Of a stretch of DNA of 64,000 bases, positions 1-64,000 are shown piece by piece (position 1 is the stretch's first letter; each line of letters begins with the position of its first letter). A program made the translations under genes and the position numbers. The stretch is from Hyphochytrium catenoides. Taxonomy: Eukaryota; Protista; Hyphochytriomycota. The notes under the pieces are model-generated. The model was not told where the DNA came from and did not search any database. It was given only the letters and a program-made list of their open reading frames with translations. The stretch is from assembly GCA_900088475.1 (NCBI GenBank), contig FLMG01003792.1, positions 1 to 64,000 of the forward strand. Reading direction: 5' to 3'.

Positions 1-34
<34 letters not shown>

Positions 35-56
35 GCCTGTCTGTCTGTCTGTCTCC
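1..56. repeat. (CT)n followed by (GCCT/GTCT)n microsatellite
   Basis: Direct reading of positions 1-56; a (GA)n/(GAGC)n run also lies at about 310-345. Confidence 0.95.
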
Positions 57-879
57 CTCCCGTTGACCCCCTCTCTCCTCTCTCGCTTCACATCTACTTA
101 CATACCATCGAAAGATGGCTTCCTCTGGCTCAAAGAAGCCTGGACGAGGAGCTCTGCAAACTCCCTGAGAGAAAGGGAGAATAGACGAGAAATTGAACGT
201 TAGGAAAAGGGAAACAGGAGGAAGCAAGGTAGACAGACACATGCGCTTAACATCCCAGAGTGCTTGACAGAGCGTTCTGCGGAGAGATCTAAGGCAAAGG
301 AGAAAGGGAGAGGGCGAGAGAGAGAGAGCGAGCGAGAGAGAGAGAACCTCCAGAGCTTGCTTCCTCAAAGCATAGAGCTGAGCTCTCTCTTCCCTTGTTG
401 AGAGTCTGACTACATCTTCGCCGTACAGAGCAAAGTAATCCGCCCGGAGAAATCGTTCGTCGCTATCCTTGGCAGACATCTCTGGTGTCCGTCTCGGCCT
501 TTCAACCTAAATCGTCTAGTGAAGACATCACTTGGTCTGCTTTAGATGTTGGGCTTCCACATCTTCGCCCGGAGAGGACAATATTTCCCTTGAATCAAAG
601 CTCCCCCGTACTCCCCTTTACCCTCTTGTTATCGCCGGTCCCCTCTCTCTCTCTCTCCCTCTCTTCCTCTTAACTCGTTTGTCTATATCCTGGCAGTCCT
701 CGTCGCTGGTAGTGCTCCTCGTGCTGCTGCCGTTCGGCTGATGTTGCTGATGATACTACTGCCTTTGATGCTGATGCCCGTCAATGCTGGCTAGTGCTGC
801 TACCGCTGGTGGTGGTACGCTGCTGGTGCTACCATTGCTACTGGCCGATTCTGTGGCTGCCGCTGGGTGCTCTTGCTAC

Positions 880-1190
880 TGTGCTGCTGGTGGTGCACCT
901 GCTCCTGGTGGTGCTCCTGCTGATGGTGGTTTCTCCTCCTGCTGATGGTGCTCCTGCTGCTGTTGGTGCTCCTGCTGCTGATGGTGCACCTGCTGCTGAT
1001 GGTGCTCCTGCTGCTGTTGGTGCTCCTGCTGCTGCTGGTGCTCCTGCTGCTGATGGTGCTTCTGCTGGTGGTGGTGCTCCTGCTGGTGGTGGTGCTCCTG
1101 CTGCTGGTGGTGCTCCTGCTGCTGGTGGTGCTCCTGCTGCTGGTGGTGCTCCTGCTGCTGGTGGTGCTCCTGCTGCCGGTGGTGCTGATC
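880..1190. repeat. 18-bp minisatellite (consensus TGGTGGTGCTCCTGCTGC), about 16 copies
   Basis: The tandem unit is visible directly. It gives low-complexity ORFs in every frame (AAGAPP, QQEHHQ, SSRSTT, VVLLLL), none with a convincing start or domain. Confidence 0.9.
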
Positions 1191-1406
1191 GAGCTTCCAG
1201 ATCTTGGTGAAGCGACCAAAGAAAATGCCGTTTCAAGGTCTTGTCATTCTCAATACATTAAGCTTGGAAGGCTTTTATTATTAATCAAAAGAATACTTAT
1301 TAAGAACCAGTCCGGCGGTCAGTCGGGCAGCAAGTGTAGGTACTGTTTCTGCTCCTATGATGCGTCCTGCTCAGCTACTAATACGCCGAGAGGGATGGCA
1401 GAGCTC

Positions 1407-1478
1407 TCACTTCCAGGCACACTTCCAGGGGTGCGCAAGGCACGGGTGCGCAGGGCACGGGTGCGCAGGGCAACGGGC
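1407..1478. repeat. Short tandem repeats: ACTTCCAGG x2 and 15-bp GCACGGGTGCGCAGG x~3
   Basis: Direct reading, downstream of the CAX stop codon. Confidence 0.75.
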
Positions 1479-1655
1479 AGTGGTCGAGCTCGCAGAGGGG
1501 AAAGGAAGTTTACAGGTTTATTCAACGCGCAAACCAAGGGGCAGAATCACCTCTAACAGTACGCAGAAAGACAAGGAACCGGTAGCTAGGAGAAAGATCA
1601 TTCCTCTTTGTCGCCTTATCCCATTGTCAACCTCTTTTTTGTCCATTTGCTCCTA

Positions 1656-4319
1656 TCATTGGAACCACATCGCCACTGCGATGAGGATGTAGGCCGTCAG
1701 CAAGCTTGTTCCCTCCAGCCAATTGCTCTTCCCGTCAGAGATGATACCGTAGACGATGATAATGGACATCAAGTACACTGAGACCTCGAAAATAGGGAAG
1801 TTGAGAGACATGTCGCGGTCCATAGCCCAGCCTGCCAACACGATGACTGGAACAACAAACATTGACACCTGGGGAGAGAGTGAGCAAGTCTCAAAGATGG
1901 ACATTCACGAGGACATACGAAAGCTTTGGGCTCCCCCAGGGTCTATATCAAGCAATGAGCGGTAAGGGGACAAGGAAGTCATGCGAGCGATGAGAGTGAG
2001 CGCGAGGGAGTGAACATAACCAGGAACTAACGAAGAAGGACGCGCAGCAATGGGTAATCCGAGGATACGATACCTGAGTGGCGGAGCCAACAGCTACTCC
2101 CATAGCAAGCTCCATCTTCCCCTTCATTGCAACAGAGACTGCAGTGACGTGTTCCACCGCATTGCCGACCACAGGGAGGAGGACCACACCCACAAAGGAC
2201 TTGCTTAGCCCTGAGGACTCGGTCAGCCCATCAATCGAGCCGACCTAGGAGCGAACCGGTTGTCCCGGGAGGGAAGTCAGAGAGAGGACGATAAGCAACA
2301 CTCAGGGCTTGCTGAGGTAATGAAGTCGGATAGAACGTTCGACATTTAGGTCAGAACAGACTGCTTGCTCACAACTGGATCAATCGGAAGAGATACGGAG
2401 CACATGCATGTTTCAGATTACCTGACCGTGCAACGAAAGCGAGAGAGAGAAAGCTACAACGAATAAAAGTCAAGACAGGACGGATACGGAAATCTCCGCG
2501 GAAAGCCAGCATGCAAAACAGGATGAAGAATAAACTGAAGGATAAAGGTTCCCATAGACACGAGTAGTAGTAGACGACAGTTCTCCGTTTCATACCAGAA
2601 ACTCCGAGTGCATGGCAATGATGGCGGTGGTGGCTCCAAGAAGTAATCCGCTGGCTGGGGCAGATAGCTCTGGTTCTTCCTCGTCATCATCAACTTCAAA
2701 GAGGTAGAGATGAGTGCGTAGCTAAACTCACAAGAAATGTTAGGCATCATCTACGTAAGGCGGGCTGCCGGTCGCTGCTGCTTATGGGGCTTCTGTCCTT
2801 TTTCTAACCAACCGCATCTTTCTATTCCTGTTCCTTTCTAAGGCTCACCTGGAATACCAGAAGTTGCATGTACATAAAGAGGAGGAAGCACGCAGTGACG
2901 CGAGAGATTAGGAGCGTATTCTGGCCGTCTTCGTCCAGCTTCTTCTGATCTTCTTTCAGCATGGCAAAGGGTGTAGGGATGATCATGGCCAGCGCAGAAA
3001 GCATCAACAGCGAGCTATTTGCCGAAGCACCAACAGCATTAAAATGGCTTTCTTTGTAGAACATGCCCGCTGTAAGAAGGTGAAAAGTCAACGAGAGTGA
3101 GTGCCTAAACGGGACCTGAGAAAGGTGCGACTAGAGCCAGTCACTCTTACCTCCTGTGAAGCAGCAGCCCAGTACTAAGAGCAGGTTTGACAAAATGGAG
3201 CCTATCATTGACGCTTGTACTACTCGAATCTGGTTAGCTCTGTCAACACGAAGAACACACCCAGAACCAAGGAACTGGTGAGATGAAGTGGAAGCACCAA
3301 GTTGGATCGTAGGAACATGCTATGTGGTCAAACACTAAAGAGAGAAACTAGCTAAGGAAAGAGTGGAGAACACGTTAGCAAACGAAAGCAACCTGAGGGC
3401 GAAGAGTGCGATCACAACTTCAACCGCATTCCCAAACGTCGCGTTCACAAGTCCTCCAATTGTCTCTCCAAGATGAAGGGACAGAATCTCAGTGGTATCG
3501 CCCAGAAGCTTAGCCAAAGGCACCATCACCAGGAAGTTCAGACTGAAGACAAGCGCTGCGGAGGTGAATAAGGAGGAGGTCAATAGGCGGAGTTTATGTC
3601 CCACTCAGCAAGGCACAGCAGCTCCTGGGCATTCCCCACAACGTTTGTGCAAGGGTATACCGACAGATATAAGATCTAACCAAGCGTCCATACTTAACTA
3701 CTGAGACATGCCAAGGATGAGTTAGAGAAACGGTACAAAGTTACCTGGACTCCAATGCCCAAGGTGAGCCCAAATGGCGAAGGGCCAAACAACCAGAAGC
3801 ACGTTGACTGGAGACCCAAAAATCAGGTCCCAAACGCCGTGAAGGTCACTGCGCCAGGAGTGCAATCCTGGTCCTGGAGTAACACTTATGCTTGATGCCC
3901 TAGAACCCGAGCGTGATAACTTGCCTTCTTGGGGAGCCTGAGGAAAAAGAGACTAAGGAACTCTCAGACATTGCCAATAAGTAAGGCACGCCATCATGCC
4001 ACAGAGGAAAAATTAGCTAACGAACGAATACTAGCGACTGCTATAGGGTTATTTGGACCTTGGAGGGTATCAAGGCAGCCGTCTCCGTCACGGTTGCTGT
4101 CGGTGGAGGTTGGACCTCCGACTTTCTTTGGCGACCTGCGCCGCCTCCACCAAACGTGCCTGCAAAAGCTGAGAAATCATATTGATTTCCCTTGTCGTCA
4201 ACGAAAAGGTGATTCCCATCACTCGCCCCATGATCCAGTGGAGCACTGCTAGCGTCGCCGCTCTGGCGGCTCTCCCTTCGGATCTTGCGCAGCGTCGCCG
4301 AAGCTTGCCTTCGATGCAT
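1656..4319 (-). CDS. CAX: Ca2+/H+ exchanger (CAX family, CaCA superfamily), 8 exons: 4319-4059, 3937-3745, 3555-3393, 3239-3151, 3069-2849, 2721-2596, 2244-2074, 1868-1656
   Basis: GT-AG splicing gives one open frame. It carries alpha-1 [37 protein letters not shown] plus an acidic linker (DDDEEEPE), alpha-2 [10 protein letters not shown]...[14 protein letters not shown], and C-terminal DGKSNWLEG. Confidence 0.95.
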
Positions 4320-4799
4320 GTTGCCTTTAAACGCCTCCCGAGGGAGAGCCCGTCAGAAGCGGAGCGTAACGGGTAGAAGGACAGAAGATACGAAGAGAAT
4401 CTGTGAGCTCGTGCTCTCTGTATGCATCAGTTGCTGGGAAGGAGAGAGGCGTACATATCGAGAGCTCCGTGTGTCGAAGGGGCGATGCTAGAATGACGAA
4501 ACGATGTGCCAAGCTCTTCATGCTTGAACCAAAAGAAATGGATCTTGAGATGTCACACAAGCCCCTCACACGTCGGTCGGTGAACTTCGACCCGGGTTAG
4601 ACTTCGAACCCAGATACCCTCTATTGTTTCTTACTGTTATTATGGTAGCGGTAGGGTCCAAAAGCACCCGGATACAAAGGAACCCGAGACTTGGGTTTTA
4701 GTTCCTTTGGGAAGAGGACCGGTCCCCTCTGCGCCAGGCGCCAGGGCGGTCAGCCAACTCAAGCTTCCTGTCTGAAGCTCGCTCGTCTCTGATCCGCCG

Positions 4800-6585
4800 C
4801 TATACGGGTCAAGCCACCCTCATGCGGCGCCCGAGCCTCCAAGGATTCTTCCTCCGCCGTGTCCGGGAACTCCAGTCCCTAGTTGAGAGTGATGTTCCTG
4901 CCGCTGCTTCGCCTTGTGCCTCTTCTTCTATTTCTAATTGCCCTCCTTCCCCGTCTCCTTCTCCCACTCCTCCCTCGTCTTCCGGTCCGCCGCCTTAGCC
5001 TCCTACACCTGCTTCCTCCTCCTCTATCTCCGATTCCATGTCTGGCCTGATTCTCCTGCTGGGAATGGACAGTAATAACCTGGCTGCCTCTGGCGGCCGA
5101 CCTACCTAGCGCCCAGGTTGAATGTTAGATATCAACAATCTCCAAGCGACCTCGTCAGGGCTCAAGCCCGCGATGCCGCTGCCTTCTTCGCTCTCTCTCT
5201 CTCGGCCTTCTTTGTCCTCCCACGTGCGCTCATCGTCTCAGCCGATCGAGTGTTTTTCAGTACTTACAAAACGTTCACCACTCTGATACCTCTCACCCTG
5301 CCCTCCTCTCCATTCTGGCTGAACAGACCGCCAATTCTGTCCCCGTGGTTGTGGGCGTATTCTGACCTGCAAGACCGTTTATCTGGCGTATGCTGACCGG
5401 GGTCACTCTGCTCGATGCCCTGGCGCTCGGCCGGTTCTCTCTCCGGAAGCTCGGGCCTCCTGCCATCCCCGGTCGCTGTCTTCCCACCAACAATCTGTTA
5501 CGTTCCAGCTACTACGTCGGAGGCCCCTCGACTGGCCAACGCGGCGAGCGTCCAAGCTAGCTGATGACCGCTTGTTCGCCAAAGCTGTGGCTGTCCTGGT
5601 GTCTGAGGACATTGCTACTCCCTCGGAGGAGACTCTGGCAATTCTCAAGACCAAGCAGCCCGAGGGTGCTGCCCTTCCTCGTCCTGCCCCGCCTTTCTCT
5701 TCTCCGCCTGTCTTCTCACCACCTTCTCAGGACCACGGTGCTTTCTCTTCGCCCTCAGTCACTGCCAAGATCTCTAGTTTCCTCCTGGCTCAGCTGCCGG
5801 CGCCTCTCAACTCCGGCCCCAGCACCTCAAAGACCTCTACCTCCTAGCACCTTGCCCGTCCGTCCGGCAGGCCCTATGTCTTTCTCTCTCGAGGCTTGTG
5901 TCGCTCCTAGCCCAAGTCCTGGCTCCTCCTGAACTCTCCCCTTTTCTAGCTGGCGCTTCTTTATTTGGTTTGGCCAAGAAAGATGGTGGCCTTCGACCCA
6001 TTGCTGTTGGAGAAACTCTTCGGTCGATTGGTCTCCAAGTGTTGCTGTGAAAAGGTCAAAGCCTAGACTGTGTCTCTCTTCTCACCTCTCCAGGTAGGTT
6101 TTGCGGTCCCTGCGGGTGCCGAGGGTGTGATCCACGCTGTCAGAGACTTTGGCGACAGCAAGGATAAGGTTTTGCTCAAGGTCGACTTCAAGAAGGCCTT
6201 TAACTCAGTACACCGTTCGGCTAGCTACCTATTGCTATTCCACCCCGTCCCACCTGTTCCATGGCTCTGACCTGCTTGCAAGTTCCTGCGGTGTCCAGCA
6301 AGGCGACCCTCTAGGTCCTTTGCTATTCTCACTAGCCCTCCATACCATTGTCTCTGACCTTGCTGCGTCTGTTCCTTCGTTGGATCTCCACGTATAGTAC
6401 CTCGATGATGGCATTCTTATTGGCTCTGTCGACGATGTCGCTGCGGCCCTGGCCATCCTTCAGGACCGCGGCCCACACATTGGCGTTGGCAATTGTGAGC
6501 TTTGGTGGCCCAGTATGGACCTTGCGCGTCTCCCGACTTTCCCTGCGGCGGTCTCTCGTCTAGTGGGGGTGGATGGTGTGGAACT
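4800..6585 (+). mobile_element. Degenerate non-LTR retrotransposon (CRE-like) RT region, 3'-truncated
   Basis: Frameshifted RT motifs: KAVAVLVSEDIA, KKDGGLRPIAVGETLR, LQVGFAVPAGAEGVIHAVR, LLKVDFKKAFNSV, GVQQGDPLGPLLFSLAL, *YLDDG. The left boundary is approximate. Confidence 0.85.
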
Positions 6586-6894
6586 GTCTACAGAGCCAAC
6601 AAGAGTGCCTCATCAGGGTACCACACGTGGAGATCCAAGGAAGAAAGGGACGCAGCATTCTCAGAGACAATGGGATGGAGGGCTAATGCAAATAGCAAAG
6701 GACCTAGAGGGTCGCCTTGCTGGACACCCGCAGGAACTTGCGAGCAGGTCAATCAGAGCCATGGAACAGGTGGGACGGGGTGGAATAGCAGTAGGTAACC
6801 CAAGGGAGAAGAGAAGGAAAATGCTCACGGACGCCAGCCAAGATAGCCGAACGGTTTTACTAAGTTAAAGGCGTTCTTGAAGTTGACCTTGAGC
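6586..6894 (-). mobile_element. Inverted second copy of the CRE-like RT core
   Basis: Its reverse complement aligns with 6174-6433 (GCTCAAGGTCxACTTCAAGAA ... CCAGCAAGGCGACCCTCTAGGTCCTTTGCTATT ... TTGGCTCTGT). Confidence 0.9.
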
Positions 6895-6979
6895 TACACC
6901 TTACTTACAACCTTCATTCAGCGACGTTAATGACCTCACCTCTATAGGGAGGACGAGACTTTTGGAACCCTAACCAATG

Positions 6980-8300
6980 GCTACTTTGGCCATAAATTCT
7001 TGACAGAGATTGGGATCAAAGTTGAGCTCCCACGACCTTTCTGAAAACTTATCTCCATGCGCTCAAGGAGAAAGGGCGTCGTGTCTTTGGGGGAACTTAA
7101 GAAGCAGATCGTAGCACGGAAAGGACGCACTTGTAGGTTGACGTCTACCGCTTTGATTAGCCCTCCTATATAGTTCCGACCATGAGCCAACAGCCCATGA
7201 ACTTCATACCGTAGAAATGCGGCGTGCGGTTCAGCATTTCATTCCATGCGAGTTTCGTGTTCAAAGGCTCATATAAGAGGAACAGAAGAGGACAGAGCCT
7301 AGTTCATGTTACATTGTTTTCTCCTCTGTTTCCTGGTTTTCAGGGTCCATCTCATTGGCATGCTCATCCCGATATCTTTGTCATAGACAAATTCATAAAA
7401 GCGCCACAGAAGACAGTCAGTGCTGGCCCCGGTGACCCTGACGAGAAGCTTCTAGTTCTATTGTTGGCCTCGCTAAAAGCGCTAGATCTACCAGCTCTTT
7501 CATCTCCGTCATAAGCGTTTCCTATGCACGCTGCTGGGTTTGCCTCGTACAGCGGACGACGAGGTTTGGCGACAAGCATCCTTACCGATCCGCCTGGTTC
7601 TCTCTGCCTCCTCCTGCAGTGTGCCGCCCCTACTTATCTGATCTCTGTTGTAGGGCTTACTCTTCCTCTGATCTTCGCGGTTCTTGGGCTTCATCCCAAT
7701 TCCTTACCTGGCTTCCCCGGTGTCCCGGCCCTTTTAACTGCGGCTATGATGACGACTTGGCCCTACCGCTACCCTCTGACCAAGGTGTTCCCTTTGAGAA
7801 TCTAGTGGGCCAACAAGCTAACCTTCAGCTTAACTTCTGCTCCCGTCGGTCTCTGGGACCTTGCTCAATCTCACGCTCTGGAGCGTCGTCTACCTTCTCC
7901 TTGTGCCCTCTCGGCTCTGTTTCCGTCCCCCATGCCTGCCTCCCTTGTGACCCTACAAAATGGCGCCCTTCTCCAGAAGGTTTAGCCCTCTGTCTCCGTC
8001 GGACCAAGCTGCGCAGCTTTCTGGATCTACTTACTATTTAGGCCGGCTCCATCTCATCTCCCTTTTTGCAAAGAAGTCAGGGCTGGATGACTCTTAGTTG
8101 CTACTCAGAGGCACGACCATTTCCCGCCGGTGCCGAGCTCGGGGATAATTGGCCGGACCGCTTCACATGGTGGCTCGCTCGACCCTATCCCAACCTGGTG
8201 ACTTTACCATCCCTCGCTTTGGCCGTGGTTTCCTCCTCTCTACCTTTGATCTCCGTGACAAGACCACGCAACCCCCTAAATTAGGCCGGTTCTGGTTATC
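6980..8300 (-). mobile_element. Possible decayed LTR-retrotransposon gag-protease remnant
   Basis: Basic, low-complexity gag-like stretch (EEAERTRRIG..C) followed by ALTVFCGAFMN, which resembles a decayed D(S/C)GAxxNF protease motif. Heavily interrupted; weak evidence. Confidence 0.2.
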
Positions 8301-8585
8301 GATCGGCTGCCTTGGAGGAGGAGGGCAAGCACAACAAGAAGCATGTGGTTGGCTGTTACGCATAGTAGCTTCACTTTATTTCTTCCTCTTTATTAGGGAG
8401 ATTCCTTATGGACTAACAACCCCTGCCATCATAATGGACCACTGAGAACGGAGAACAACTGCATTACTGGGCACCCAAGAAGGTGCCTCAATAGCTAGCG
8501 TAAAACTAACGTAGAGAGGAGAAATAGGTTGACGGCTGGACTCTATCGCCTCATCAGCCTATAAGAGCTGTGCCTTTAGACTGAC

Positions 8586-10542
8586 CTATTGCTCTGCAGC
8601 TGCCCATCCCAAGCTCAGTAGAAGCATGTACCCGGATGTTACTATTTGGACCAGACTAAACTGTGCACCCTTCTCTCTAACTATGGCACCACTTTTACTG
8701 TCACTTGCGCCGACCTTTGACACATTGACCTCTAGAGTGTGCGCAAGGAACACTGCAGAATCCTTCTTCGTGATATCCTCGACAAAGTACCACTTCGCCA
8801 TAAGGTTTTGTGGAGTGACGATGAGCTGATAATAACCGTGGTGTTGCAGCTCGACCCAGCGCACTTGCTCTTCTGCCGCATTGATAGCCTCTTCAGCAGC
8901 ACTTAGGATAACTCCTTGGTTGATGGGTTGAGGTGCCGTAACGGATGGCGTCACGAGTTCAAGGCCGATATTCTCTTTCTTGGACTCATGTTCATACTGC
9001 ACATCATTGATCCAAGAGGTATGGATGTCGCCCGTTGCCCAAATGACATTCCTTGTAGCCAACAACAGGTTAGCCTTCATAATCTTCCTAAGGTCTCAAC
9101 ACGAAGAGTAACGTACTTGATATTCTGTTCCGCGATAAAGCCTTTTAATCGCTGTCTATTGGCTGGATAGCCGTTCCAAGAGTCCCTTAAGAGAGTCTTA
9201 TCGAAGTAGTCCAGTGTTTCAATAGTTAAAGCGGTGAACATAACCTGGATGGGATGACAAGTGATGAATATTGTCGCAAGGGCACATCATAGTAACACAA
9301 TCAACGCGTCTGCATGCATTTACCTGGTTTCCTAGCACCTTCCACTTCACGCCATTATTCTCTGCCTCTTGTAAGGTGTTGTTCAGCCAGAGTTCTTGTG
9401 AGTATCCCATTATGGTGCGATTCCAGCTTTCTGCAGAGGATTCCGTCAGTGAAGCGCCTCACTTTCAGACCTTGGCTCATCCTACCTATCACTTCGTTAG
9501 AGGTGACGTTTGCAGGGTCCCTTCCGTAGATTCTTGTGTCCAGCATCATCAATTCCTTTGATCAAGTCAATGAAGTCAGACAACATAACAGATAAAATAG
9601 CGGGGGAAGAGTCATCAAGGCCGTCTTTCCTACCATAAGACGCCCGAATCGGAAGCTTCTGAAGATCACGGTTTCGTTGTTTGGATCTTTCTGAGCTCTA
9701 ACAGGAGTATATTCTAAATATGCCGTGATTGCATCGTCTTTCCTGTCACGCCATGGACCTTCCTTGGATGGCTGGTTGTTTAATGCTCCAGTTTTCCAGG
9801 CATTGTTGGCGAACTCGTGATCATCCCACACCATAATCCAGGGGAACCATCTCATCGCCTCAGACAACGAAGTGGTGTTCCTATACTGAGCGTAACGGTT
9901 TCGATAGGCCGTGAGATTGTACGCTTCTGTCGGGGGATCTGGAGGCCTCCCAATAGGACTCCCATCACTGAAAGGTCCATCAGGACCGTATTCATAGATG
10001 AAGTCGCCCAAAAAGATGACCCCAAAGAGATCCGTTGATCCTCGGATGTGGTCCAACGCTGTAAAATATCCTTCCTGGTAGTTAATGCAGCTTGCAATGG
10101 CAAAGCTTATCGTCTCAAGATCTCTCTTGGAGTCCGGTAAGGTACGGGTCCTCCCAATTGGAGAACGCGTGGAGTTGTTATCATCGAAAAAGCGATAGTA
10201 GTAGGTCTTGGCAGGTTCCAGGCCTTCAACAACAAGCTTGATAGTCCAGTCTAAACTCGAGTTCGTTGTAGTGCTTCCATTCTTGACTGGATCCCACAGA
10301 GCCGTCGTCATATCGCTCGATAGGCCAACTTCCCAGCGTATTGTTGTTTCTTCCCCTTTTTCTTTCGATTGTTGGCTACTATTATCATCAACCTTTGACC
10401 ACAGGACGACTGAGGTTTCTTCTGGATCTCCTGACGCTACGCCCCAGTTAAACTCAATGGACTGCGCCATGCCTCCATATAGAGAGATCAAAGAAGCAGT
10501 AAACAGGGTCGTGATCGGAACGGCATTGAAGATCCGCCGCAT
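8586..10542 (-). CDS. phoD: PhoD-family alkaline phosphatase/phosphodiesterase, secreted; 5 exons: 10542-9634, 9555-9486, 9430-9324, 9244-9117, 9051-8586
   Basis: Motifs GVASGDP, FAIASC, FLGDFIYE, WDDHEFANN, MLDTR, WKVLGNQV, DSWNGY, TGDIHTSW, ELVTPSVT and HHGY. Has an N-terminal signal peptide and a hydrophobic C-terminal tail; introns splice in frame. Confidence 0.95.
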
Positions 10543-12699
10543 CTTTCCTGCCGTTGTTGATCAGTGAATGGATAGAGTTGTTCGGAAGATAGACAGTACG
10601 ATCTACCCGTTACAGCGGAACTTTGCGAATGAGTATGGTTGGCATGGTCTACCTCTGTCTTTCTCTTTATGCCGCAAACTATTCCTTATCGAGGAGGCAA
10701 TGTCTTCTAGTTCTCAAAAGGTCATCTGGCGGTACTTGGTCGACAAGAGTGAGAGGAGTTTTTCAACTTAAGCAGCTGCTACTACCGTGTCTATCTTCGT
10801 AGCTGATTTTTTCCTTAGGACTAGTTCTTCGTTGTAGGCAATGGCGATCGATAGGCTTTGTTCTCTCCCTTGAGGACGACATGGCGCAATTATTGGAGCT
10901 TCACTACTGCCATCATGTGTAGAACAGAGCTGGCGACACTGGATTAATATTATTGGATTCAGGGTGGATGATTGCAAGGTCACACTGTTTCGAGTGCATA
11001 AGGACCACCAGCAGCAAAACAGGACGGAGGTATTTATGATTGGAGCTCTTTACTTCGTCGAGGAAGAGTGTCCGATGTTGGTGCCTGAAGATTCTTCGTA
11101 CATCCTGAAGCTTTCTGTTTTTGTATGATGTTACATGTCATTCATGCCCAAGCAGCAACCAATGTGATGATTACCATTGCGAGGGAAAGAGGAAGCCTCC
11201 AACAATCTGATGTCACAAGTACTAGGATATGATCCTCCTGAGTCGTGCTGGTGGCTTGTTCTCCTGATGATAGATAAGCTCTTCTTAGTATTCGCCGTCG
11301 ATAATCCCTGATGTCAGAAGTCATACCGGCCGGAACTTTTGATTGAGACAGCTCGTGGAGCAGTGCGCGGTCCGAGAAGGGGCCAGAAGATGCCAGAAGA
11401 TGCCAACCGTAATAATCAACCGCCGGCGGTAGTAGCAGGAAGGAACTACTACCTTCTGAAGGCCAATAATAAATAGACCAACATGAACTCTGGCGACTGT
11501 TCTGACGGCTCCGAAGGTCTCTGATGGCCAGCCGCTGCACAACAGGGACGCTGACAACGAAGAACAGAAGCATCAAAGTGTCGACCGAGCTACTGGATAT
11601 CTTCGTACACCTTTCTCTGGAAAGAGAACTTCACAAGAGGGAAGGACCCAAACGTGTTGAGAAGAACAAGAGAGGTCGGCAGGTTATTAAAATCAACAGG
11701 CGAGTGATCCTCGTAGATAAAACATTAGCTAATAAATAAGGGTTTAGGATTACAGGACCATAATAACAACCCTGTAGAAAGCCTCCGCGTATCGCTTTGG
11801 TTTGGCTTCTGGGCATCGAAACGCCATAGTTTATAATGAACTGTTTGTAGAGCAGTCCGCAACATTCATCAGGGTAGAAGAAGAGGTAAGAGCGGCGACA
11901 AGCTATTCGAGGGAAGAGATGATGATGGATAATTGTCCGTGTCCTCTCGCTGTTGTCGTCGATGATGTGCCTGGCTGCCCCTTCTTCTTCTCTTATTCTT
12001 CTCCTCTCTTCCGCCCGTTTCCCTCCTTCTTCCTCACTGGATTCTTTTCATGATTATTGGTAAGAAGATGATGGACGATGCTGTGTGCTTGCTTCTTCCT
12101 TTCAATCAACATGATGATGCTGGTGGCGAGGGAGCTCGTTGGTGGTGGTGGCGGTTCTAGGAACTAAAGCCTTTAGTAGCAGCTTCGTCTCTTCTTCTTT
12201 TTTTACCAGCAGCAAAGAAGAAGAAGAGGGTCGTCGGGGCCTTCCCTTTGTTGTCTACTCTCTTTCTGTTGCGTCTTCGTTCCTGTTCACGCTCCTTGTT
12301 GTCAATTCTTCTTGATTGGAAAGGGCTGAGTCGGTCCTCGTTCACCAAGCGCAAGTCGTAGATGATATCAGCCGGGAGAAGAAATGCGAACGAGAGCGGG
12401 AATTCTAGCAGCAGGAGAAGAGAAAGAGTGAGAAGAAGAGAAAAGCAGGTTGGCAGGGACAGCAGGGACGACAGGAGGAGGGTTAAGAGCCATGGCGGCA
12501 AAGCCGATCGAGCCAGAGGAGACCCATGGCGGAGACTCCTTTCTTTCTTCGCTTTCATGAAGGAAGAAGGAGTAAGATAGAAAACATCTCGCCTCCTATT
12601 ATTGTTTCGCGTCAATCATAACTTGCTGTTGTTGGGACCAATAATATCGCCGCCGCTCGCTGTTGATCGAGGATGGTGCCTCCCTGTGAACAACAAACA

Positions 12700-15350
12700 A
12701 TATTCGAAGGAGGACGTATCCCCTTGGATTCGCTTGGTCATGTTCCCAAAGTGCGTCCCTCGATGGTCTCGCCCACCCCGTGGCAGCCCCGTCGCTGCTG
12801 TGCCCTTTTCGACGGTGTGGTGCGACAGTTCTGAGCGCCTCGCTCGCTGGGAAGGTGAAGAATGTTCCTCTTTGGCTGGAAGCGGTAGCTTCAGTCCTTC
12901 CTCTTCCCCCTCTTCCTCCCGTCTTTCCAGGGCCCCAGGGTGGGGTGTCCTTCACGAAAACGCAGCTTGAGCGGTCCGCGATGCGGAGAACGGTCAACAT
13001 TTCAAGGCTGTACGTAGCCGCTCTCCTCTCGTTGGCTTTCTCTTCCCCGTCCCAGAACTTGTTGCAGGCATTATGTGAGAAACACACCACCGGCCCCGCC
13101 TCCGCCTAATCCCCTTCCTGAGAATCTACCTTCTCCTTCTGTCTCTCGTGAAGAGGTTGCAGCTATGGCTACTTCTTTCCTTCCTGTTTCGCCGCGGGTG
13201 CCCCAGGCTTTCGCCCTCAATATCTCAAGGATAATCTCTCTACGGCAAACCCTCCTGATACTCGGCTTTGGTGGGAACGGTGCCTCCCCCTGTTGGTCCT
13301 TTCTTGGTTGGAGCTCCGCTTATTGCGCTCAACAAACGTAGCGGTGGGATTCGCCCCATCGCTATTGGTGATACGCTTCCGAAGGTTGATCTCTAAATGC
13401 TGCTGCCAGAAGCTTATACAGTAGATTCAGAGCATCTTGATGCCTCTACAAGTGGGGGTTGGTACTCCTGGAGGCTCCGAGGCTGTCGTTCACTCTGTCC
13501 GACATTTGATTGATGAGCTTAAGGTTGAACCAGCAGGCAAAGTCTTATTGTTGACTTAGTAATGCTTTCAACACCGTAGATCCCTCGTCGGCCTTCCTCG
13601 AGGCTGCTTTGGGACATTTTCCACAGCTGGTACGCTGGCTTGGCGTTTGCTACTACTACTCTTCTCCGGTAGTTCTCTTCTCCGATGTCTACACTCTTTC
13701 TACTAGTGCGTCTGGTGTTCAGCAAGGTGATCCGCTCGGGCCTCTTCCTTTCTCTCTAGCGTTGCAGCGTCGTCTTGCACTTAAGGTCCAGCAAGAGGTT
13801 CCTGATCTAGACCTCCAAGTCTTGGTATCTTGATGATGGTACCATCGTTGGCTCCCTGGATCGTGTCCGTCAAGCCCTTCACGTCATCACTGACAACTGT
13901 GCATCTGTGGGATTTGTCTCAATTTACAGAAAGAAGTGTGAGCTATAGTGGCCCTCACCATCTCAGCGCCTGGAGGGCCAGACTTTCCTGCTGATGTTGT
14001 GCGCTGTCCAGTGGATGGTACTGGAATTCTTGGTTGCCCTGTGAGATCTATTGATTACACATCCGACTACCTCCGTCACAAGCTAGAGCGTTTGAAGGAC
14101 ATCGATGCAGCCGTAGATGTTATAATAGATGATGCACAAGTTGAAATGTGCCTCTTCCGTGGCTGTCTGGGGTATGGCAGAGTCAATAAGCTGCTACGGA
14201 CCTATCCCCCTCAGTTCACTAGTGTCTTTGCAGAGAAATTTGATTCACAGTGTGGACGAATCAGGATGGTTTCAGTCTGAGGGTCCCGTTCGGCTGGGTG
14301 GTTTGGGCGTCACCCACGCTCAGTCGGTATTCGAGGGAGGAAGCGTATATTGGGTCTAGAGTGCAGACTCGGGACGTCTGTGCCGCCATTCTTCGCCTCC
14401 CAAGGGACGCTCTTGGCGGTGACCAGCTTCGTCTGGCCCTGGCTGCTCACAATATGGTCGTCGAGGGTAAGAGGACGTTAAGTGGGCTCTTCTTGGTTTA
14501 GGGCAACGTTCAGAGGGTCCTCTCGGCGGAGGTCTGGGCTGGGCCTACAAGCGTCATCGGCTGCTCGCTCAGGCCGTTGACCTTCTTCGAAATCGTGCAC
14601 GGCTAAAAGCAGTCGGTATGAACCAAGCCGGTGTGTTTCTGCACGCCAGCCCTATTCCAGGGTTAGACCAACGCGTTCGAGATTCTCACATTCTCCGACT
14701 CATGCTTCGTAGATACTTGGGTGTGCCGATCTTCGACGCGCCTGCTGGCCTTTGTAAGCTGTGTCACACGGAATTTCATGTGTTTGGGGACCACGCGAAG
14801 GTTTGCCGTTTGGCTCACCGTCGCATGACCAGACGTCATGATGGCGTGCGGAATCTTCTTCTTGGCTTCGCTCGGTAGGCAGGACTGGTAGCTAGAGCTG
14901 AACCTCCCGACCAGATTCTGCCCAATGGTGGTCGTCCGGCTGACCTGGCTGTTGAGGGCTTCGAGCCTCTGCATGTCTGCACGCTCCTCTTTGATGTAAC
15001 TGTCTCTACCTCACTGCAACAAAACACTCTGTTTCATGCAGCGGCTCAAGCAGGCTACTTCGCGGAGCATGTGCATAGGAGGAAACTCTTCCTCTATGCT
15101 GAGGGATCCGCGGACCAAGGTTACGGCTTTCGGCCCTTGGCGTGGGAATCGTTTGGTGGGGCCACAGAGACTTTTCATTCTTCCACGCTGAGAGAATGGC
15201 TTAGGGCTATCTTTAACAAGTATCGGAATGTGGGTCTTCCTCTTTCTGTTCTGACGGTGACCAGCTGCAGAAGGATCTCTGTCCAACTGCAGCGGTCTAA
15301 TGCTGAGATGGTGTTCCATCGTATGCCCAATCCACTCTATTTGAGAATGC
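12700..15350 (+). mobile_element. Near-complete but frameshifted CRE-like non-LTR retrotransposon (RT + CCHC finger + restriction-like endonuclease)
   Basis: RT: GGIRPIAIGDTL, LQVGVGTPGGSEAVVH, GVQQGDPLGP, WYLDDG, PVRLGGLG. Finger: MLRRYLG..CKLC..GDHAKVC..RRHDGVRN. Endonuclease: RPADL, FDVT, FRPLAWESFGG, RRISVQLQRSNA. Confidence 0.9.
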
Positions 15351-15489
15351 GATATTTATTGGGCCAGCTTCCAGGAGCTACCCTACTAGTAAAAAACCTG
15401 CCAACTATCATTACACTGTCTTATTAAAGCCCTACTGCTCCAACTGCTCCACCTCTTCTCCTTCGTCGTATGCGCTGCAGTGTTGCTGC

Positions 15490-16155
15490 TGCTATAGAAC
15501 ATCCTCGCGAATTGCTCGTGGCAGAGGAAGGCGACTACGCACCATCTCTGCATTACAGCGCTTAGGATGCGTGGATATCCCTCATGTATGGAACTAAAGA
15601 GAGAAGAAGACGAAGACAAACCCCTCCTCCGCACCTGTCGCGAACTGCTTTAATTCAGTGACGGAGTGTTTCATGGACTTCCATGGTTGCTCCACCAAAT
15701 GTCTCCCAGACCAGCGGAACGAAACCATATCCTGATGCCGCACATTCCTCCGCGTAGGGACCAAGCTTGGCCTCACGACTCAACCTAGCGACGTAGCCAG
15801 CCTCGAGCGCTGTATGCTGAAAGGATGTGTCTTGGAGCGGCTCGCGGATGGTCAGGTCGAAGCATGTCGATATCTTGCCCGGCTCGTTGCCCTCAATGGT
15901 CAAGTCACCAGGGGGTCTCCCATTAGCCAATACCCGATCAGCAGGCTCAGGGCGAGCTATCCTGGCTGCAGACCTCGCTACGGCATGGCGCACGGTTTTG
16001 TCTCTTCCCGTCCTACAGACTACAGACCATAGCATGGTCACCATAAACAGCAAAAGGAGCCTGACAAAGTCTGCAAACGTCAGCCTGATCCACGAGAGGG
16101 ATTCCAAGGTATCGTCGAAGCATTATCCTAAATAGACCTGAGTCTTGCACCCTAT
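15490..16155 (-). mobile_element. 3' (CCHC + RLE) fragment of a related CRE-like element, tail-to-tail with the previous one
   Basis: IMLRRYLGIPL..CRLC..GDHAMVC, RPPGDL, CFDLTI, KLGPYAEECAASGYGFVPLVWETFGG. Confidence 0.85.
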
Positions 16156-16660
16156 GCACCCTCTGATGTCTTCCTAGTACTGTCTCTGTCTCCAATAAAT
16201 AATACAATTCTCCGTTGTCCTTCTCTTGGTGGGTTGTATGTGAACGAAGACGATGATGATGCAGGAGGTAGAATAGAACCGTCTGTCTGTGGTGGAAGTG
16301 TTTCCTGATGTCGTCGGTGATGTTGGTGGTGTTGAGGAGGTCAAAGCTCAAAGGATGATCACGTGGCGAAGTTTCTCATTCTACTACTAAGTCTCCCCCA
16401 CGCACCTTCCGCCTCCCTTATGGTGGAGGAAGGAAGAAGGGAGGGGAACGGTTGGCTTGTCTCGCAATGAGTGAACCACCGAAGTCTTCCTCTGTGCGTC
16501 GGCCCTGTAGATTAACCTTAGGCACGGCTTGGTGGTGATGATGATTGCTAGCCACCTGTAGCTAGCCACCTGAGTAGCAATATGATTGAATATATAACTG
16601 AAGGTCGGTTTACTCATTCTAAAAGTAGACACCAGAATGTGAGGAAGTCGATGCTGGAAA
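16155..16660 (-). mobile_element. Possible PIF/Harbinger transposase relic (N-terminal part)
   Basis: TFRMSKPTFSYIFNHI matches the Harbinger FRMSxxTFxxL motif. IRGCIG near 16150-16170 resembles the start of GCIGAIDG, and there the sequence abuts the retroelement fragment. Confidence 0.35.
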
Positions 16661-16779
16661 CGCCGACCGACATAGAGGATTAAGATGAGCGGACTCCTAT
16701 TTGCTGCACAGCGTCTCTACACTATCCTTTCCCTTCAAGTGTCGGTGGCTGCCGGTAGTAGTAGTACCGAGCGCGGAAA

Positions 16780-17520
16780 CGAAGCTGCTCTCAGTCATCA
16801 ATATGAGTTAAGAGTGCGTAGCTCTCCTTTAATACATCTGCCACACGTCAACAAGTTCGATTTAGCTAGAAGAGCTATTACCTCTCTCCCTCCAATATCC
16901 CTTTGCAGGTTATGGATGATACTGGACGTCTTTGGGGAGGTCTCAACAAGAGGCTACAATGACTTCTTCTTGGTTCGGCAGCAGCTCCATAGGCTCTTAC
17001 GACGGAAGCACATGTGTAGCGGTTGCTGTGTTTGCGCTACTTCGCGTAAGGACCGTCAAGTGTTTTAGAAAAAGGCTTATTTCCTCCAGGTGCTGACATA
17101 ATGATGGTCACTCCAGTCTCCAATACCCCGAACTAAGTTCTTCTGAGCAACGCTATTTGTTAACCATAATAGGAACCTACGGGTTGTCGAGAATCGCGCG
17201 ATGGCGCTCAGAGCTTTCCTTTCGCAGGTCTTGGAGGTTATGAACAATGCGTCCTTTAGAGCCTGCTGTGCACATATCTCCGTCAACGACTCACTTCTCG
17301 CTATAGATAGATTCTCTCTGATACAGAAGGTGCGTTATCGAGTGGCCAATGCGCAGAGTTATTGTTCAAAGAGCTTCCCTTTTTGACAGTGTTAGCGACA
17401 CACCTGCCATTCTCGATATAAATGATGCTTCAGACGTGATTCAATCTCTGGTGGTGGGCCACTTGCTTCACTTCATCAGTGATAAAAAGCTCAAAAGCCT
17501 TCAAGAAGGAGTGCAGTTAC
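16780..17520 (-). mobile_element. Possible piggyBac-like transposase relic
   Basis: AFELFITDEV (about 17470-17500) and FLLWL...GDWSDHHYVST (about 17090-17180) appear in the order expected for the piggyBac FxLFxxDE and FxG..DYWS blocks. Many stops; no TIRs found. Confidence 0.35.
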
Positions 17521-18654
17521 GAGCCATCATCGGAAGTCGTTAGAATCTTTCTATGAAGTGCAAACACCTAAATGTATGTGAATGATCACCTCAGGAGGGG
17601 CTTTCAAAAAGCTTTGACGCAACGACCAGCGGCCAATGCACCACAGAGAGCCACCTTCTTCCTTCGGTCGGGATCTCATCTTTCTTCTCCTCGTTGCAGG
17701 AGTATGATGGGATGCTAAGGAGGTACACTCGCAACTGAAGATGAACTGAAAATAAGAAGGTATCGGCAGTCACACAAGCAGAAGATGAGATAAATAGGGC
17801 CAGCTTTCCATCTCAAGGTGCTCAATTAAGAGGGCAAAATTAGCAGCAGTTGATACCCACTACTATACTGCTAGGTACAGCTGCTTAAGCTACGGCTTAG
17901 CCCTCATCATCAGGACCGCTGAACAGCTCATTCTGCAAGTTCATTATCCAAGGACAGGTCAGTGCAAAGTTCAAGAGCACACAGAGGGATGCCAACTAGC
18001 CATCGTCGGTGCATTTAGAACTCATCTGGAGCACAAGGATTCGGAAAGCCAGGAGTCGACGTGCCTCACTGCTTCTTCATCTTGTGTATCCATCGTGCGT
18101 GGCGTACTTCCTCCAGAGATGAAAGAGGTGGTTTACGGAACGACCATATTACGCTTCTCGCCTAGCCAAGCAAAAACATTGGCCACCACTAACCACTACT
18201 CATGTGTCATCGTAATTCTTCACGCACCTACGCGGGGCAGTAACCCTATCCACCGCCATCACAGGATTCTCGTCTGTTTTTTAAGGATGCAAGTTAGCCG
18301 AGCCCGAACTACTACTGGTCATACCTACCTGTTCATCTCACGGTGGGTCCATTAGAGTCGGTAGCACTGACGACGTAGGAGTTTTACGTCACTGCTGGGC
18401 CGTAGAAGATGCTAATTAGTCTTCTTCGGAGTCCTAACCTTTGCTTCGGAGAGCTACCGATATCAAACGCTAATAGCGATGACTGGGGTAGAAAGGGATA
18501 TCCTGACGACGTGGATAGCTTATAGTCGTTGCATACATTTCTAGGATAATTGTAAAGTGGGATATGAAGATTACTTTTGAAAAGAAGAAAGGCAAACAAA
18601 ATAGCGACTACTACGAGTGATGACGACTGCTGCAGACGATGATAATTTTATCTA

Positions 18655-19920
18655 CTAGTTTCGGATACTTGGAGTTGCGTAAGTAAAGCCTTCATAGAAG
18701 AGCGGATGATGATCAAACTCTTCCTTTTCCTTAAGTGCTCTGGCGGAGCTTGGTCTTTGGCTGTCTTCTCCTCCCAGCGTCTCCGTCTCTTCTAGCGGCT
18801 TCTCTTTCAGAATTTCAGGAAAGTTCACTGAATTGGTACCCTCAACAAGAAGGCAGGATGATGGGTCGTCGGCGTGGTTCAAGTTCAAAGCTGCAGTGTA
18901 AGGCTTATACGCAGATGCCTGGGACGGCAGCCTCTCAAAGTCAATCCCGGCGAAGAACGGATGCTGCTTGATCTCTGAAGCCCCATTTCCACTGCCCAAG
19001 CGTGTCCGCGGATCCTTATCTAGGAGCTTGCGGATGAGGTCCCCTCCAACTTTATTGATGGACGGAGGGAGGACAAGCGGCGTGTTCACGATTTGGCGAA
19101 ATGTCTGGAGGTTGTTGCCGGCACACCAAGGAAGATAACCTGCGAGCAGCTCAAACAGTACAACCCCAAAACTCCACCAGTCGATTGCGGTTCCATAGCG
19201 GCTGCGCTGTAGGATCTCTGGTGCCATGTATTCTGGCGTCCCACATAGAGTCGTAGCACCATACAGGGGGTGTCTCACGCTCTCTTTGGCAAGATCAAAG
19301 TCGACAAGTCTTAGATGCCCATGGCCATCCAAGAGGATGTTCTCCGGCTTAAGGTCTCTGTACAGGATGCCAAGCCCATGAAGGTGCTCCAAAGCCAGCA
19401 AGAGCTCAGCCATGTAAAGTCGCGTTAGCCCTTGTGGGAGGCGCTTCAGCTTCTGAAGAAGGGCAAACAGCTCACCTCCCGGACAGTAATCGAGCACGAA
19501 GAAGAGGTGCTTCTCTGTCTGAAAGGCATAATGAAGGCTGACAATGAAGGGATGTTTAACCTTGGCCAAAACCCTTCTCTCCGTCCAGATTCGAGTTCTT
19601 TGCCTTCTGATGCCGGGGGGATCATTGGGCCTGGGAATCATCTTCATTCCATATAACGTCTGGTCCATCTTCCTCTTGATGAGGAACACCAGTGTTCCGC
19701 CTCTGCCCTTGCTAAGGATGCGAATCACCTCAACCTCATCTAAAACACTTGCACCAGCATTGACCTCTTCCGCAACTCGAGGAGGATTAGCACGAGGCCC
19801 ATGCTGGACCGACCTTGGACAACTATCATTTTCTGTCTTATGATACGCATGATGATGGCTGTGACTGCATCCAGGTAGAAAGCACAGAGCACTGCACTCA
19901 GGTGCAACGTGTCGAGCCAT
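18655..19920 (-). CDS. AGC-family Ser/Thr protein kinase (RSK/S6K/PKB-like), single exon, with DFD instead of DFG
   Basis: YGMK, TERRVL, HPFIVSLHYAFQT, DYCPGGELF, YRDLKPEN, VDFDLAKE, TLCGTPEYMAPE, DWWSFG and the C-terminal hydrophobic motif FYEGFTY. Confidence 0.93.
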   Translation of the reverse strand: MARHVAPECSALCFLPGCSHSHHHAYHKTENDSCPRSVQHGPRANPPRVAEEVNAGASVLDEVEVIRILSKGRGGTLVFLIKRKMDQTLYGMKMIPRPNDPPGIRRQRTRIWTERRVLAKVKHPFIVSLHYAFQTEKHLFFVLDYCPGGELFALLQKLKRLPQGLTRLYMAELLLALEHLHGLGILYRDLKPENILLDGHGHLRLVDFDLAKESVRHPLYGATTLCGTPEYMAPEILQRSRYGTAIDWWSFGVVLFELLAGYLPWCAGNNLQTFRQIVNTPLVLPPSINKVGGDLIRKLLDKDPRTRLGSGNGASEIKQHPFFAGIDFERLPSQASAYKPYTAALNLNHADDPSSCLLVEGTNSVNFPEILKEKPLEETETLGGEDSQRPSSARALKEKEEFDHHPLFYEGFTYATPSIRN

Positions 19921-21202
19921 CCGTCTTCTCTTATTTTTCTCTCTATGTATATCCTTTTCCGCGACCCGGCCCTTGCTTTTTTGTCCTTATATTTCGCCAC
20001 CCTATGAACGTGTAAGGAAATGGTGAAGTGTTGAGATCTCATACAGGCGTCCGTAGTACCGCAGGCCTGGTTGCCGCAGGCATCATGCAGTAAAAAGCAA
20101 AGGTTCATCACGACATCCTTCACCGAAGAAGAAGCCCCCAGCAGCCCCTCAATAACAACTACACTACTTTTTCTGGCTGTTATCGACGGTTGACTGCACT
20201 TGATTGAAGGAGGGTATAAAGCTCTGTTTATTAGAGCTACTGATTAGCAAATGTAGGCGGAAGGGCTACTTGTTTATTACAGACGAAGATTAAGTCATCG
20301 GGCATCCTTCCTTGTCGACTCACTCATCACAGTCCGCCTGATGCTAGGGCATCGGTCTTCGAGTTGTTGTTGCCTGGGCGGCCCGCTGCCCTATTATTCC
20401 ACCATCGTCAACACAAGGGTTTGAAAGTCCGACATAATGCAAGCATCACTATTGCGCGGAAGACAAAAAAACACACGATCTTCCTGATTCTTTGCGCAAG
20501 GTGACCCTGGTGTGAGCCCGAACTACTGCACGCAGCAGTGAGTGCGCTGCGAGGCTAAGAAGAGCAGCAGCAATGACCATCTTCTACTTTTAACCTTATG
20601 GGGCTAGCTGCCTCCAGCCCATCGGCAGCACGCGAGTAAAGTGTCGATTTAGTATCATCGTTGTTGTCGCTTGAACTCTTCTGTTTGATAAAGGCCTTTA
20701 GAGTATGTTGGCATTATTGTCGGTCGCTTCTTTGCGAAACTATCCAGCACTGTTCTACCACGACGACTGCACCAGCTAGCGCCATAATTAGACCGGGATC
20801 ATTCCATTAACGCCCTCGTCGTCAACCTCTTCTTTCCAGACGCGAAGTTGGAGGATGGAAAAAGAAGACCACCCATCGCTGTTGATCATCGTAGTAGCTT
20901 TCCTCCTCCGCCCTTAAACCTCCCGAACGCAAAGTTGATTGATGTGTGGACGTCGACTGAAGTGTTCAGCACCAAATCTTTGTTGTATAAGGTGATGACG
21001 TACCCGGTGTTATTGTTCCAAAACATTTTATAATAAAAAAGTGTTTTGCTTGCCCAAGGTCTGTCCAACACCCAAAGTTCCTCCTGTGGTACAACACGAC
21101 GAGATATCCAGTCATGTCAAGAGCGTTCTGACTACTAACTGGATCTATCAACCTTCTTTCATAAAAAGAAATCAGTACAGTACGATACTGCAGCTGATAC
21201 TG

Positions 21203-21407
21203 CAATCTCAAGTGAGAGGCTGAAAGGGTGAAACGTTTCTTTTTTCAAGGAAAGGAGAAGAGTTGCGAATTTTGGGGGCCCACCAGGAATACTTCACGCA
21301 AGCATACTGAAGTCCCTAGTTAATACCGCTACAAGTAGGACCCAAAATTTGGCACTCCTCCAAGTTAATTTTTGCCCTTCACCTTTCTTGCAGATTCTCG
21401 TAGAGCG
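21203..21407. mobile_element. Degenerate fold-back / MITE-like element
   Basis: The left arm AATCTCAAG..GCTGAAAGGG..GGAGAAGAGTTGCGAATTTTGGGG imperfectly matches the reverse complement of the right arm (AATCTGCAAG..GGTGAAGGG..GGAGGAGTGCCAAATTTTGGGT). Confidence 0.35.
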
Positions 21408-22660
21408 TGTTATTTAGAGTGGTACAGTAGACGCCCAGAACGACATACCTGCAAACGCACCTCCTGCGAACCTCCAAACATCTATTGTTAGGCTCTGCAC
21501 AGATTGGCCGCACTTTGTAGTTGGTTTTATTATTATTTTATTATTGTTATTTGATGAGAGATTCATCATGCCTCTTCACAAGCATCCCCCACGGTTGCCC
21601 AACGCCACGAAGGTGGTAACGAGGAGGCGCACTATAAGGCTGCTTGTCTGCAGTTGAAGAGGAAGCAGTACTTTGCCCTACCACTACCACCTCAAGAGCC
21701 TACGAACGAGGTCCTGTTCCCTCGAAGGACTCGCTCCCTTGTGAGCGAACAGCATTGCTAGTCATCTGAAACCAAAAAGTGAATGAATCCGGGAGATCTT
21801 TGTCTAAAGGAGTTTCAGCGGCTTATTAGTATAAGAATCCGTCCTCCTCCTAGGGCGTCCGGAATGATGAGCGAAGGTTCTGTGGAGAACTCTGTTTGTG
21901 GCGAGGTCCACCAGGCACACCCCTCATCCTCTTGACCATCATGAAATAACCACTTCAGTGCGAGAATCTTCTGCTGCGGATAACCTTCCACTACTAAGAA
22001 AGGAGAAGAAGAAGAAGAACAACTCCGGTGCAGTGCGACGACAGACCAAGAAGACGACTTGTTGTTTGGTAAGCACCATCCTCATCAGCTCTTTCATCAT
22101 TTGTGTGTCAAGTACTTTTTCCTCCTCGCGTTGATGCAGTATCCATCTGTCCGGCTCCAAGTTCGCACTTGATACCTTCTCTTCCAGTCATCGTCCCTTG
22201 GTCATGAGTGGAGGACACCCAGAGCGGAACTGACTCCTTGTTCTTGGCGGTGTTCTTTAGCTGGCAGTAGTTTGATGTGAAGAAGAAGAAGAACGAAGTA
22301 TCAAATGGAAAGAAGATGGCTTATAGGTCTATCGCAGGCCACTGCTTACCATTGTTCTTCCCATCATCGCTCTTTCTCAAACGAAGCGGACAAAGTCCTG
22401 CTTCATAGGTGACCCTAGCTACTATCGGTGTACCTCGAGCTCTCGTGGAGCGCCTCGAACCTAAGAACTTCTGGGATTTGAAAGCTCCAGGGGCTTTTGC
22501 TTCCTCCTTCCGCCGAGAGCGTCTGGAGAATATTGAGACATGAAAAGAGGAGCTAAGATAACTCTTCCTTGTCACTTCCAGATTTTCCACGCAAAGACAC
22601 GACCCCCACCTCAGATAACCAAGACAACGTCAAGAAAGGAATCGCTGAAGAAGAACTAAG

Positions 22661-23941
22661 ATGTCGCCACCTACTGATAAGCGCCGCCGGCCATTCCTCC
22701 TCTTTGGAGGAGTCTCCTCAGCGCTGTTGTCACTCTTCATCTCCACTTCGTCTTGGAATATAAGCCTAGCGCAGCAGTCGGCGCGGCACTATTCATGCCC
22801 CTTTCAAGACGTCGTGGCTTCGCCCCAATTCCAAATTGAACAGCTTCAGGGAGTTTGGTTTGAGATTGGCAACACCTTCATTGATAGAAGTCAACAAGAA
22901 GCTGCAGACCAGTGCACGTGTGGCTCATATCGGTTTACGCTGCCAGATGACCTTAGGGATGATGTCGACGGCGATGATACGCCTCCAGGCGGCCAGTGTG
23001 CCCCTTTGGAGCAGGACACCGACTATCCTGGGAATGATCTTGGAGAGACCCAACGAAATAACTCCACGCAATGCTGTCAGGACTGCCGCGACCTAGATGG
23101 CTGTCAAGGCTTTGTGTGGACGGACTGGAACGCAGGAACATGCTGGTTGAAGAGTTCTCTCCCTCAAGAAAGGCAAACCAGTCAGCGAGGAGTGATGGCG
23201 GGCCGCATCCCTGAGGCACAGAATGGCAACAACAGTCAAGAAGAAGGGGAAGAGACCAGGAGTTCTGTCCGTGTGGATTATGTCTGCACCGCTGAAAGCA
23301 CCATGGTTATTAGAACCGGCAATGCCTCACTCCCTCTCACGCGCAATAACGGTATTTTCGCTGTCGTTTGGCAGCAGTACCAGAACGAGAATGAGACAGC
23401 AGGAAACGACCCAAGTGCCAGTGACGGAAGCGAGAGGCAGGAGTGGCAAAGAATGTACCCTGGAGGAGGAAATATGCTCGTCCTTGCGTTGAAGCAAGGT
23501 ACGATAATATAGATGGAAAGTCGGATGGTGTACGATGCTTACTAAGATCGCTTCTTTTAATGTTGTCACTGATGATTCTAAACCGTAGGAGGTTCGGAGG
23601 ACGGGGGAGACAATGAAAGTGGAAGTGGCGGTTATCTTGTTCTTGGATCACCTTGTTACTTAGGTGCCCGCATCCTCTCGCGATCACCTGACCTCTCTTC
23701 CGACGAAATGAATGAAGCCGTCTCCGTCCTGCGTGACAGGAATTATCCGTTGGACATTCTAGACTTCAAAAGAGTTACAAGTATGGAAGCCAATTGCGAT
23801 TCTGTGCAGCAGGCCTGGGACAATCTTCTTCCTACCAGAGAAGGCGGTGGCCAACCCCAAAGTCAAGTCAGGGAGGAGGGAGAGACAAACGACGAGGGCA
23901 ATCGTGCCTTAAGGAGGATGAGTTTACTTGTTGGATTGTAA
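22661..23941 (+). CDS. Secreted lipocalin (ApoD/Blc-like) with an inserted PAN/apple domain; 2 exons: 22661-23498, 23589-23941
   Basis: Signal or anchor peptide; lipocalin SCR1 CP..FQIEQLQGVWFEI..C; PAN/apple DTDYPGNDL..CCQDC..GCQGFVW..GTCWLKS; after splicing, SCR3 ARILSRSPDL followed by a helix and a C-terminal Cys. Confidence 0.85.
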
Positions 23942-24716
23942 TATAAGGAAGGGTTGTCGATCGCCTTCCTAAGTACAGGCTAGATTCTGATCGGACTAGC
24001 CGGGGATAACCTTTTTCTCAATGACAGTAGTTCTACGCTGAGATGTACGTGATCCCGTCGATTGTTGGTTGTTAGGAGAGGTTGAGAGAGTTTAGACTAT
24101 GGGAAGTATCAGGGTTCGTGAATGCCCCTGTGCGTGGTGGCTCTCAGTAACCAAAACTTCGTGGTCTTAGGCCCCACAGATATTACTACGGTTCCCATAC
24201 CTACCTATCACTACCGCGCATAATAGATGCTTTACAAGCATTGTTGTCGTCTGGTGATTGGCACGAGCTAGCACTTACACTCAGCCTCTTCGCAGCACTA
24301 ACTTCCAGTTATGAAGGAGCTTGGTTGTAGGTCTTTATAAAAGCTTTGGTCAGGCCAGCGCCAGGACGGCCTCTACACCAAGCGACCAGCACAGCCCTTG
24401 CAATTGGAAGCAGTCAAGCACCTTGATTGTTATTGATGGCAATAGCTCCTCACTCAGACGAGGATCGGAGAGGAAGACAGAAAGACAGATAAATAAGGGT
24501 TGCCCTAACTCTATTATCATAGGTGATAAAGGAAACGTCCCAGACCTCTGCAGCAAGGCAGAAGGCGACCGCTGCTCGAACATGTGCGTATATCATGGGA
24601 GGGATAAAAAGTGTGCGACACGGCAGAGCACCAGGAGGGCAGAGTAACACAGCAGTATTTGATGTCCTTAGACCCCTAAGAAATAATCGTCTGGCAAAAA
24701 ATAGCCACGCAACACC

Positions 24717-25880
24717 TTAGCAAACATCTCTGCCGTTAGGCCATGCACAACCAAGGAGGCAAACACCACGAAGGACATGACTTCATAAAAGACATCACTG
24801 TCGAGCTTTTAGTAGAGCACGGCCGCATAGAAGACAGTAGCAACGCCAATTGGGCCGATGAAAACGAGATACGCTACCTCGCTCATATTACGCGCACATG
24901 ACGAGAGCCCTCTCCGGAAGAGAACGACTAAAATGAGCCTTCTAAGTATAACTACTGCCACAAAGTATTAGACCAAGTTGCCGAGCCCAGTGTCGGTCCT
25001 TAGGGGAAAAGGCAAGGCGGTGGCGAAGAAAAAGAAGGACAATGTGAAACAGGCACATCGATAACCTCCAGAGAGCCCTGCTGCTTGTCTTGCTCGTCTT
25101 TGTCTATGGTATCAGTGTAGACGATAACTGCAGCAAACACCGCTAAGATACCATCTCAACCGAGACTCTCCACAGCTCCAAGAATGGCAAGGCACAGCAT
25201 AATGGAATAGATCAGCGATGATTCTCTATCGATTAAGTCCCGAAACTGGGCAAGCTTGAACTGTTGTGCAGCTGAGAAGCCCATGACGATTCCAACTACG
25301 ACGGCCAGGATTATCTCATAGAGGATAGTTTGATAGACCCACCTGGCGAAGCCGTTCTCAGCGCCATGAAGGATGATTATCAAGGCAGATAGAGATACGG
25401 AAAAGCTGCGCCGTCATTAATACTACTTTCAGCTTCAGGCAGGTTGCCCAGGCTGCTGGATAGGTGTTCTTCTGCAAACTTGCCTCTTGCTACCGTGACA
25501 GTAAGAATCGGGTCATTAGGAGGTTGGTCCGCCCGCCATTGCAAGAAGCTCTAGAAGGCCTACTGAGCGAAAGAGTGGGATAGCGAGCGCACAGCATACA
25601 CCCCACCCGAGAGCCATTACTGGACCTACCAAGATCAGAAGCTCCTTCCAATGCCTCCGGACCCAATACTGTGGGAGGGAGATAGCAGCTGTGGACATCA
25701 CTTAAACAGCAATAATGACGATCCTAGAAACCTCCAAACCTATCGTAAAGAGCGTATACCTGTCCGAGAGTAGTGGATCAATAAGCCCCGAGACACGAGG
25801 CCAGCAATGATGCCGAAGACAGTGGCGAACATGGGCTCCTTAAGAATCGTCTTCGTCCACTGGGTGGAAAATGAGATCCA
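24717..25880 (-). pseudogene. Na+(K+)/H+ antiporter (CPA1, Nha1/NhaP type) pseudogene, apparently intronless
   Basis: ATVFGIIAG, SRIVI, LILVGPVMALGW, DPIL..V..GKFAE, AESSINDGAAFPYLY, LIDRESSL, FIGPIGVA and FVVFASLVVHG are split by stops and frameshifts. Confidence 0.85.
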
Positions 25881-27736
25881 CAAAAAAAAATAGATCCCGC
25901 CAGCTAGGCAATACTCTACGGAATGTTGTCTACGGCACCCATCATCTTGCCCTTACTCTATCGCTCGTAAGTCGTCAGGCGGAGCTTAGGGGCGGTCCCG
26001 GCTGTGAAAGGTCAAACTGGACAGCAGAATGGGGCAGCAGTTATGGTTGGTTGGCATGATGCAGCAGCATAATTTTTGAAAGAGAGTGCCTTGACGCGGT
26101 ACAAGTATAAAATGCCTTCTTGAAGAATCTACTGAGTATTCTCCCTTTTCGGTCTGGTACCGCCGGTCGCAACGGCTTGGTACAATCATCTGCGTCTTCA
26201 GAAGCTCCTTCTTCTAGAAGTTATACCCCTGTTATTTATTCGTAGTCCATAGTCCATGAGCATCAGAAGATCTGTCGATATTCTTATTGTCTAGTAAGTA
26301 AAAGTCCTTTCTTATCTAAAGTGTTCCTGTCGCTCTCAAACTTCTCCTCAGCGATGTCTTCTGCTACTGGCAATGAGCTGCTTGAGGGCAATCTGACGAC
26401 TCTAATAACCTCTCTTTCTCAAGTGTCATTGACTCCACTACTCACGCCAATTGTAGTAGTAGTCAAGGGGGAGGAGGAAGAGTTTGGTGAGAAGCAATCA
26501 TCAATGGAATCCATAGAGCTAGCTATACCGTCGTCGAAGGAAGAAGATATTCTTGGGGCAATAGCCGATGGGCTTACAACGAGTACAAGCAGTAGACGAG
26601 GGATCTCACCAGGTTGTTGACTTTGCAGAAGAAAACCACGACTACAGCGAAGAGAGCCATCATAGTCTGAGCTCACAAGACATGAAGCGCTTCGCCAGTA
26701 TACTTCAGAGAAACTTCTCGATGCAGCATTGGCAGTGATTGATGGAGAGCATACGACCGTTGACGCTGCCAGCAAGGTCTTCAATAGCGACACGTGACGG
26801 CTATGAAAAGTAGTGGAAGCAGGATACTTCTCAAGAGTAGGGGTCGTACAGCTATCTTTGAGACGTGGGAAGAGGCGCTCCTAGTAAAGTGGTACTCTTT
26901 CTTGGCAGACGGTAGCAGAGCACTTCTCAAGAACCAAGAGCCCTCCTTATTATCGCCAATAAGTTGGCAAAAGCTCTTCATATTGAGAAACTCCAACCGA
27001 AGGGACTTTCCAGAGGATGGTGGAAAGGCTTCACTCTCAGATGGAAGAAAGGTCTGATTTGAATACCAAGCGTAAGGCTGTGGGGCTGTCGAACCATGAT
27101 GTTGGCTGTATGTGGCGGTCCATTATCTAAAGAGAAGAGTTGGGAAGGTCCAGAGGCTGGCAAGTGATCGGTTTTAAAAGGCAGTGTGTGGAGGTTCCGG
27201 ACTGGCGGTCAAGAAGAGGGTCGAGGCAGTAGTGACCAATAACTACGCTTGTTCGCCCTTCGCGATCTAATCTTGATAACTTTGTCGGTTGAGATAATGG
27301 TGCGGCGGAGCTCCGGAGTAGCAGCTACTAATGCTACTTACTGGGGAAGTCCTTGTAGACCGAGGGTAAAAAATATCCCCGTACTATGTAGCTGAGCTTC
27401 CTGAGCATTGCAGATTGATACAAGTACAGAAAAGGGTGGACAGGTTAAATCACTCAAAAACAGAGAGAGATGATTGAGATGATGGTGGTGAAGCAATTGA
27501 TAGTTTGATGACCCAAAACAACGGTCCTACCTGATTCACTTGGGGAGGACAGGTGAACTCGCTTTTATTGACGAACCTCAGCAGATTTAGAAGAAGATGT
27601 ATAAGACTCGAAAGTGACAGTAGTGAGGTGAGGTGTGTCTAGATAGGGGAAGACAAGGATATTATAACTGTGAGGTATTGCCGTCCTTCCAGTCATATAT
27701 ACCGAGTATACTAAGGTTTACATCCTTCTTGGTCAC

Positions 27737-27789
27737 CATCAACATCTCTTTGAAGACTCAACATCAACATCTCTCTCTTTGAAGACTCA
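27737..27789. repeat. Local tandem duplication of CATCAACATCTC(TCTC)TTTGAAGACTCA
   Basis: Two adjacent copies read directly. Confidence 0.85.
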
Positions 27790-27915
27790 TTCTCGGAGAG
27801 TGAGAGGGAACATCGAGAAAGAATAATGACTTTACTTCGTTGTATTTGAATCTTCTCCTCCTACGACGGTCTGGCGATGGTGGTATCAGGTTATTTAGGA
27901 ATACCCATCGCATCA

Positions 27916-28770
27916 TTACCCTTCGCCGCAGAATGTTGTCTTTTTTCCATCGTTGCCTCTCACCACGTTCACTTTCCTTGTCAAGCTAGAGTCCCCTCTG
28001 CTCTTACACCAACTCACCCAAGCCGATAAATTGCCTGTTCTCCCTAGTAGAACGAAGTAGTAGAAGTCTAAATGCTGTTGTTCTTCAAACAGATGGATGG
28101 AGTTTGGGATAGTATGGGCACCCGCGAGCTTCTTTACGATAGCTGCCTTAATTCCATGTAGATCTCTACATCCTTCTCCGTAATCCTGACGCCACACGTG
28201 ACCACAGACTGCTGCCGCGTGTAGCAGTTGGATGCACCACCAGCACCAAGAATATTTCTAATCAGCTTGGACAGACAGTGAAGAGGCCCCTTTGACCAGT
28301 ACGTAATGTGGTTGAGGTGCACCTTGTCAATCCACTACACTCAGCGTACGTGATTATCATTAGCAGCACAGCTGACATCTTGCATAGGCATTGACCAGGA
28401 AGTTGATCATGTCCTCTGGCCGTACTTTTTATCATTAAAGTGGATCTACTTGGCCCCTTGCAAAGGACAATGCGCTGGACTTATACTGCTTGAATGTGCT
28501 TCCCTTGGTTCATGGGCTTCCATTTGATGAGTCTTGAGAGCTTTTGCCTGAAAATGCCTGGCATTTTGGGCCATTTCTGGGGACTAGGCCCCGGCGATCT
28601 TGGCATCTCAATCTGTAGGGGTTCGTAGCACTCGGACAAGTGCTCTGTCTGGACGTGTTTGATGAGCAGCTCTCTGCTTAAGTTCGCATGGTGGGATGTT
28701 ACCACATATTTGCATCGGTGTCCAGTGGAGTCGCTGTAGACGCATCTTCTTGCGCAAGTTTCTCCCATTT
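27916..28770 (-). mobile_element. Possible hAT-type DNA transposase relic
   Basis: A BED/C2H2-like finger (C..SDSTGHRC....LIKHVQTEH) is followed by PLHCLSKLIRNIL, resembling the hAT CxxHxLxLxV motif. Multiple stops. Confidence 0.25.
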
Positions 28771-29967
28771 ACCTTTTTATTTAAGTAAGTAAAACGGTTG
28801 CTGTCAGCGAGTCAAAGAGCCGAGGGTGTTTCTTCTGCTTGTGCCGTTGGGACGTTAAAGAGACTTTGTCTACTTTGCTTCCAAACAACTAACCTTACCC
28901 AAGCAACTAACAACGATAGCTGAAGGCACAACACCACCTAGTAAAAGCAAAAATCCAAGGCAAAGATTACGAGTTGATTGAAAAGCGGACGACGCAGGCG
29001 GCGTTCGGAGCGCCTAGCAAATTACTTGCTCGCACGCGCGCACCGCGCCAGGTAAGGTCAGAACTCCACCCAAAAACCTTCTTCTCCCACCAATACTTTC
29101 GTCGATCAATGGTGGATTTTATTACAGATGCATCATGATGAGCTGACTTAGCAGTGCTAGGCTGTAAAAGGCGATCTTGCGGCCTGTAACTCCATCCCAA
29201 CGAAGAACGAAATGTATTGTCCTCCTGAAGTTTACCGAAGATTGTTTCTATATTCTCTAGACGGAATTGGAGTCTCCAGAAGTGTGGGAACTCTCATTCA
29301 TTTCATTTTTTGGTTCTCTCTTTTCTTGATTTCTGGCATCCATAAACTGGCCCCAAGACAAACACGACCATTTATTTCCAGACCAGCTTCTGGCTGTTCT
29401 CTTTTACTAATCTGGATGCTGAGAATGGACTTCAAAGTGGAGATCAGCCAATTGCATTTTATAGACTCTGAAGATCATAGTCCAAATGGTCTCGCAGTAC
29501 CGATTGGTGAAGATTGCGAGTGCTCCAGCCTATGGGACCGTTCCTCACTAAATCTGCTGCTGCTGCGGCCCAATATATATATATAGCTCTCTGGCTGCAA
29601 TCCTCTATCTGCAAGCAGCTCCTCCTTTCTTTGTTCCCAACAGTAGGTCCTGTAACCCTCCCTTTCTTCGGTGACATGAATGAGTGAAGAATGAAGCTAC
29701 TCTTCCCAGACGGGTAGCTGCTACTGACAACTGACCAGTGACAGCTTCAGACTAAGAGACATAAGGCCTTGCGAGGTTCTAGTGTAGGAATCCACTCCTT
29801 TTCTTTAATCATCACTTTGTTCTGACTACCTCTGTTCTTCCTACTTGCCATTCAACCACCATTACCGCAAAATAGGGACTAGTGAAGGTCTATTACTTAG
29901 TAGTCAATCACGCTCCTCCTCCTGCCTCCTCCTTCGCTATGTAAGCATTTATATAATGGGAGGTACT

Positions 29968-30019
29968 ACTAGCAGCAGCAGGAGAGCTCCTACCATAGAG
30001 CCCTCCTGCTGCTGCTAGT
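29968..30019. other. 22-bp near-perfect hairpin with 8-nt loop
   Basis: ACTAGCAGCAGCAGGAGAGCTC-ctaccata-GAGCCCTCCTGCTGCTGCTAGT (one mismatch), with TTTATATAA just upstream at 29948-29956. Confidence 0.85.
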
Positions 30020-30528
30020 CCTCCTTCGTAAAGGCTGTTCTCGTCAATGAAAGATGAGGGTCAGGCGAGAGGAAGGGACCGGTAATAACAGCCTTGAAGG
30101 ATGTCTGTCAGTGTGTCCCTTGTGATGTGTGACGGCGGTGGGGTAGAAGAATGGGGTTATTTACACATTTGATAAAATCTACCTTCGTGCTTGCCTGGAC
30201 CGGCCAGCGTTCACTTGGCCACGACGTATACTCTTCTCGGTCGCGTCCTCCCCTCCGTAGTTCTTCTCTCCATAGCGAAAGGCAGATAGGAGGAGGGAAG
30301 TCTGATGTTAGGGAGGATGACACTTACCAATCTGCTGCCTAACTAGGAGAACACTTCCCGCTTACAACTTTGCCTCTTGCTGCCCTCGCTTTTCTAAATG
30401 TGTAATATCAGCTGCTAAAAAATCTCTAAGTTCTCGCTACTAATCAGCCCCAATCCTAATCTCTTAGAGCTACGTTGAGTGCGGGTGCTCAGTACCTCGT
30501 AGACTTGGAATAACGACAGATAGCACAG

Positions 30529-33049
30529 ATGAGTGACGGCAATGGAGCTTCAGGGGGCGGAGGTGGTGCGGAGAACCCCTTTGCGGAGCGAGCTCAAAAT
30601 TACTCTAACTCTTCGAGTGAGTTCTTCACTACTCTCATCGCCACCGGCGCAGTGGGATTAGTCCTACTCGCACTCTTCGTTTGTCTCAGGAACAGAGTAA
30701 GTTCGCAATATTGCAGTATCTATCGCGGGAGCAGCTAAATGACGACTGACCTCTCTCTATTCCTGGTGCTTGTTCTCCCTCCATCCTCTGTACTGTCTTC
30801 CATCAATAATTCTCATCCTGCCTGCACCTTTCTTCCATCTTCTCTTACAGCGGCCACACCTTTACATCCCCAAGCTGCTTCTCACAAAGGAGACTCTACC
30901 ACCGCCTCCTTCGTCCATATTCCGGTGGGCTCTTACCTTACCGCGTATACAGGATCAAGTTATCTACCAGCACGCAGGGCTAGACTCGCTCATTGTCCTT
31001 CGCTTCCATAGGTGAAAGAATACTCTTCTACTAGTTCTCCTCACCTCCTCACCTCTTCATTTCTACAAGATATTGTACCGTTGAGCATCCTTCATCTCCA
31101 CTGATTGCTTTTCCACCTGCAGCTGTGGTTATTAAATTTCTTTGCTGAAGGTTAAGTTTCAGACCGTCGTCGCCTTCATAACTTTTGGGGGGGCTAACGT
31201 CAGCTGTTTTGGCAAGATGCACCTCGTTATAGCTTGATCTAACTTCCGCTGAAGGTTGGTCGTGACCACTCTTGGCCTTTTCGCTATATATGGACTGGGT
31301 TGCCTCATTCCAATCTATGTCACCGGGGGCCAGGGCCAGAGTGGGATGAACAAGCTAACCGTTATGAACGTATCTGATTCTCAAGATGGACGGGTAAGCG
31401 ATTTCTCTGAGTCAAACCTAGCGATAATAAGGCAAAAGTGAAGAAGAAATGAGAGGCAGTTCCTACTCCTTTTGTTTGATTCCCTTGACGTTCACCTACT
31501 ACATCGAGTCACCATTGATACCCCTGCCCCTATCGTCATATAGAGACCCCTTAACTCCTGCAAGGTTGCTGTCTCACCCTTGTTCAGTCTTACCTAACCC
31601 GCCTTGTTGTACACTTCCCTTTCTCTTCCGTGTCTTTCCTCCTCTCTTCTGATCTCTGCGCCCGATCCCTGCAGTTATGGTCGACATTGGTTGGGGTCTA
31701 CCTCCTGACGTTCCTGGTCCTCTTCTTCCTATATCGAGAGTATAAGGTCTTTGCCTTCTACCGGGATCTGGATCTGAAGCGCATTGAACCTCGAAGCTAC
31801 ACCCTTCTTGTTATGGACATTCCCAGGGAAAAGAGGAACAGAGCGGAGGTGACCAGGCTTATGGAGAAACTCTTTCCAGGACATGTTCAGGCTGTGCATA
31901 TGGTGGTGCCCAAGGTAATAAGGCGGCTCTGCTCACCAGGAGGCCAGCACTCCGTTCCTTTCATCAGCACCATGCTCCGCTGGTGCGCGCGAATAATCCC
32001 TGCCATTGTCTGCTCAACCTCCTCTCCTGTCTGGCTACGTATGTCGTCAAGCGGTCTCCTCTATTCAACACGTCTTGTCTCTAGGCAAAGCGATTCTGAA
32101 CTACTATCGCGTCTCTCTTCTCCTTCCATTAAATGAACGCTCATGCCTATTTCCTAAAGGATGATCTCGCAAGGGCTGTTAAACAGCATGACGCCGCAGT
32201 CATTAGCTATCAGGCGGCAAGGCTAAAGGAAGATACAACCGGACAGAGGCCACAGCATCGCTTGCGCATGTGCGGCCGGAAGACTGACTCTATCTCCTAC
32301 TACGAGGAGGAGGTGGAGGACCTAGACACCCAAATTCGGGAGCTTCAAGATGATGTGCGCCTCCGAGTACGTCCGTCCACTTGCTTTCCGACGGTTGGCG
32401 GTCGTCGGCTAGCCCTTATCAAATTCCTTTCGTCTCTTCCGTCCTCACTTTCCTGGTTCATAGCGAAGACCTTCTTGGTCTTACTTATCAACCAGCGGTG
32501 CCCTTTTCCCTTCTTTGCTTCCCCCACTGATGCTCGTTTCGCTTGCTTCCTCTTCGTGCCGTCCAACTAAGTCTTCTTGCCGGACCTCTGTCCTCTTGCA
32601 GGAGCCCACACACTGCTGCTTTGTCACTCTGTCTCAGCGGAGCAAGGTCATAGTCGGAAGCCAAACTCGTCTTTTCAAAGACCCCTTCCACTATGAGATG
32701 TTCGAAGCACCGGATAACAAAGATGTCATATGGGAAAACCTAAAGATTGAGAAAAGACAGCGATCTGTTCGCTTTATAGCTGTCTCCGTCATCGTTGCTG
32801 TCCTGCTGTTCTTCTGGTACATTCCCGTGGTCTTCGTTAGCGGTCTGTTTAACATGGATAACTTGACATCAGCCTTCCCGTTCATGGAGTCAGTCCTCGA
32901 CTCCTCGTCCGTGGTCAGAGGTAAGGGAGAAGCTAAGACGAGGCCGTCCCTTAAGCCTATTGCTTTGCTACTCTGGGCACACCCTGCCACTTGCGGATAT
33001 TTTTTCTTCAAACTCACTTTCTCTCACATGCTCTGTCCCCCCCCCNNNN

Positions 33050-33086
<37 letters not shown>

Positions 33087-35069
33087 TCCTCTCTCTGCAT
33101 TCAACATCCCTCTGCCTCTTTCTTCCTGCTCTCTATGGTTTTTACGTGCCTCTTCTTCCATATGGAGTTACTTCCCCTACACTTTGTCTCTCCCTGTCTC
33201 TATCTTCTCCAAGTGTCTCTTCCATGGAGTTGGCTCTCCCTTAAGCTACGATTACTAAGACTGGCATGTGCGCTAACCACCCGTTTTCAGGTCTCATTAG
33301 CGGGCTGCTTCCTGCTTTAGTGCTCAAAGCGTTCATGGTCCTGCTGGTTAGGATTGTTACCTTCTTGTCGAAGTTTGAAGGGCGATGGACATGGAGCTCC
33401 GTCGCTCTTGGTACTCTAACGAAGCTTTTCTTCTTCAACGTACGTAGGCGGAGAAGGAAGCTGACAGCCAGCTTCTGCCTCTCTCTTGCTTGATATATAT
33501 ACTCTACTATCGTTGACGCTCTCTTTATTTAGTCTGCTCGAAACGGCAGCAAGCTCCATCATTGAAGTGCATGCGCAAGTTCCGCTCTCGCCTCAACCTT
33601 TGTGGATCCCTCTGTTATGTACTTTATCATCCTCTCTCCTCCATCCTCTCCTATCGGTCGCCGCCACCAGCTTGTGATTGACGATCCGATGTAGATATTG
33701 AACATTCTCTTAGGAGTTACGCTCACGGGTACCGTTCTGGACATCATAGACACAGCAGTAGACAACCCTTCGGAGCTGGTCGAATTGTTGGCTGACTCTC
33801 TCCCGCGCCAGTCAACTTTCTTCTTGAACTACGTTATGCTTAATGCCTTCGTGGTCCTGCCTTTTCGGCTTATGAGACTGAAGAGGCTAATTATCAATTG
33901 GATGAAGACGAGGAAAGCGACAACTAGTAGGCAGAAGAGAGATGCCTGGGTACCAGGTTAGCTAGAGTTTAGGAGTCTGTTCTGTCCATTCTTGATGCGC
34001 TTGCTTCCTTGCTCAAGTAGTCTCTCTCTCTCTCTCTCCACACCACGCTCTGTTTGCCTCCACCTCTTTCTGTTCAGTCTCATTGTTGGTCGTTGCCTCC
34101 GTTCTAGCTACAACTCTTGACTCTTCTTCAGCCGTCTGCTTCTTAATTCTTCCCTCCCCTAACTCTCCGTGGACGCCAGATTCTTCCCTATGCTGTTCGA
34201 CTCCCTACTCTATCTATGACCTATAAATGATCCCATCACTGTTCCTTTCTTTGTCTAGGAGAGCCACGTCACGGGGTATTTGTGGCTCAGGATCTGTTGA
34301 TCCTCGCTATCTCTCTGGCCTACTCTTGCATCGCTCCTCTTATGCTAGTCTTCGGCCTATTATACTTCGTGCTGGCATACTATACGACGCTTAACCACGC
34401 TCTTTACGTGCACATTCCGCAGTTCAGGTGAGCTTGACAGGAGACTTATCCCTTATAGTCCTCGCTTAGAGCTCACCTTGTTCCCAAATGTAGCACCGAA
34501 GGGCGTATCTGGAACTCCATAGTACGAAAGGTGATGATCAGCACTCTCATCTTCCAGCTCCTCATGGCTGGACAACTGGGGATAAAGCGGGCGGCAGTGA
34601 GCGCTCCGCTCGTTGCTATTCCAGTCGTTATGACCGTACTCTTCTGGCGCCGCATCACGACGTTCTATAAGCCCAGCACCACGAAGCCATCCCTGGAGGC
34701 AGCTGTTGAGCAGGATCTCTTTGAGATGGAGGTTAGACAAGAGAACTGTTCGTCCTTCTATCTCTTCCCATGTGTCGCTGCAGTCAGGACCTGGCCTCCA
34801 TTCACCTAACTTTTGTCCCCTTTCCCACTGCCTTCCCCGTCCTCCCTCCGCCGATCCTCAAGAACCAGCAGCAGACGGCTCAGATGGCCGCTGCTACCGG
34901 CCGTCCAGCTGGTCAGCCTCAGGAGGGTCTTTCAGAGAGAAAACTCGTCAACGCCTACGATCCGTACAACTATCCGCCGGTGAAGAAATATCAGCTCTAT
35001 GAAGAAGATTCTCTTAGAAACCCGTATGAAGAGGAAGACAGTTATCAGCTCTGGCAGGGGAGGCTATAG
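30529..35069 (+). CDS. OSCA/TMEM63/CSC1 (ERD4-like, RSN1/DUF221) calcium-permeable channel; 11 exons: 30529-30696, 30851-31011, 31255-31393, 31675-31914, 32160-32366, 32602-32920, 33291-33439, 33695-33956, 34259-34427, 34494-34731, 34863-35069
   Basis: LYIPK, AGLDSLIVLRF, YTLLVMDIP, CFVT, APDNKDVIWENL, FWYIPVVFV, GLLPAL, LADSLPRQSTFFLNYVML, YSCIAPL and ALYVH. All GT-AG junctions splice in frame. Confidence 0.93.
33037..33085. repeat. Poly-C / N gap / (CT)n microsatellite inside OSCA intron 6
   Basis: Direct reading. Confidence 0.9.
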
Positions 35070-36540
35070 CCCACTAAAGATCTAAGGGGTGGACCGTAGA
35101 CCTTCCAACATGTCAAGGGCGAGCTTTTGCTCTTCTGTCAAGCTTCTCTATGTCGCTATCGTCTGAAGGGCAGCCACCCACTTGCTTCCCAGTTGCCGAC
35201 TACTTAGCGTTAATGAGAGTGTCGTTAGATCTACTTCCTCTGTCCTTGTGAGCTCCAAAATAGCACAGGAAGAGATATTATTGCCTCTTAGAATAAGGGA
35301 TGATTCTTCTCGCCTCTTGCGTCGGAACTTCTTTTGATGAGAAGGGGGTATCAGACCGATGGGAATAGAACTATGAGCTTCCCCAACGGCTTCGCCAGTT
35401 TGATAAAGAGGAGGGCCCTCATCCTTGCTGCAAGGTAAAGGCCCGTTGTGGCCGGAAGGTCATCTGCGAGCACCTGCAATCGCACGGTCATCGTCACCAC
35501 ATATATATATAATGCAGCGGTCTCTATGAAGGACCTGCTATTCAGTGCAATGGCGACACACCATTAGCCGCTGCAGGGAAGAAGGGAGGAGTGTGCGACA
35601 TAGTTATGCCAGTTGTTTGAGGACAAGCTTCACGATGGTGACCACATAGAGTCGCCAAGTGTGACAACAAGAGAGAGACCCAAGAGGGGTGAACAAGAGG
35701 CACGAAGACGAGAGACCCTAGAGGGGACAACAAGAGGCACAAAGACGAGAGACACAAGAGTGGCTAAAAGACACCAATAGAGAGATCCAAGAGAGAGACC
35801 AAGAGAGAGACCCAGAGGGAGAATGATCCACAGATAGAGAGACCAAAGAGAAGAAACGAAGAGAAAGGGGAGGAGCCATCTAAAGAGAGACAGGTAGGCA
35901 GAGAACCTGCAAAAGAAGAGGCGAGAAGACGAGTAGTTCCTAGGAGGCGGGGGATCTGGACCCCAGAAGCTGTACTTAGTTCTAAATAGGGAGATGCGAG
36001 ACCCTAGAAAGAAAGAAAATGCCCTCTCTCTTTCTCTCTCTCTCTTTCTGTCTCTCCCTACATCTGTGTGTGTTTCCTTTCTCTCAGTCCCCCATTCTCT
36101 TTCTCTCTCTACCGCCCGCTGTGTGCCTTGGTCTTCTCTTCTCTATTCTTCCTCCCTTATATTACATTCTCTCTCCAGTGTTCCTCTCTCTCCCTCTTGT
36201 GACTTGACTTTACCAGAGCGGCGACAGAGATCGACGCAACCAAGCTCGTTGCTCTCCCAGCAGCTGGTCGAGAGTGTGGATAGAGAGAGACCTTGTCCCC
36301 ATTGAATGAAAGGGGCAAGACCCCATCCCATAGAGAGATCCACCGAACCAAAGAGTTGCTCTGTTCTTAGGCTGTTCTCCCGCCCGAAGAAGAGGTCCTC
36401 CAAGGACCCTCTGTCCATCCGTTCCAAGGAAGTCTCGTCCGGACGCAGTCCATCCTCTTATGCTATGGGAATGGAGAGCACAACTAAGCGAGAACGCCCT
36501 AGCTCTGAAGGTTTAGGCTAGGCTCCAGACAGGATAATGT

Positions 36541-38358
36541 ATGGTCGCTCCTGAGGAAAAGAAAGGCAGCCGAAATGCAACATCGCTCTCTTATCTCTTG
36601 CCAGGTGGCTGCGAGGAAGTGGAGGGCCGTTCGGCTACGTCGTCCACAGGGCAACAAGGGAAGGCAGTCAGCCGGGACCTGAGGCTGTCACGGGCGTCAT
36701 GCCGGCCACAGCCGAGAGAGTCCCGAGATCTCTCTTCCTCAGCTCTCAAGCCATGTGTCTCCTGCCCAACCATACCGCCGCCCTTCTTCGACACTGAAAG
36801 AAGCAGACGACGAGGCGACCTTTGAGGTCGTCTCTGCCGTTCCTCCGCCTGGGATCAACTTCAATCGGGACAGTCTGCTGGCCAGAGTGGCAGGCTGGGA
36901 CGCGTGGACGGCCTATTGCCGCTTTGGATGGCGGCACAAGGTCATCTTCTGGCTACTCTTCCTCGCGTACATGGCTGGGATGTTACACTTAGCGCTCATC
37001 ACCGACCTCATGTCCAAGAAGACAGAATCACAGCTCTTCCATCTTCCCTTCGTGATAATGGTCCCTTCAATGGTCCACATCTCGCTCTTCCTCAACGCTT
37101 TACTGCGCTATCATGCCGTCCGCTTCTCCCAATTCTGGTATATTGCGACAGCGGACTTTACTCTGCAATGGCGATCTCTTCCTGCCTTGACCTTCGTGGT
37201 CTGCTTCTCATCCCTGCGTGGTGTGCTATGAAGCTGGCGGATCTAGTGGACATGACTCAACCAACGGTTCGTCAAGGGTATCATATGGCCATGCTGCAGT
37301 GCGTGGTCGCGAACAGCCCTGCCCTAGTCGCGATAGTTGGCGGCTATGTCGACGAAGCCTATGATATATCCTGGCGCTTTGGAGGTTGGAGTTCACTGCC
37401 GCCGACCTGCAGTCTCAGATGGCAACGTCTATTGTCACCTTCGATGCAGCGAACTGCATTCAATTATTTTATCGCACTATGGAATAGGCCTACCGTGGCC
37501 GTGTGATCTGTGTGAACATTCCCTGGACGCTCACCTGCAGGCCGAAGAGTACATCTCCAACGGGCTGCTGTCTGGCTGTACCTAGTCCCCTGCCCATCGA
37601 CGAAGGCGCCAAAGCCACGGCAGAAGGAAAGGTGATAGAGTTAGCTAAGAATGAAGGCGTAGCAGGGGCGCCTCGTCGCGTCCACCCGGCTAGACCTCCT
37701 CTTCGCTCCTCGCCCTTGAGTCTGCTGATCACGCCGCAGGGTCCGCAGCGCGGCCCAACAACAATGGAGCTGGGAAGCGCCTTACCCTAAACACGCCGAC
37801 AAAGGTGATGGTCTTTACAGGGTCAGATAGTGTGTCTGAGAAGCTCTTCTGCTGCGGTACCTCTTCCAACAATTGTGTCTGTCAAGATGCTCGAAATGAC
37901 GCGGGGCTGGAGCCCTCGGGCACAGATGCGGGCTGGACTACTTATGAATAGCCTTGCTTTCCTTGGCATTCTGTTCTGCACCTTTTTCTGCTTTGCGTCG
38001 TCCCGCCGAGCGACATACCAGAAGAACCAGCAGGATTAGCGGCATTGAAGGAGGAGAAGGTATGCCTAGCACTGGGGGTGTCGCAGGAGAAGTTTTGGCA
38101 GGTCAAGCGACAGCTGTCCTTGGTCTGCTTTTTATCCCGCTGTGGAGTTTGTATGTTGTTTCCATGTACAATGTAACTCTGTTGCGTGAAGTCTACAAGT
38201 CCATTGAAGTCTCTTTTTTTACCTTGCAGTCCGTAGTTCTTTCTCTCTGTCTCTTCGACGCCTTTGAGTACGATGCTCGATGCGTCTGCCTCGTGGTCTT
38301 CTTCTTCGCCTTCAGGCAAGATCTCCTCCGCTCTCTGCCCAGCTCCGTATCAGCCTGA
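36541..38358 (+). pseudogene. Frameshifted multi-pass membrane protein gene of unknown family with two internally similar TM halves
   Basis: Hydrophobic ORF pieces in alternating frames. The first half (LLRYHAVRFSQFWY) and second half (LLREVYKSIEVSFF..FDAFEYDARC) look like repeats of one TM module. Confidence 0.4.
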
Positions 38359-39899
38359 ACCCGTGCTGTTAATCGCTCTTCGGCCGAACCTTAGGTCTCC
38401 CTGGCTGGTGACGCGTTGCTGCCGAGCGTCTGCGCGCTTGGTGTTAGTAAGAGGACTGTCGGACTGGTGGTCCTGCACAGCTTGTTCCTCTACGAACTCT
38501 ACTTCGGCGGCATATAAAGGTGCGCTCCACTGTCCTCTAGCTGCTGCCGCCACAGGGCGCGGGTAGCAAATCAGTGAATGTAGAAGTAGATGACGGCGGT
38601 ACGCCCTGGATTAGTGGTGAAAAGCGGGGTCTCCGTTTGAAGCGTGGGATCTTGTAATGTAAGAAGACGGGCTAGTGAGTGCTAGGTCTTCACTTTAGCT
38701 GGCCAGGCCTGAGTTAGACTAGCGGGCAGAGGAAGACTTTAACTCCGGCGCTAACATAACGGCTTTGGTATCAGAAAGAAGTTATTAACTATCCTCTAGC
38801 CAGGAGTTAGTTAGGGCGGAAGAAGGTAGTAGAGTAGAGCGATAGACAGAAGAGAGCGAGAGGGAGAAAGANNNNNNNNNNNNNNNNNNNNNNNNNNNNN
38901 NNNGAAGAGAGATAAACCGAATGGTTTCTACTAAAAGTGCGCTGCAAGAGAAAGTTGTTCACAGCCCTGAGTAATTCTTGCCCTTGTTAATGAAGCGGAA
39001 TGTTCTCAGTCCTGAGTAGTACTTCCAAGTCCATACATAACACCTTCCCCTTTGAGATTCTTCGCCAGTAGGAAATAAGGTGTCGGTTGACGATAATTTA
39101 ATGACTCTTACGAATGCCTTTTGGTTAGTGGAGGGCGCTCCTCCCTTGGGTCATCTTAAGCTCAGCTACACCAATATTTCACCATCTGACCGCTTCAGCC
39201 TACTGAGAGGGGTGTGAGTAAGAGGTTCCTACGCTGGTGGCTTGTCTCAATAGCCGAACCTTTAGCTCAGAACACAACGAAGTCGCGCAAAGCCATGCTT
39301 GCTAAGTATCAGCAGCACACCTGTAAATGCAAGAAGGCAGACAATAGCAGTGACAGTCAAGAGGTGTGTACCTATCGTAAGCTCCGCAATGAGCTGTCAG
39401 CCATCCGGATCGCAGTGTGCAGGTGCAACTCATCGAAAAAATACGTTCTTACAACATTTCTGTTGAACGCGATAAAGAAGAAAGTTGATGATAGAGGTGC
39501 TTGTTCAGTCATCTGGGATCCTATAGCTATGTAGGTCTGTATGAGCGGACAAGGTATGAGCGGAAAACGTTGACAATATTAGTTCGCAAGTCTGTGTGGC
39601 TCTCATTGAACGAGTCAGTCCCCCACGGCTACTATAAACAGTGCAACCACGTTTGTGATAAATCCACATCATGCCACCAAGAGACCCATGTCTTTTGCGC
39701 TGTATGCTCTTGAACAGGTTCCTCAAAGCCCTAGATGCTTCCCAACAAAACAGATAATATTTCTCTTTCTGGACTCACCCTGAATGCTCATCAACACCCA
39801 CCACCTGTATCGTCTGCATGCAACGAGCTGAGCCCTCAAACTCTGAAACCACCAAACTGGCGTTTACATCCACAGCTCGCATCAATGCGCCTCGCAAGC

Positions 39900-40950
39900 C
39901 ACAGACCGCTTTATCTCTGCTCGTATTGGATTGTCAGCAACTAAAGAGCACAGAACCCAAACTTGCTCACACCTCTCACCTGTTGTGATCAAAGCTGCGG
40001 CGGCCTAAGACGCAATTTAACAGGAATGCCTTCTTTGCAACTTGGCAAACCTTCCAATCAGCAAACACACGCTTGCAAACACTCTTGCAAACATGTCAAA
40101 TTGCGCGCAATTTGACTCCCCGAGTTGCTCACTCACCCCATCTTCATTGCCCTCCCTTGCCAGCAAAAAGTTGAACCAGGAAACACTTGAACCAGCAAAC
40201 AAAGCCTTGCAAACACACTTCGAATGCGGTAATTGTGCGCACTCCCAAATGCTTGCACCCCGTTTGTCTTCTGCTTGGTGCTGGTGCTGGTGTTGGGGCT
40301 GGTGGTGGTGCTGCTGCTGCTGGTGCTGTTGTTGGGGCTGGGGCTGCTGCTGGTGGTGGTGGTGCTGCTGCTGCTGGGGGCTGCTGCTGCTGGGGGGTGC
40401 TGGTGGTGGTGGTGCTGCTGCTGCATGCTCTTGCGACTCATTAGATAGCCTTCGCTTGTTGCAGCTCGATATCTTTCTTTACAGTCCATTATGGCCGGCG
40501 GCTTCATCGTCACCTCCTCCTGCCTGTATTATACAGGTAGTGTTTCTTTTTTATTGCTAGGGGACTCCTCAATGACTGCTGCTTCTCATGAATGAGGATG
40601 TTGTCGGTCGCCATCATTACTGCCAACAGCTGTTCATCAACATGATATGTTTGTTTTAGTTGTTGCGTTGATTGCCGCATCGTCATTGTGATTGCTTCAC
40701 TCTAGTCACCTCCTACTAGTAGGCTGTTGGAGGAGATATCCAAGACCTGTCGTGGTAGCGCTCGCAGTACTTGACACTCATAGCTGTAGAATAAGAATAT
40801 ACTGCAGGAGGCAGTAATGGGAAATTTTGATCGCGCCGCAGCACGGTCTGCAGCTGGGGCAACAAGAAGCACCTTATTCCCCTCCTGTTGTCAATGATAG
40901 TTAGACTCATTGGATACAAGCTTCTTTTCTGCAAACCGTGCCGTTACTTC
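39900..40950 (-). mobile_element. Probable Kyakuja-Dileera-Zisupton (KDZ) transposase relic
   Basis: Collinear decayed motifs: LQTVLRRDQNFPLLP..TAMS (CxC-like), DCKERYRAA, EDKRG..CAQLPH, FDM-x-CK, IGRFAK..HSC, AALITTGERCEQVW (KDZ/Zisupton GExxExxW motif). Confidence 0.45.
40275..40425. repeat. (TGC/TGG)n trinucleotide-rich microsatellite
   Basis: Direct reading; encodes poly-Q/H/S/T on the minus strand. Confidence 0.85.
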
Positions 40951-41062
40951 CCCTTCCTACAATTTTAGTAGCAGAATAGGTGACGTATCGTAGGGCGATC
41001 TAGCTATCAAGACAGGCTACGGGCATCCAAGAAACGAGAGCCTACAATTTTCTTGACCGCCT

Positions 41063-41208
41063 CGGGCTTTCTCCTTTGAATTTCCTTCTTCTAGCTTTAC
41101 TAGGGGCTAATGTAAGAAAGCCTCACAAGTTTATCGGGCTTTCTCCTTTGAACTCTCTTCTTCTAGCTTTACTAGGGGCTAATATTAGAGAAGCATCACG
41201 AGTTTATC
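41063..41208. repeat. 72-bp tandem duplication (2 copies)
   Basis: CGGGCTTTCTCCTTTGAA..CTTCTTCTAGCTTTACTAGGGGCTAAT..AGTTTAT begins at 41063 and again at 41135. Confidence 0.9.
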
Positions 41209-43778
41209 AGTGCAAGTAGCGTTCACTGACATCATTCAACATAGAGAAACGTCGCTGCTGCTCATCAATACCATACATGAAATGGTTTTTCTACAGAAGC
41301 GGACAAAAACATAATAACTAGTGCTACTACGATGAAAGTGCTTCAAATCCTCGTAGTTCTTATTGGTCTTACAAGCGAAGGCAGAACTATAGGATCCACC
41401 AGTACTGAGTCCCCTTCAGCTACTTAGCTTTGCTGAAGATTACGATTGACCACAACTTGGAAGGTGTCAAGATCTTCTATACTATAGATTCGTCCTCTCT
41501 CTTGCATCATAATAACTCTGCTCTCTGCAGAGCGGTAGACTTCATCAGCGAATTCACCTTCCTCAATGTTATAAGAGCAAGAATGGGGCTTTTCAAGACC
41601 CTGTAGAGTGAAGAACATGGTTTCCTTCGCATCTCCCTACGAGCAAGACAGCCGCAGTGACCATAGTACGCAATTTTGTCTTCTTGGACAGAGGCCGACA
41701 ACCGGTCAAAACTCAAGAAAGAAGGAAGGCCGAAACTCTAGTCAGGTACACTTCCAGAGCTCTAGGGAAACCTTCCTCGTGATCAGGATATTTTAACGAA
41801 CTAGGCAACGCCATTACGACGGTTGCCTTGCGTTCTAGGTCTCCCGAATAGATTACTTCCTTGTTGCCTACTACTGTAGCAGCCCGTCCTATGGTCTGCC
41901 TCTTCCGATATTCACCCCCATGTGCTGTCCCTGCCGCTTCTTGCTTCTTGCAAGTAGTAATTATAATTAGTCTTCAGGCATGTGTAGAACTATCTCCCGA
42001 CTATGACAAGCTGCAACGCTGCCGAGGGGAAAAGAATCTCTGAATATAGCATAGTCCTACAGAATTGATGTCAATAGATGTCAAAGGTTCTGTGTGTCTT
42101 ATTATGACCTGTCTTATGCCCTCGCTGAACAGGATATACTGTTCAGCGTAACAAAATAATTACGATGGAAACTTATTAGAGCCGCCATTATCATTGCACT
42201 CAACAACCACGATACGGTCTGTCTGAAAGCAGGGATGTGGAAGGAACTGGACGCACTAGGCTTGTAGCATGTAGTTTATAACTTTATAACAAATAAGAGC
42301 CTCCTCCTCTTCCCAGTACCTAGCTAGAGCCGGAGCGGAACCTGGGGATCTTTCCCCACCACATCCCTACCAGTCCCTGGTTCTTCTTGTTTCTTTCCTT
42401 CAAGGACCTGCTCTCCACTTCGTTGAGATCCCACCTCTGCCTCTCAGAGCTATAGTCTAGTGTTGTTACAGTAGCCATTGAACCGGTCCGCCCTCGGTCG
42501 CATTCTCAGGACATATCAGCAATTCTCAGGGCGAGAACCAAGTAATAGAGACGGAGAAGCTGTCTGGGAGTGAGCGATAGTAGTAGCAGCGTGAAGCTTG
42601 GTGGCGCACTAGTAGTAGAACTATCTTCTCTTCTCTTTGCTCCTTGAGTAGCTCTACCAGAGGAATCACAGCAATCAAACGAAGTACATGTGATGCGTCA
42701 TAAATGCCAGCCCTAACATTAACCTAGTAACGCTATGGGAAGGTGTTCTACTACTACTGTTTTCCCTCTAAACTACAGCTTGCCTGCCAACCTGGGAAAG
42801 CAAAGGCAACGGGATATTTTTGTAGCAATACTAATAGCCAGTCCAAAGCCCTTGTGATTGGCCATGCAACAACAAAGAACTGAAGCTACCACTAGAACTA
42901 CTGAGTATTGGCTAACAGTTCTACCCTTGAGATCACGAAGTGCTTGTCTTCTGGTCTCGAGAAGAAAAGATAGATGGAAAACAGCCTCGAGGGACTCCAC
43001 AGGCTTCCATCTCTCAATGTCCTTCCTCCCCTCCCATCTTGGGTATCATCTCAGGTATCTTTTGCGAGACCCAGCCCTAGTAATACGCCAGTGGTAAAGC
43101 TCGTATCGGTATAAATATATGTAAGTAGTAATACCATTTAGAAGCGCTCCATAGTTCTGGCGTAGTCGCAGTTAGGGCTTCCAGCTGCTCAGCTGTACAC
43201 TCAGGACCCTTCTCGACCCAACAGTTTTAGACCTTTAGCGTCGGACTAACCTAATCCTACGCCGCAACTGGTCAACATACTAGGTGAGAGCGCAATAACA
43301 AACCTAATGATTTGCCGCCTGAAGATGAAGGCTAAGTCGTTACCGGTTACCTGAATCAGAATTAAGTTCTGGAAGGTGGTTGGGGTTGCTTGGTCTGTCA
43401 TTATTATCGCACATCGTGAGTGTGAGGATGAGCGGCAGAGAGACAAAGGAAAGATAGCGGCAGGTGGCCGCGCCGACTCAGATCTCAAACCGCAATTTCA
43501 GGCTCACAAGTGGCAAGGTTGGGCGCAACAAAAGCAATAGCTCCAGACGAAAGTAGTCTTCGAGCCCTGGTTCAAAGCCACGGAGTCAACATACCAGCAA
43601 TTGCTATCGGAAAGGCGCCTTTGCTCTTGAGGGCCTCCATTGGCAGACTCTTTCTGTGTGAGCCCTGTGGCTTTTGCCTGTACCAAAGAACAATCCTCAT
43701 TGTCCAGAGAGGTGAACGACTGACGTTCTATCGCCGTTCTGTCGCGTTGCCCTGTCGAACGTCATTTGATCAAGAGTT

Positions 43779-44621
43779 ATGACTATTATGGGTAGCAGAC
43801 ATCAAACGGTGCTCAGCTTAGCACTATTGCTCACTGCATCATTGGGGTCATTGAAGACTAGTCAAGCAGAGAGCTTCTTTGAAGCTTGCGCTGGAGTTGA
43901 ATCTACCTCAAATGGCTGGATTGTTATGGACGAGCAGGCTATTGCGGCTTGTGGCGGTGGTGAGGTTCCTGACAGCCCAGCCCCAGAAGACACGCTGAAC
44001 TACATTCCGAAGCGCTACCCACCCCTGTGCACAGATGCATGCAATCAAAACATTACCAGGATCATCGCGAAGACTAAAGCAGCTAAATGCGTCTTCGCGG
44101 AAAAGTATCCTATCGAAAAATTGGTCTCCTACATTCAGGACGTCTTCTGTGTCCCAAGCACCAAGTCCAGTGACCTGTGCTTGGTAGAGCTGGCCAAGAA
44201 AACACAAGCCCTAGGAGCTAATCCCTCTGACAGAGTTCAAGCTCCTGTTCTCTGTACTGATTGCTTCAAAACTGTATACCAACGCGCCACGGGCGTCCTG
44301 CCTCCTGGAGTAACGACTATTCTCTTTGGCAAAGATGCAAGCAGCGTAACGATGAAGGCTGAATTTGATAGCGGGCCAAATCAGTTCTCCCGCGTGAAGC
44401 GCATATGTGGAGATGACTACTCGTCAACCTTTACCACTGCCCCTCCTCCCACTACACCGCCTCCAGGGACAGCCTCATCTGACAAAAAGGGTCCTTCCTC
44501 GTCAGCGGACAGCTCAAGCTCTAATGCCGCCGATACCCCTTCCTCCTCTGCCAACGGCAAGGTTGTAGATATTAGCATGACAATGCTGACGACTTTGGCT
44601 GCGGCGCTCTACGCCCTGTAG
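43779..44621 (+). CDS. Secreted 10-Cys protein with Ser/Thr/Pro stalk and GPI-type C-terminus (elicitin-like Cys spacing)
   Basis: Single 280-aa ORF: signal peptide, Cys-rich domain, TTAPPPTTPPP/SS-rich stalk, and hydrophobic end MTMLTTLAAALYAL. Confidence 0.85.
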   Translation: MTIMGSRHQTVLSLALLLTASLGSLKTSQAESFFEACAGVESTSNGWIVMDEQAIAACGGGEVPDSPAPEDTLNYIPKRYPPLCTDACNQNITRIIAKTKAAKCVFAEKYPIEKLVSYIQDVFCVPSTKSSDLCLVELAKKTQALGANPSDRVQAPVLCTDCFKTVYQRATGVLPPGVTTILFGKDASSVTMKAEFDSGPNQFSRVKRICGDDYSSTFTTAPPPTTPPPGTASSDKKGPSSSADSSSSNAADTPSSSANGKVVDISMTMLTTLAAALYAL

Positions 44622-46576
44622 TTGAGTCGCCTCTTAGCGGTCCTTCTTCTATATCGTACGAGTAGGTCGAAACAGGCTGGCTCAGGTACTGAAGAAACAT
44701 TACCTCTGCGTTGAGCGTGGCAAGTGGTGGTACATCGTACAGTACCGCTCTATTTATCCAGTATAGTTCATTATGGGCATGCAGTATTCTTCGATAGGTC
44801 TATAATAATATTAAGCCTTCTCTCTACATGTCGAATATAAACCTATGCAAGAGTCATGCTGCATATTTTCCCCTGGGAGGGTGTAGATTGACCACTGCAT
44901 CATTTGTTAAGAAAAGGGAAGCAAGTTGCCTTCCTGTCTAGCTCCATGGGCAGGAATCAAAATGAAGGCGCAGATGCCGCAAGTAGACAGACTGCGTACG
45001 GCCTAAGGCAAAACTAGCGTCCATTTTCTACGAGGTTCCTATATCAGTATCTGGCGCTGGAAAGCGCTGACCCGATTCCAACCAACTTTGCACACAGAAC
45101 AATACTACTGTCACCATGCTATTAGAGTCGATTGTTAGCCGTATCAGCTAGCCTATCATCAGGAGGAACGTCCTTGTTGGCTTGGTAGTGAGGCAAGAAA
45201 TGGCCGCTAGGGGAAAGGTAACAACAAGAAACCTTCACTGGGTATAACCGCCCACCTTATTAGGTTCTACCATAGGCGCAAGAGCCCATTGGATGAGTCT
45301 ATTAGTGTACGATGGCAATAACAAAGTCACGCAACGTTCCCAGCTTCTGGGCGGTCCTCACCCTCACGCTAGGTATCAGCTACTCCCGCTTCTTGACAAC
45401 GTCTTCGACGCACCCCAAACGGCGGAAGCCGTTAGCAGAGCTTCTCAAGGAGACACTTTGGTGGATGATGGAGACAATGGGAATTGAAAGAAGGCGTGTT
45501 AAGCCACGAGAGACGACTATTGCTGGGGAGGCATGATGCCTTATCGGCATATGGCAAGAAGTGCGGCCGACAAGGATATTGGGATAGTAAGCATCGTTTC
45601 AATTGGTCCTGGGTAGATGGCCAAACCTTCTACGCTTTAGGAGGAGCAAGATGAAGCAAGCTTGACATGGCCACCATGTAAGCTGAATCACTTCGTTGTC
45701 TCAACAGCAGGCAAAGTCAATTGCCATGCTACGTGTAGTCATGCAACTAGGTAAATTTCAGTTCCCAATCACTCACTAGAGAATCAGGTCATGCGCGGTG
45801 GCAGCAGCCGCCGCCGGCCGGCAAAGGCTTTGATTGAGATAGCTAACCATCTCTTCTTACGACTGCCTCTCGAAACAACGGCCTATAAAGACCAGCTTTC
45901 ATCATGCATTGGTAGTGGAATCTCAACACCCCTTATTACATCCTTACTTCTCTGACAGCGCTCCGCCAGAGGCCAGCAGAGACAGCTGCTGAGTAGGTCC
46001 CAACTGAGCTCTATGTATAGAGAGAGCAGCAGGCCAACCTCCTCCAGACAAACAACAAGGAGTGGAGCTCCCTAATGGCTCCAAGTACCCTGTCTGCACC
46101 ATCTCCTCCCTACAAGATCTTCGCACGGATCTGCTGCACCACCTAGCACAACCACTCCGCTGTTGCTATATCTTTTGGTCCTCCTCCTCTTCTTTCTGGC
46201 TTGGAAGGTTGTACTAGTAGTAAAGTCACTCCTCCTTTCCGTTTCATTCCTGTCTCCTCGCCTGTTGTGAGAGGTGTCCTCCTTTCTGTATAGGCGTACG
46301 CGATGTTAATCCGTACAGCTCTCATGATATAGCAGAATACCTTTAAAGATCCATCGTTGAGAGGGGTAGTAGGACGGGCGTTACCGGCTACGCTCTGGCT
46401 CTTTTTATAGGGTAGAGGCGGTTTGTCTCACCGTCGTGCCCCACAGTCGGGCAGGGAAGGTTATTTAGCGCCTGCATTTCTGTAGCACCAATAGAGAAAG
46501 AGCTTGATTCCAGTATACAGTAGAAGGAAGAGGAGGGAAGAAGGGAGAGATCCCAAGAGACATGAGCGTTATCCTC

Positions 46577-46880
46577 CACTCCCTACTCTGTCTTGCTGAC
46601 AGCTGTCTCTTTCTCTCACTCTTCTGGATCTAACTCTATTCTCTTAAGCCCTCTTCCACTCTCCTCTGTCTCACCTCTATTGTCTATGAAGTGCTATCTC
46701 TCCCTGTCACCTCCTCCCAGTTGCAGGTTCTTTCACTCCCAACTCTGTCTTGCTGACAGTTGTCTCTTCCTCTCACTCTTCCCGTCTAGCTCTATTCTCC
46801 TAATCCCTCTTCACTCTCCTCTGTCTCATCTCTATTTCTTATGAAGTGCTATCTCTACTTGGTCTCCTCATCCAAGTTGC
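46577..46880. repeat. About 157-bp tandem duplication (2 diverged copies), pyrimidine-rich
   Basis: CACTCCCxACTCTGTCTTGCTGACAG...CTATGAAGTGCTATCTCT begins at about 46577 and 46734. Confidence 0.9.
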
Positions 46881-47364
46881 CACTGTTTGCTGCACTTTGG
46901 ATGCTTCTCCTTTCATGCTTCAGGTTGGCTCTCCACTGGCTTCTTGAACAGCACTTTCTGGCTCTATCTACCCTCTAAGGACATCCTTGACACCCCACAG
47001 CCCACACCAAGCAAGGTGATTGCCATCATGCAAGCGATAAAGTCAAAGAACGGTAGGAGATGCCACCCAGTGAGGTGCCATCATCGTCCAAGGATGTGCT
47101 TTGTGGGGTTGAGAGGAAGGGTGCAAAGAGGCCGAACTGAAGGATGGAGTGACGCCTGAACAGCAAAAGAGCATCCAGCTTGATGATGCGACCTCCTCAC
47201 TACATCTTTTTCCAGTGACATAGCAGGGACGCGTGGCGCATCAAACCTACAGCTGCCCGCGTATTCTTCCTCCTCCAACTAAGGCTATAGCCTCGCGCTA
47301 CTGAAGCAAACAACCCATACCGCGCAAATCTGAAGCCTTGCTACCATCTCTTCAATCCAGCACA

Positions 47365-48444
47365 ATGAAGGGCAACACCTCTGCTATAACCTTTCTGCTC
47401 GTCGCCGCATTGGCGCTGTTCGCAGCTACGGTCACTGGAAGGCCAACAGGAGCTCCAGCGTGCCACTTTAACCTTCAGGCAGTCACAAAGGGCCATGGTC
47501 CCCCCACAGACCTTCCTGAGGTAAAAATCTCACTCTCCGCGCAATTTTATGTTCCGGGCAAAGCGCTGAAGATCTCTGTCACCGGTCCCACCGGGTGGAA
47601 AGGGCTCTTGATGTATGCTAGCGCTCAGGGAGGAGCCCCAGCTGCTGGGGCGCCAACTGCTGGGGCACCAGGTGCCGGCGCTAACCCACCCACCACGGGC
47701 CCTGCCATCCCTGGCGGTAGTGCACCCACCACAGGCGCTGCCGCCCCTGGCGCCGCCGGTCTACGCCACCTCCAGCTCGATCCAGGAGCGCCAGGGACCC
47801 CACCTCCTACAGCCGGTGGAGCACCAAGTGCACCTGCAACTGGCGGCGTTGCGACGCCTGGAGGCACCAAGAATCATGTGGGCAAGTTTATCAACCTTCC
47901 TGGCGGCTTCAAGCCACAGACTCAGCAGGCGTGTACCACTGGACAGGTCACTAACGAAGGCCTAGACGCTCTCAGCGGAGCTTCCACCATTACGCACTCC
48001 GACCCAACAGCCAAACAGGACACTACATCGTTCATCTGGCTGGCTCCTACAAAGTCTGTTGGTCCTATCACATTTTCTGCTGTGGTTAACATGGGTGCTG
48101 GGCCTGTTAGCAAGTGGATGCTGGTTGACGTCGTGGTCAAGCCTGGCAAACTAGTGAGTGGACCATCTACTGGAAGTTCTGCAGGTGGAAATGGTACGAT
48201 TGCGGTCACCCCTCCAACTCCTACTGCAGCCACTGATTCGTCATCATCGAGCACACCTACCACTGGTGACAGCAATCTCCCCCCAACTGACGACTCTGCT
48301 CCAACGGACGGAACTTCGGGTGATGCCACTGGCGGAGATGCCACTGCAACGGCTGATGGTCTTGCAGCATCAGGTGCCGACTCCAACAGGGGCAGCTGGC
48401 TCTTGCCAGTGTTCGTTGCAATGCTTGGCGTTAGCTTGAGCAAA
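47365..48444 (+). CDS. Reeler-domain cell-surface protein with signal peptide, S/T/D stalk and GPI-type tail (stop codon hidden in N gap 48445-48504)
   Basis: RPTGAPAC...H, YVPG..ISVTG..WKGLLMYA, HVGKF, C..TITHS..K...FIWLAP...GPITFSAVV are Reeler motifs. C-terminus SWLLPVFVAMLGVSLS. Confidence 0.85.
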
Positions 48445-49029
48445 NNNNNNNNNNNNNNNNNNNNNNNNNNNNNNNNNNNNNNNNNNNNNNNNNNNNNNNN
48501 NNNNCGGCGAAGATCGCTGAAAGTGGCATCGAGCTCTGCTGCTCATTCCAAAGATTAAATAAATCTCAACAATATGAATCCCATCATCTCAGTACACCGA
48601 CTCTTCTTTGGTTTATCCGCTTCCTTTGCACTTATTGCCCCAACTTTGGGCTATCACCCTCGATGTCATCTTCCGCTCTTCGTATTTAAGCAGAGTTGTC
48701 CTCCTAGTTGACATGTCCTCGTTTATCATGTCTGTTAATTCTAAAGCGGCAAGGTGGGGCAGAGCTGTGTTAAAGGTGACTAGCTTGTACTTGAATTTGA
48801 TTCTTGACTGCTGCTGATCAGAAGATCCTCACCCACGGTCGCTACTGCTAATGCCACTTAGCAACGAAAAGATGAGTGCAGAAGATCGAATCAATGAAAA
48901 GTGCGATTGAGTTAGGGAACTTTGTTTTCCCTACAGATACATATGTTCTCTCATCATCAACTGCACTGCTCTGTCGTTTTGAAGAGAAGCTTGACACTTA
49001 GCAACAGATCACCCTTCACGACCTCTAAC

Positions 49030-52000
49030 TTACTGACGGAGTCTCGCAGAGGTGTCTCCGCCGGAGAGAAGGCGTGCCATCTGATCACGATAACTTATGT
49101 CTGCATCCCCGTTCATATAGCTTAAACCCGCAGCCTGTAGGGTCTGGCAGTAGTCGGGCTTCTCGATGACGTTGAGATCTACTAGGCTCCGGCATATGGA
49201 ACTAATCCACATTGCCTTGATCGGCGTTGGCCTGAGAAGTCTCACTTCCACCTTGATCACTGACCTTGACCTCCCATTGTCCGCTAGGTTTGGCAAGCAC
49301 AACCCTTCAACCTTATTCAACAGAACGACCACGTGCTCCTCATTGAAACCAAATATCTGAGTGAGATGCAGGAGCACAGCATCATGCAGGAAGTGGAGCT
49401 GATCCCGGCTGGTCCACCATGAGTCGGAGTTATGAGCAAAAGCGAAGGCAAACTTCGTCGCGATGAATCTGGCGGGAACACTTCTTGTCTGCATCAGGCG
49501 TTTCTGGCGGATTGTATCTCCTGGTATGCACCGCGTTGCTAGCTTACTCATGGGCTGGGACCTGTATAAATAGTCATCCGGCGATTAAAGACACTTAGAA
49601 GATAACGAAACCGACATTGGAAAGACCGAGAAAATTATGACTATGGACAGACAGAAACCTTACCGGGTATAAATGAGTCGAACCACGCTGACCACTGAGC
49701 CGGAAGCTTGGTTTCCAGAGGTTTGTTGACCAGAGTCAATTCCTGGCTGCTGCGACGTCTTCCACTTGATAGGAAGAAGTTCAGACAGTCCCGGCTTGGG
49801 GCTTGAAGTGCTGCTGCTATTCATAGTACCAAGAAGGGGTGCTCTACTAGAGATAGTAGAGGGTCGTGGCTCCCACAGGAAACTAGATAAAGAATCTTCA
49901 CTATCCATCGATAGTGACTCGAGCACAAAGTCTTCCGCTACCTTGGAAGGGGCTGGCGGTAGAGGACTATGAAGAAGGTGGACAAGAAGAGTGACAGAAC
50001 TTCCACGTGTCAGATTCAGAGGCTCCGGCGTCTGGAATACCAACTCTTGGTCTCTCATAGGCAACAGACAGGAGAGGGTGAAGTTGACCCTTGCAAGGCC
50101 TTCAACGTAGATAGTTCCTGTAGCCTTGACGCAAGCGCCTCCCTCCGGTCCCCATGCAGCTGGAATGCTGACTCCTTTGAGGGTAAGGTCACGCTGAGCA
50201 CGTAACGAATAAGCGACACGACGATAGCTCCAGCTTTGAGTCAAAGAAAACGGCGTGCGGTGGTTAAATAGAGACATGGCTGACCATAAGCCATCTACAC
50301 TTTGATGTTCCCTGTTCACAAAGCAGAGACAACGTGAGCCAGTAACACAAGGATTCCATGTCGGAGGCAATTACGCTCACCTTTCAATCATCAGACTAAG
50401 TGCAGGATAGCTGCTGACTGGCTGACCAGAATCGGGGCCAAGATTCGCGGGCAAGGAGTCAAATCTTCCTTGGACGTTTAAGAAACGGGCTCCAGAAATA
50501 ATCATCTCAGGTTGCCCTTGGGTAAGGCTGGTCGTTGCGCAAAGGACATTAGAAGTTGCTGTGATGAGCGAGTACCGTCGACCAGGAACTAGGTCCCTGG
50601 ATACTCCAGGGAAGCCACAAAGTCTTCCATCTACTTTTCTAGATGGGGACAGCTGTGAGACCCTGGCCATGGTTAGAAGTATTCCGTCCTCAAAAAGGCC
50701 AACGTTGGGCTCTACTGCGTAAGGAGGGACCCAGGGAATTGCCGAGAGTCTCGTTGGTGAAAGGTATTCTTGCTGGATGCAGATACCACTAAGCTTTGCA
50801 GGTACGAAGAGATTAAAGTCTAAGGTCACATAGCCCTCGTTGCTTGAGACAGCGCAGGATGTTCCAGCAGGCAATGGGTTTGGTAGGCCCGAGTATGCTG
50901 TTCGAGGTGCTTCACTCAACATAGGGGCCTCTGGCCTCCTACGATTTAGCAGTTAAGGTGGCCATAAGTATGATGTCTTGATCAAGTAACATGAAGTGGT
51001 AAAGAGACAGCACAAAGGGCAAAACTAACCTTGTAAGGATGGGTGTCAGTGGACTTCCAGACTCTAGGTTGAGAGATGTGCCTAAAATGTCATCCTTGAA
51101 GCTTTGGGGACCAGAGAAGGTCCCAAAGGCATTGATAAAGGTGGAGTTAACTGAAGCCACTGATGCGGTAAAGCACCTATTGGATAGAACAATATAGATT
51201 GGACCTGCTTGAAGTAAGATGGGCTCCGCGAAGTATTCGGCTGCACCCTCAAGAACCTGGCTTCTATTTGAAAGCGTTAGGCTTCCTAATGTTGGGAAGA
51301 AAGTCTTATTAAAAAATCGGAGCAGGGCCAGACTGGTTGATGTCCAGTCTTCTCCAATGCGGTAAGGAGGGGCTCCAATACCCAGACCTGTCACTAATGC
51401 TTCTTGCTTGACTGTAAATGCAGTAGCGGTCCAAGCTGCGCTGCATGTAGAAGTGTTAGTTGGCGAAGGTAGCCACGAAGAGAGGAAGCCAAAGGCCCGA
51501 GGTGTGGGCTGTGGTGGCTCTAATGCGACAATATCAAATAATGGTGCAGTGATGGGGCCGCAGGATTGAGTGGCCGAATAACCGCTGACCCCTGGTGTGT
51601 TAGAGAATGTGGACGTGTTGACGGCATCGCCTGTCTGGTTACTCTCAAAAATTCTCTGGCAGGAGAACGAAGCCCACCGCAATTTCATCTGAGAGGCGGT
51701 AGGACCTGTCGCCGTCTCCCGATTCTCTACGAGTTCGAGGTACCGCATGGGCAAGACTGCAGTTAAGGAGTAGTGACTTCCGCCATTTAGTTGTGCAGAT
51801 CCACTTAGGCCGCTAAAGCGATAAGAATTTACGCGCTGGGAATCGGATGAGACATTGCTCTGGGCTAGGACTTTGCCTGTCATGGTCTCGTAGAGTCGAA
51901 GGGCTACTGATGCATCTCCCAAGCCTTCGCACAACAGGGGGCTTGCAACATCGAGAATTCCTAACCCTGTTACCGTAATGTTTGCGACTGGGACGAAGTC

Positions 52001-55000
52001 CATGCGAATCTCAGTGCTCTCTCGCACACACCGCGCCGCCGCGACCTTTGTTGGAGGTACGATATTGCCAATGATGGACTGCATCGCACTGTCACCACCA
52101 TACGGAGCAGCAATGAATGGCGTTAGTAAGATGGCTGGAGAATCATCCAGACCTCTTCGACTTACCTCTTGGGCACGAAAGAGAATACCATGGATGGCGT
52201 GCCACCGTCATTTACGCGCTTTGTTGGATCAAGCAGCTCAGCTGTGAGGTTGAAATGTGCTCGTTCTTCTGGTGTCTGTGGCAGGTTTACATAGCTATAG
52301 GAGTTCATGGTGTAGGGAGCTGAAGGACTTGCGCTAATGCCAAACGGAAGAGAGATATTAGGTAAAATAGCCCGCAAGTGGTATTGAAGTCCTCGAGTCA
52401 ACAGCTTCCTTTCGATAGGCTCCAAGAAGACCGATCTTGCGCTGTCAGCCGTAGCTGAGTATCTGCTTACGTCCGATCGAGCCAACAGCTTCGAACCCTG
52501 GAGCAGCTCCACCCTGATGCTAGAAAGATTCGTACCTGTGGGCATCATCATAATACAGAAGGCTAAGCAACGAGGTATGGTCACCTTATTCCTTGGAGTC
52601 TACTAGTATCAAAACCTACCACTTGTATTGAAAAAATACGTGGGCACACCGAGGCCGGTTAAGGTTATGTCAGAAGTCGGGGTGAATTGCATCGCTCTCG
52701 CCACAAAAACCATAGAAGCGTTCGACATCGGCAAGCCCCATCCTTGTGTGTGAGTGGTCTCTAGGAGATACTGCACGGAAAGATTGCCAAGGGGACGCTC
52801 CCTTGGGTATCTAAGATTGAAAAAGCAAAACGAGATGAGTATGGGCCCACGACTCATCGCCATCACGTTTCTTTCTCCATACCGGGTATAGATCGCCGAC
52901 ACAGGCGAGCAAGCTTGATAAGGCAATGCATTGTCCCACGATTGAGTCCAGAAGTCCCGTGGAAGACTGGTTGCCATTGAAGAAACGGCCATTCCGTACT
53001 CACGCTCATTGTTTGGTTCGATGGCTAATGGATGGAATTCTCCTAACACCGGGTCATACCTGTCTGAGCCCGCACAACTCAGTAGCACGGGCTCGTGCAT
53101 AAGAGCAGCCATGAAGTACATTTGTCCACGTCTCAGTAGAAGAGGCGACTCAAAGGAGGTTACCAGTCGGTTTCGAGTGACGTCTGACCAGTCCCCTAGG
53201 TAGACCGAAGCCAGCCGGGATCCGCTGATATAGGGTGCTGAGACCGAATAGGCCTCATAGATTCCAACGTGGTACGTCGGAGTTTGTGCCTCCATAGTAA
53301 ACGGTAGAGCCACGGCTGCACCAGTGAGTAGAACATCCTGTAGCGGCGTGAACTGGTACCCTACAATCAGGCTCCTCTCTTCATGTAACTTAGGACCACT
53401 GAATGGTACTATTGATGCAGGAGCAAGATACCCTTTAGGTTGATAATCGGGGCCGATGGCCTTGGATTTCCTGATGGTGATAGATGCGGAATGAAGTAGG
53501 AATCAGACATAAGTTATGGCGAGAAAAAATAAAAGTCGAGCTTATTATCTCTCAATAAGGTACGTACCGTGCAAACAAGAAGGTCAGTGGGACTTTGGGT
53601 GACTCAAGCACACTGCCAAGAGTAGTGGTGTTGTTATCTACACTTGAAGTCAACATTGTCACCATAGTATGTGTATAGTGTGTCACGGTGAGCTCGAAGG
53701 GCAGCACACCAGAAAGAGTGTAACGCAACCCAGGTTTAAGAGAGATTGACTGCCCCAAAGCACCATAGGCCATGTAGGAATTGGCTCCTTCATAGTCGAA
53801 TGAGAGTGAATCTGACATAGAAGGCGGAGGCTCTATCGACAACGAGAAGGAGGTCAGTAACTTCCCGGATCCTTGCTCGCTCAACTGGAGGGCGACGTTC
53901 GTCATGGCGGATTGAGTTAAGTTAGACCAACACCCTCCCGAGGGACTTGGAAGCACCGACCCAAAACTGGTGACCATTAGCTCTTGCTGCACAGTGAAGG
54001 TGAACGAATAGCTGGTCTGACGCTGATTACATAGGTGCACACTGGCAAATTTGAGGGCCGCCTCGCCAACCGGACCAGGTGCATGTCTGATAGGAGCGGA
54101 AAGGGAATCACTTCACGAGGAGACTCGATCCTGCACCGTGACATCTTAGCTTACCTTCGGAATTTTATAGTTAGGACTGGCACCTCTACTTCATCCCGCA
54201 AACCCGGACCGGGGCAGAAGCCACTCCTAGCTGTCCTATTACCAGCATACTGCAGGACGAGTTGTGGATCTAAACTAGCGGGAAGAGAGCTTGTGCCCTG
54301 ATAATATGCTATCGTGAATGCCGTGGTTTGACCACGGAATTGGGGTGACCTCTCGACATGGCGAGGCCCAGAACGGAGATATTTTCCCGGAACAGTAGCG
54401 GCCAGATAGTACGTCGTACCAGCGTGAAGAGTAAAGGTTCCTGGAAGATGGTAGTACGCATAGTCGTCGCCTTCGTGAAGAAAGGCAGCGAGTACGGACA
54501 GTCTGAAGCGGGTAGACCCTCGAAGTACCAAATTCTCATCGTAGATCCCCAGCTCCAGCCTTCCCATGTCTACGCTCGGGCTCCCCAGTTGGTGGAAGGC
54601 GTCCTCAAGAGCTTCACGCAGCAGGCCTACAGCTAACATGGATGTTGATATCTCTGGTTTGACCTGAAGCAGGGCAAGAGTATGGACTGTCTGGAGATCC
54701 TTTCGCACGACGGGGAAGAAGCCCTTTTGATCAAGGAAAAGAGGTGTTCCGACCCCCGAATAGAAAGAGTTGGACCTAGGAGAAAAGCCAGAGAAACGTA
54801 AGGGTTATTGTAAGGGTCGGCAGCGCAACTCGTCATGCCTGCTTCTAACCTGGTATACATGAAGCCAGCGCCATTCCAGAGGCCAGATATGGCCCAGGGT
54901 GCATTTCTCACAGCCGAGGTACAATTGAAGGATGTCCGCATGTCACATACAACGTCAAAGCGTATGGACTCCTCGGAGAACATTGACCATACTTGCGTTT

Positions 55001-58000
55001 GTGACATCTGTATAGTCAAAGACAGAGATGTCCGCAGAGCATACCTGCGCCCTCGGCGCAGTCGCACCGGTGGCCTCACTGACATATACCTAAAACCTCT
55101 AATCAGTTTTCCTCTTCTTGAACTAAATAACCCCTCAGCGACCACTTGATTTTGGTCATCCACCATCACTACAGCTTGAGTATCTCTAGTGTGGTTGGTA
55201 CATCCTAGGCAATTCTCCTGATTTAGATCTACCAGGCCCAGCGACGTTATAAGGATGTCTTCGTAAGGGTAAAAGTCAGTCGACATCAGCGGTCCAGCTA
55301 AGCTGTCCACCCTAATTACACTTGTATTCTGCATTGCTACTGCTTCAGTATCAAAGTCTTCATCTCTGTCGGAGGAAGACCTGACCAAGGAAAGAGCCAG
55401 TCAGAAGAATTAACGCCAAGCAACACAATTGAGCACTAGGTATCGTTTCAGACTTACCCGCCTCCGAAGGAGAGTTGTGGCACATAAGGCAGCAAGCACT
55501 GCGCGTTCCAGGTCAAAGAGGAGGTGACTGAACAAGAGGGGACAGAACATGTCCTCGACTCTCGGCGGAAGGCACTAATATTCATGCCGCGCACTCCCTC
55601 AGCTCTAACCGCGGCGTCCACCAGTTCCCAGTGTAGAGGTTTTGGGAGACCGCCTAGTTCTAGACCGCTACACCCTTCAAGGACTGAGGGGTAGCAACCA
55701 GATAGACCAAGTCGGTAATCGATCACCTTCACGTAATTGTTGCAGCCACTTGCCACATTCTGTGTAGCCAAGGTCATTGGAAGCTCAGCGGTCAGAGTAT
55801 ACGTGTATCCGGATTCCAAAAACAAGCTCCTGTTCAGGCTGAGATAATGACTGTAGGGGAACAGTGTGACGTTGACTAAGAGAGAGGGCGGTGATCCGCT
55901 CTTATAGATTGAGATTGGAATGGCAGCGGAAATGAAGTCCTGCTGCAACTTCATCGTCCTGTCTGGAGTAGGGAGAGTGTAGGAGTTGATGAACCCTTCC
56001 CGCTTAAAGTACAATCCCTGCACCTCTATTGTTCCCTTTGGTACGATAAAATCATAGCCCACTTTGCTGGTATCTACGGAAAGCAGAACCACAGACGCTG
56101 ACGCTGGAGGTGGAGCTGTTGGAGGTGGAGCCGTTGGAGGTGGGGCCCCACTGGGTGGTGGAGAAGGTTTTGACTGGGTATCATTACTGGGTGCCTCGCT
56201 GCCATAATGATTTCATAGAGGTTTTGGGCTTTATTAGCTCCTTGGCATGGGGAAATTAAAAGAAAAGCCTTTCACAAACCTGGTAGGAAGATACGTGAAT
56301 GTCATCAAAGCAGCAGGGTCCAAGGTCCAGGTCGAGTTCTCCCTTGTGTACCACATCGCGGTGCTGGAGTAAGGGTCATTCGCATACAGCCAGTGGCTAA
56401 TCCGGTGGCCGATCGTGATGTTCGGGTTGACCAGGAAAGACGCAGCCTGACGACTAGAGACATTGAAGACTGGGAGATTAGCAATTAGGAGGTATGAAGT
56501 ATTTGCCAGCAGTTGCGGCGCGGGGGGATAGTAAGCCGGTCCGCTAAAGCCACTAGTCCCGGGATAAGTGTTGAACGAGTTGTAGGCGTTTGTCTCAGCC
56601 CTTCGAAATCTGCCTCCAGCCGCCTCTACTATCGGATCAACTACCTCAACCACAGCGCGCGCAACTTCATAACCATATAAAGCATTATAGATGGCAATAG
56701 TCACGGGCCCATCCCAGCCTGAGGTTAATCCGGACGAACAATTATTCCATTGTGGCTCAACCACACCCAGCCCAGTGAGGGTCATATTCAAGCTTGGCCT
56801 GAACTCGTATCCCAACAAGACTCTACCCGGCTCTAGAGGTGCTCCGCTGATGGGTTTATTTCCTATGCTGGAGCTGGAAGGGCAAGAGTCCAGTAGCAAT
56901 TGGCCCATACGTCCAGCTGGAGTTCCCGATGGTTCTCCTGAGGGCCTGCAGAAGGGCAAGGGGACTTTACTTTGAACTACAGATCTTTGATGTATCGTAT
57001 TGAAAGATGACAGGTTTACCTCACGATAACCATGCTAACCGCAGAGAGATTTTCTCTAGCTAGCAATAGTTCGGCATCCCCTTTTATTGGCCACCAAGAG
57101 GGAATTTCAGCACTGTCAAGGCTTGAAGTCGTGTTAACTCTCGGCAGGGAGAAGAGAGTAGCATTGCCGACCCCCACAAGACTTGCTAAGGTTGACGTAT
57201 TTATCTCTCCTGCCGGTCCCAAGACCCCTCCATTGGAGATGTTTGCGAAAGTTGTTTGCCTGCGTCTCACAAAGGGAAGCAGAGCTAGAACGCCATAACG
57301 GCCTCCCGCTGGGAGAACCATCCCTGAGGGGAGGCCTCCCACATGCTGCATTTCCATGATCGCTGACCATCCACCTACCACGATGGATGCGAGAAGAGTC
57401 ATGTTGCCACTATCCGTAAGGTTATAGACTCCAATTTTCCCATAGAGCTCACGAGCATTTGCTAAATAGGTTCCATTTCCAACGCAAATGTCACCTGAAG
57501 CTCTGTATAGTCCGAAACCCTTAAGGAAAACAGTGCTTTCGGTTGAAAAAGTGAAGCCAGAATAGACACCGGAGTGGACCTTGATGTGGCAGATATCAGG
57601 ATTCCATCCAGTAGGGTTAGAAAGTGGGAATACGCTGCCGCTGCTCACCATTTTCGTGGTCGGTACCCTACAATAAGCCACAAGATTTGCGAAGTTAGTA
57701 GGACTTACAGCGGATGCAGACGAGGACGGAAAGGGCGCTAAGCTAAGCTCGGTACCTGTAGTAGAGGAAGTCTAGGAGACCCTTTATAGATTCATTTCTG
57801 CAAAATGATGCGAGACACGGCTGAAGGTTGAGGTTATACAATGTGTAGGGTAGACCATAATTGGCAGGTCCAGAGGACCCTAAGTCCTCGTAGCTATTTC
57901 GTGATGGGAAAGAGAAGAAAGACGACTCAATCTGTATAACGTCATCAGGACTCATCGTTGATGGAGGTTGCCCATTGCCATTTGATCTTGATGTGTTCAC

Positions 58001-61000
58001 GAAGTACGGAAGTCTGCCTACAATTGTATACCGCTCCCCTTTTCGCAGAATCATAGAGTTCTCAAATCTTAGGGAAGAGTAAATCGTCCCGCCCAACTCC
58101 TGCAGTCTGCGGCCGCTCCCCGGCCCCACGCGAGCGGAGTTTAGAAGATAGCCACGAGCATCGTAAATGCCCAATATACTTGACCATCGGGCACTGTAGA
58201 CCAGCTCTTCCGATTCCGTAGCGTCATACAGTCCCCTATCATTACCATTTATCACGTTGGTGATATTCTCTTCGTCACAAACCCCAGTCCATGCTACGGG
58301 GCTAGCAACGCCCATTGCGGCAATGTAAATATCAGCACGAACTGTGAAGGAGAAACCCGTTTCGACTGACTCCGCAACTCCACAGGAATCAAACGTTGGC
58401 AAAGGCTGGAATGGTTTGGCAAATGAGTACTCATAGCCCCTGTTGAAGGTGCGAATGAGAGGCAGGAGAGCGTTACGTTGATAGTTCAGTCGGGGATTGA
58501 TAAAAACAAGGCCACCGCTTTACACCTAGACCTATGCGTGATTGGATACACTTACCTCGCATATAAAATGTCAACGATTGGTAGCCAGGAGCCTTCCGAG
58601 TGCCAATAGTCAGATCCCGTTCCTGAAACTATCTGAGTAGCCGGCACTGGTGGGAGAGTCCAGGGGAGATCGTCCCCAGGAAGAAATCCCGTGGCTGGAG
58701 TGCGGAACTTGGAGAGTACGGTTAATCTCTCGTTCCAATTGGAACTTGCACTTCCTACAATTTCATAAGAGACCAGGGCAGTGACCGCATATCTTCTTCC
58801 CGGGTAGAGCGTAGTGGGTCCTTGGTCAAGGATACTGTAAGCAGCTCCCTCTGACATGTACTCCGGTCTAGCTGATGAAGCTGATCTATGAAAAATTTTG
58901 GTGGAACCAAGAAGGAGCCCTGAAGTCATATCATAAATGCCGACGGGTACCGCACTCTCCAACGGTAAAGCTCTCTCGCTACCATATACTGTTACTGGAC
59001 TCAGGACTCCTACAGCCGTAATCACCGTGGGCACGCGGACCGCTACTTCAAGGCCAACGAAGGAGCTGATAATAGGGTCTACTGTTCCATATACTGGGCT
59101 GCCTGAATAGTAGCTGATCAACGACTCACCCTCAACCGAACCAGTTGCTGGCCTGTATATAATACGAAGCGGTAGAAATGAGGAAAAAACTATGGGCGTC
59201 AGAGCGTGACAGAGATGCTGTGTCACTCCAATACTGGTACTTACCGCGTGTACAGGAAAGAGCTTGGGATGCTGATGCCTGCACTACCAAGTCCTTCTGA
59301 ACTGTTTCCACTTAAGAATTCACCCTGCCCTTCAGTGTTATTCCCAACATTTACCGATCTCGTAGCCCAGCCGTGAAGAAGGCGGCCTAATCTGAACCCC
59401 GCTCCCAAGAACGCAGGTGCCATTCTTATAGGAGCCGCAGAAAATGTGTCATACGGAGCCTCCACAACGATGGCATATTCAGTGTCTGGCCTCATTTGTA
59501 CCGGCGGCAGTACAGCCTCGTATAGGTAGCTGTCCTGATAGTGACTACCTGCTGTCACGGAGACAGAATGGACCATGATATTCCGCTGAACCTCCCATAC
59601 CGAGACTACAACTTGAGGGCTTAGCGAGTGTGGTGGAAAGAAATATTCTGAGGCTCCAAGAGCAGTCAGAAGAATACTTCTAGTTGGCCAGAACGTGATT
59701 CCGCTCGTATTCAACAAGGGTAAGTTCGAAGGTTCTTGACCAGCAATTATCACTGCATTTTCCCCCGCCACTGCAGTGCGCAACCTACGCGGAGGACGTC
59801 GGCAAACTAAGAAAGCACCAACGCACAATCAACTGTTGTTGTGTTTCACACGTACCTGTCAACAAACAACCTCGGCCTGTGGGAATAGTAAAGAGCACTT
59901 TCCGATCCGTCGATAGTAGTGTTAACGGTGTCATGAAGAGGTGGCTGACATGTTCCATTGACGCTCATGTCCATGCAAACGCCAGTTAGGCTCATGTTGA
60001 TGTGCGCCACCAGACGGGTCCACCACCACTCCAGATTGCCTTCGCCGCTCAACGGCTGGTAATACTCGGACTTAGCCAATGGCCAGGGCAAGGCTTCGCC
60101 AGAAATGTTCGGCGATGTGGTAGCGAGACCACCCAAATCCACACCAAACCTGTATCCGGACACTATGACGCTCTCTAGATTGGGGTTGGACGTACTTTCA
60201 GCCGTTAGGAGGACCATGGGCAACCGGACAAGCACACTATAACTCTTCCCTGGCGTAAGCACAATCGGAGGCTCTACTCTTGCGTGAGACTTGTAAGGCG
60301 CCAAAGTGATATTTGCAAGTGATGCTCCCGTCATCGTCTCGTAAAGCCAGAGAGTCAGAGGGCTGGACTGGAAGGTAGACTGCAGTAATGAAAGGTCAAC
60401 AGAAGTGTTTGAGTCTGGACTTGCACCATAATGAGAGATCACGTGACTGATTGTCCTGTTGAATTCAAGACCAAAGAGCTTCCAAGGACCGGATCCCCAT
60501 ACGGTGAAGTCGTAACCAGCAACATTTGGAACCGACGCAGCATAGAAAACTGGCTGTTGGATGACGGGTCTGGGTAGATCAGGAAAAGGTGTTGGTATGC
60601 CGCCTGTCGTCCCATTTGTACTTGATTGGTTGTCAACCTGCTGCCATTGGCTGTGAAGTAGATTATTAGAGCATTCACGCAGTATATTGCTTCTAAAAAC
60701 TACTAAAACGTTACCTTGGTAGCGGTGGAAGGTACGAGAAGCTTAGCAGCCGAGCGGGATCCAAACAGAAGTCATTCACGCTGTAGCTGGCGTTGACGTC
60801 CTGCGGATGCCAGACATAGCGGGACGCGTAGAAGGAGTCATAGCCTACGCTAAAGGGCCCACTCGATAACCGAGACCCGACGGTGATATTACTTCCAACA
60901 AATAGGTTGGAGGACTCATATGCGCAGCTACCGGGATAGAAGGCAGTCGCTGGGACGTTTGCCACTAAAGAGTAAATTCTGTTTGGCTGCAGGACCACTC

Positions 61001-64000
61001 CACTGCCACTCATAGTGTTGTTAACGTTGTACGGCCAGGAAAGAGTAGAGGGCATGATCGGATGAAATCTAGCTCCAGATACATCGCTAAGACGGGGGCT
61101 AAAGGTCTCAATATCAAAATCTAGAATACGTCCTGCATACTTGTCAAAGAGACCGACCCGAATGGGCTCGCCCCAGCCCCTCGCGCCATTGAGAGTAGCC
61201 TCTGACGTGGCATTATCCCCACATGTCCAGAGAGGCTCCGCTATTCCAAGGCCTGTTACATTTAATGATGTGGAGAGAGTGAATTCGTAGCCGATGATGA
61301 CTCTGCCAGACGCGTTTCTGGTGTCGGGATTGCAGGAGTGCAACACGACGTCTGGTAGGAGCACCGCAAGCTGCCCTGGTGGCGCAGTGTACACCCTGAT
61401 AGGCGTGGAAGGATAGGAATAACGAAAGGCGTCCAGTAAGAGGTTTATGCCTGCGCTTTCAATTTCATTGCTTACCTTGAGAATAATATTGATACACTAG
61501 GTAGTAGTGGTCCTGGCGTGGTGCTTGGCGTGGACCATAGCCAGGGCGGAAGAGAATGGCCCCACTTCATGAAGTTTTCAGGAGCGATATAATCGTTGTG
61601 GGACCATCCTGAGAAGAGGAGCGAGCCAGAATTCCACCATGAGCCCCATGAAGAATAAGATGCTCCTTGATAGCTCGAGTTCGGTCGCGATATATTCGAA
61701 TACGCGCGGGCAAAAGGCAGAACTGCAGCCACTCCGTAACTTCCTCCCTCTGGTAGTAGAATAGGGGTTTCAAGGCCCCCAGCTTGCTGCATGCCATTTA
61801 TGTCCGAAGACCATGGACCGATCATCATGCTCGCAATCAGGTACGGACTCGTTGGATCAGTGAGGTTGTATAGCCCTAAGTTAGTAAGCACGTTCCTGGT
61901 GTTCAATGTAGTATGGTTTCCAAGGCGACAAACTTCGTTGTAAGGCGGCAGCGCCACACCAAAGCCTTTTATGAAGACCGCCGCCGATGTCGAGAAAGTA
62001 AAGGCCGAGTATGAACCGTTCTGGGCTCTGATGTGACAGATGTCGCTGCTGCTGCGATAAAGGCTCGGCAGGAGTTCGCTAGAGTAAACTCGGGAACTGG
62101 GTTGTATTCTGCCGCAGGACAAAGACAAAGAGTCTGTGAGTGCGATCGATAGGAACTTTTACGGGTGGTTTACCAACAAACTGAAGAGATACCTTATGAG
62201 CATCATATTCAGCAAGCCGCGTGCTGCGCTAGTGGTACAGTTTCCAGGACTGTCAGAGCAGGACATAGTAGTATGGTTGATGTTTAGGTATTCCAAGCGG
62301 TCAGGAAGTCTGTGTTCGCCTCTTATGAGATCGGAACCGTCGGAGACTCTTTGTTCAAAAGCTCTTCCGATGGTAAGGACAGGCAGCCCTCCGGAAGCAT
62401 CGTCAGACAGTTCAACGGCCGCGGTTGCAAGTCTCGTTAACCTGAAGGGTAGGACTCCGACGAGGGTATACTTTTGCCCTTTTAGGAGAGTAAGAGAAGA
62501 CGGGATGGACGATGATGTCGAAGCACGAAGAACAGTTATACTACCGAAATAGGACACGCTACTACTCATGCTGGCCTGGGCCGCGGACGGATCATGTTCG
62601 TAAGCAAGATCGGTCGGGCCAACCACCGCGGACGCCAGCAAAGTTCCACCGTCGTCATAAAGACCCATTATGCTTGACCACTTGACGTTCCATAGAAGAC
62701 CTTCCTTGTCATCGATGCATGGATTGCTAATAATCTCGTCTTTGGTTGGAATGTGAGTTCCCATCTCAGTAAGTGCAAAGTCAGCAGTAGGGACAAAAGA
62801 AAACCCAGTCAATGTCTCTTCCGGAACGTAACAGGCATTAGCCATCTTTGGGCTGAAGTAGGGCCTGGCAAGTGTGTCCACGGCAACTTCAAAGCTGGAA
62901 GTGCTACAAGAATAGAAAGAGGATGTGAGTAGTGAAGTGACCCCACATCTACGTTTCGGGGTTACGTGATCATGATTGTTCCAAGCGCTCTCTAATTTGC
63001 GTACCTGGAAAACAAGAAGTCCACCAGTGGAACCGTTCGTGACATGGAGGGATCATCGTAGTTGTATAGACTACTCGATGCTAGGACTGGAGCAGTCTGG
63101 GGTAAGGCATGCCCAGGTCCGAACCCTGATGGTGCCGCTCCGTAGAGCCTTGATACAACTATAAGTCTTTCGTTATAGTTGGAGTAGACGTAGCCCTCGA
63201 CCACATAGGAGACAAGTGCCAAGATAGCATAGCGTCTTCCCGGAAGCAACGTTATTGGTCCATCCTCTATGACGTTGTAGACTGCTGCACCAGAGGACTG
63301 GCTTGGACTGGCAGAGCCAGAAGATCGATGAAAAACGTTCGTTGAGCCCAGGAGGCTACCGGCGGTTAGGTCATAGACGGCCACGGGTACAGCAGACTCC
63401 AAGGGTCCGGATCCTTCTCCGTAGGTGGTCCACGGACTAACTATTCCCAACGCAGTCACCGACGTCATGACTTGCGGAGAGACCTCGATGCCCGTGAAGA
63501 AGCATGCAGCTTGTTGAAGCTGAGGGTGGAGGCCGCCTGGTCCGCTAGAGTAGGTGCTATACCAGAGGGGAGATTTTCCGCTAAGTGTTCCAGCAGCCGA
63601 CCTGTCAAACCCAAAAGAGAATTGTCAGTGCAAGAGATTGCCCAACCACCTACCAAAATAACTCATAATGGAATAGATTCTACCTCGTATATAGAACAGA
63701 CATAGTTGGAGCCTCGACTGGTGTTGCCCAAATGTAGCCCTGATCCCATGCTGGAAATGGGCTAGCAATGGGTCCCAAATAATCAAAGCTGGACTCCATT
63801 CCCCACCCTCCTGACATAAACTTTGGTACATTCGTGTATGACGTGTTCATGATAACCGCATACTCCGCGCCGGCCATGAGCTGAATGGCGGGCAAGACAG
63901 CTGCATACCGGAATCGGTCAATGGCAGCATTGGCGAAGTTAACCGTCACATTGGCAAGCAGAATGCCACCTTGTTGTTGAGCATAGAGTGAGACCGTGGC
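49030..64000 (-). CDS. Giant modular protein, 5' end outside the window; 22 exons in window: >64000-63684, 63601-63005, 62903-62193, 62108-61476, 61395-60715, 60650-59856, 59784-59245, 59152-58556, 58439-57756, 57667-57020, 56945-56280, 56198-55458, 55380-54850, 54775-54155, 54086-53568, 53470-52883, 52810-52620, 52562-52166, 52088-51030, 50938-50381, 50311-49664, 49561-49030; about 21 DUF4082-like modules plus a distinct C-terminal domain
   Basis: Hand splicing at GT-AG sites gives an uninterrupted frame of about 13.25 kb (about 4,400 aa). Each module has G(F/Y)xF...(L/I)TGLG(V/I)...(V/I)G(I/L)YD...G.LL...L..G..Y.(L/V), and most end in Y-x-R or a similar Arg at the intron. Many N-x-S/T sites. 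Confidence 0.88.

Follow-up and report, generated by a model that had tools for sequence, protein, structure and literature searches.

A predicted giant gene of tandemly duplicated DUF4082-related modules, probably encoding a secreted or surface glycoprotein

Results

Structure of the gene

The window (the whole stretch of DNA analysed, 64 kb in length) carries the 3' part of a giant gene. With a probability of roughly 0.7, this gene encodes a secreted or surface glycoprotein of at least 4417 residues, built from about 22 lectin-like, DUF4082-related modules and grown by tandem duplication. It was reconstructed on the minus strand, from 64000 to 49030, by linking ORF pieces into a chain of GT..AG introns that matched the exon lengths listed in an earlier, sequence-only reading, which had named no strand. 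The spliced model comprised 22 exons (Table 1) and 21 introns of 57–116 nt, all 21 with GT-AG borders, and reproduced those lengths exactly. Several acceptors had in-frame alternatives, through which a few exon lengths could shift by multiples of 3, leaving the phases unchanged. The spliced CDS was 13,254 nt long, that is, 4417 codons with no internal stop, closed by a TAA at 49030–49032; a frame of this length is far beyond chance and cannot arise by accident. The gene is incomplete in the window, since its 5' end lies beyond position 64000.

Splicing is required, as reading through would meet a stop in 19 of the 21 introns. Introns 13 and 16 would be stop-free if retained, and the length of intron 16 is in addition divisible by 3. 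Codon-usage log-odds preferred the model frame in every exon, with the weakest coding signal in the last one, which encodes the non-repeat tail. Phase 2 was observed in 20 of the 21 introns, each at a module boundary, exactly as had been claimed before; the lone phase-1 intron separates the exons of 191 and 397 nt. The phase-2 introns cut the last codon of the module (Arg in 15 cases, Ser in 4 and Gly in 1; n = 20), and the preceding exon ended in AG in 16 of 20 instances.

A single giant eukaryotic gene, as previously proposed, is therefore the supported prediction, given one stop-free 4417-codon frame across 21 GT-AG introns. The weak coding signal of the tail exon, in a model drawn from sequence, speaks for several separate genes or an array of decayed pseudogenes; this is extremely improbable, however, because the frame stays open through 21 canonical junctions, exons generally end stop-free exactly at the homologous codon, and in-frame codon bias persists throughout, with pN well below pS.

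Table 1. Exons of the giant gene within the window, with the basis for each assignment (Z, shuffle Z-score)
Feature	Position	Strand	Basis
Giant gene, 3' part	49030..64000	-	Stop-free spliced model; in-frame codon bias
Exon 1, 317 nt, cut at window edge; C-terminal part of A-type module	63684..64000	-	Z = 9 to exon 7, 8 to exon 13
Exon 2, 597 nt, B-type module	63005..63601	-	44% identity to exon 8, Z = 47
Exon 3, 711 nt, C-type module	62193..62903	-	30% identity to exon 9, Z = 24
Exon 4, 633 nt, D-type module, structure predicted	61476..62108	-	48% identity to exon 10, Z = 45
Exon 5, 681 nt, E-type module	60715..61395	-	28% identity to exon 11, Z = 29
Exon 6, 795 nt, F-type module	59856..60650	-	30% identity to exon 12, Z = 17
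Exon 7, 540 nt, A-type module	59245..59784	-	Z = 13 to exon 13
Exon 8, 597 nt, B-type module, predicted all-beta	58556..59152	-	BLASTP/alignment pair with exon 2
Exon 9, 684 nt, C-type module	57756..58439	-	Paired with exon 3
Exon 10, 648 nt, D-type module	57020..57667	-	Paired with exon 4
Exon 11, 666 nt, E-type module	56280..56945	-	Paired with exon 5
Exon 12, 741 nt, F-type module, Pro/Ser/Thr/Ala-rich start	55458..56198	-	Paired with exon 6
Exon 13, 531 nt, A-type module	54850..55380	-	Z to exons 1 and 7
Exon 14, 621 nt, module without clear type	54155..54775	-	Alignment, profile
Exon 15, 519 nt, weakly C/D-like module	53568..54086	-	Z 7–9
Exon 16, 588 nt, D-like module, followed by stop-free 72-nt intron	52883..53470	-	Z = 15 to exon 4
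Exon 17, 191 nt, first part of module split by the only phase-1 intron	52620..52810	-	
Exon 18, 397 nt, second part of split module (191+397 = 588)	52166..52562	-	
Exon 19, 1059 nt, two modules without intron between	51030..52088	-	Profile E 5.5e-13 and 1.2e-3
Exon 20, 558 nt, module	50381..50938	-	Alignment, profile
Exon 21, 648 nt, last module, Ser-rich C-terminal half	49664..50311	-	Alignment, profile
Exon 22, 532 nt including TAA, 176-aa non-repeat tail	49030..49561	-	Weakest coding signal

Module architecture and predicted fold

BLASTP, alignment and HMM comparisons showed that the exons encode about 22 homologous modules of roughly 170–265 aa, with a mean identity of 19% between modules. 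The truncated exon 1 was matched independently by the module profile (E = 2e-7). Exons 17 and 18 share one module, which resembled the first of the two modules held by exon 19 (19a; Z = 13); these are the exceptions to one exon per module. A profile scan of the 64-kb window detected no module outside the gene on either strand.

Structure prediction of single exons had been suggested as a check on the view that each exon encodes one beta-sandwich module. In AlphaFold2 predictions for two modules (those of exons 4 and 8), both were all-beta sandwiches, the two pTM values being 0.74 and 0.62, which, together with module homology, upholds that view; confidence was moderate (pLDDT values of 72 and 63.5), and each module was poorly modelled in its C-terminal third. 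With these models, Foldseek retrieved nothing more specific than generic jelly-rolls or beta-sandwiches (PHR, CBM6, PHM and phage fibre domains), at TM ≤ 0.5. Each module would open with a short linker, partly rich in Pro/Ser/Thr, followed by ~110–130 residues of well-folded core, then a variable region and finally a closing strand; the last module would be followed by the 176-residue non-repeat tail. This tail had no family match and neither a TM segment nor a GPI-like hydrophobic end.

Relationship to DUF4082

No single module matched Pfam, even at E ≤ 10, nor was the DUF4082 gathering score reached; the Pfam DUF4082 model (PF13313) matched 0 of 17 modules at E ≤ 1e-3. The relationship emerged from an exhaustive search of 1.84 billion representative proteins with the module profile, which retrieved 393 proteins at E ≤ 1e-3 (best score 141 bits). 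DUF4082 was present in 8 of the 10 top-ranked or sampled matches first scanned, the aligned region coincided with DUF4082 in the single-domain matches checked, and 68 of 78 matched segments corresponded to Pfam DUF4082. When the module profile was aligned by hhalign with bacterial DUF4082/PEP-CTERM proteins, the probability was 98.6% (E = 8.5e-16, 80 columns). Identity to any match from the profile search was at most 34% over about 100 aa. By sequence comparison, then, the modules are distant relatives of bacterial DUF4082, a domain of no known function, through a link at profile level only.

Close homologues were absent among the 1.84 billion representatives, which gave distant relatives only; two metagenome scans yielded no relatives, and neither protein libraries nor metagenome contigs contained a relative of eukaryotic type. 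Those relatives examined carried bacterial-type features (PEP-CTERM, T9SS tail, dockerin, signal peptides), and the partner domains of the scanned bacterial proteins (PEP-CTERM, T9SS tail, PKD, dockerin, CHB_HEX_C and SASA) were all of secreted or surface types. One distant relative was located on a phage-like contig.

Bacterial DUF4082 (PF13313) occurs in ~210-aa PEP-CTERM proteins and in multi-domain surface proteins with PKD, CHB_HEX_C, dockerin or T9SS tail; some contain several copies (7 stretches in P0002). The modules share with it a first-strand Gly and Phe, a hydrophobic-Thr-x-Leu-Gly strand, a V-G-I-[WY]-D strand, and G-x-L-L-x-S followed by L-x-x-G-x-x-Y-x-[LI]-x-A. An extracellular context, putative for the giant gene, would be shared too, and an all-beta sandwich is predicted for the modules. 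They differ in being eukaryotic, one per exon and about 22 in a row, and in that each adds a variable region of ~60–80 residues and a closing strand.

Predicted location of the protein

The protein contained 72 N-X-S/T sites against 32.5±4.7 in shuffles, a two-fold excess (z about 8). Of 21 modules, 18 had an even number of cysteines (permutation P = 0.002), and a cysteine pair spaced by about 35 residues recurred. Sequon excess combined with paired cysteines per domain is the pattern of secreted, N-glycosylated and disulfide-bonded proteins, so these features fit a secreted glycoprotein; along with the bacterial relatives, whose setting is secretion or the cell surface, they agree with the extracellular location predicted previously. 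Secretion, glycosylation and disulfides are putative, as is the function. No TM segment or GPI-like end was found in the 4417-residue part within the window.

An intracellular giant scaffold, comparable to PHR-domain proteins, was considered instead. Neither the module profile nor the DUF4082-protein profile matched the PDB significantly, and the only sequence-level hint there was the PHR domain of MYCBP2 (3gbw), at E 0.016–0.7. PHR domains (PAM/Highwire/RPM-1; 3gbw, 3hwj, 3no8) also appeared among the Foldseek matches (E 5e-3 to 9e-2, TM 0.3–0.5), and were the only solved structures found by both the weak profile and Foldseek; moreover, neither signal peptide nor membrane anchor was visible in the part within the window, the N-terminus lying outside it. 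However, the PHR matches were not significant. PHR proteins also differ from the giant protein: they are ubiquitin-ligase or BTB proteins of the cell interior and carry the domain once or twice. The sequon excess, the even cysteine counts with conserved spacing, and the fact that the recognisable relatives scanned were secreted or surface proteins make a scaffold unlikely.

Growth by duplication

The modules of exons 1–6 recur in the same order in exons 7–12, with a partial third round in exons 13–16. The resulting super-repeat sets (exons 1/7/13, 2/8, 3/9, 4/10/16, 5/11 and 6/12) were identified by shuffle Z-scores of 8–47; neighbouring modules were the least alike and similarity peaked at a spacing of six. 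These comparisons establish that a six-exon block was duplicated, and growth by exon duplication, as originally suggested, is thereby confirmed at the level of sequence. Among paralogue pairs, pS was saturated at 0.72–0.83 while pN was 0.37–0.56, and DNA-level repeats in the array were confined to chance-level matches of 16–32 nt. Given saturated synonymous sites and the loss of DNA-level repeats, the duplications must be ancient; judged by these substitution patterns, the paralogues are old and constrained, not recently diversifying.

The tandem modules are homologous and their 20 phase-2 introns share position and phase, in the last codon. A unit of one exon and its phase-2 intron would have been duplicated in tandem, with duplication of the six-exon block as a later step. 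If the gene grew by copying such a unit, shared phase and position were inherited from one founder intron, rather than gained in 20 independent events. In animals, extracellular modules are typically phase 1-1, and the phase-2 symmetry had been called notable for this reason. The symmetry is real, but copying one exon-plus-intron unit accounts for it. In human genes, successive (2,2) exons do occur but form a minority (671, or 4.5% of successive symmetric exons), and tandem duplication alone is expected to produce same-phase runs [PMC3632108].

Discussion

Exon duplication with its intron is a familiar route to giant proteins. Titin (Ig/Fn3), nebulin (seven-module blocks) and extracellular EGF/Ig proteins likewise consist of tandem homologous modules, and share with the giant gene block duplication (of six modules here) and single-phase introns at module borders [PMC1553488]. 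The giant gene differs in its domain family, its 2-2 phase and its short introns; its six-module period gave no evidence of matching the structure of a partner.

Two other interpretations of the symmetric exons were weighed. Since same-phase introns bound the modules exactly, they could be mobile units spread between genes by exon shuffling, with the giant gene one product of a phase-2 module pool. This is distinctly unlikely, given that both strands of the 64-kb window lack further modules outside the gene, that the 1.84 billion representatives gave only distant relatives (bacterial-type where examined), that both metagenome scans were empty, and that intragenic duplication accounts for the whole pattern; the evidence thus speaks against the shuffling between genes raised in the sequence-only reading.

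Its claim that the modules are frame-neutral was accurate, in that 17 internal exons have phase 2 on both sides and a length divisible by 3. By arithmetic alone, each of these could be left out with the frame intact, and the two stop-free introns could be retained; hence the exons might serve as cassettes for combinatorial or mutually exclusive splicing, generating a variable recognition or coat protein. We regard this as very unlikely. Like Dscam-type arrays of alternative exons, the gene has tandem, homologous, frame-preserving exons, but these lack near-equal lengths (519–1059 nt) and close similarity between neighbours, and at a mean identity of 19% do not resemble interchangeable exons. 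The introns contain no conserved direct, inverted or complementary repeats fit to pair as docking or selector elements, the A–F order was preserved after block duplication, and the modules are old; same-phase runs need only tandem duplication [PMC3632108]. The proposed diversification was therefore not sustained. That skipping or choice of cassettes lets one gene of a little-sampled eukaryotic lineage encode numerous variants of a surface protein is very unlikely indeed; if true, splicing would here drive a diversity system whose domain is otherwise known from bacteria alone.

Under the preferred reading, a secreted protein grown by tandem duplication, the product would form a long fibre outside the cell, likely to be adhesive, carbohydrate-binding or coat-forming by analogy. 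The gene is probably a lineage-specific new case of a known type, the exon-bordered repeat protein, and leaves knowledge of exon shuffling or alternative splicing unchanged. It illustrates cleanly how an entire gene comes to have a single intron phase when one exon-intron unit is copied, and how a six-module super-repeat arises when a block is duplicated. It adds a eukaryotic, roughly 22-fold tandem, one-exon-per-module form of the uncharacterised DUF4082-like domain, which was matched here mainly in bacterial secreted proteins. Since neither the representatives nor the metagenome scans contained a close homologue, the protein is probably confined to one lineage, as part of the surface or matrix of an under-sampled eukaryote.

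Structure of the giant gene

An ORF scan of the minus strand showed that 64000..49033 was tiled by stop-free pieces of 105–422 codons each in a changing frame, with neighbouring pieces joined by short GT..AG introns. When intron chains were sought that gave the exon lengths listed in the sequence-only reading, a model of 22 exons (numbered in the coding direction) was recovered, with 21 introns of 57–116 nt, all 21 of them GT-AG. The CDS comprised 13,254 nt (4417 codons), contained no internal stops and terminated in a TAA at 49030-49032; exon 1 was truncated at the window edge and the 5' end of the gene lies outside the window. Twenty introns were phase 2, while the remaining one, between exons of 191 and 397 nt, was phase 1. 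Besides this pair, which sums to 588 nt, 17 internal exons had lengths that were multiples of three; in-frame alternative acceptors occurred at some introns and, with the model resting on genomic sequence rather than RNA, a few of these lengths could move by multiples of three. The exon-intron organization first described was thereby confirmed, and the structure of the gene is real and well described.

Codon-usage log-odds preferred the model frame in all exons (+0.13 to +0.33 per codon, versus -0.18 to -0.65 when read out of frame); the lowest value in the gene, about 0, belonged to the last exon, which matched nothing in Pfam or PDB. A read-through stop was present in 19 introns and absent from introns 13 and 16. 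The final module codon, split by the phase-2 introns, encoded Arg in 15 instances, Ser in four and Gly in one; the exon ended in AG in 16 of 20 cases, and AG is also the usual splice consensus at exon ends.

Features of the giant gene and of the remainder of the window
Feature	Position	Strand	Details
PhoD-like alkaline phosphatase gene	8667-10542	-	Pfam PhoD_N and PhoD; apparently two exons, one intron
C/D-box snoRNA, marginal SNORD36 match	17470-17536	-	Rfam score 33.6 bits (gathering score 30); E 0.15
Ser/Thr kinase ORF, 421 aa	18655-19920	-	Single exon, no intron
PAN_4-domain ORF	22661-23512	+	Pfam domain
ORF with start of RSN1_7TM (calcium-dependent channel) domain	32515-33258	+	Pfam domain
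406-aa ORF, weak Reeler-domain match	47338-48558	+	21.9 bits, cut-off 21
180-aa ORF overlapping the Reeler-like ORF	48003-48542	-	Opposite strand to the Reeler-like ORF
Exon 19	51030-52088	-	Two modules, no intron between
Exons 17 and 18	52166-52810	-	One module, extra phase-1 intron inside
Intron 16	52811-52882	-	72 nt, a multiple of three; no read-through stop; retention would insert 24 residues in frame
Intron 13	54776-54849	-	74 nt; no read-through stop

Modules and super-repeat

When exon products were compared with one another by BLASTP, homology recurred every six exons. Identity was 44% between exons 2 and 8, 48% between exons 4 and 10, 30% for both 3/9 and 6/12, and 28% between exons 5 and 11, with weaker homology among exons 1, 7 and 13. 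A shuffle-calibrated score matrix showed that six module types (A–F, i.e., exons 1–6 and 7–12) occurred twice in order, with a third round fading: exon 13 was A-type and exon 16 D-like. Exons 17 and 18 together resembled the first half of exon 19, the second half of which was similar to D.

A common pattern ran through all 17 aligned single-exon modules, at a mean identity of 19%. The HMM made from this alignment, from which exon 1 and the halves of exon 19 were left out, matched the window exclusively within 49663-64000 on the minus strand, and recovered exon 1 (E = 2e-7) and both exon 19 halves (E = 5.5e-13 and 1.2e-3). Counting these units from outside the alignment, there are therefore about 22 modules in the window. 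The proposal that each exon encodes one domain held for most modules and failed for exon 19, which carries two, and for exons 17 and 18, which share one; the state of exon 19 suggests intron loss.

The beta-sandwich core attributed to the modules was upheld by structure prediction for single exons, in that both AlphaFold2 models were all-beta. Exon 8 was predicted to form ten strands (pLDDT 72, pTM 0.74), while the model of exon 4, from a 95-sequence alignment (pLDDT 63.5), was confident in the core at 30-135 and poor at 141-200; this second run, although its alignment was deeper, brought no gain in confidence. The first 16–18 residues of both models formed a low-confidence linker. Foldseek against PDB returned only generic beta-sandwich or jelly-roll matches (TM ≤ 0.5), including phage capsid and fibre domains, PHR domains, CBM6 and PHM, and the matches for the exon 4 model were again generic. 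The sole PDB hint by sequence profile was the PHR domain of MYCBP2 (E 0.016–0.7).

Relationship to DUF4082

A Pfam scan of every exon matched no family at E ≤ 0.01, nor at E ≤ 10. An exhaustive search of 1.84 billion representative proteins with a profile of the gene's own modules produced 393 proteins at E ≤ 1e-3 and 22 at E ≤ 1e-10, with a top score of 141 bits. Pfam DUF4082, a bacterial domain, was present in 8 of the 10 profile matches scanned first, and in the single-domain matches checked the matched stretch was the DUF4082 region. DUF4082 accounted for 68 of 78 matched segments, and a PEP-CTERM motif accompanied 15. Partner domains in these relatives included PKD, CHB_HEX_C/Fn3_assoc, dockerin, a T9SS sorting tail and SASA esterase, all of which are secreted or surface contexts. 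Alignment of the module profile with 30 bacterial DUF4082/PEP-CTERM-type proteins of about 210 aa by hhalign gave a probability of 98.6% (E = 8.5e-16), the aligned part being the first 80 columns of the core. Given profile-level similarity and no Pfam match, the modules are, judged by profile, remote relatives of DUF4082 and not members of the Pfam family.

No module exceeded 34% identity to any profile match, over a stretch of about 100 residues. A word-indexed protein search with exon 8 had zero matches, this search being length-limited so that giant relatives were beyond its reach, and no relatives turned up when metagenome contigs were scanned with the module pairs of types B and D; thus, no close homologue of the modules emerged from the exon 8 search, the exhaustive profile search or the two metagenome scans. 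A literature search for DUF4082 found only two passing mentions.

One distant profile match, P0021, was an uninterrupted ORF of 3406 aa (L001, 1989-12209, plus strand) on a phage-like contig of 14.7 kb. It adjoins a Peptidase_S74 gene, which indicates that giant fibre proteins of phage-like or virus-like type are another setting for DUF4082-like modules.

History of the repeat and the question of diversification

Between super-repeat partners, pS was 0.72–0.83, i.e., saturated, such that dN/dS was not computable, whereas pN was much lower at 0.37–0.56. Neither exons nor introns of the gene contained direct or inverted DNA repeats above chance. Together, these observations imply that the duplications are ancient and that the copies were kept under constraint at the protein level. 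All 20 phase-2 introns interrupt the homologous codon, which implies descent from a single founder intron that was duplicated together with the adjoining exon; this copying, rather than 20 independent coincidences, accounts for the uniform phase and for the multiple-of-three lengths. The gene thus grew through ancient exon duplication combined with block duplication. Expansion by exon duplication, as first suggested, was borne out by the six-exon spacing of homology and by the shared intron position.

Repeats are described as commonly expanding through duplication of several domains at once, and extracellular families as typically having their exon borders within linkers (PMC1553488). Internal tandem duplication is often the origin of successive symmetric exons in human genes, among which (2,2) runs are less frequent than any other class (4.5%, compared with 29.7% for (1,1)) but still comprise 671 exons (PMC3632108). 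No special meaning of phase 2 was supported, since the phase follows from copying one exon-intron unit.

Symmetric exons could also be viewed as interchangeable cassettes for diversification by splicing, and arithmetic does make skipping frame-neutral. However, exon lengths spread from 519 to 1059 nt, likeness was lowest between neighbouring exons, module order was kept after block duplication, the introns lacked docking- or selector-like elements, and there was no recent duplication or homogenisation. Combinatorial splicing was therefore not supported. A shuffled pool of modules was not supported within the window, where the modules were confined to the giant gene.

Signs of location

Across 4417 residues there was no TM-like segment (the peak 19-residue hydropathy, 1.75, fell within a beta strand), and the C-terminus had no GPI-like character. 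N-X-S/T sites numbered 72, against 32.5±4.7 expected from composition-preserving shuffles. Of 21 modules, 18 had an even number of cysteines (permutation P = 0.002), and a cysteine pair spaced by about 35 residues recurred close to where the core begins. Pro/Ser/Thr/Gly were modestly enriched at module starts. These features, with the bacterial context, point to a secreted, glycosylated and disulfide-bonded protein, probably located outside the cell.

Other features of the window

The window is clearly eukaryotic, as shown by its spliceosomal introns and by ORFs of kinase, PAN, RSN1_7TM and Reeler-like type. The closest relatives of the PhoD gene were bacterial or metagenomic (44–46% identity), with no closer eukaryotic sequence among the matches listed, while the kinase ORF best matched animal RSK-type kinases (about 45% identity). 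The PAN_4 and RSN1_7TM ORFs are probably exons of other genes. The SNORD36-like match was the sole Rfam match in the window, and no tRNA genes were found. The Reeler-like ORF and the giant gene run towards each other, with about 470 nt between the ORF and the gene's 3' end.

Significance

The giant protein is probably lineage-specific; its DUF4082-like beta-sandwich modules are encoded one to an exon, and it arose by ancient exon and block duplication. Its architecture is of a kind already known, to which this gene adds another example.

Follow-up and report, generated by a model that had tools for sequence, protein, structure and literature searches.

Domains of the DUF4082 family (PF13313) occur mostly in bacterial secreted and surface proteins, and PHR proteins are cytoplasmic ubiquitin-ligase components. 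The accounts of titin A-band and nebulin on which we draw describe arrays in which a domain resembles its counterpart in the next super-repeat more closely than it does its neighbors, and which arose by tandem duplication of multi-exon blocks, most domains having an exon of their own and the introns being symmetric in phase (PMC7754682, PMC9529554, PMC10862085). Divergence between neighboring domains is presented, in the part of the literature used here, as a general rule (PMC4660218).

The array analyzed here lies in the window (the first 64,000 nt of contig FLMG01003792.1 of Hyphochytrium catenoides) and in its continuation on the same contig. It resembles titin and nebulin in coding for a predicted giant beads-on-a-string protein with a super-repeat order, growth by multi-exon blocks, and symmetric intron phases. 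It differs from them in having ~200-aa DUF4082/PHR-like sandwiches where those proteins have Ig/FN3 domains or nebulin repeats, in its period of six, and in a product that was probably made for secretion and N-glycosylation instead of the sarcomere, in a protist host. Our main reading, to which we give a probability of roughly 0.8, is that the region is one giant gene with ~35 DUF4082-superfamily, PHR-like/lectin-like modules that grew by amplification of a six-exon block.

Organization of the locus

A single minus-strand gene was modeled from contig position 74836 down to ~49664 (~25 kb, ~7,400 codons), with its exon borders, signal peptide, and 3' end predicted from sequence alone. The predicted product consists of a signal-peptide exon followed by ~35 similar modules of 175 to 265 aa each (typically ~200 aa), laid out at about one module per exon (Table 1). 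The first exon is ATG led and hydrophobic and joins module G5 through a phase-2 splice, the true acceptor of G5 being at contig position 74528. Read from 5' to 3', the signal-peptide exon is followed by G F, then ABCDGF, three units of ABCDEF, one degenerate A-B-C-D-(E)-F copy, and ~3 further modules, with a tally of four clean, one partial, and one degenerate copy of the super-repeat. The array runs beyond the 64-kb edge of the window, up to 74.5 kb of the contig, while the degenerate copy and the ~3 further modules occupy 55.4 to 49.7 kb. The best type HMMs for the tail modules were, in order, A, B, C, D, an A/E tie, and F, with a type signal near nil in T2, T4b/T5, and T8. The gene may end at a TAA (49661 to 49663) or splice on to 49034 to 49561.

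Table 1. Modules of the array within the window, in 5' to 3' order of the gene (contig coordinates)
Module	Positions	Strand	Basis or remark
A2	63684..64000	-	Cut by window edge; full exon contig 63684-64214; type A clade 97/96
B2	63005..63601	-	597 nt; 45% identity to B1, E 3e-42
C2	62193..62903	-	Donor set at 62193, past motif ..MMLI(R)
D2	61476..62108	-	Tree sister is D1 (97/94)
E2	60715..61395	-	Splice model, blastp, tree
F2	59856..60650	-	Splice model, blastp, tree
A1	59245..59784	-	Splice model, blastp, tree
B1	58556..59152	-	597 nt; module used for folding and searches
C1	57756..58439	-	Splice model, blastp, tree
D1	57020..57667	-	Splice model, blastp, tree
E1	56280..56945	-	Splice model, blastp, tree
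F1	55458..56198	-	Longest branch of module tree
T1 (tail, A-like)	54850..55380	-	Opens degenerate further copy; type A HMM best, 19.8 bits
T2 (tail, B position)	54155..54804	-	Weak type signal, B best at 5.4 bits; acceptor not fixed
T3 (tail, C/D-like, C position)	53568..54086	-	C 23.4 bits, D 21.2 bits
T4a (tail, D-like, D position)	52883..53470	-	D 23.7 bits
T4b/T5 (tail, E position)	52166..52881	-	Extra intron ~52519-52616; very weak type signal
T6a (F-like) + T6b	51030..52088	-	Single long exon, no intron between; T6a: F 18.4 bits, A 17.0 bits
T7 (B-like, 50381-50938) + T8 (untyped, 49664-50311)	49664..50938	-	Tail

Module identity

Database searches and fold prediction used single exon translations. 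Direct matches to known families were lacking at this level: Pfam PF13313, whose curated cutoff of 28.4 bits the modules do not reach, gave no match to 20 exon translations even at an E value of ≤1, and Pfam as a whole gave them just faint subthreshold matches to LAMININ_IV_B and the adenovirus fiber head. A six-frame search of the whole genome with PF13313 also found nothing, a blank that weighs little, as 14 control genomes were equally silent. The module profile, in turn, matched 453 proteins at an E value of ≤1e-3 among 1.84 billion; of the ten top matches looked up, five carry names, all of them bacterial MAG proteins. PF13313 matches 45 of the 48 proteins scanned from this set (E value of ≤0.01). 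Among those scanned singly, it was found in 16/18 at this threshold, 12 of them above the cutoff and at the matching residues, and among single-domain matches in 27/30. It is this Pfam match borne by the retrieved proteins that provides the independent link to DUF4082, since the hhalign comparison of the modules with DUF4082 relatives (probability of 98.9%, E value of 1.3e-17) used a partner set itself fetched by the module profile and its probability is not independent. The top Atlas match of B1 is likewise a DUF4082 cluster (score of 0.94, 189 shared features).

A core motif series, G-x-x-F, [VI]TALG, VG[IL]YD, LLAS, and L-x-x-G-x-x-Y (A1/A2 consensus, hhalign columns), is common to the modules and DUF4082. 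Profile-level homology is strong, and our reading places the modules in the DUF4082 superfamily as divergent members. Tandem arrays also occur in bacterial relatives, where proteins of 4,398 to 5,332 aa contain as many as 8 matched stretches. The modules described here differ in adding a C-terminal part of ~50 to 90 aa that ends in [LF][YF]xR and in being eukaryotic, with one exon each and with six or seven types that follow a set order. Two fragments, which we take to be from other organisms, resemble particular types: P0020 shares 41 to 45% identity with F4, and P0032 shares 33% with C1. The module profile retrieved nothing from PDB sequences at an E value of ≤10, a word search with B1 found no match among candidates of 109 to 346 aa, and a B-type alignment gave 93 pattern matches in JGI metagenome contigs, of which 0 were confirmed.

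Predicted fold

The AF2 model of B1 (pLDDT of 79, pTM of 0.81) has its best structural matches in the PHR domains (BTBD1/2, MYCBP2) and in the lectin-like domain of Cwp84. VIA-align gave Z scores of 10.3 for 3no8, 9.6 for 3gbw, and 8.7 for 3hwj among the former and 7.9 for the latter (4ci7), over 131 to 137 aligned residues with 5 to 16% sequence identity. Foldseek also placed 3no8 first (E value of 5.9e-4), the Atlas lists a PHR cluster for B1 (score of 0.91), and Pfam Lectin_like co-matches some of the bacterial relatives. We can thus predict that the module fold is a PHR-like/lectin-like beta-sandwich. At the sequence level, PF08005 (PHR) did not match any of the 20 exon translations at an E value of ≤1. 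The cytoplasmic context of BTB-BACK-PHR or MYCBP2-type proteins is not seen here either, as the giant protein has a predicted leader peptide, no other domains, and an excess of N-glycosylation sequons.

Periodicity and module phylogeny

The sequence-only reading had described a duplicated block of six paired exons, comparable to the super-repeats of titin. All the motifs quoted for these exons are present in minus-strand ORFs, and the 3' ends of the exons in our splice model fall on the coordinates it gave (the lower coordinates of A2 to F1 in Table 1). The paired donors are offset by 4439, 4449, 4437, 4456, 4435, and 4398 bp, within the 4398 to 4456 bp proposed, and the exact exon length shared by B2 and B1 was likewise recovered. 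The six pairs are reciprocal best matches with 26 to 48% identity and E values of 1e-9 to 3e-42; with stop-to-stop ORFs, blastp E values were 1.5e-9, 2.8e-18, 4.8e-31, 3.7e-13, 3.3e-42, and 9e-6, the last improving to 1.7e-10 when the exon cut by the window edge was completed.

The mean Smith-Waterman score between modules was 242 at a lag of 6, 179 at a lag of 12, and 166 at a lag of 18, against 40 to 54 at all other lags and 34 ± 6 in the shuffled control. Identity averages 33% within the same type and 19% (maximum of 29%) between different types. The six-module pattern also continues beyond 64 kb, and the proposed super-repeat holds as several units (four clean, one partial, one degenerate) and not as a single duplication. 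The comparison with titin stands as one of architecture, with the lag peaks at 6/12/18, the type clades, and four clean units.

In the module tree, all seven types (A to G) form single groups with a support of 93 to 100, except for F apart from G (71/48), with F and G jointly at 100/99. The tree requires 6 changes of type label, which is the minimum and was equaled by 0/200 shuffles. G, whose G5 row carried ~16 intron-derived residues at the N terminus, groups with F and has no BLAST match to E; in two copies the E slot is taken by this F-like module. The earlier reading, which a tree without paired exons as each other's closest relatives would have contradicted, was not refuted, each type being one group; on the whole contig, however, the closest copy may lie outside the window, as for E1 with E3. 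The sister pairs that mark the last duplication are A3A4, B3B4, D3D4, F4F5, and G4G5, while the E1-E3 pairing is at odds with a simple 1-2/3-4 history, the branching within types being resolved in part.

Age, selection, and the six-module unit

The duplications had been described as old, and we reached the same conclusion. A self-repeat search at the DNA level returned only chance-like matches of ≤32 nt, the copies are 39 to 55% identical in nucleotides, and their synonymous sites are saturated (pS of 0.69 to 0.85 versus pN of 0.33 to 0.54). Saturation together with the lack of a DNA-level repeat indicates that the duplications are ancient and constrained. The suggested dN/dS ratio was not computable, as pS is at or above saturation in nearly all pairs, but pN remains well below pS. 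Despite this saturation, types keep their own motifs, Cys counts (4 in C and 2 in D, in every copy), and glycosylation patterns (type B has 0 sequons and 0 to 1 Cys in 4/4 copies), which argues that each position is under its own purifying selection.

The period of six could still be a mere footprint of block duplication, with the modules acting as generic folded spacers and no function at the level of six modules, a reading that we regard as possible but rather unlikely. It would fit the presence of G in the E slot, the degenerate 3' copy with an extra intron in one of its modules, and the single fold and core motif common to all modules. Against it, a generic spacer would not be expected to keep seven clades with stem branches of 0.6 to 1.3 changes per site, nor type-specific features that outlast synonymous saturation, and fragments of the F and C types occur in other organisms. 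The functional six-domain unit proposed from the sequence thus survives in part. Features particular to each type have lasted, yet the unit varies: the F-like G replaces E in two copies, so a function of the six modules as a unit is plausible rather than proven.

Splicing and integrity of the reading frame

The 27 modeled introns are all GT..AG and all in phase 2, with lengths of 55 to 192 nt (median of 84 nt) and pyrimidine-rich acceptors, and at 19/27 an Arg codon is split after an [LF][YF]x motif. As phase-2 introns flank every exon, exon blocks can be duplicated or lost with the reading frame intact. Read naively, the exons look like separate ORFs, as each is directly followed by a stop codon overlapping its GT donor; at first sight this suggests small individual genes in a cluster, or decaying pseudo-exons. 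We consider this very improbable, since most exons lack an ATG, only the 5'-most one has a start codon and a hydrophobic leader, the junctions are uniform in phase and signals, and the ~7,400 modeled codons contain no in-frame stop and have a pN well below pS. An assembly artifact was rejected, and so was a recent repeat homogenized by gene conversion, as the divergence of the copies refutes both, no direct DNA repeat exceeds 32 nt, and the array is free of N runs. This holds even though the assembly is fragmented (4759 contigs) and the contig has N runs, located at 33046, 38872, and 48445.

Secretion and proposed history

The pooled exon translations contain 115 N-x-S/T sequons versus 52 ± 6.6 in shuffles. 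With the predicted leader, this suggests that the giant protein is probably secreted and that the product would be extracellular, heavily N-glycosylated, and arranged as beads on a string, with modules that may bind a ligand, a glycan being the likeliest candidate.

Under our reading of one giant gene, an ancestral module would first have diversified into the six types, A to F, and the ~4.4-kb block of six exons would then have been amplified in tandem through unequal recombination. The latest traceable event would be the copying of the block G-F-A-B-C-D, with G arising from an F-like module that took over the E slot. The super-repeat would hold neighboring modules below ~30% identity and so may limit interdomain misfolding, and it may also fit a periodic partner. 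A bolder proposal, which we think decidedly unlikely, sees the protein as an extracellular ruler or scaffold of a eukaryote, with six functionally distinct DUF4082/PHR-like lectin modules per unit and a unit length fitting a periodic partner, for example a polysaccharide lattice in a wall, scale, or matrix. It would represent an independent, nonmetazoan, and non-Ig case of the titin/nebulin principle, in which a domain known elsewhere mainly from bacteria was possibly acquired once and then amplified as exon blocks.

The locus presents higher-order repeat growth outside animals, clean and fully traceable in one place, as the phase-2 one-module exons, the fixed order of six types, the replacement of E by G, and the decaying terminal copy are all visible together. 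For the uncharacterized DUF4082 family, it provides a predicted fold class, PHR-like/lectin-like, and exposes a eukaryotic branch beyond current Pfam detection. It may also serve as a test system for whether super-repeats are maintained for the dissimilarity of neighbors or for the fit to a periodic partner.

Six-module periodicity

Every peptide motif quoted in the sequence-only reading is present in minus-strand ORFs, and when all minus-strand stop-to-stop ORFs were compared against each other by blastp, its six exon pairs were reciprocal best matches within the window (E values of 1.5e-9 to 3.3e-42, 26 to 48% identity; the pair truncated at the window edge had 9e-6). As the finding crosses the window edge, we included the rest of the contig, which is 78.5 kb long (positions 1 to 64000 being the window) and belongs to an assembly totaling 61 Mb in 4,759 contigs; with GC content near 50% and introns of about 84 nt, the genome is that of a eukaryote, small and nonhuman. 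Over the whole contig, nearly all strong matches are spaced by about 4.4 kb or by two, three, or four times that distance. Mean Smith-Waterman scores were 242, 179, and 166 at module lags of 6, 12, and 18, with 40 to 54 at other lags and 34 ± 6 in shuffled controls, and no repeat was found at the DNA level. The six-module pattern is thus a genuine feature with clear definition and of ancient origin.

Gene structure and neighborhood

Searches and folds were run on single exons. Each ORF closes with an [LF][YF]x motif, behind which stop codon and GT donor overlap, and the next exon begins after a pyrimidine-rich YAG. All 27 modeled introns are in phase 2 (55 to 192 nt; median, 84), and 19 of them split an Arg codon. 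The exon coordinates proposed earlier coincide with the donors of this splice model, and the equal lengths reported for one exon pair (modules B1 and B2) hold at 597 nt each. The symmetric phase-2 exons explain how blocks of six could be duplicated without a shift in reading frame.

The 5'-most exon, as predicted, starts with an ATG at 74836, encodes a hydrophobic leader, and joins the first module (at 74528) by a phase-2 splice. The predicted gene, which counts some 35 modules in roughly 7,400 codons, would end either at the TAA after T8, a tail module (49661 to 49663), or in a further non-module exon. The candidate for the latter, a 175-aa frame without a Pfam match, could encode a C-terminal domain attached through an additional phase-2 splice; alternatively, it could be a small gene of its own, with an internal ATG as its start. 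Within the tail, the rule of one module per exon is broken twice on the minus strand, as 51030 to 52088 holds two modules without an intron between them and 52166 to 52881 is a single module split by an extra intron.

Upstream of the leader exon lie low-complexity sequence, noncoding in appearance, and another gene. At about 76990 to 77430 (minus strand), two close stretches within poly-K/E/R low complexity encode near-identical peptides ending in RRHHQALYFI[FL]VATAAFP, a pattern resembling a short local duplication between genes. On the 3' side, the Reeler-type ORF adjoins an assembly gap (N run, 48445 to 48504).

Features of the window outside the module exons
Feature	Position	Strand	Remarks
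PhoD-like phosphatase	9562-10542	-	E 6e-45; ordinary neighboring gene in appearance
Protein kinase domain, complete	18655-19920	-	E 6e-63; ordinary neighboring gene in appearance
ORF with PAN/apple domain	22661-23512	+	PAN_4, E 3.8e-8
Long ORF, weak Reeler-domain match	47338-48444	+	E 2e-4, 22.3 bits vs cut-off of 21; just 3' of the giant gene
175-aa open frame	49034-49561	-	Directly 3' of the last module; without module features

Module types and duplication history

Modules were assigned to types A to G, with a digit for the copy (5 being the 5'-most). From 5' to 3', the order is leader, G5 F5, A4 B4 C4 D4 G4 F4, A3 B3 C3 D3 E3 F3, A2 B2 C2 D2 E2 F2, A1 B1 C1 D1 E1 F1, and the tail. In an IQ-TREE phylogeny of the 26 clean modules, single groups were recovered for A (97/96), B (100/98), C (93/92), D (96/97), E (99/99), and G (100/98); F separates from G with only 71/48 support, F and G jointly reaching 100/99. 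The type labels require six changes on this tree, the minimum, and none of 200 shuffles did as well. With every type forming one group, the proposed pairing of exons thus withstood comparison with the module tree.

G groups with F in the tree and matches F by BLAST, with no BLAST matches to E, so the fifth (E) slot of the two 5' units has been taken over by an F-like module. The sister pairs A3A4, B3B4, D3D4, F4F5, and G4G5 point to the copying of a G-F-A-B-C-D block as the latest event that can be traced. The older history is left ambiguous, as D1 and D2 are sisters, whereas E1 pairs with E3.

The tail (55.4 to 49.7 kb) was resegmented by its C-terminal motif and scored with type-specific HMMs. 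The best types were, in order, A (19.8 bits), B (5.4, weak), C (23.4), D (23.7), an E position that was nearly blank, and F (18.4); behind these come two untyped modules with a B-like one (10.8) between them. As tail modules keep the A-to-F order, the period runs through the entire predicted gene, decaying toward the 3' end.

Identity averages 33% within types (24 to 51%) and 19% between types (maximum, 29%). For same-type pairs, pS is 0.69 to 0.85, at or above saturation, versus a pN of 0.33 to 0.54; this saturation makes dN/dS between copies noncomputable. Judged by these sequence distances, the copies are ancient and constrained. The types retain distinct features: every C copy has four cysteines and every D copy two, and all four B copies have 0 or 1 and lack N-x-S/T sequons.

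Domain identity and fold

A Pfam scan of 20 exons at E ≤ 1 gave nothing except faint LAMININ_IV_B and fiber-head matches, and PF13313 (DUF4082) had no match in the whole genome. In the ESM Atlas, the DUF4082 cluster ranked first (0.94; 189 shared features), with a PHR cluster at 0.91. A profile from an alignment of 25 modules, searched against 1.84 billion representatives, retrieved 453 proteins at E ≤ 1e-3. Of the ten top matches looked up, five were named; all five come from bacterial MAGs (Arenicella, Wenzhouxiangellaceae, and Verrucomicrobiota), and one is annotated as DUF4082. PF13313 was found at E ≤ 0.01 in 16 of 18 singly scanned matches (in 12 of these above the cut-off and over the same residues), alongside PKD, He_PIG, dockerin, CHB_HEX_C, F5/8-C, and CBM domains; among 30 single-domain matches, 27 carried PF13313 and 11 carried PEP-CTERM. 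As matches to the profile carry PF13313, the module is a divergent domain of the DUF4082 superfamily, extended by an additional C-terminal part. In hhalign, the module and relatives alignments matched at 98.9% (E 1.3e-17), a comparison that is not independent, the relatives having been retrieved with the module profile.

Many of the bacterial relatives (P0022 to P0116) are about 210 aa long, with a single DUF4082 domain between a signal peptide and a PEP-CTERM anchor. VTALG, VGLxD, LLAS, and L-AG-TY are motifs common to these proteins and the protist modules, and most single-domain ones have A-type modules as their best BLAST match.

In this genome, a module-profile search that scores up to 30 candidates gave 29 matches, all in the giant gene, so further loci may exist. 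No close orthologue was found in protein libraries, and a word search with module B1 and a JGI metagenome scan returned nothing. Two short fragments from other assemblies, P0020 (41 to 45% identical to F4, apparently running through an intron after ..LTLTR) and P0032 (33% identical to C1), look like orthologous exons.

An AlphaFold2 model of B1, built with the paralogue alignment, is all-beta (pLDDT 79, pTM 0.81). In structural comparison, PHR domains match it best (3no8, Z 10.3; 3gbw, 9.6; 3hwj, 8.7), and the Cwp84 lectin-like domain (4ci7) reaches Z 7.9. Viral chains were also matched, namely, the cyanophage A4 capsid-associated chain 9jwb_Z (Z 9.7), the PBCV-1 capsid chain 8h2i_bG (Z 8.3), and mycobacteriophage and phi812 tail or baseplate chains. 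Judging from the model, a DUF4082/PHR-like sandwich also seems to be used by surface proteins of viruses.

Functional implications

Sequons number 115, versus 52 ± 6.6 in shuffles, and this excess together with the leader points to the secretory pathway. The fold class, bacterial domain partners, leader, and sequon excess suggest a glycan-binding surface or matrix role. Adjacent homologous domains are known to be under pressure not to misfold with each other (PMC4660218), and neighbors kept below 30% identity fit such a pressure. A functional six-domain unit, as the sequence-only reading had it, is at most plausible, given the replacement of E by G and the decaying tail. The comparison with titin was borne out, the likeness to titin and nebulin lying in architecture and mode of growth. 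In Hyphochytrium catenoides, an architecture of a known kind is built in a new form from a poorly known domain family.
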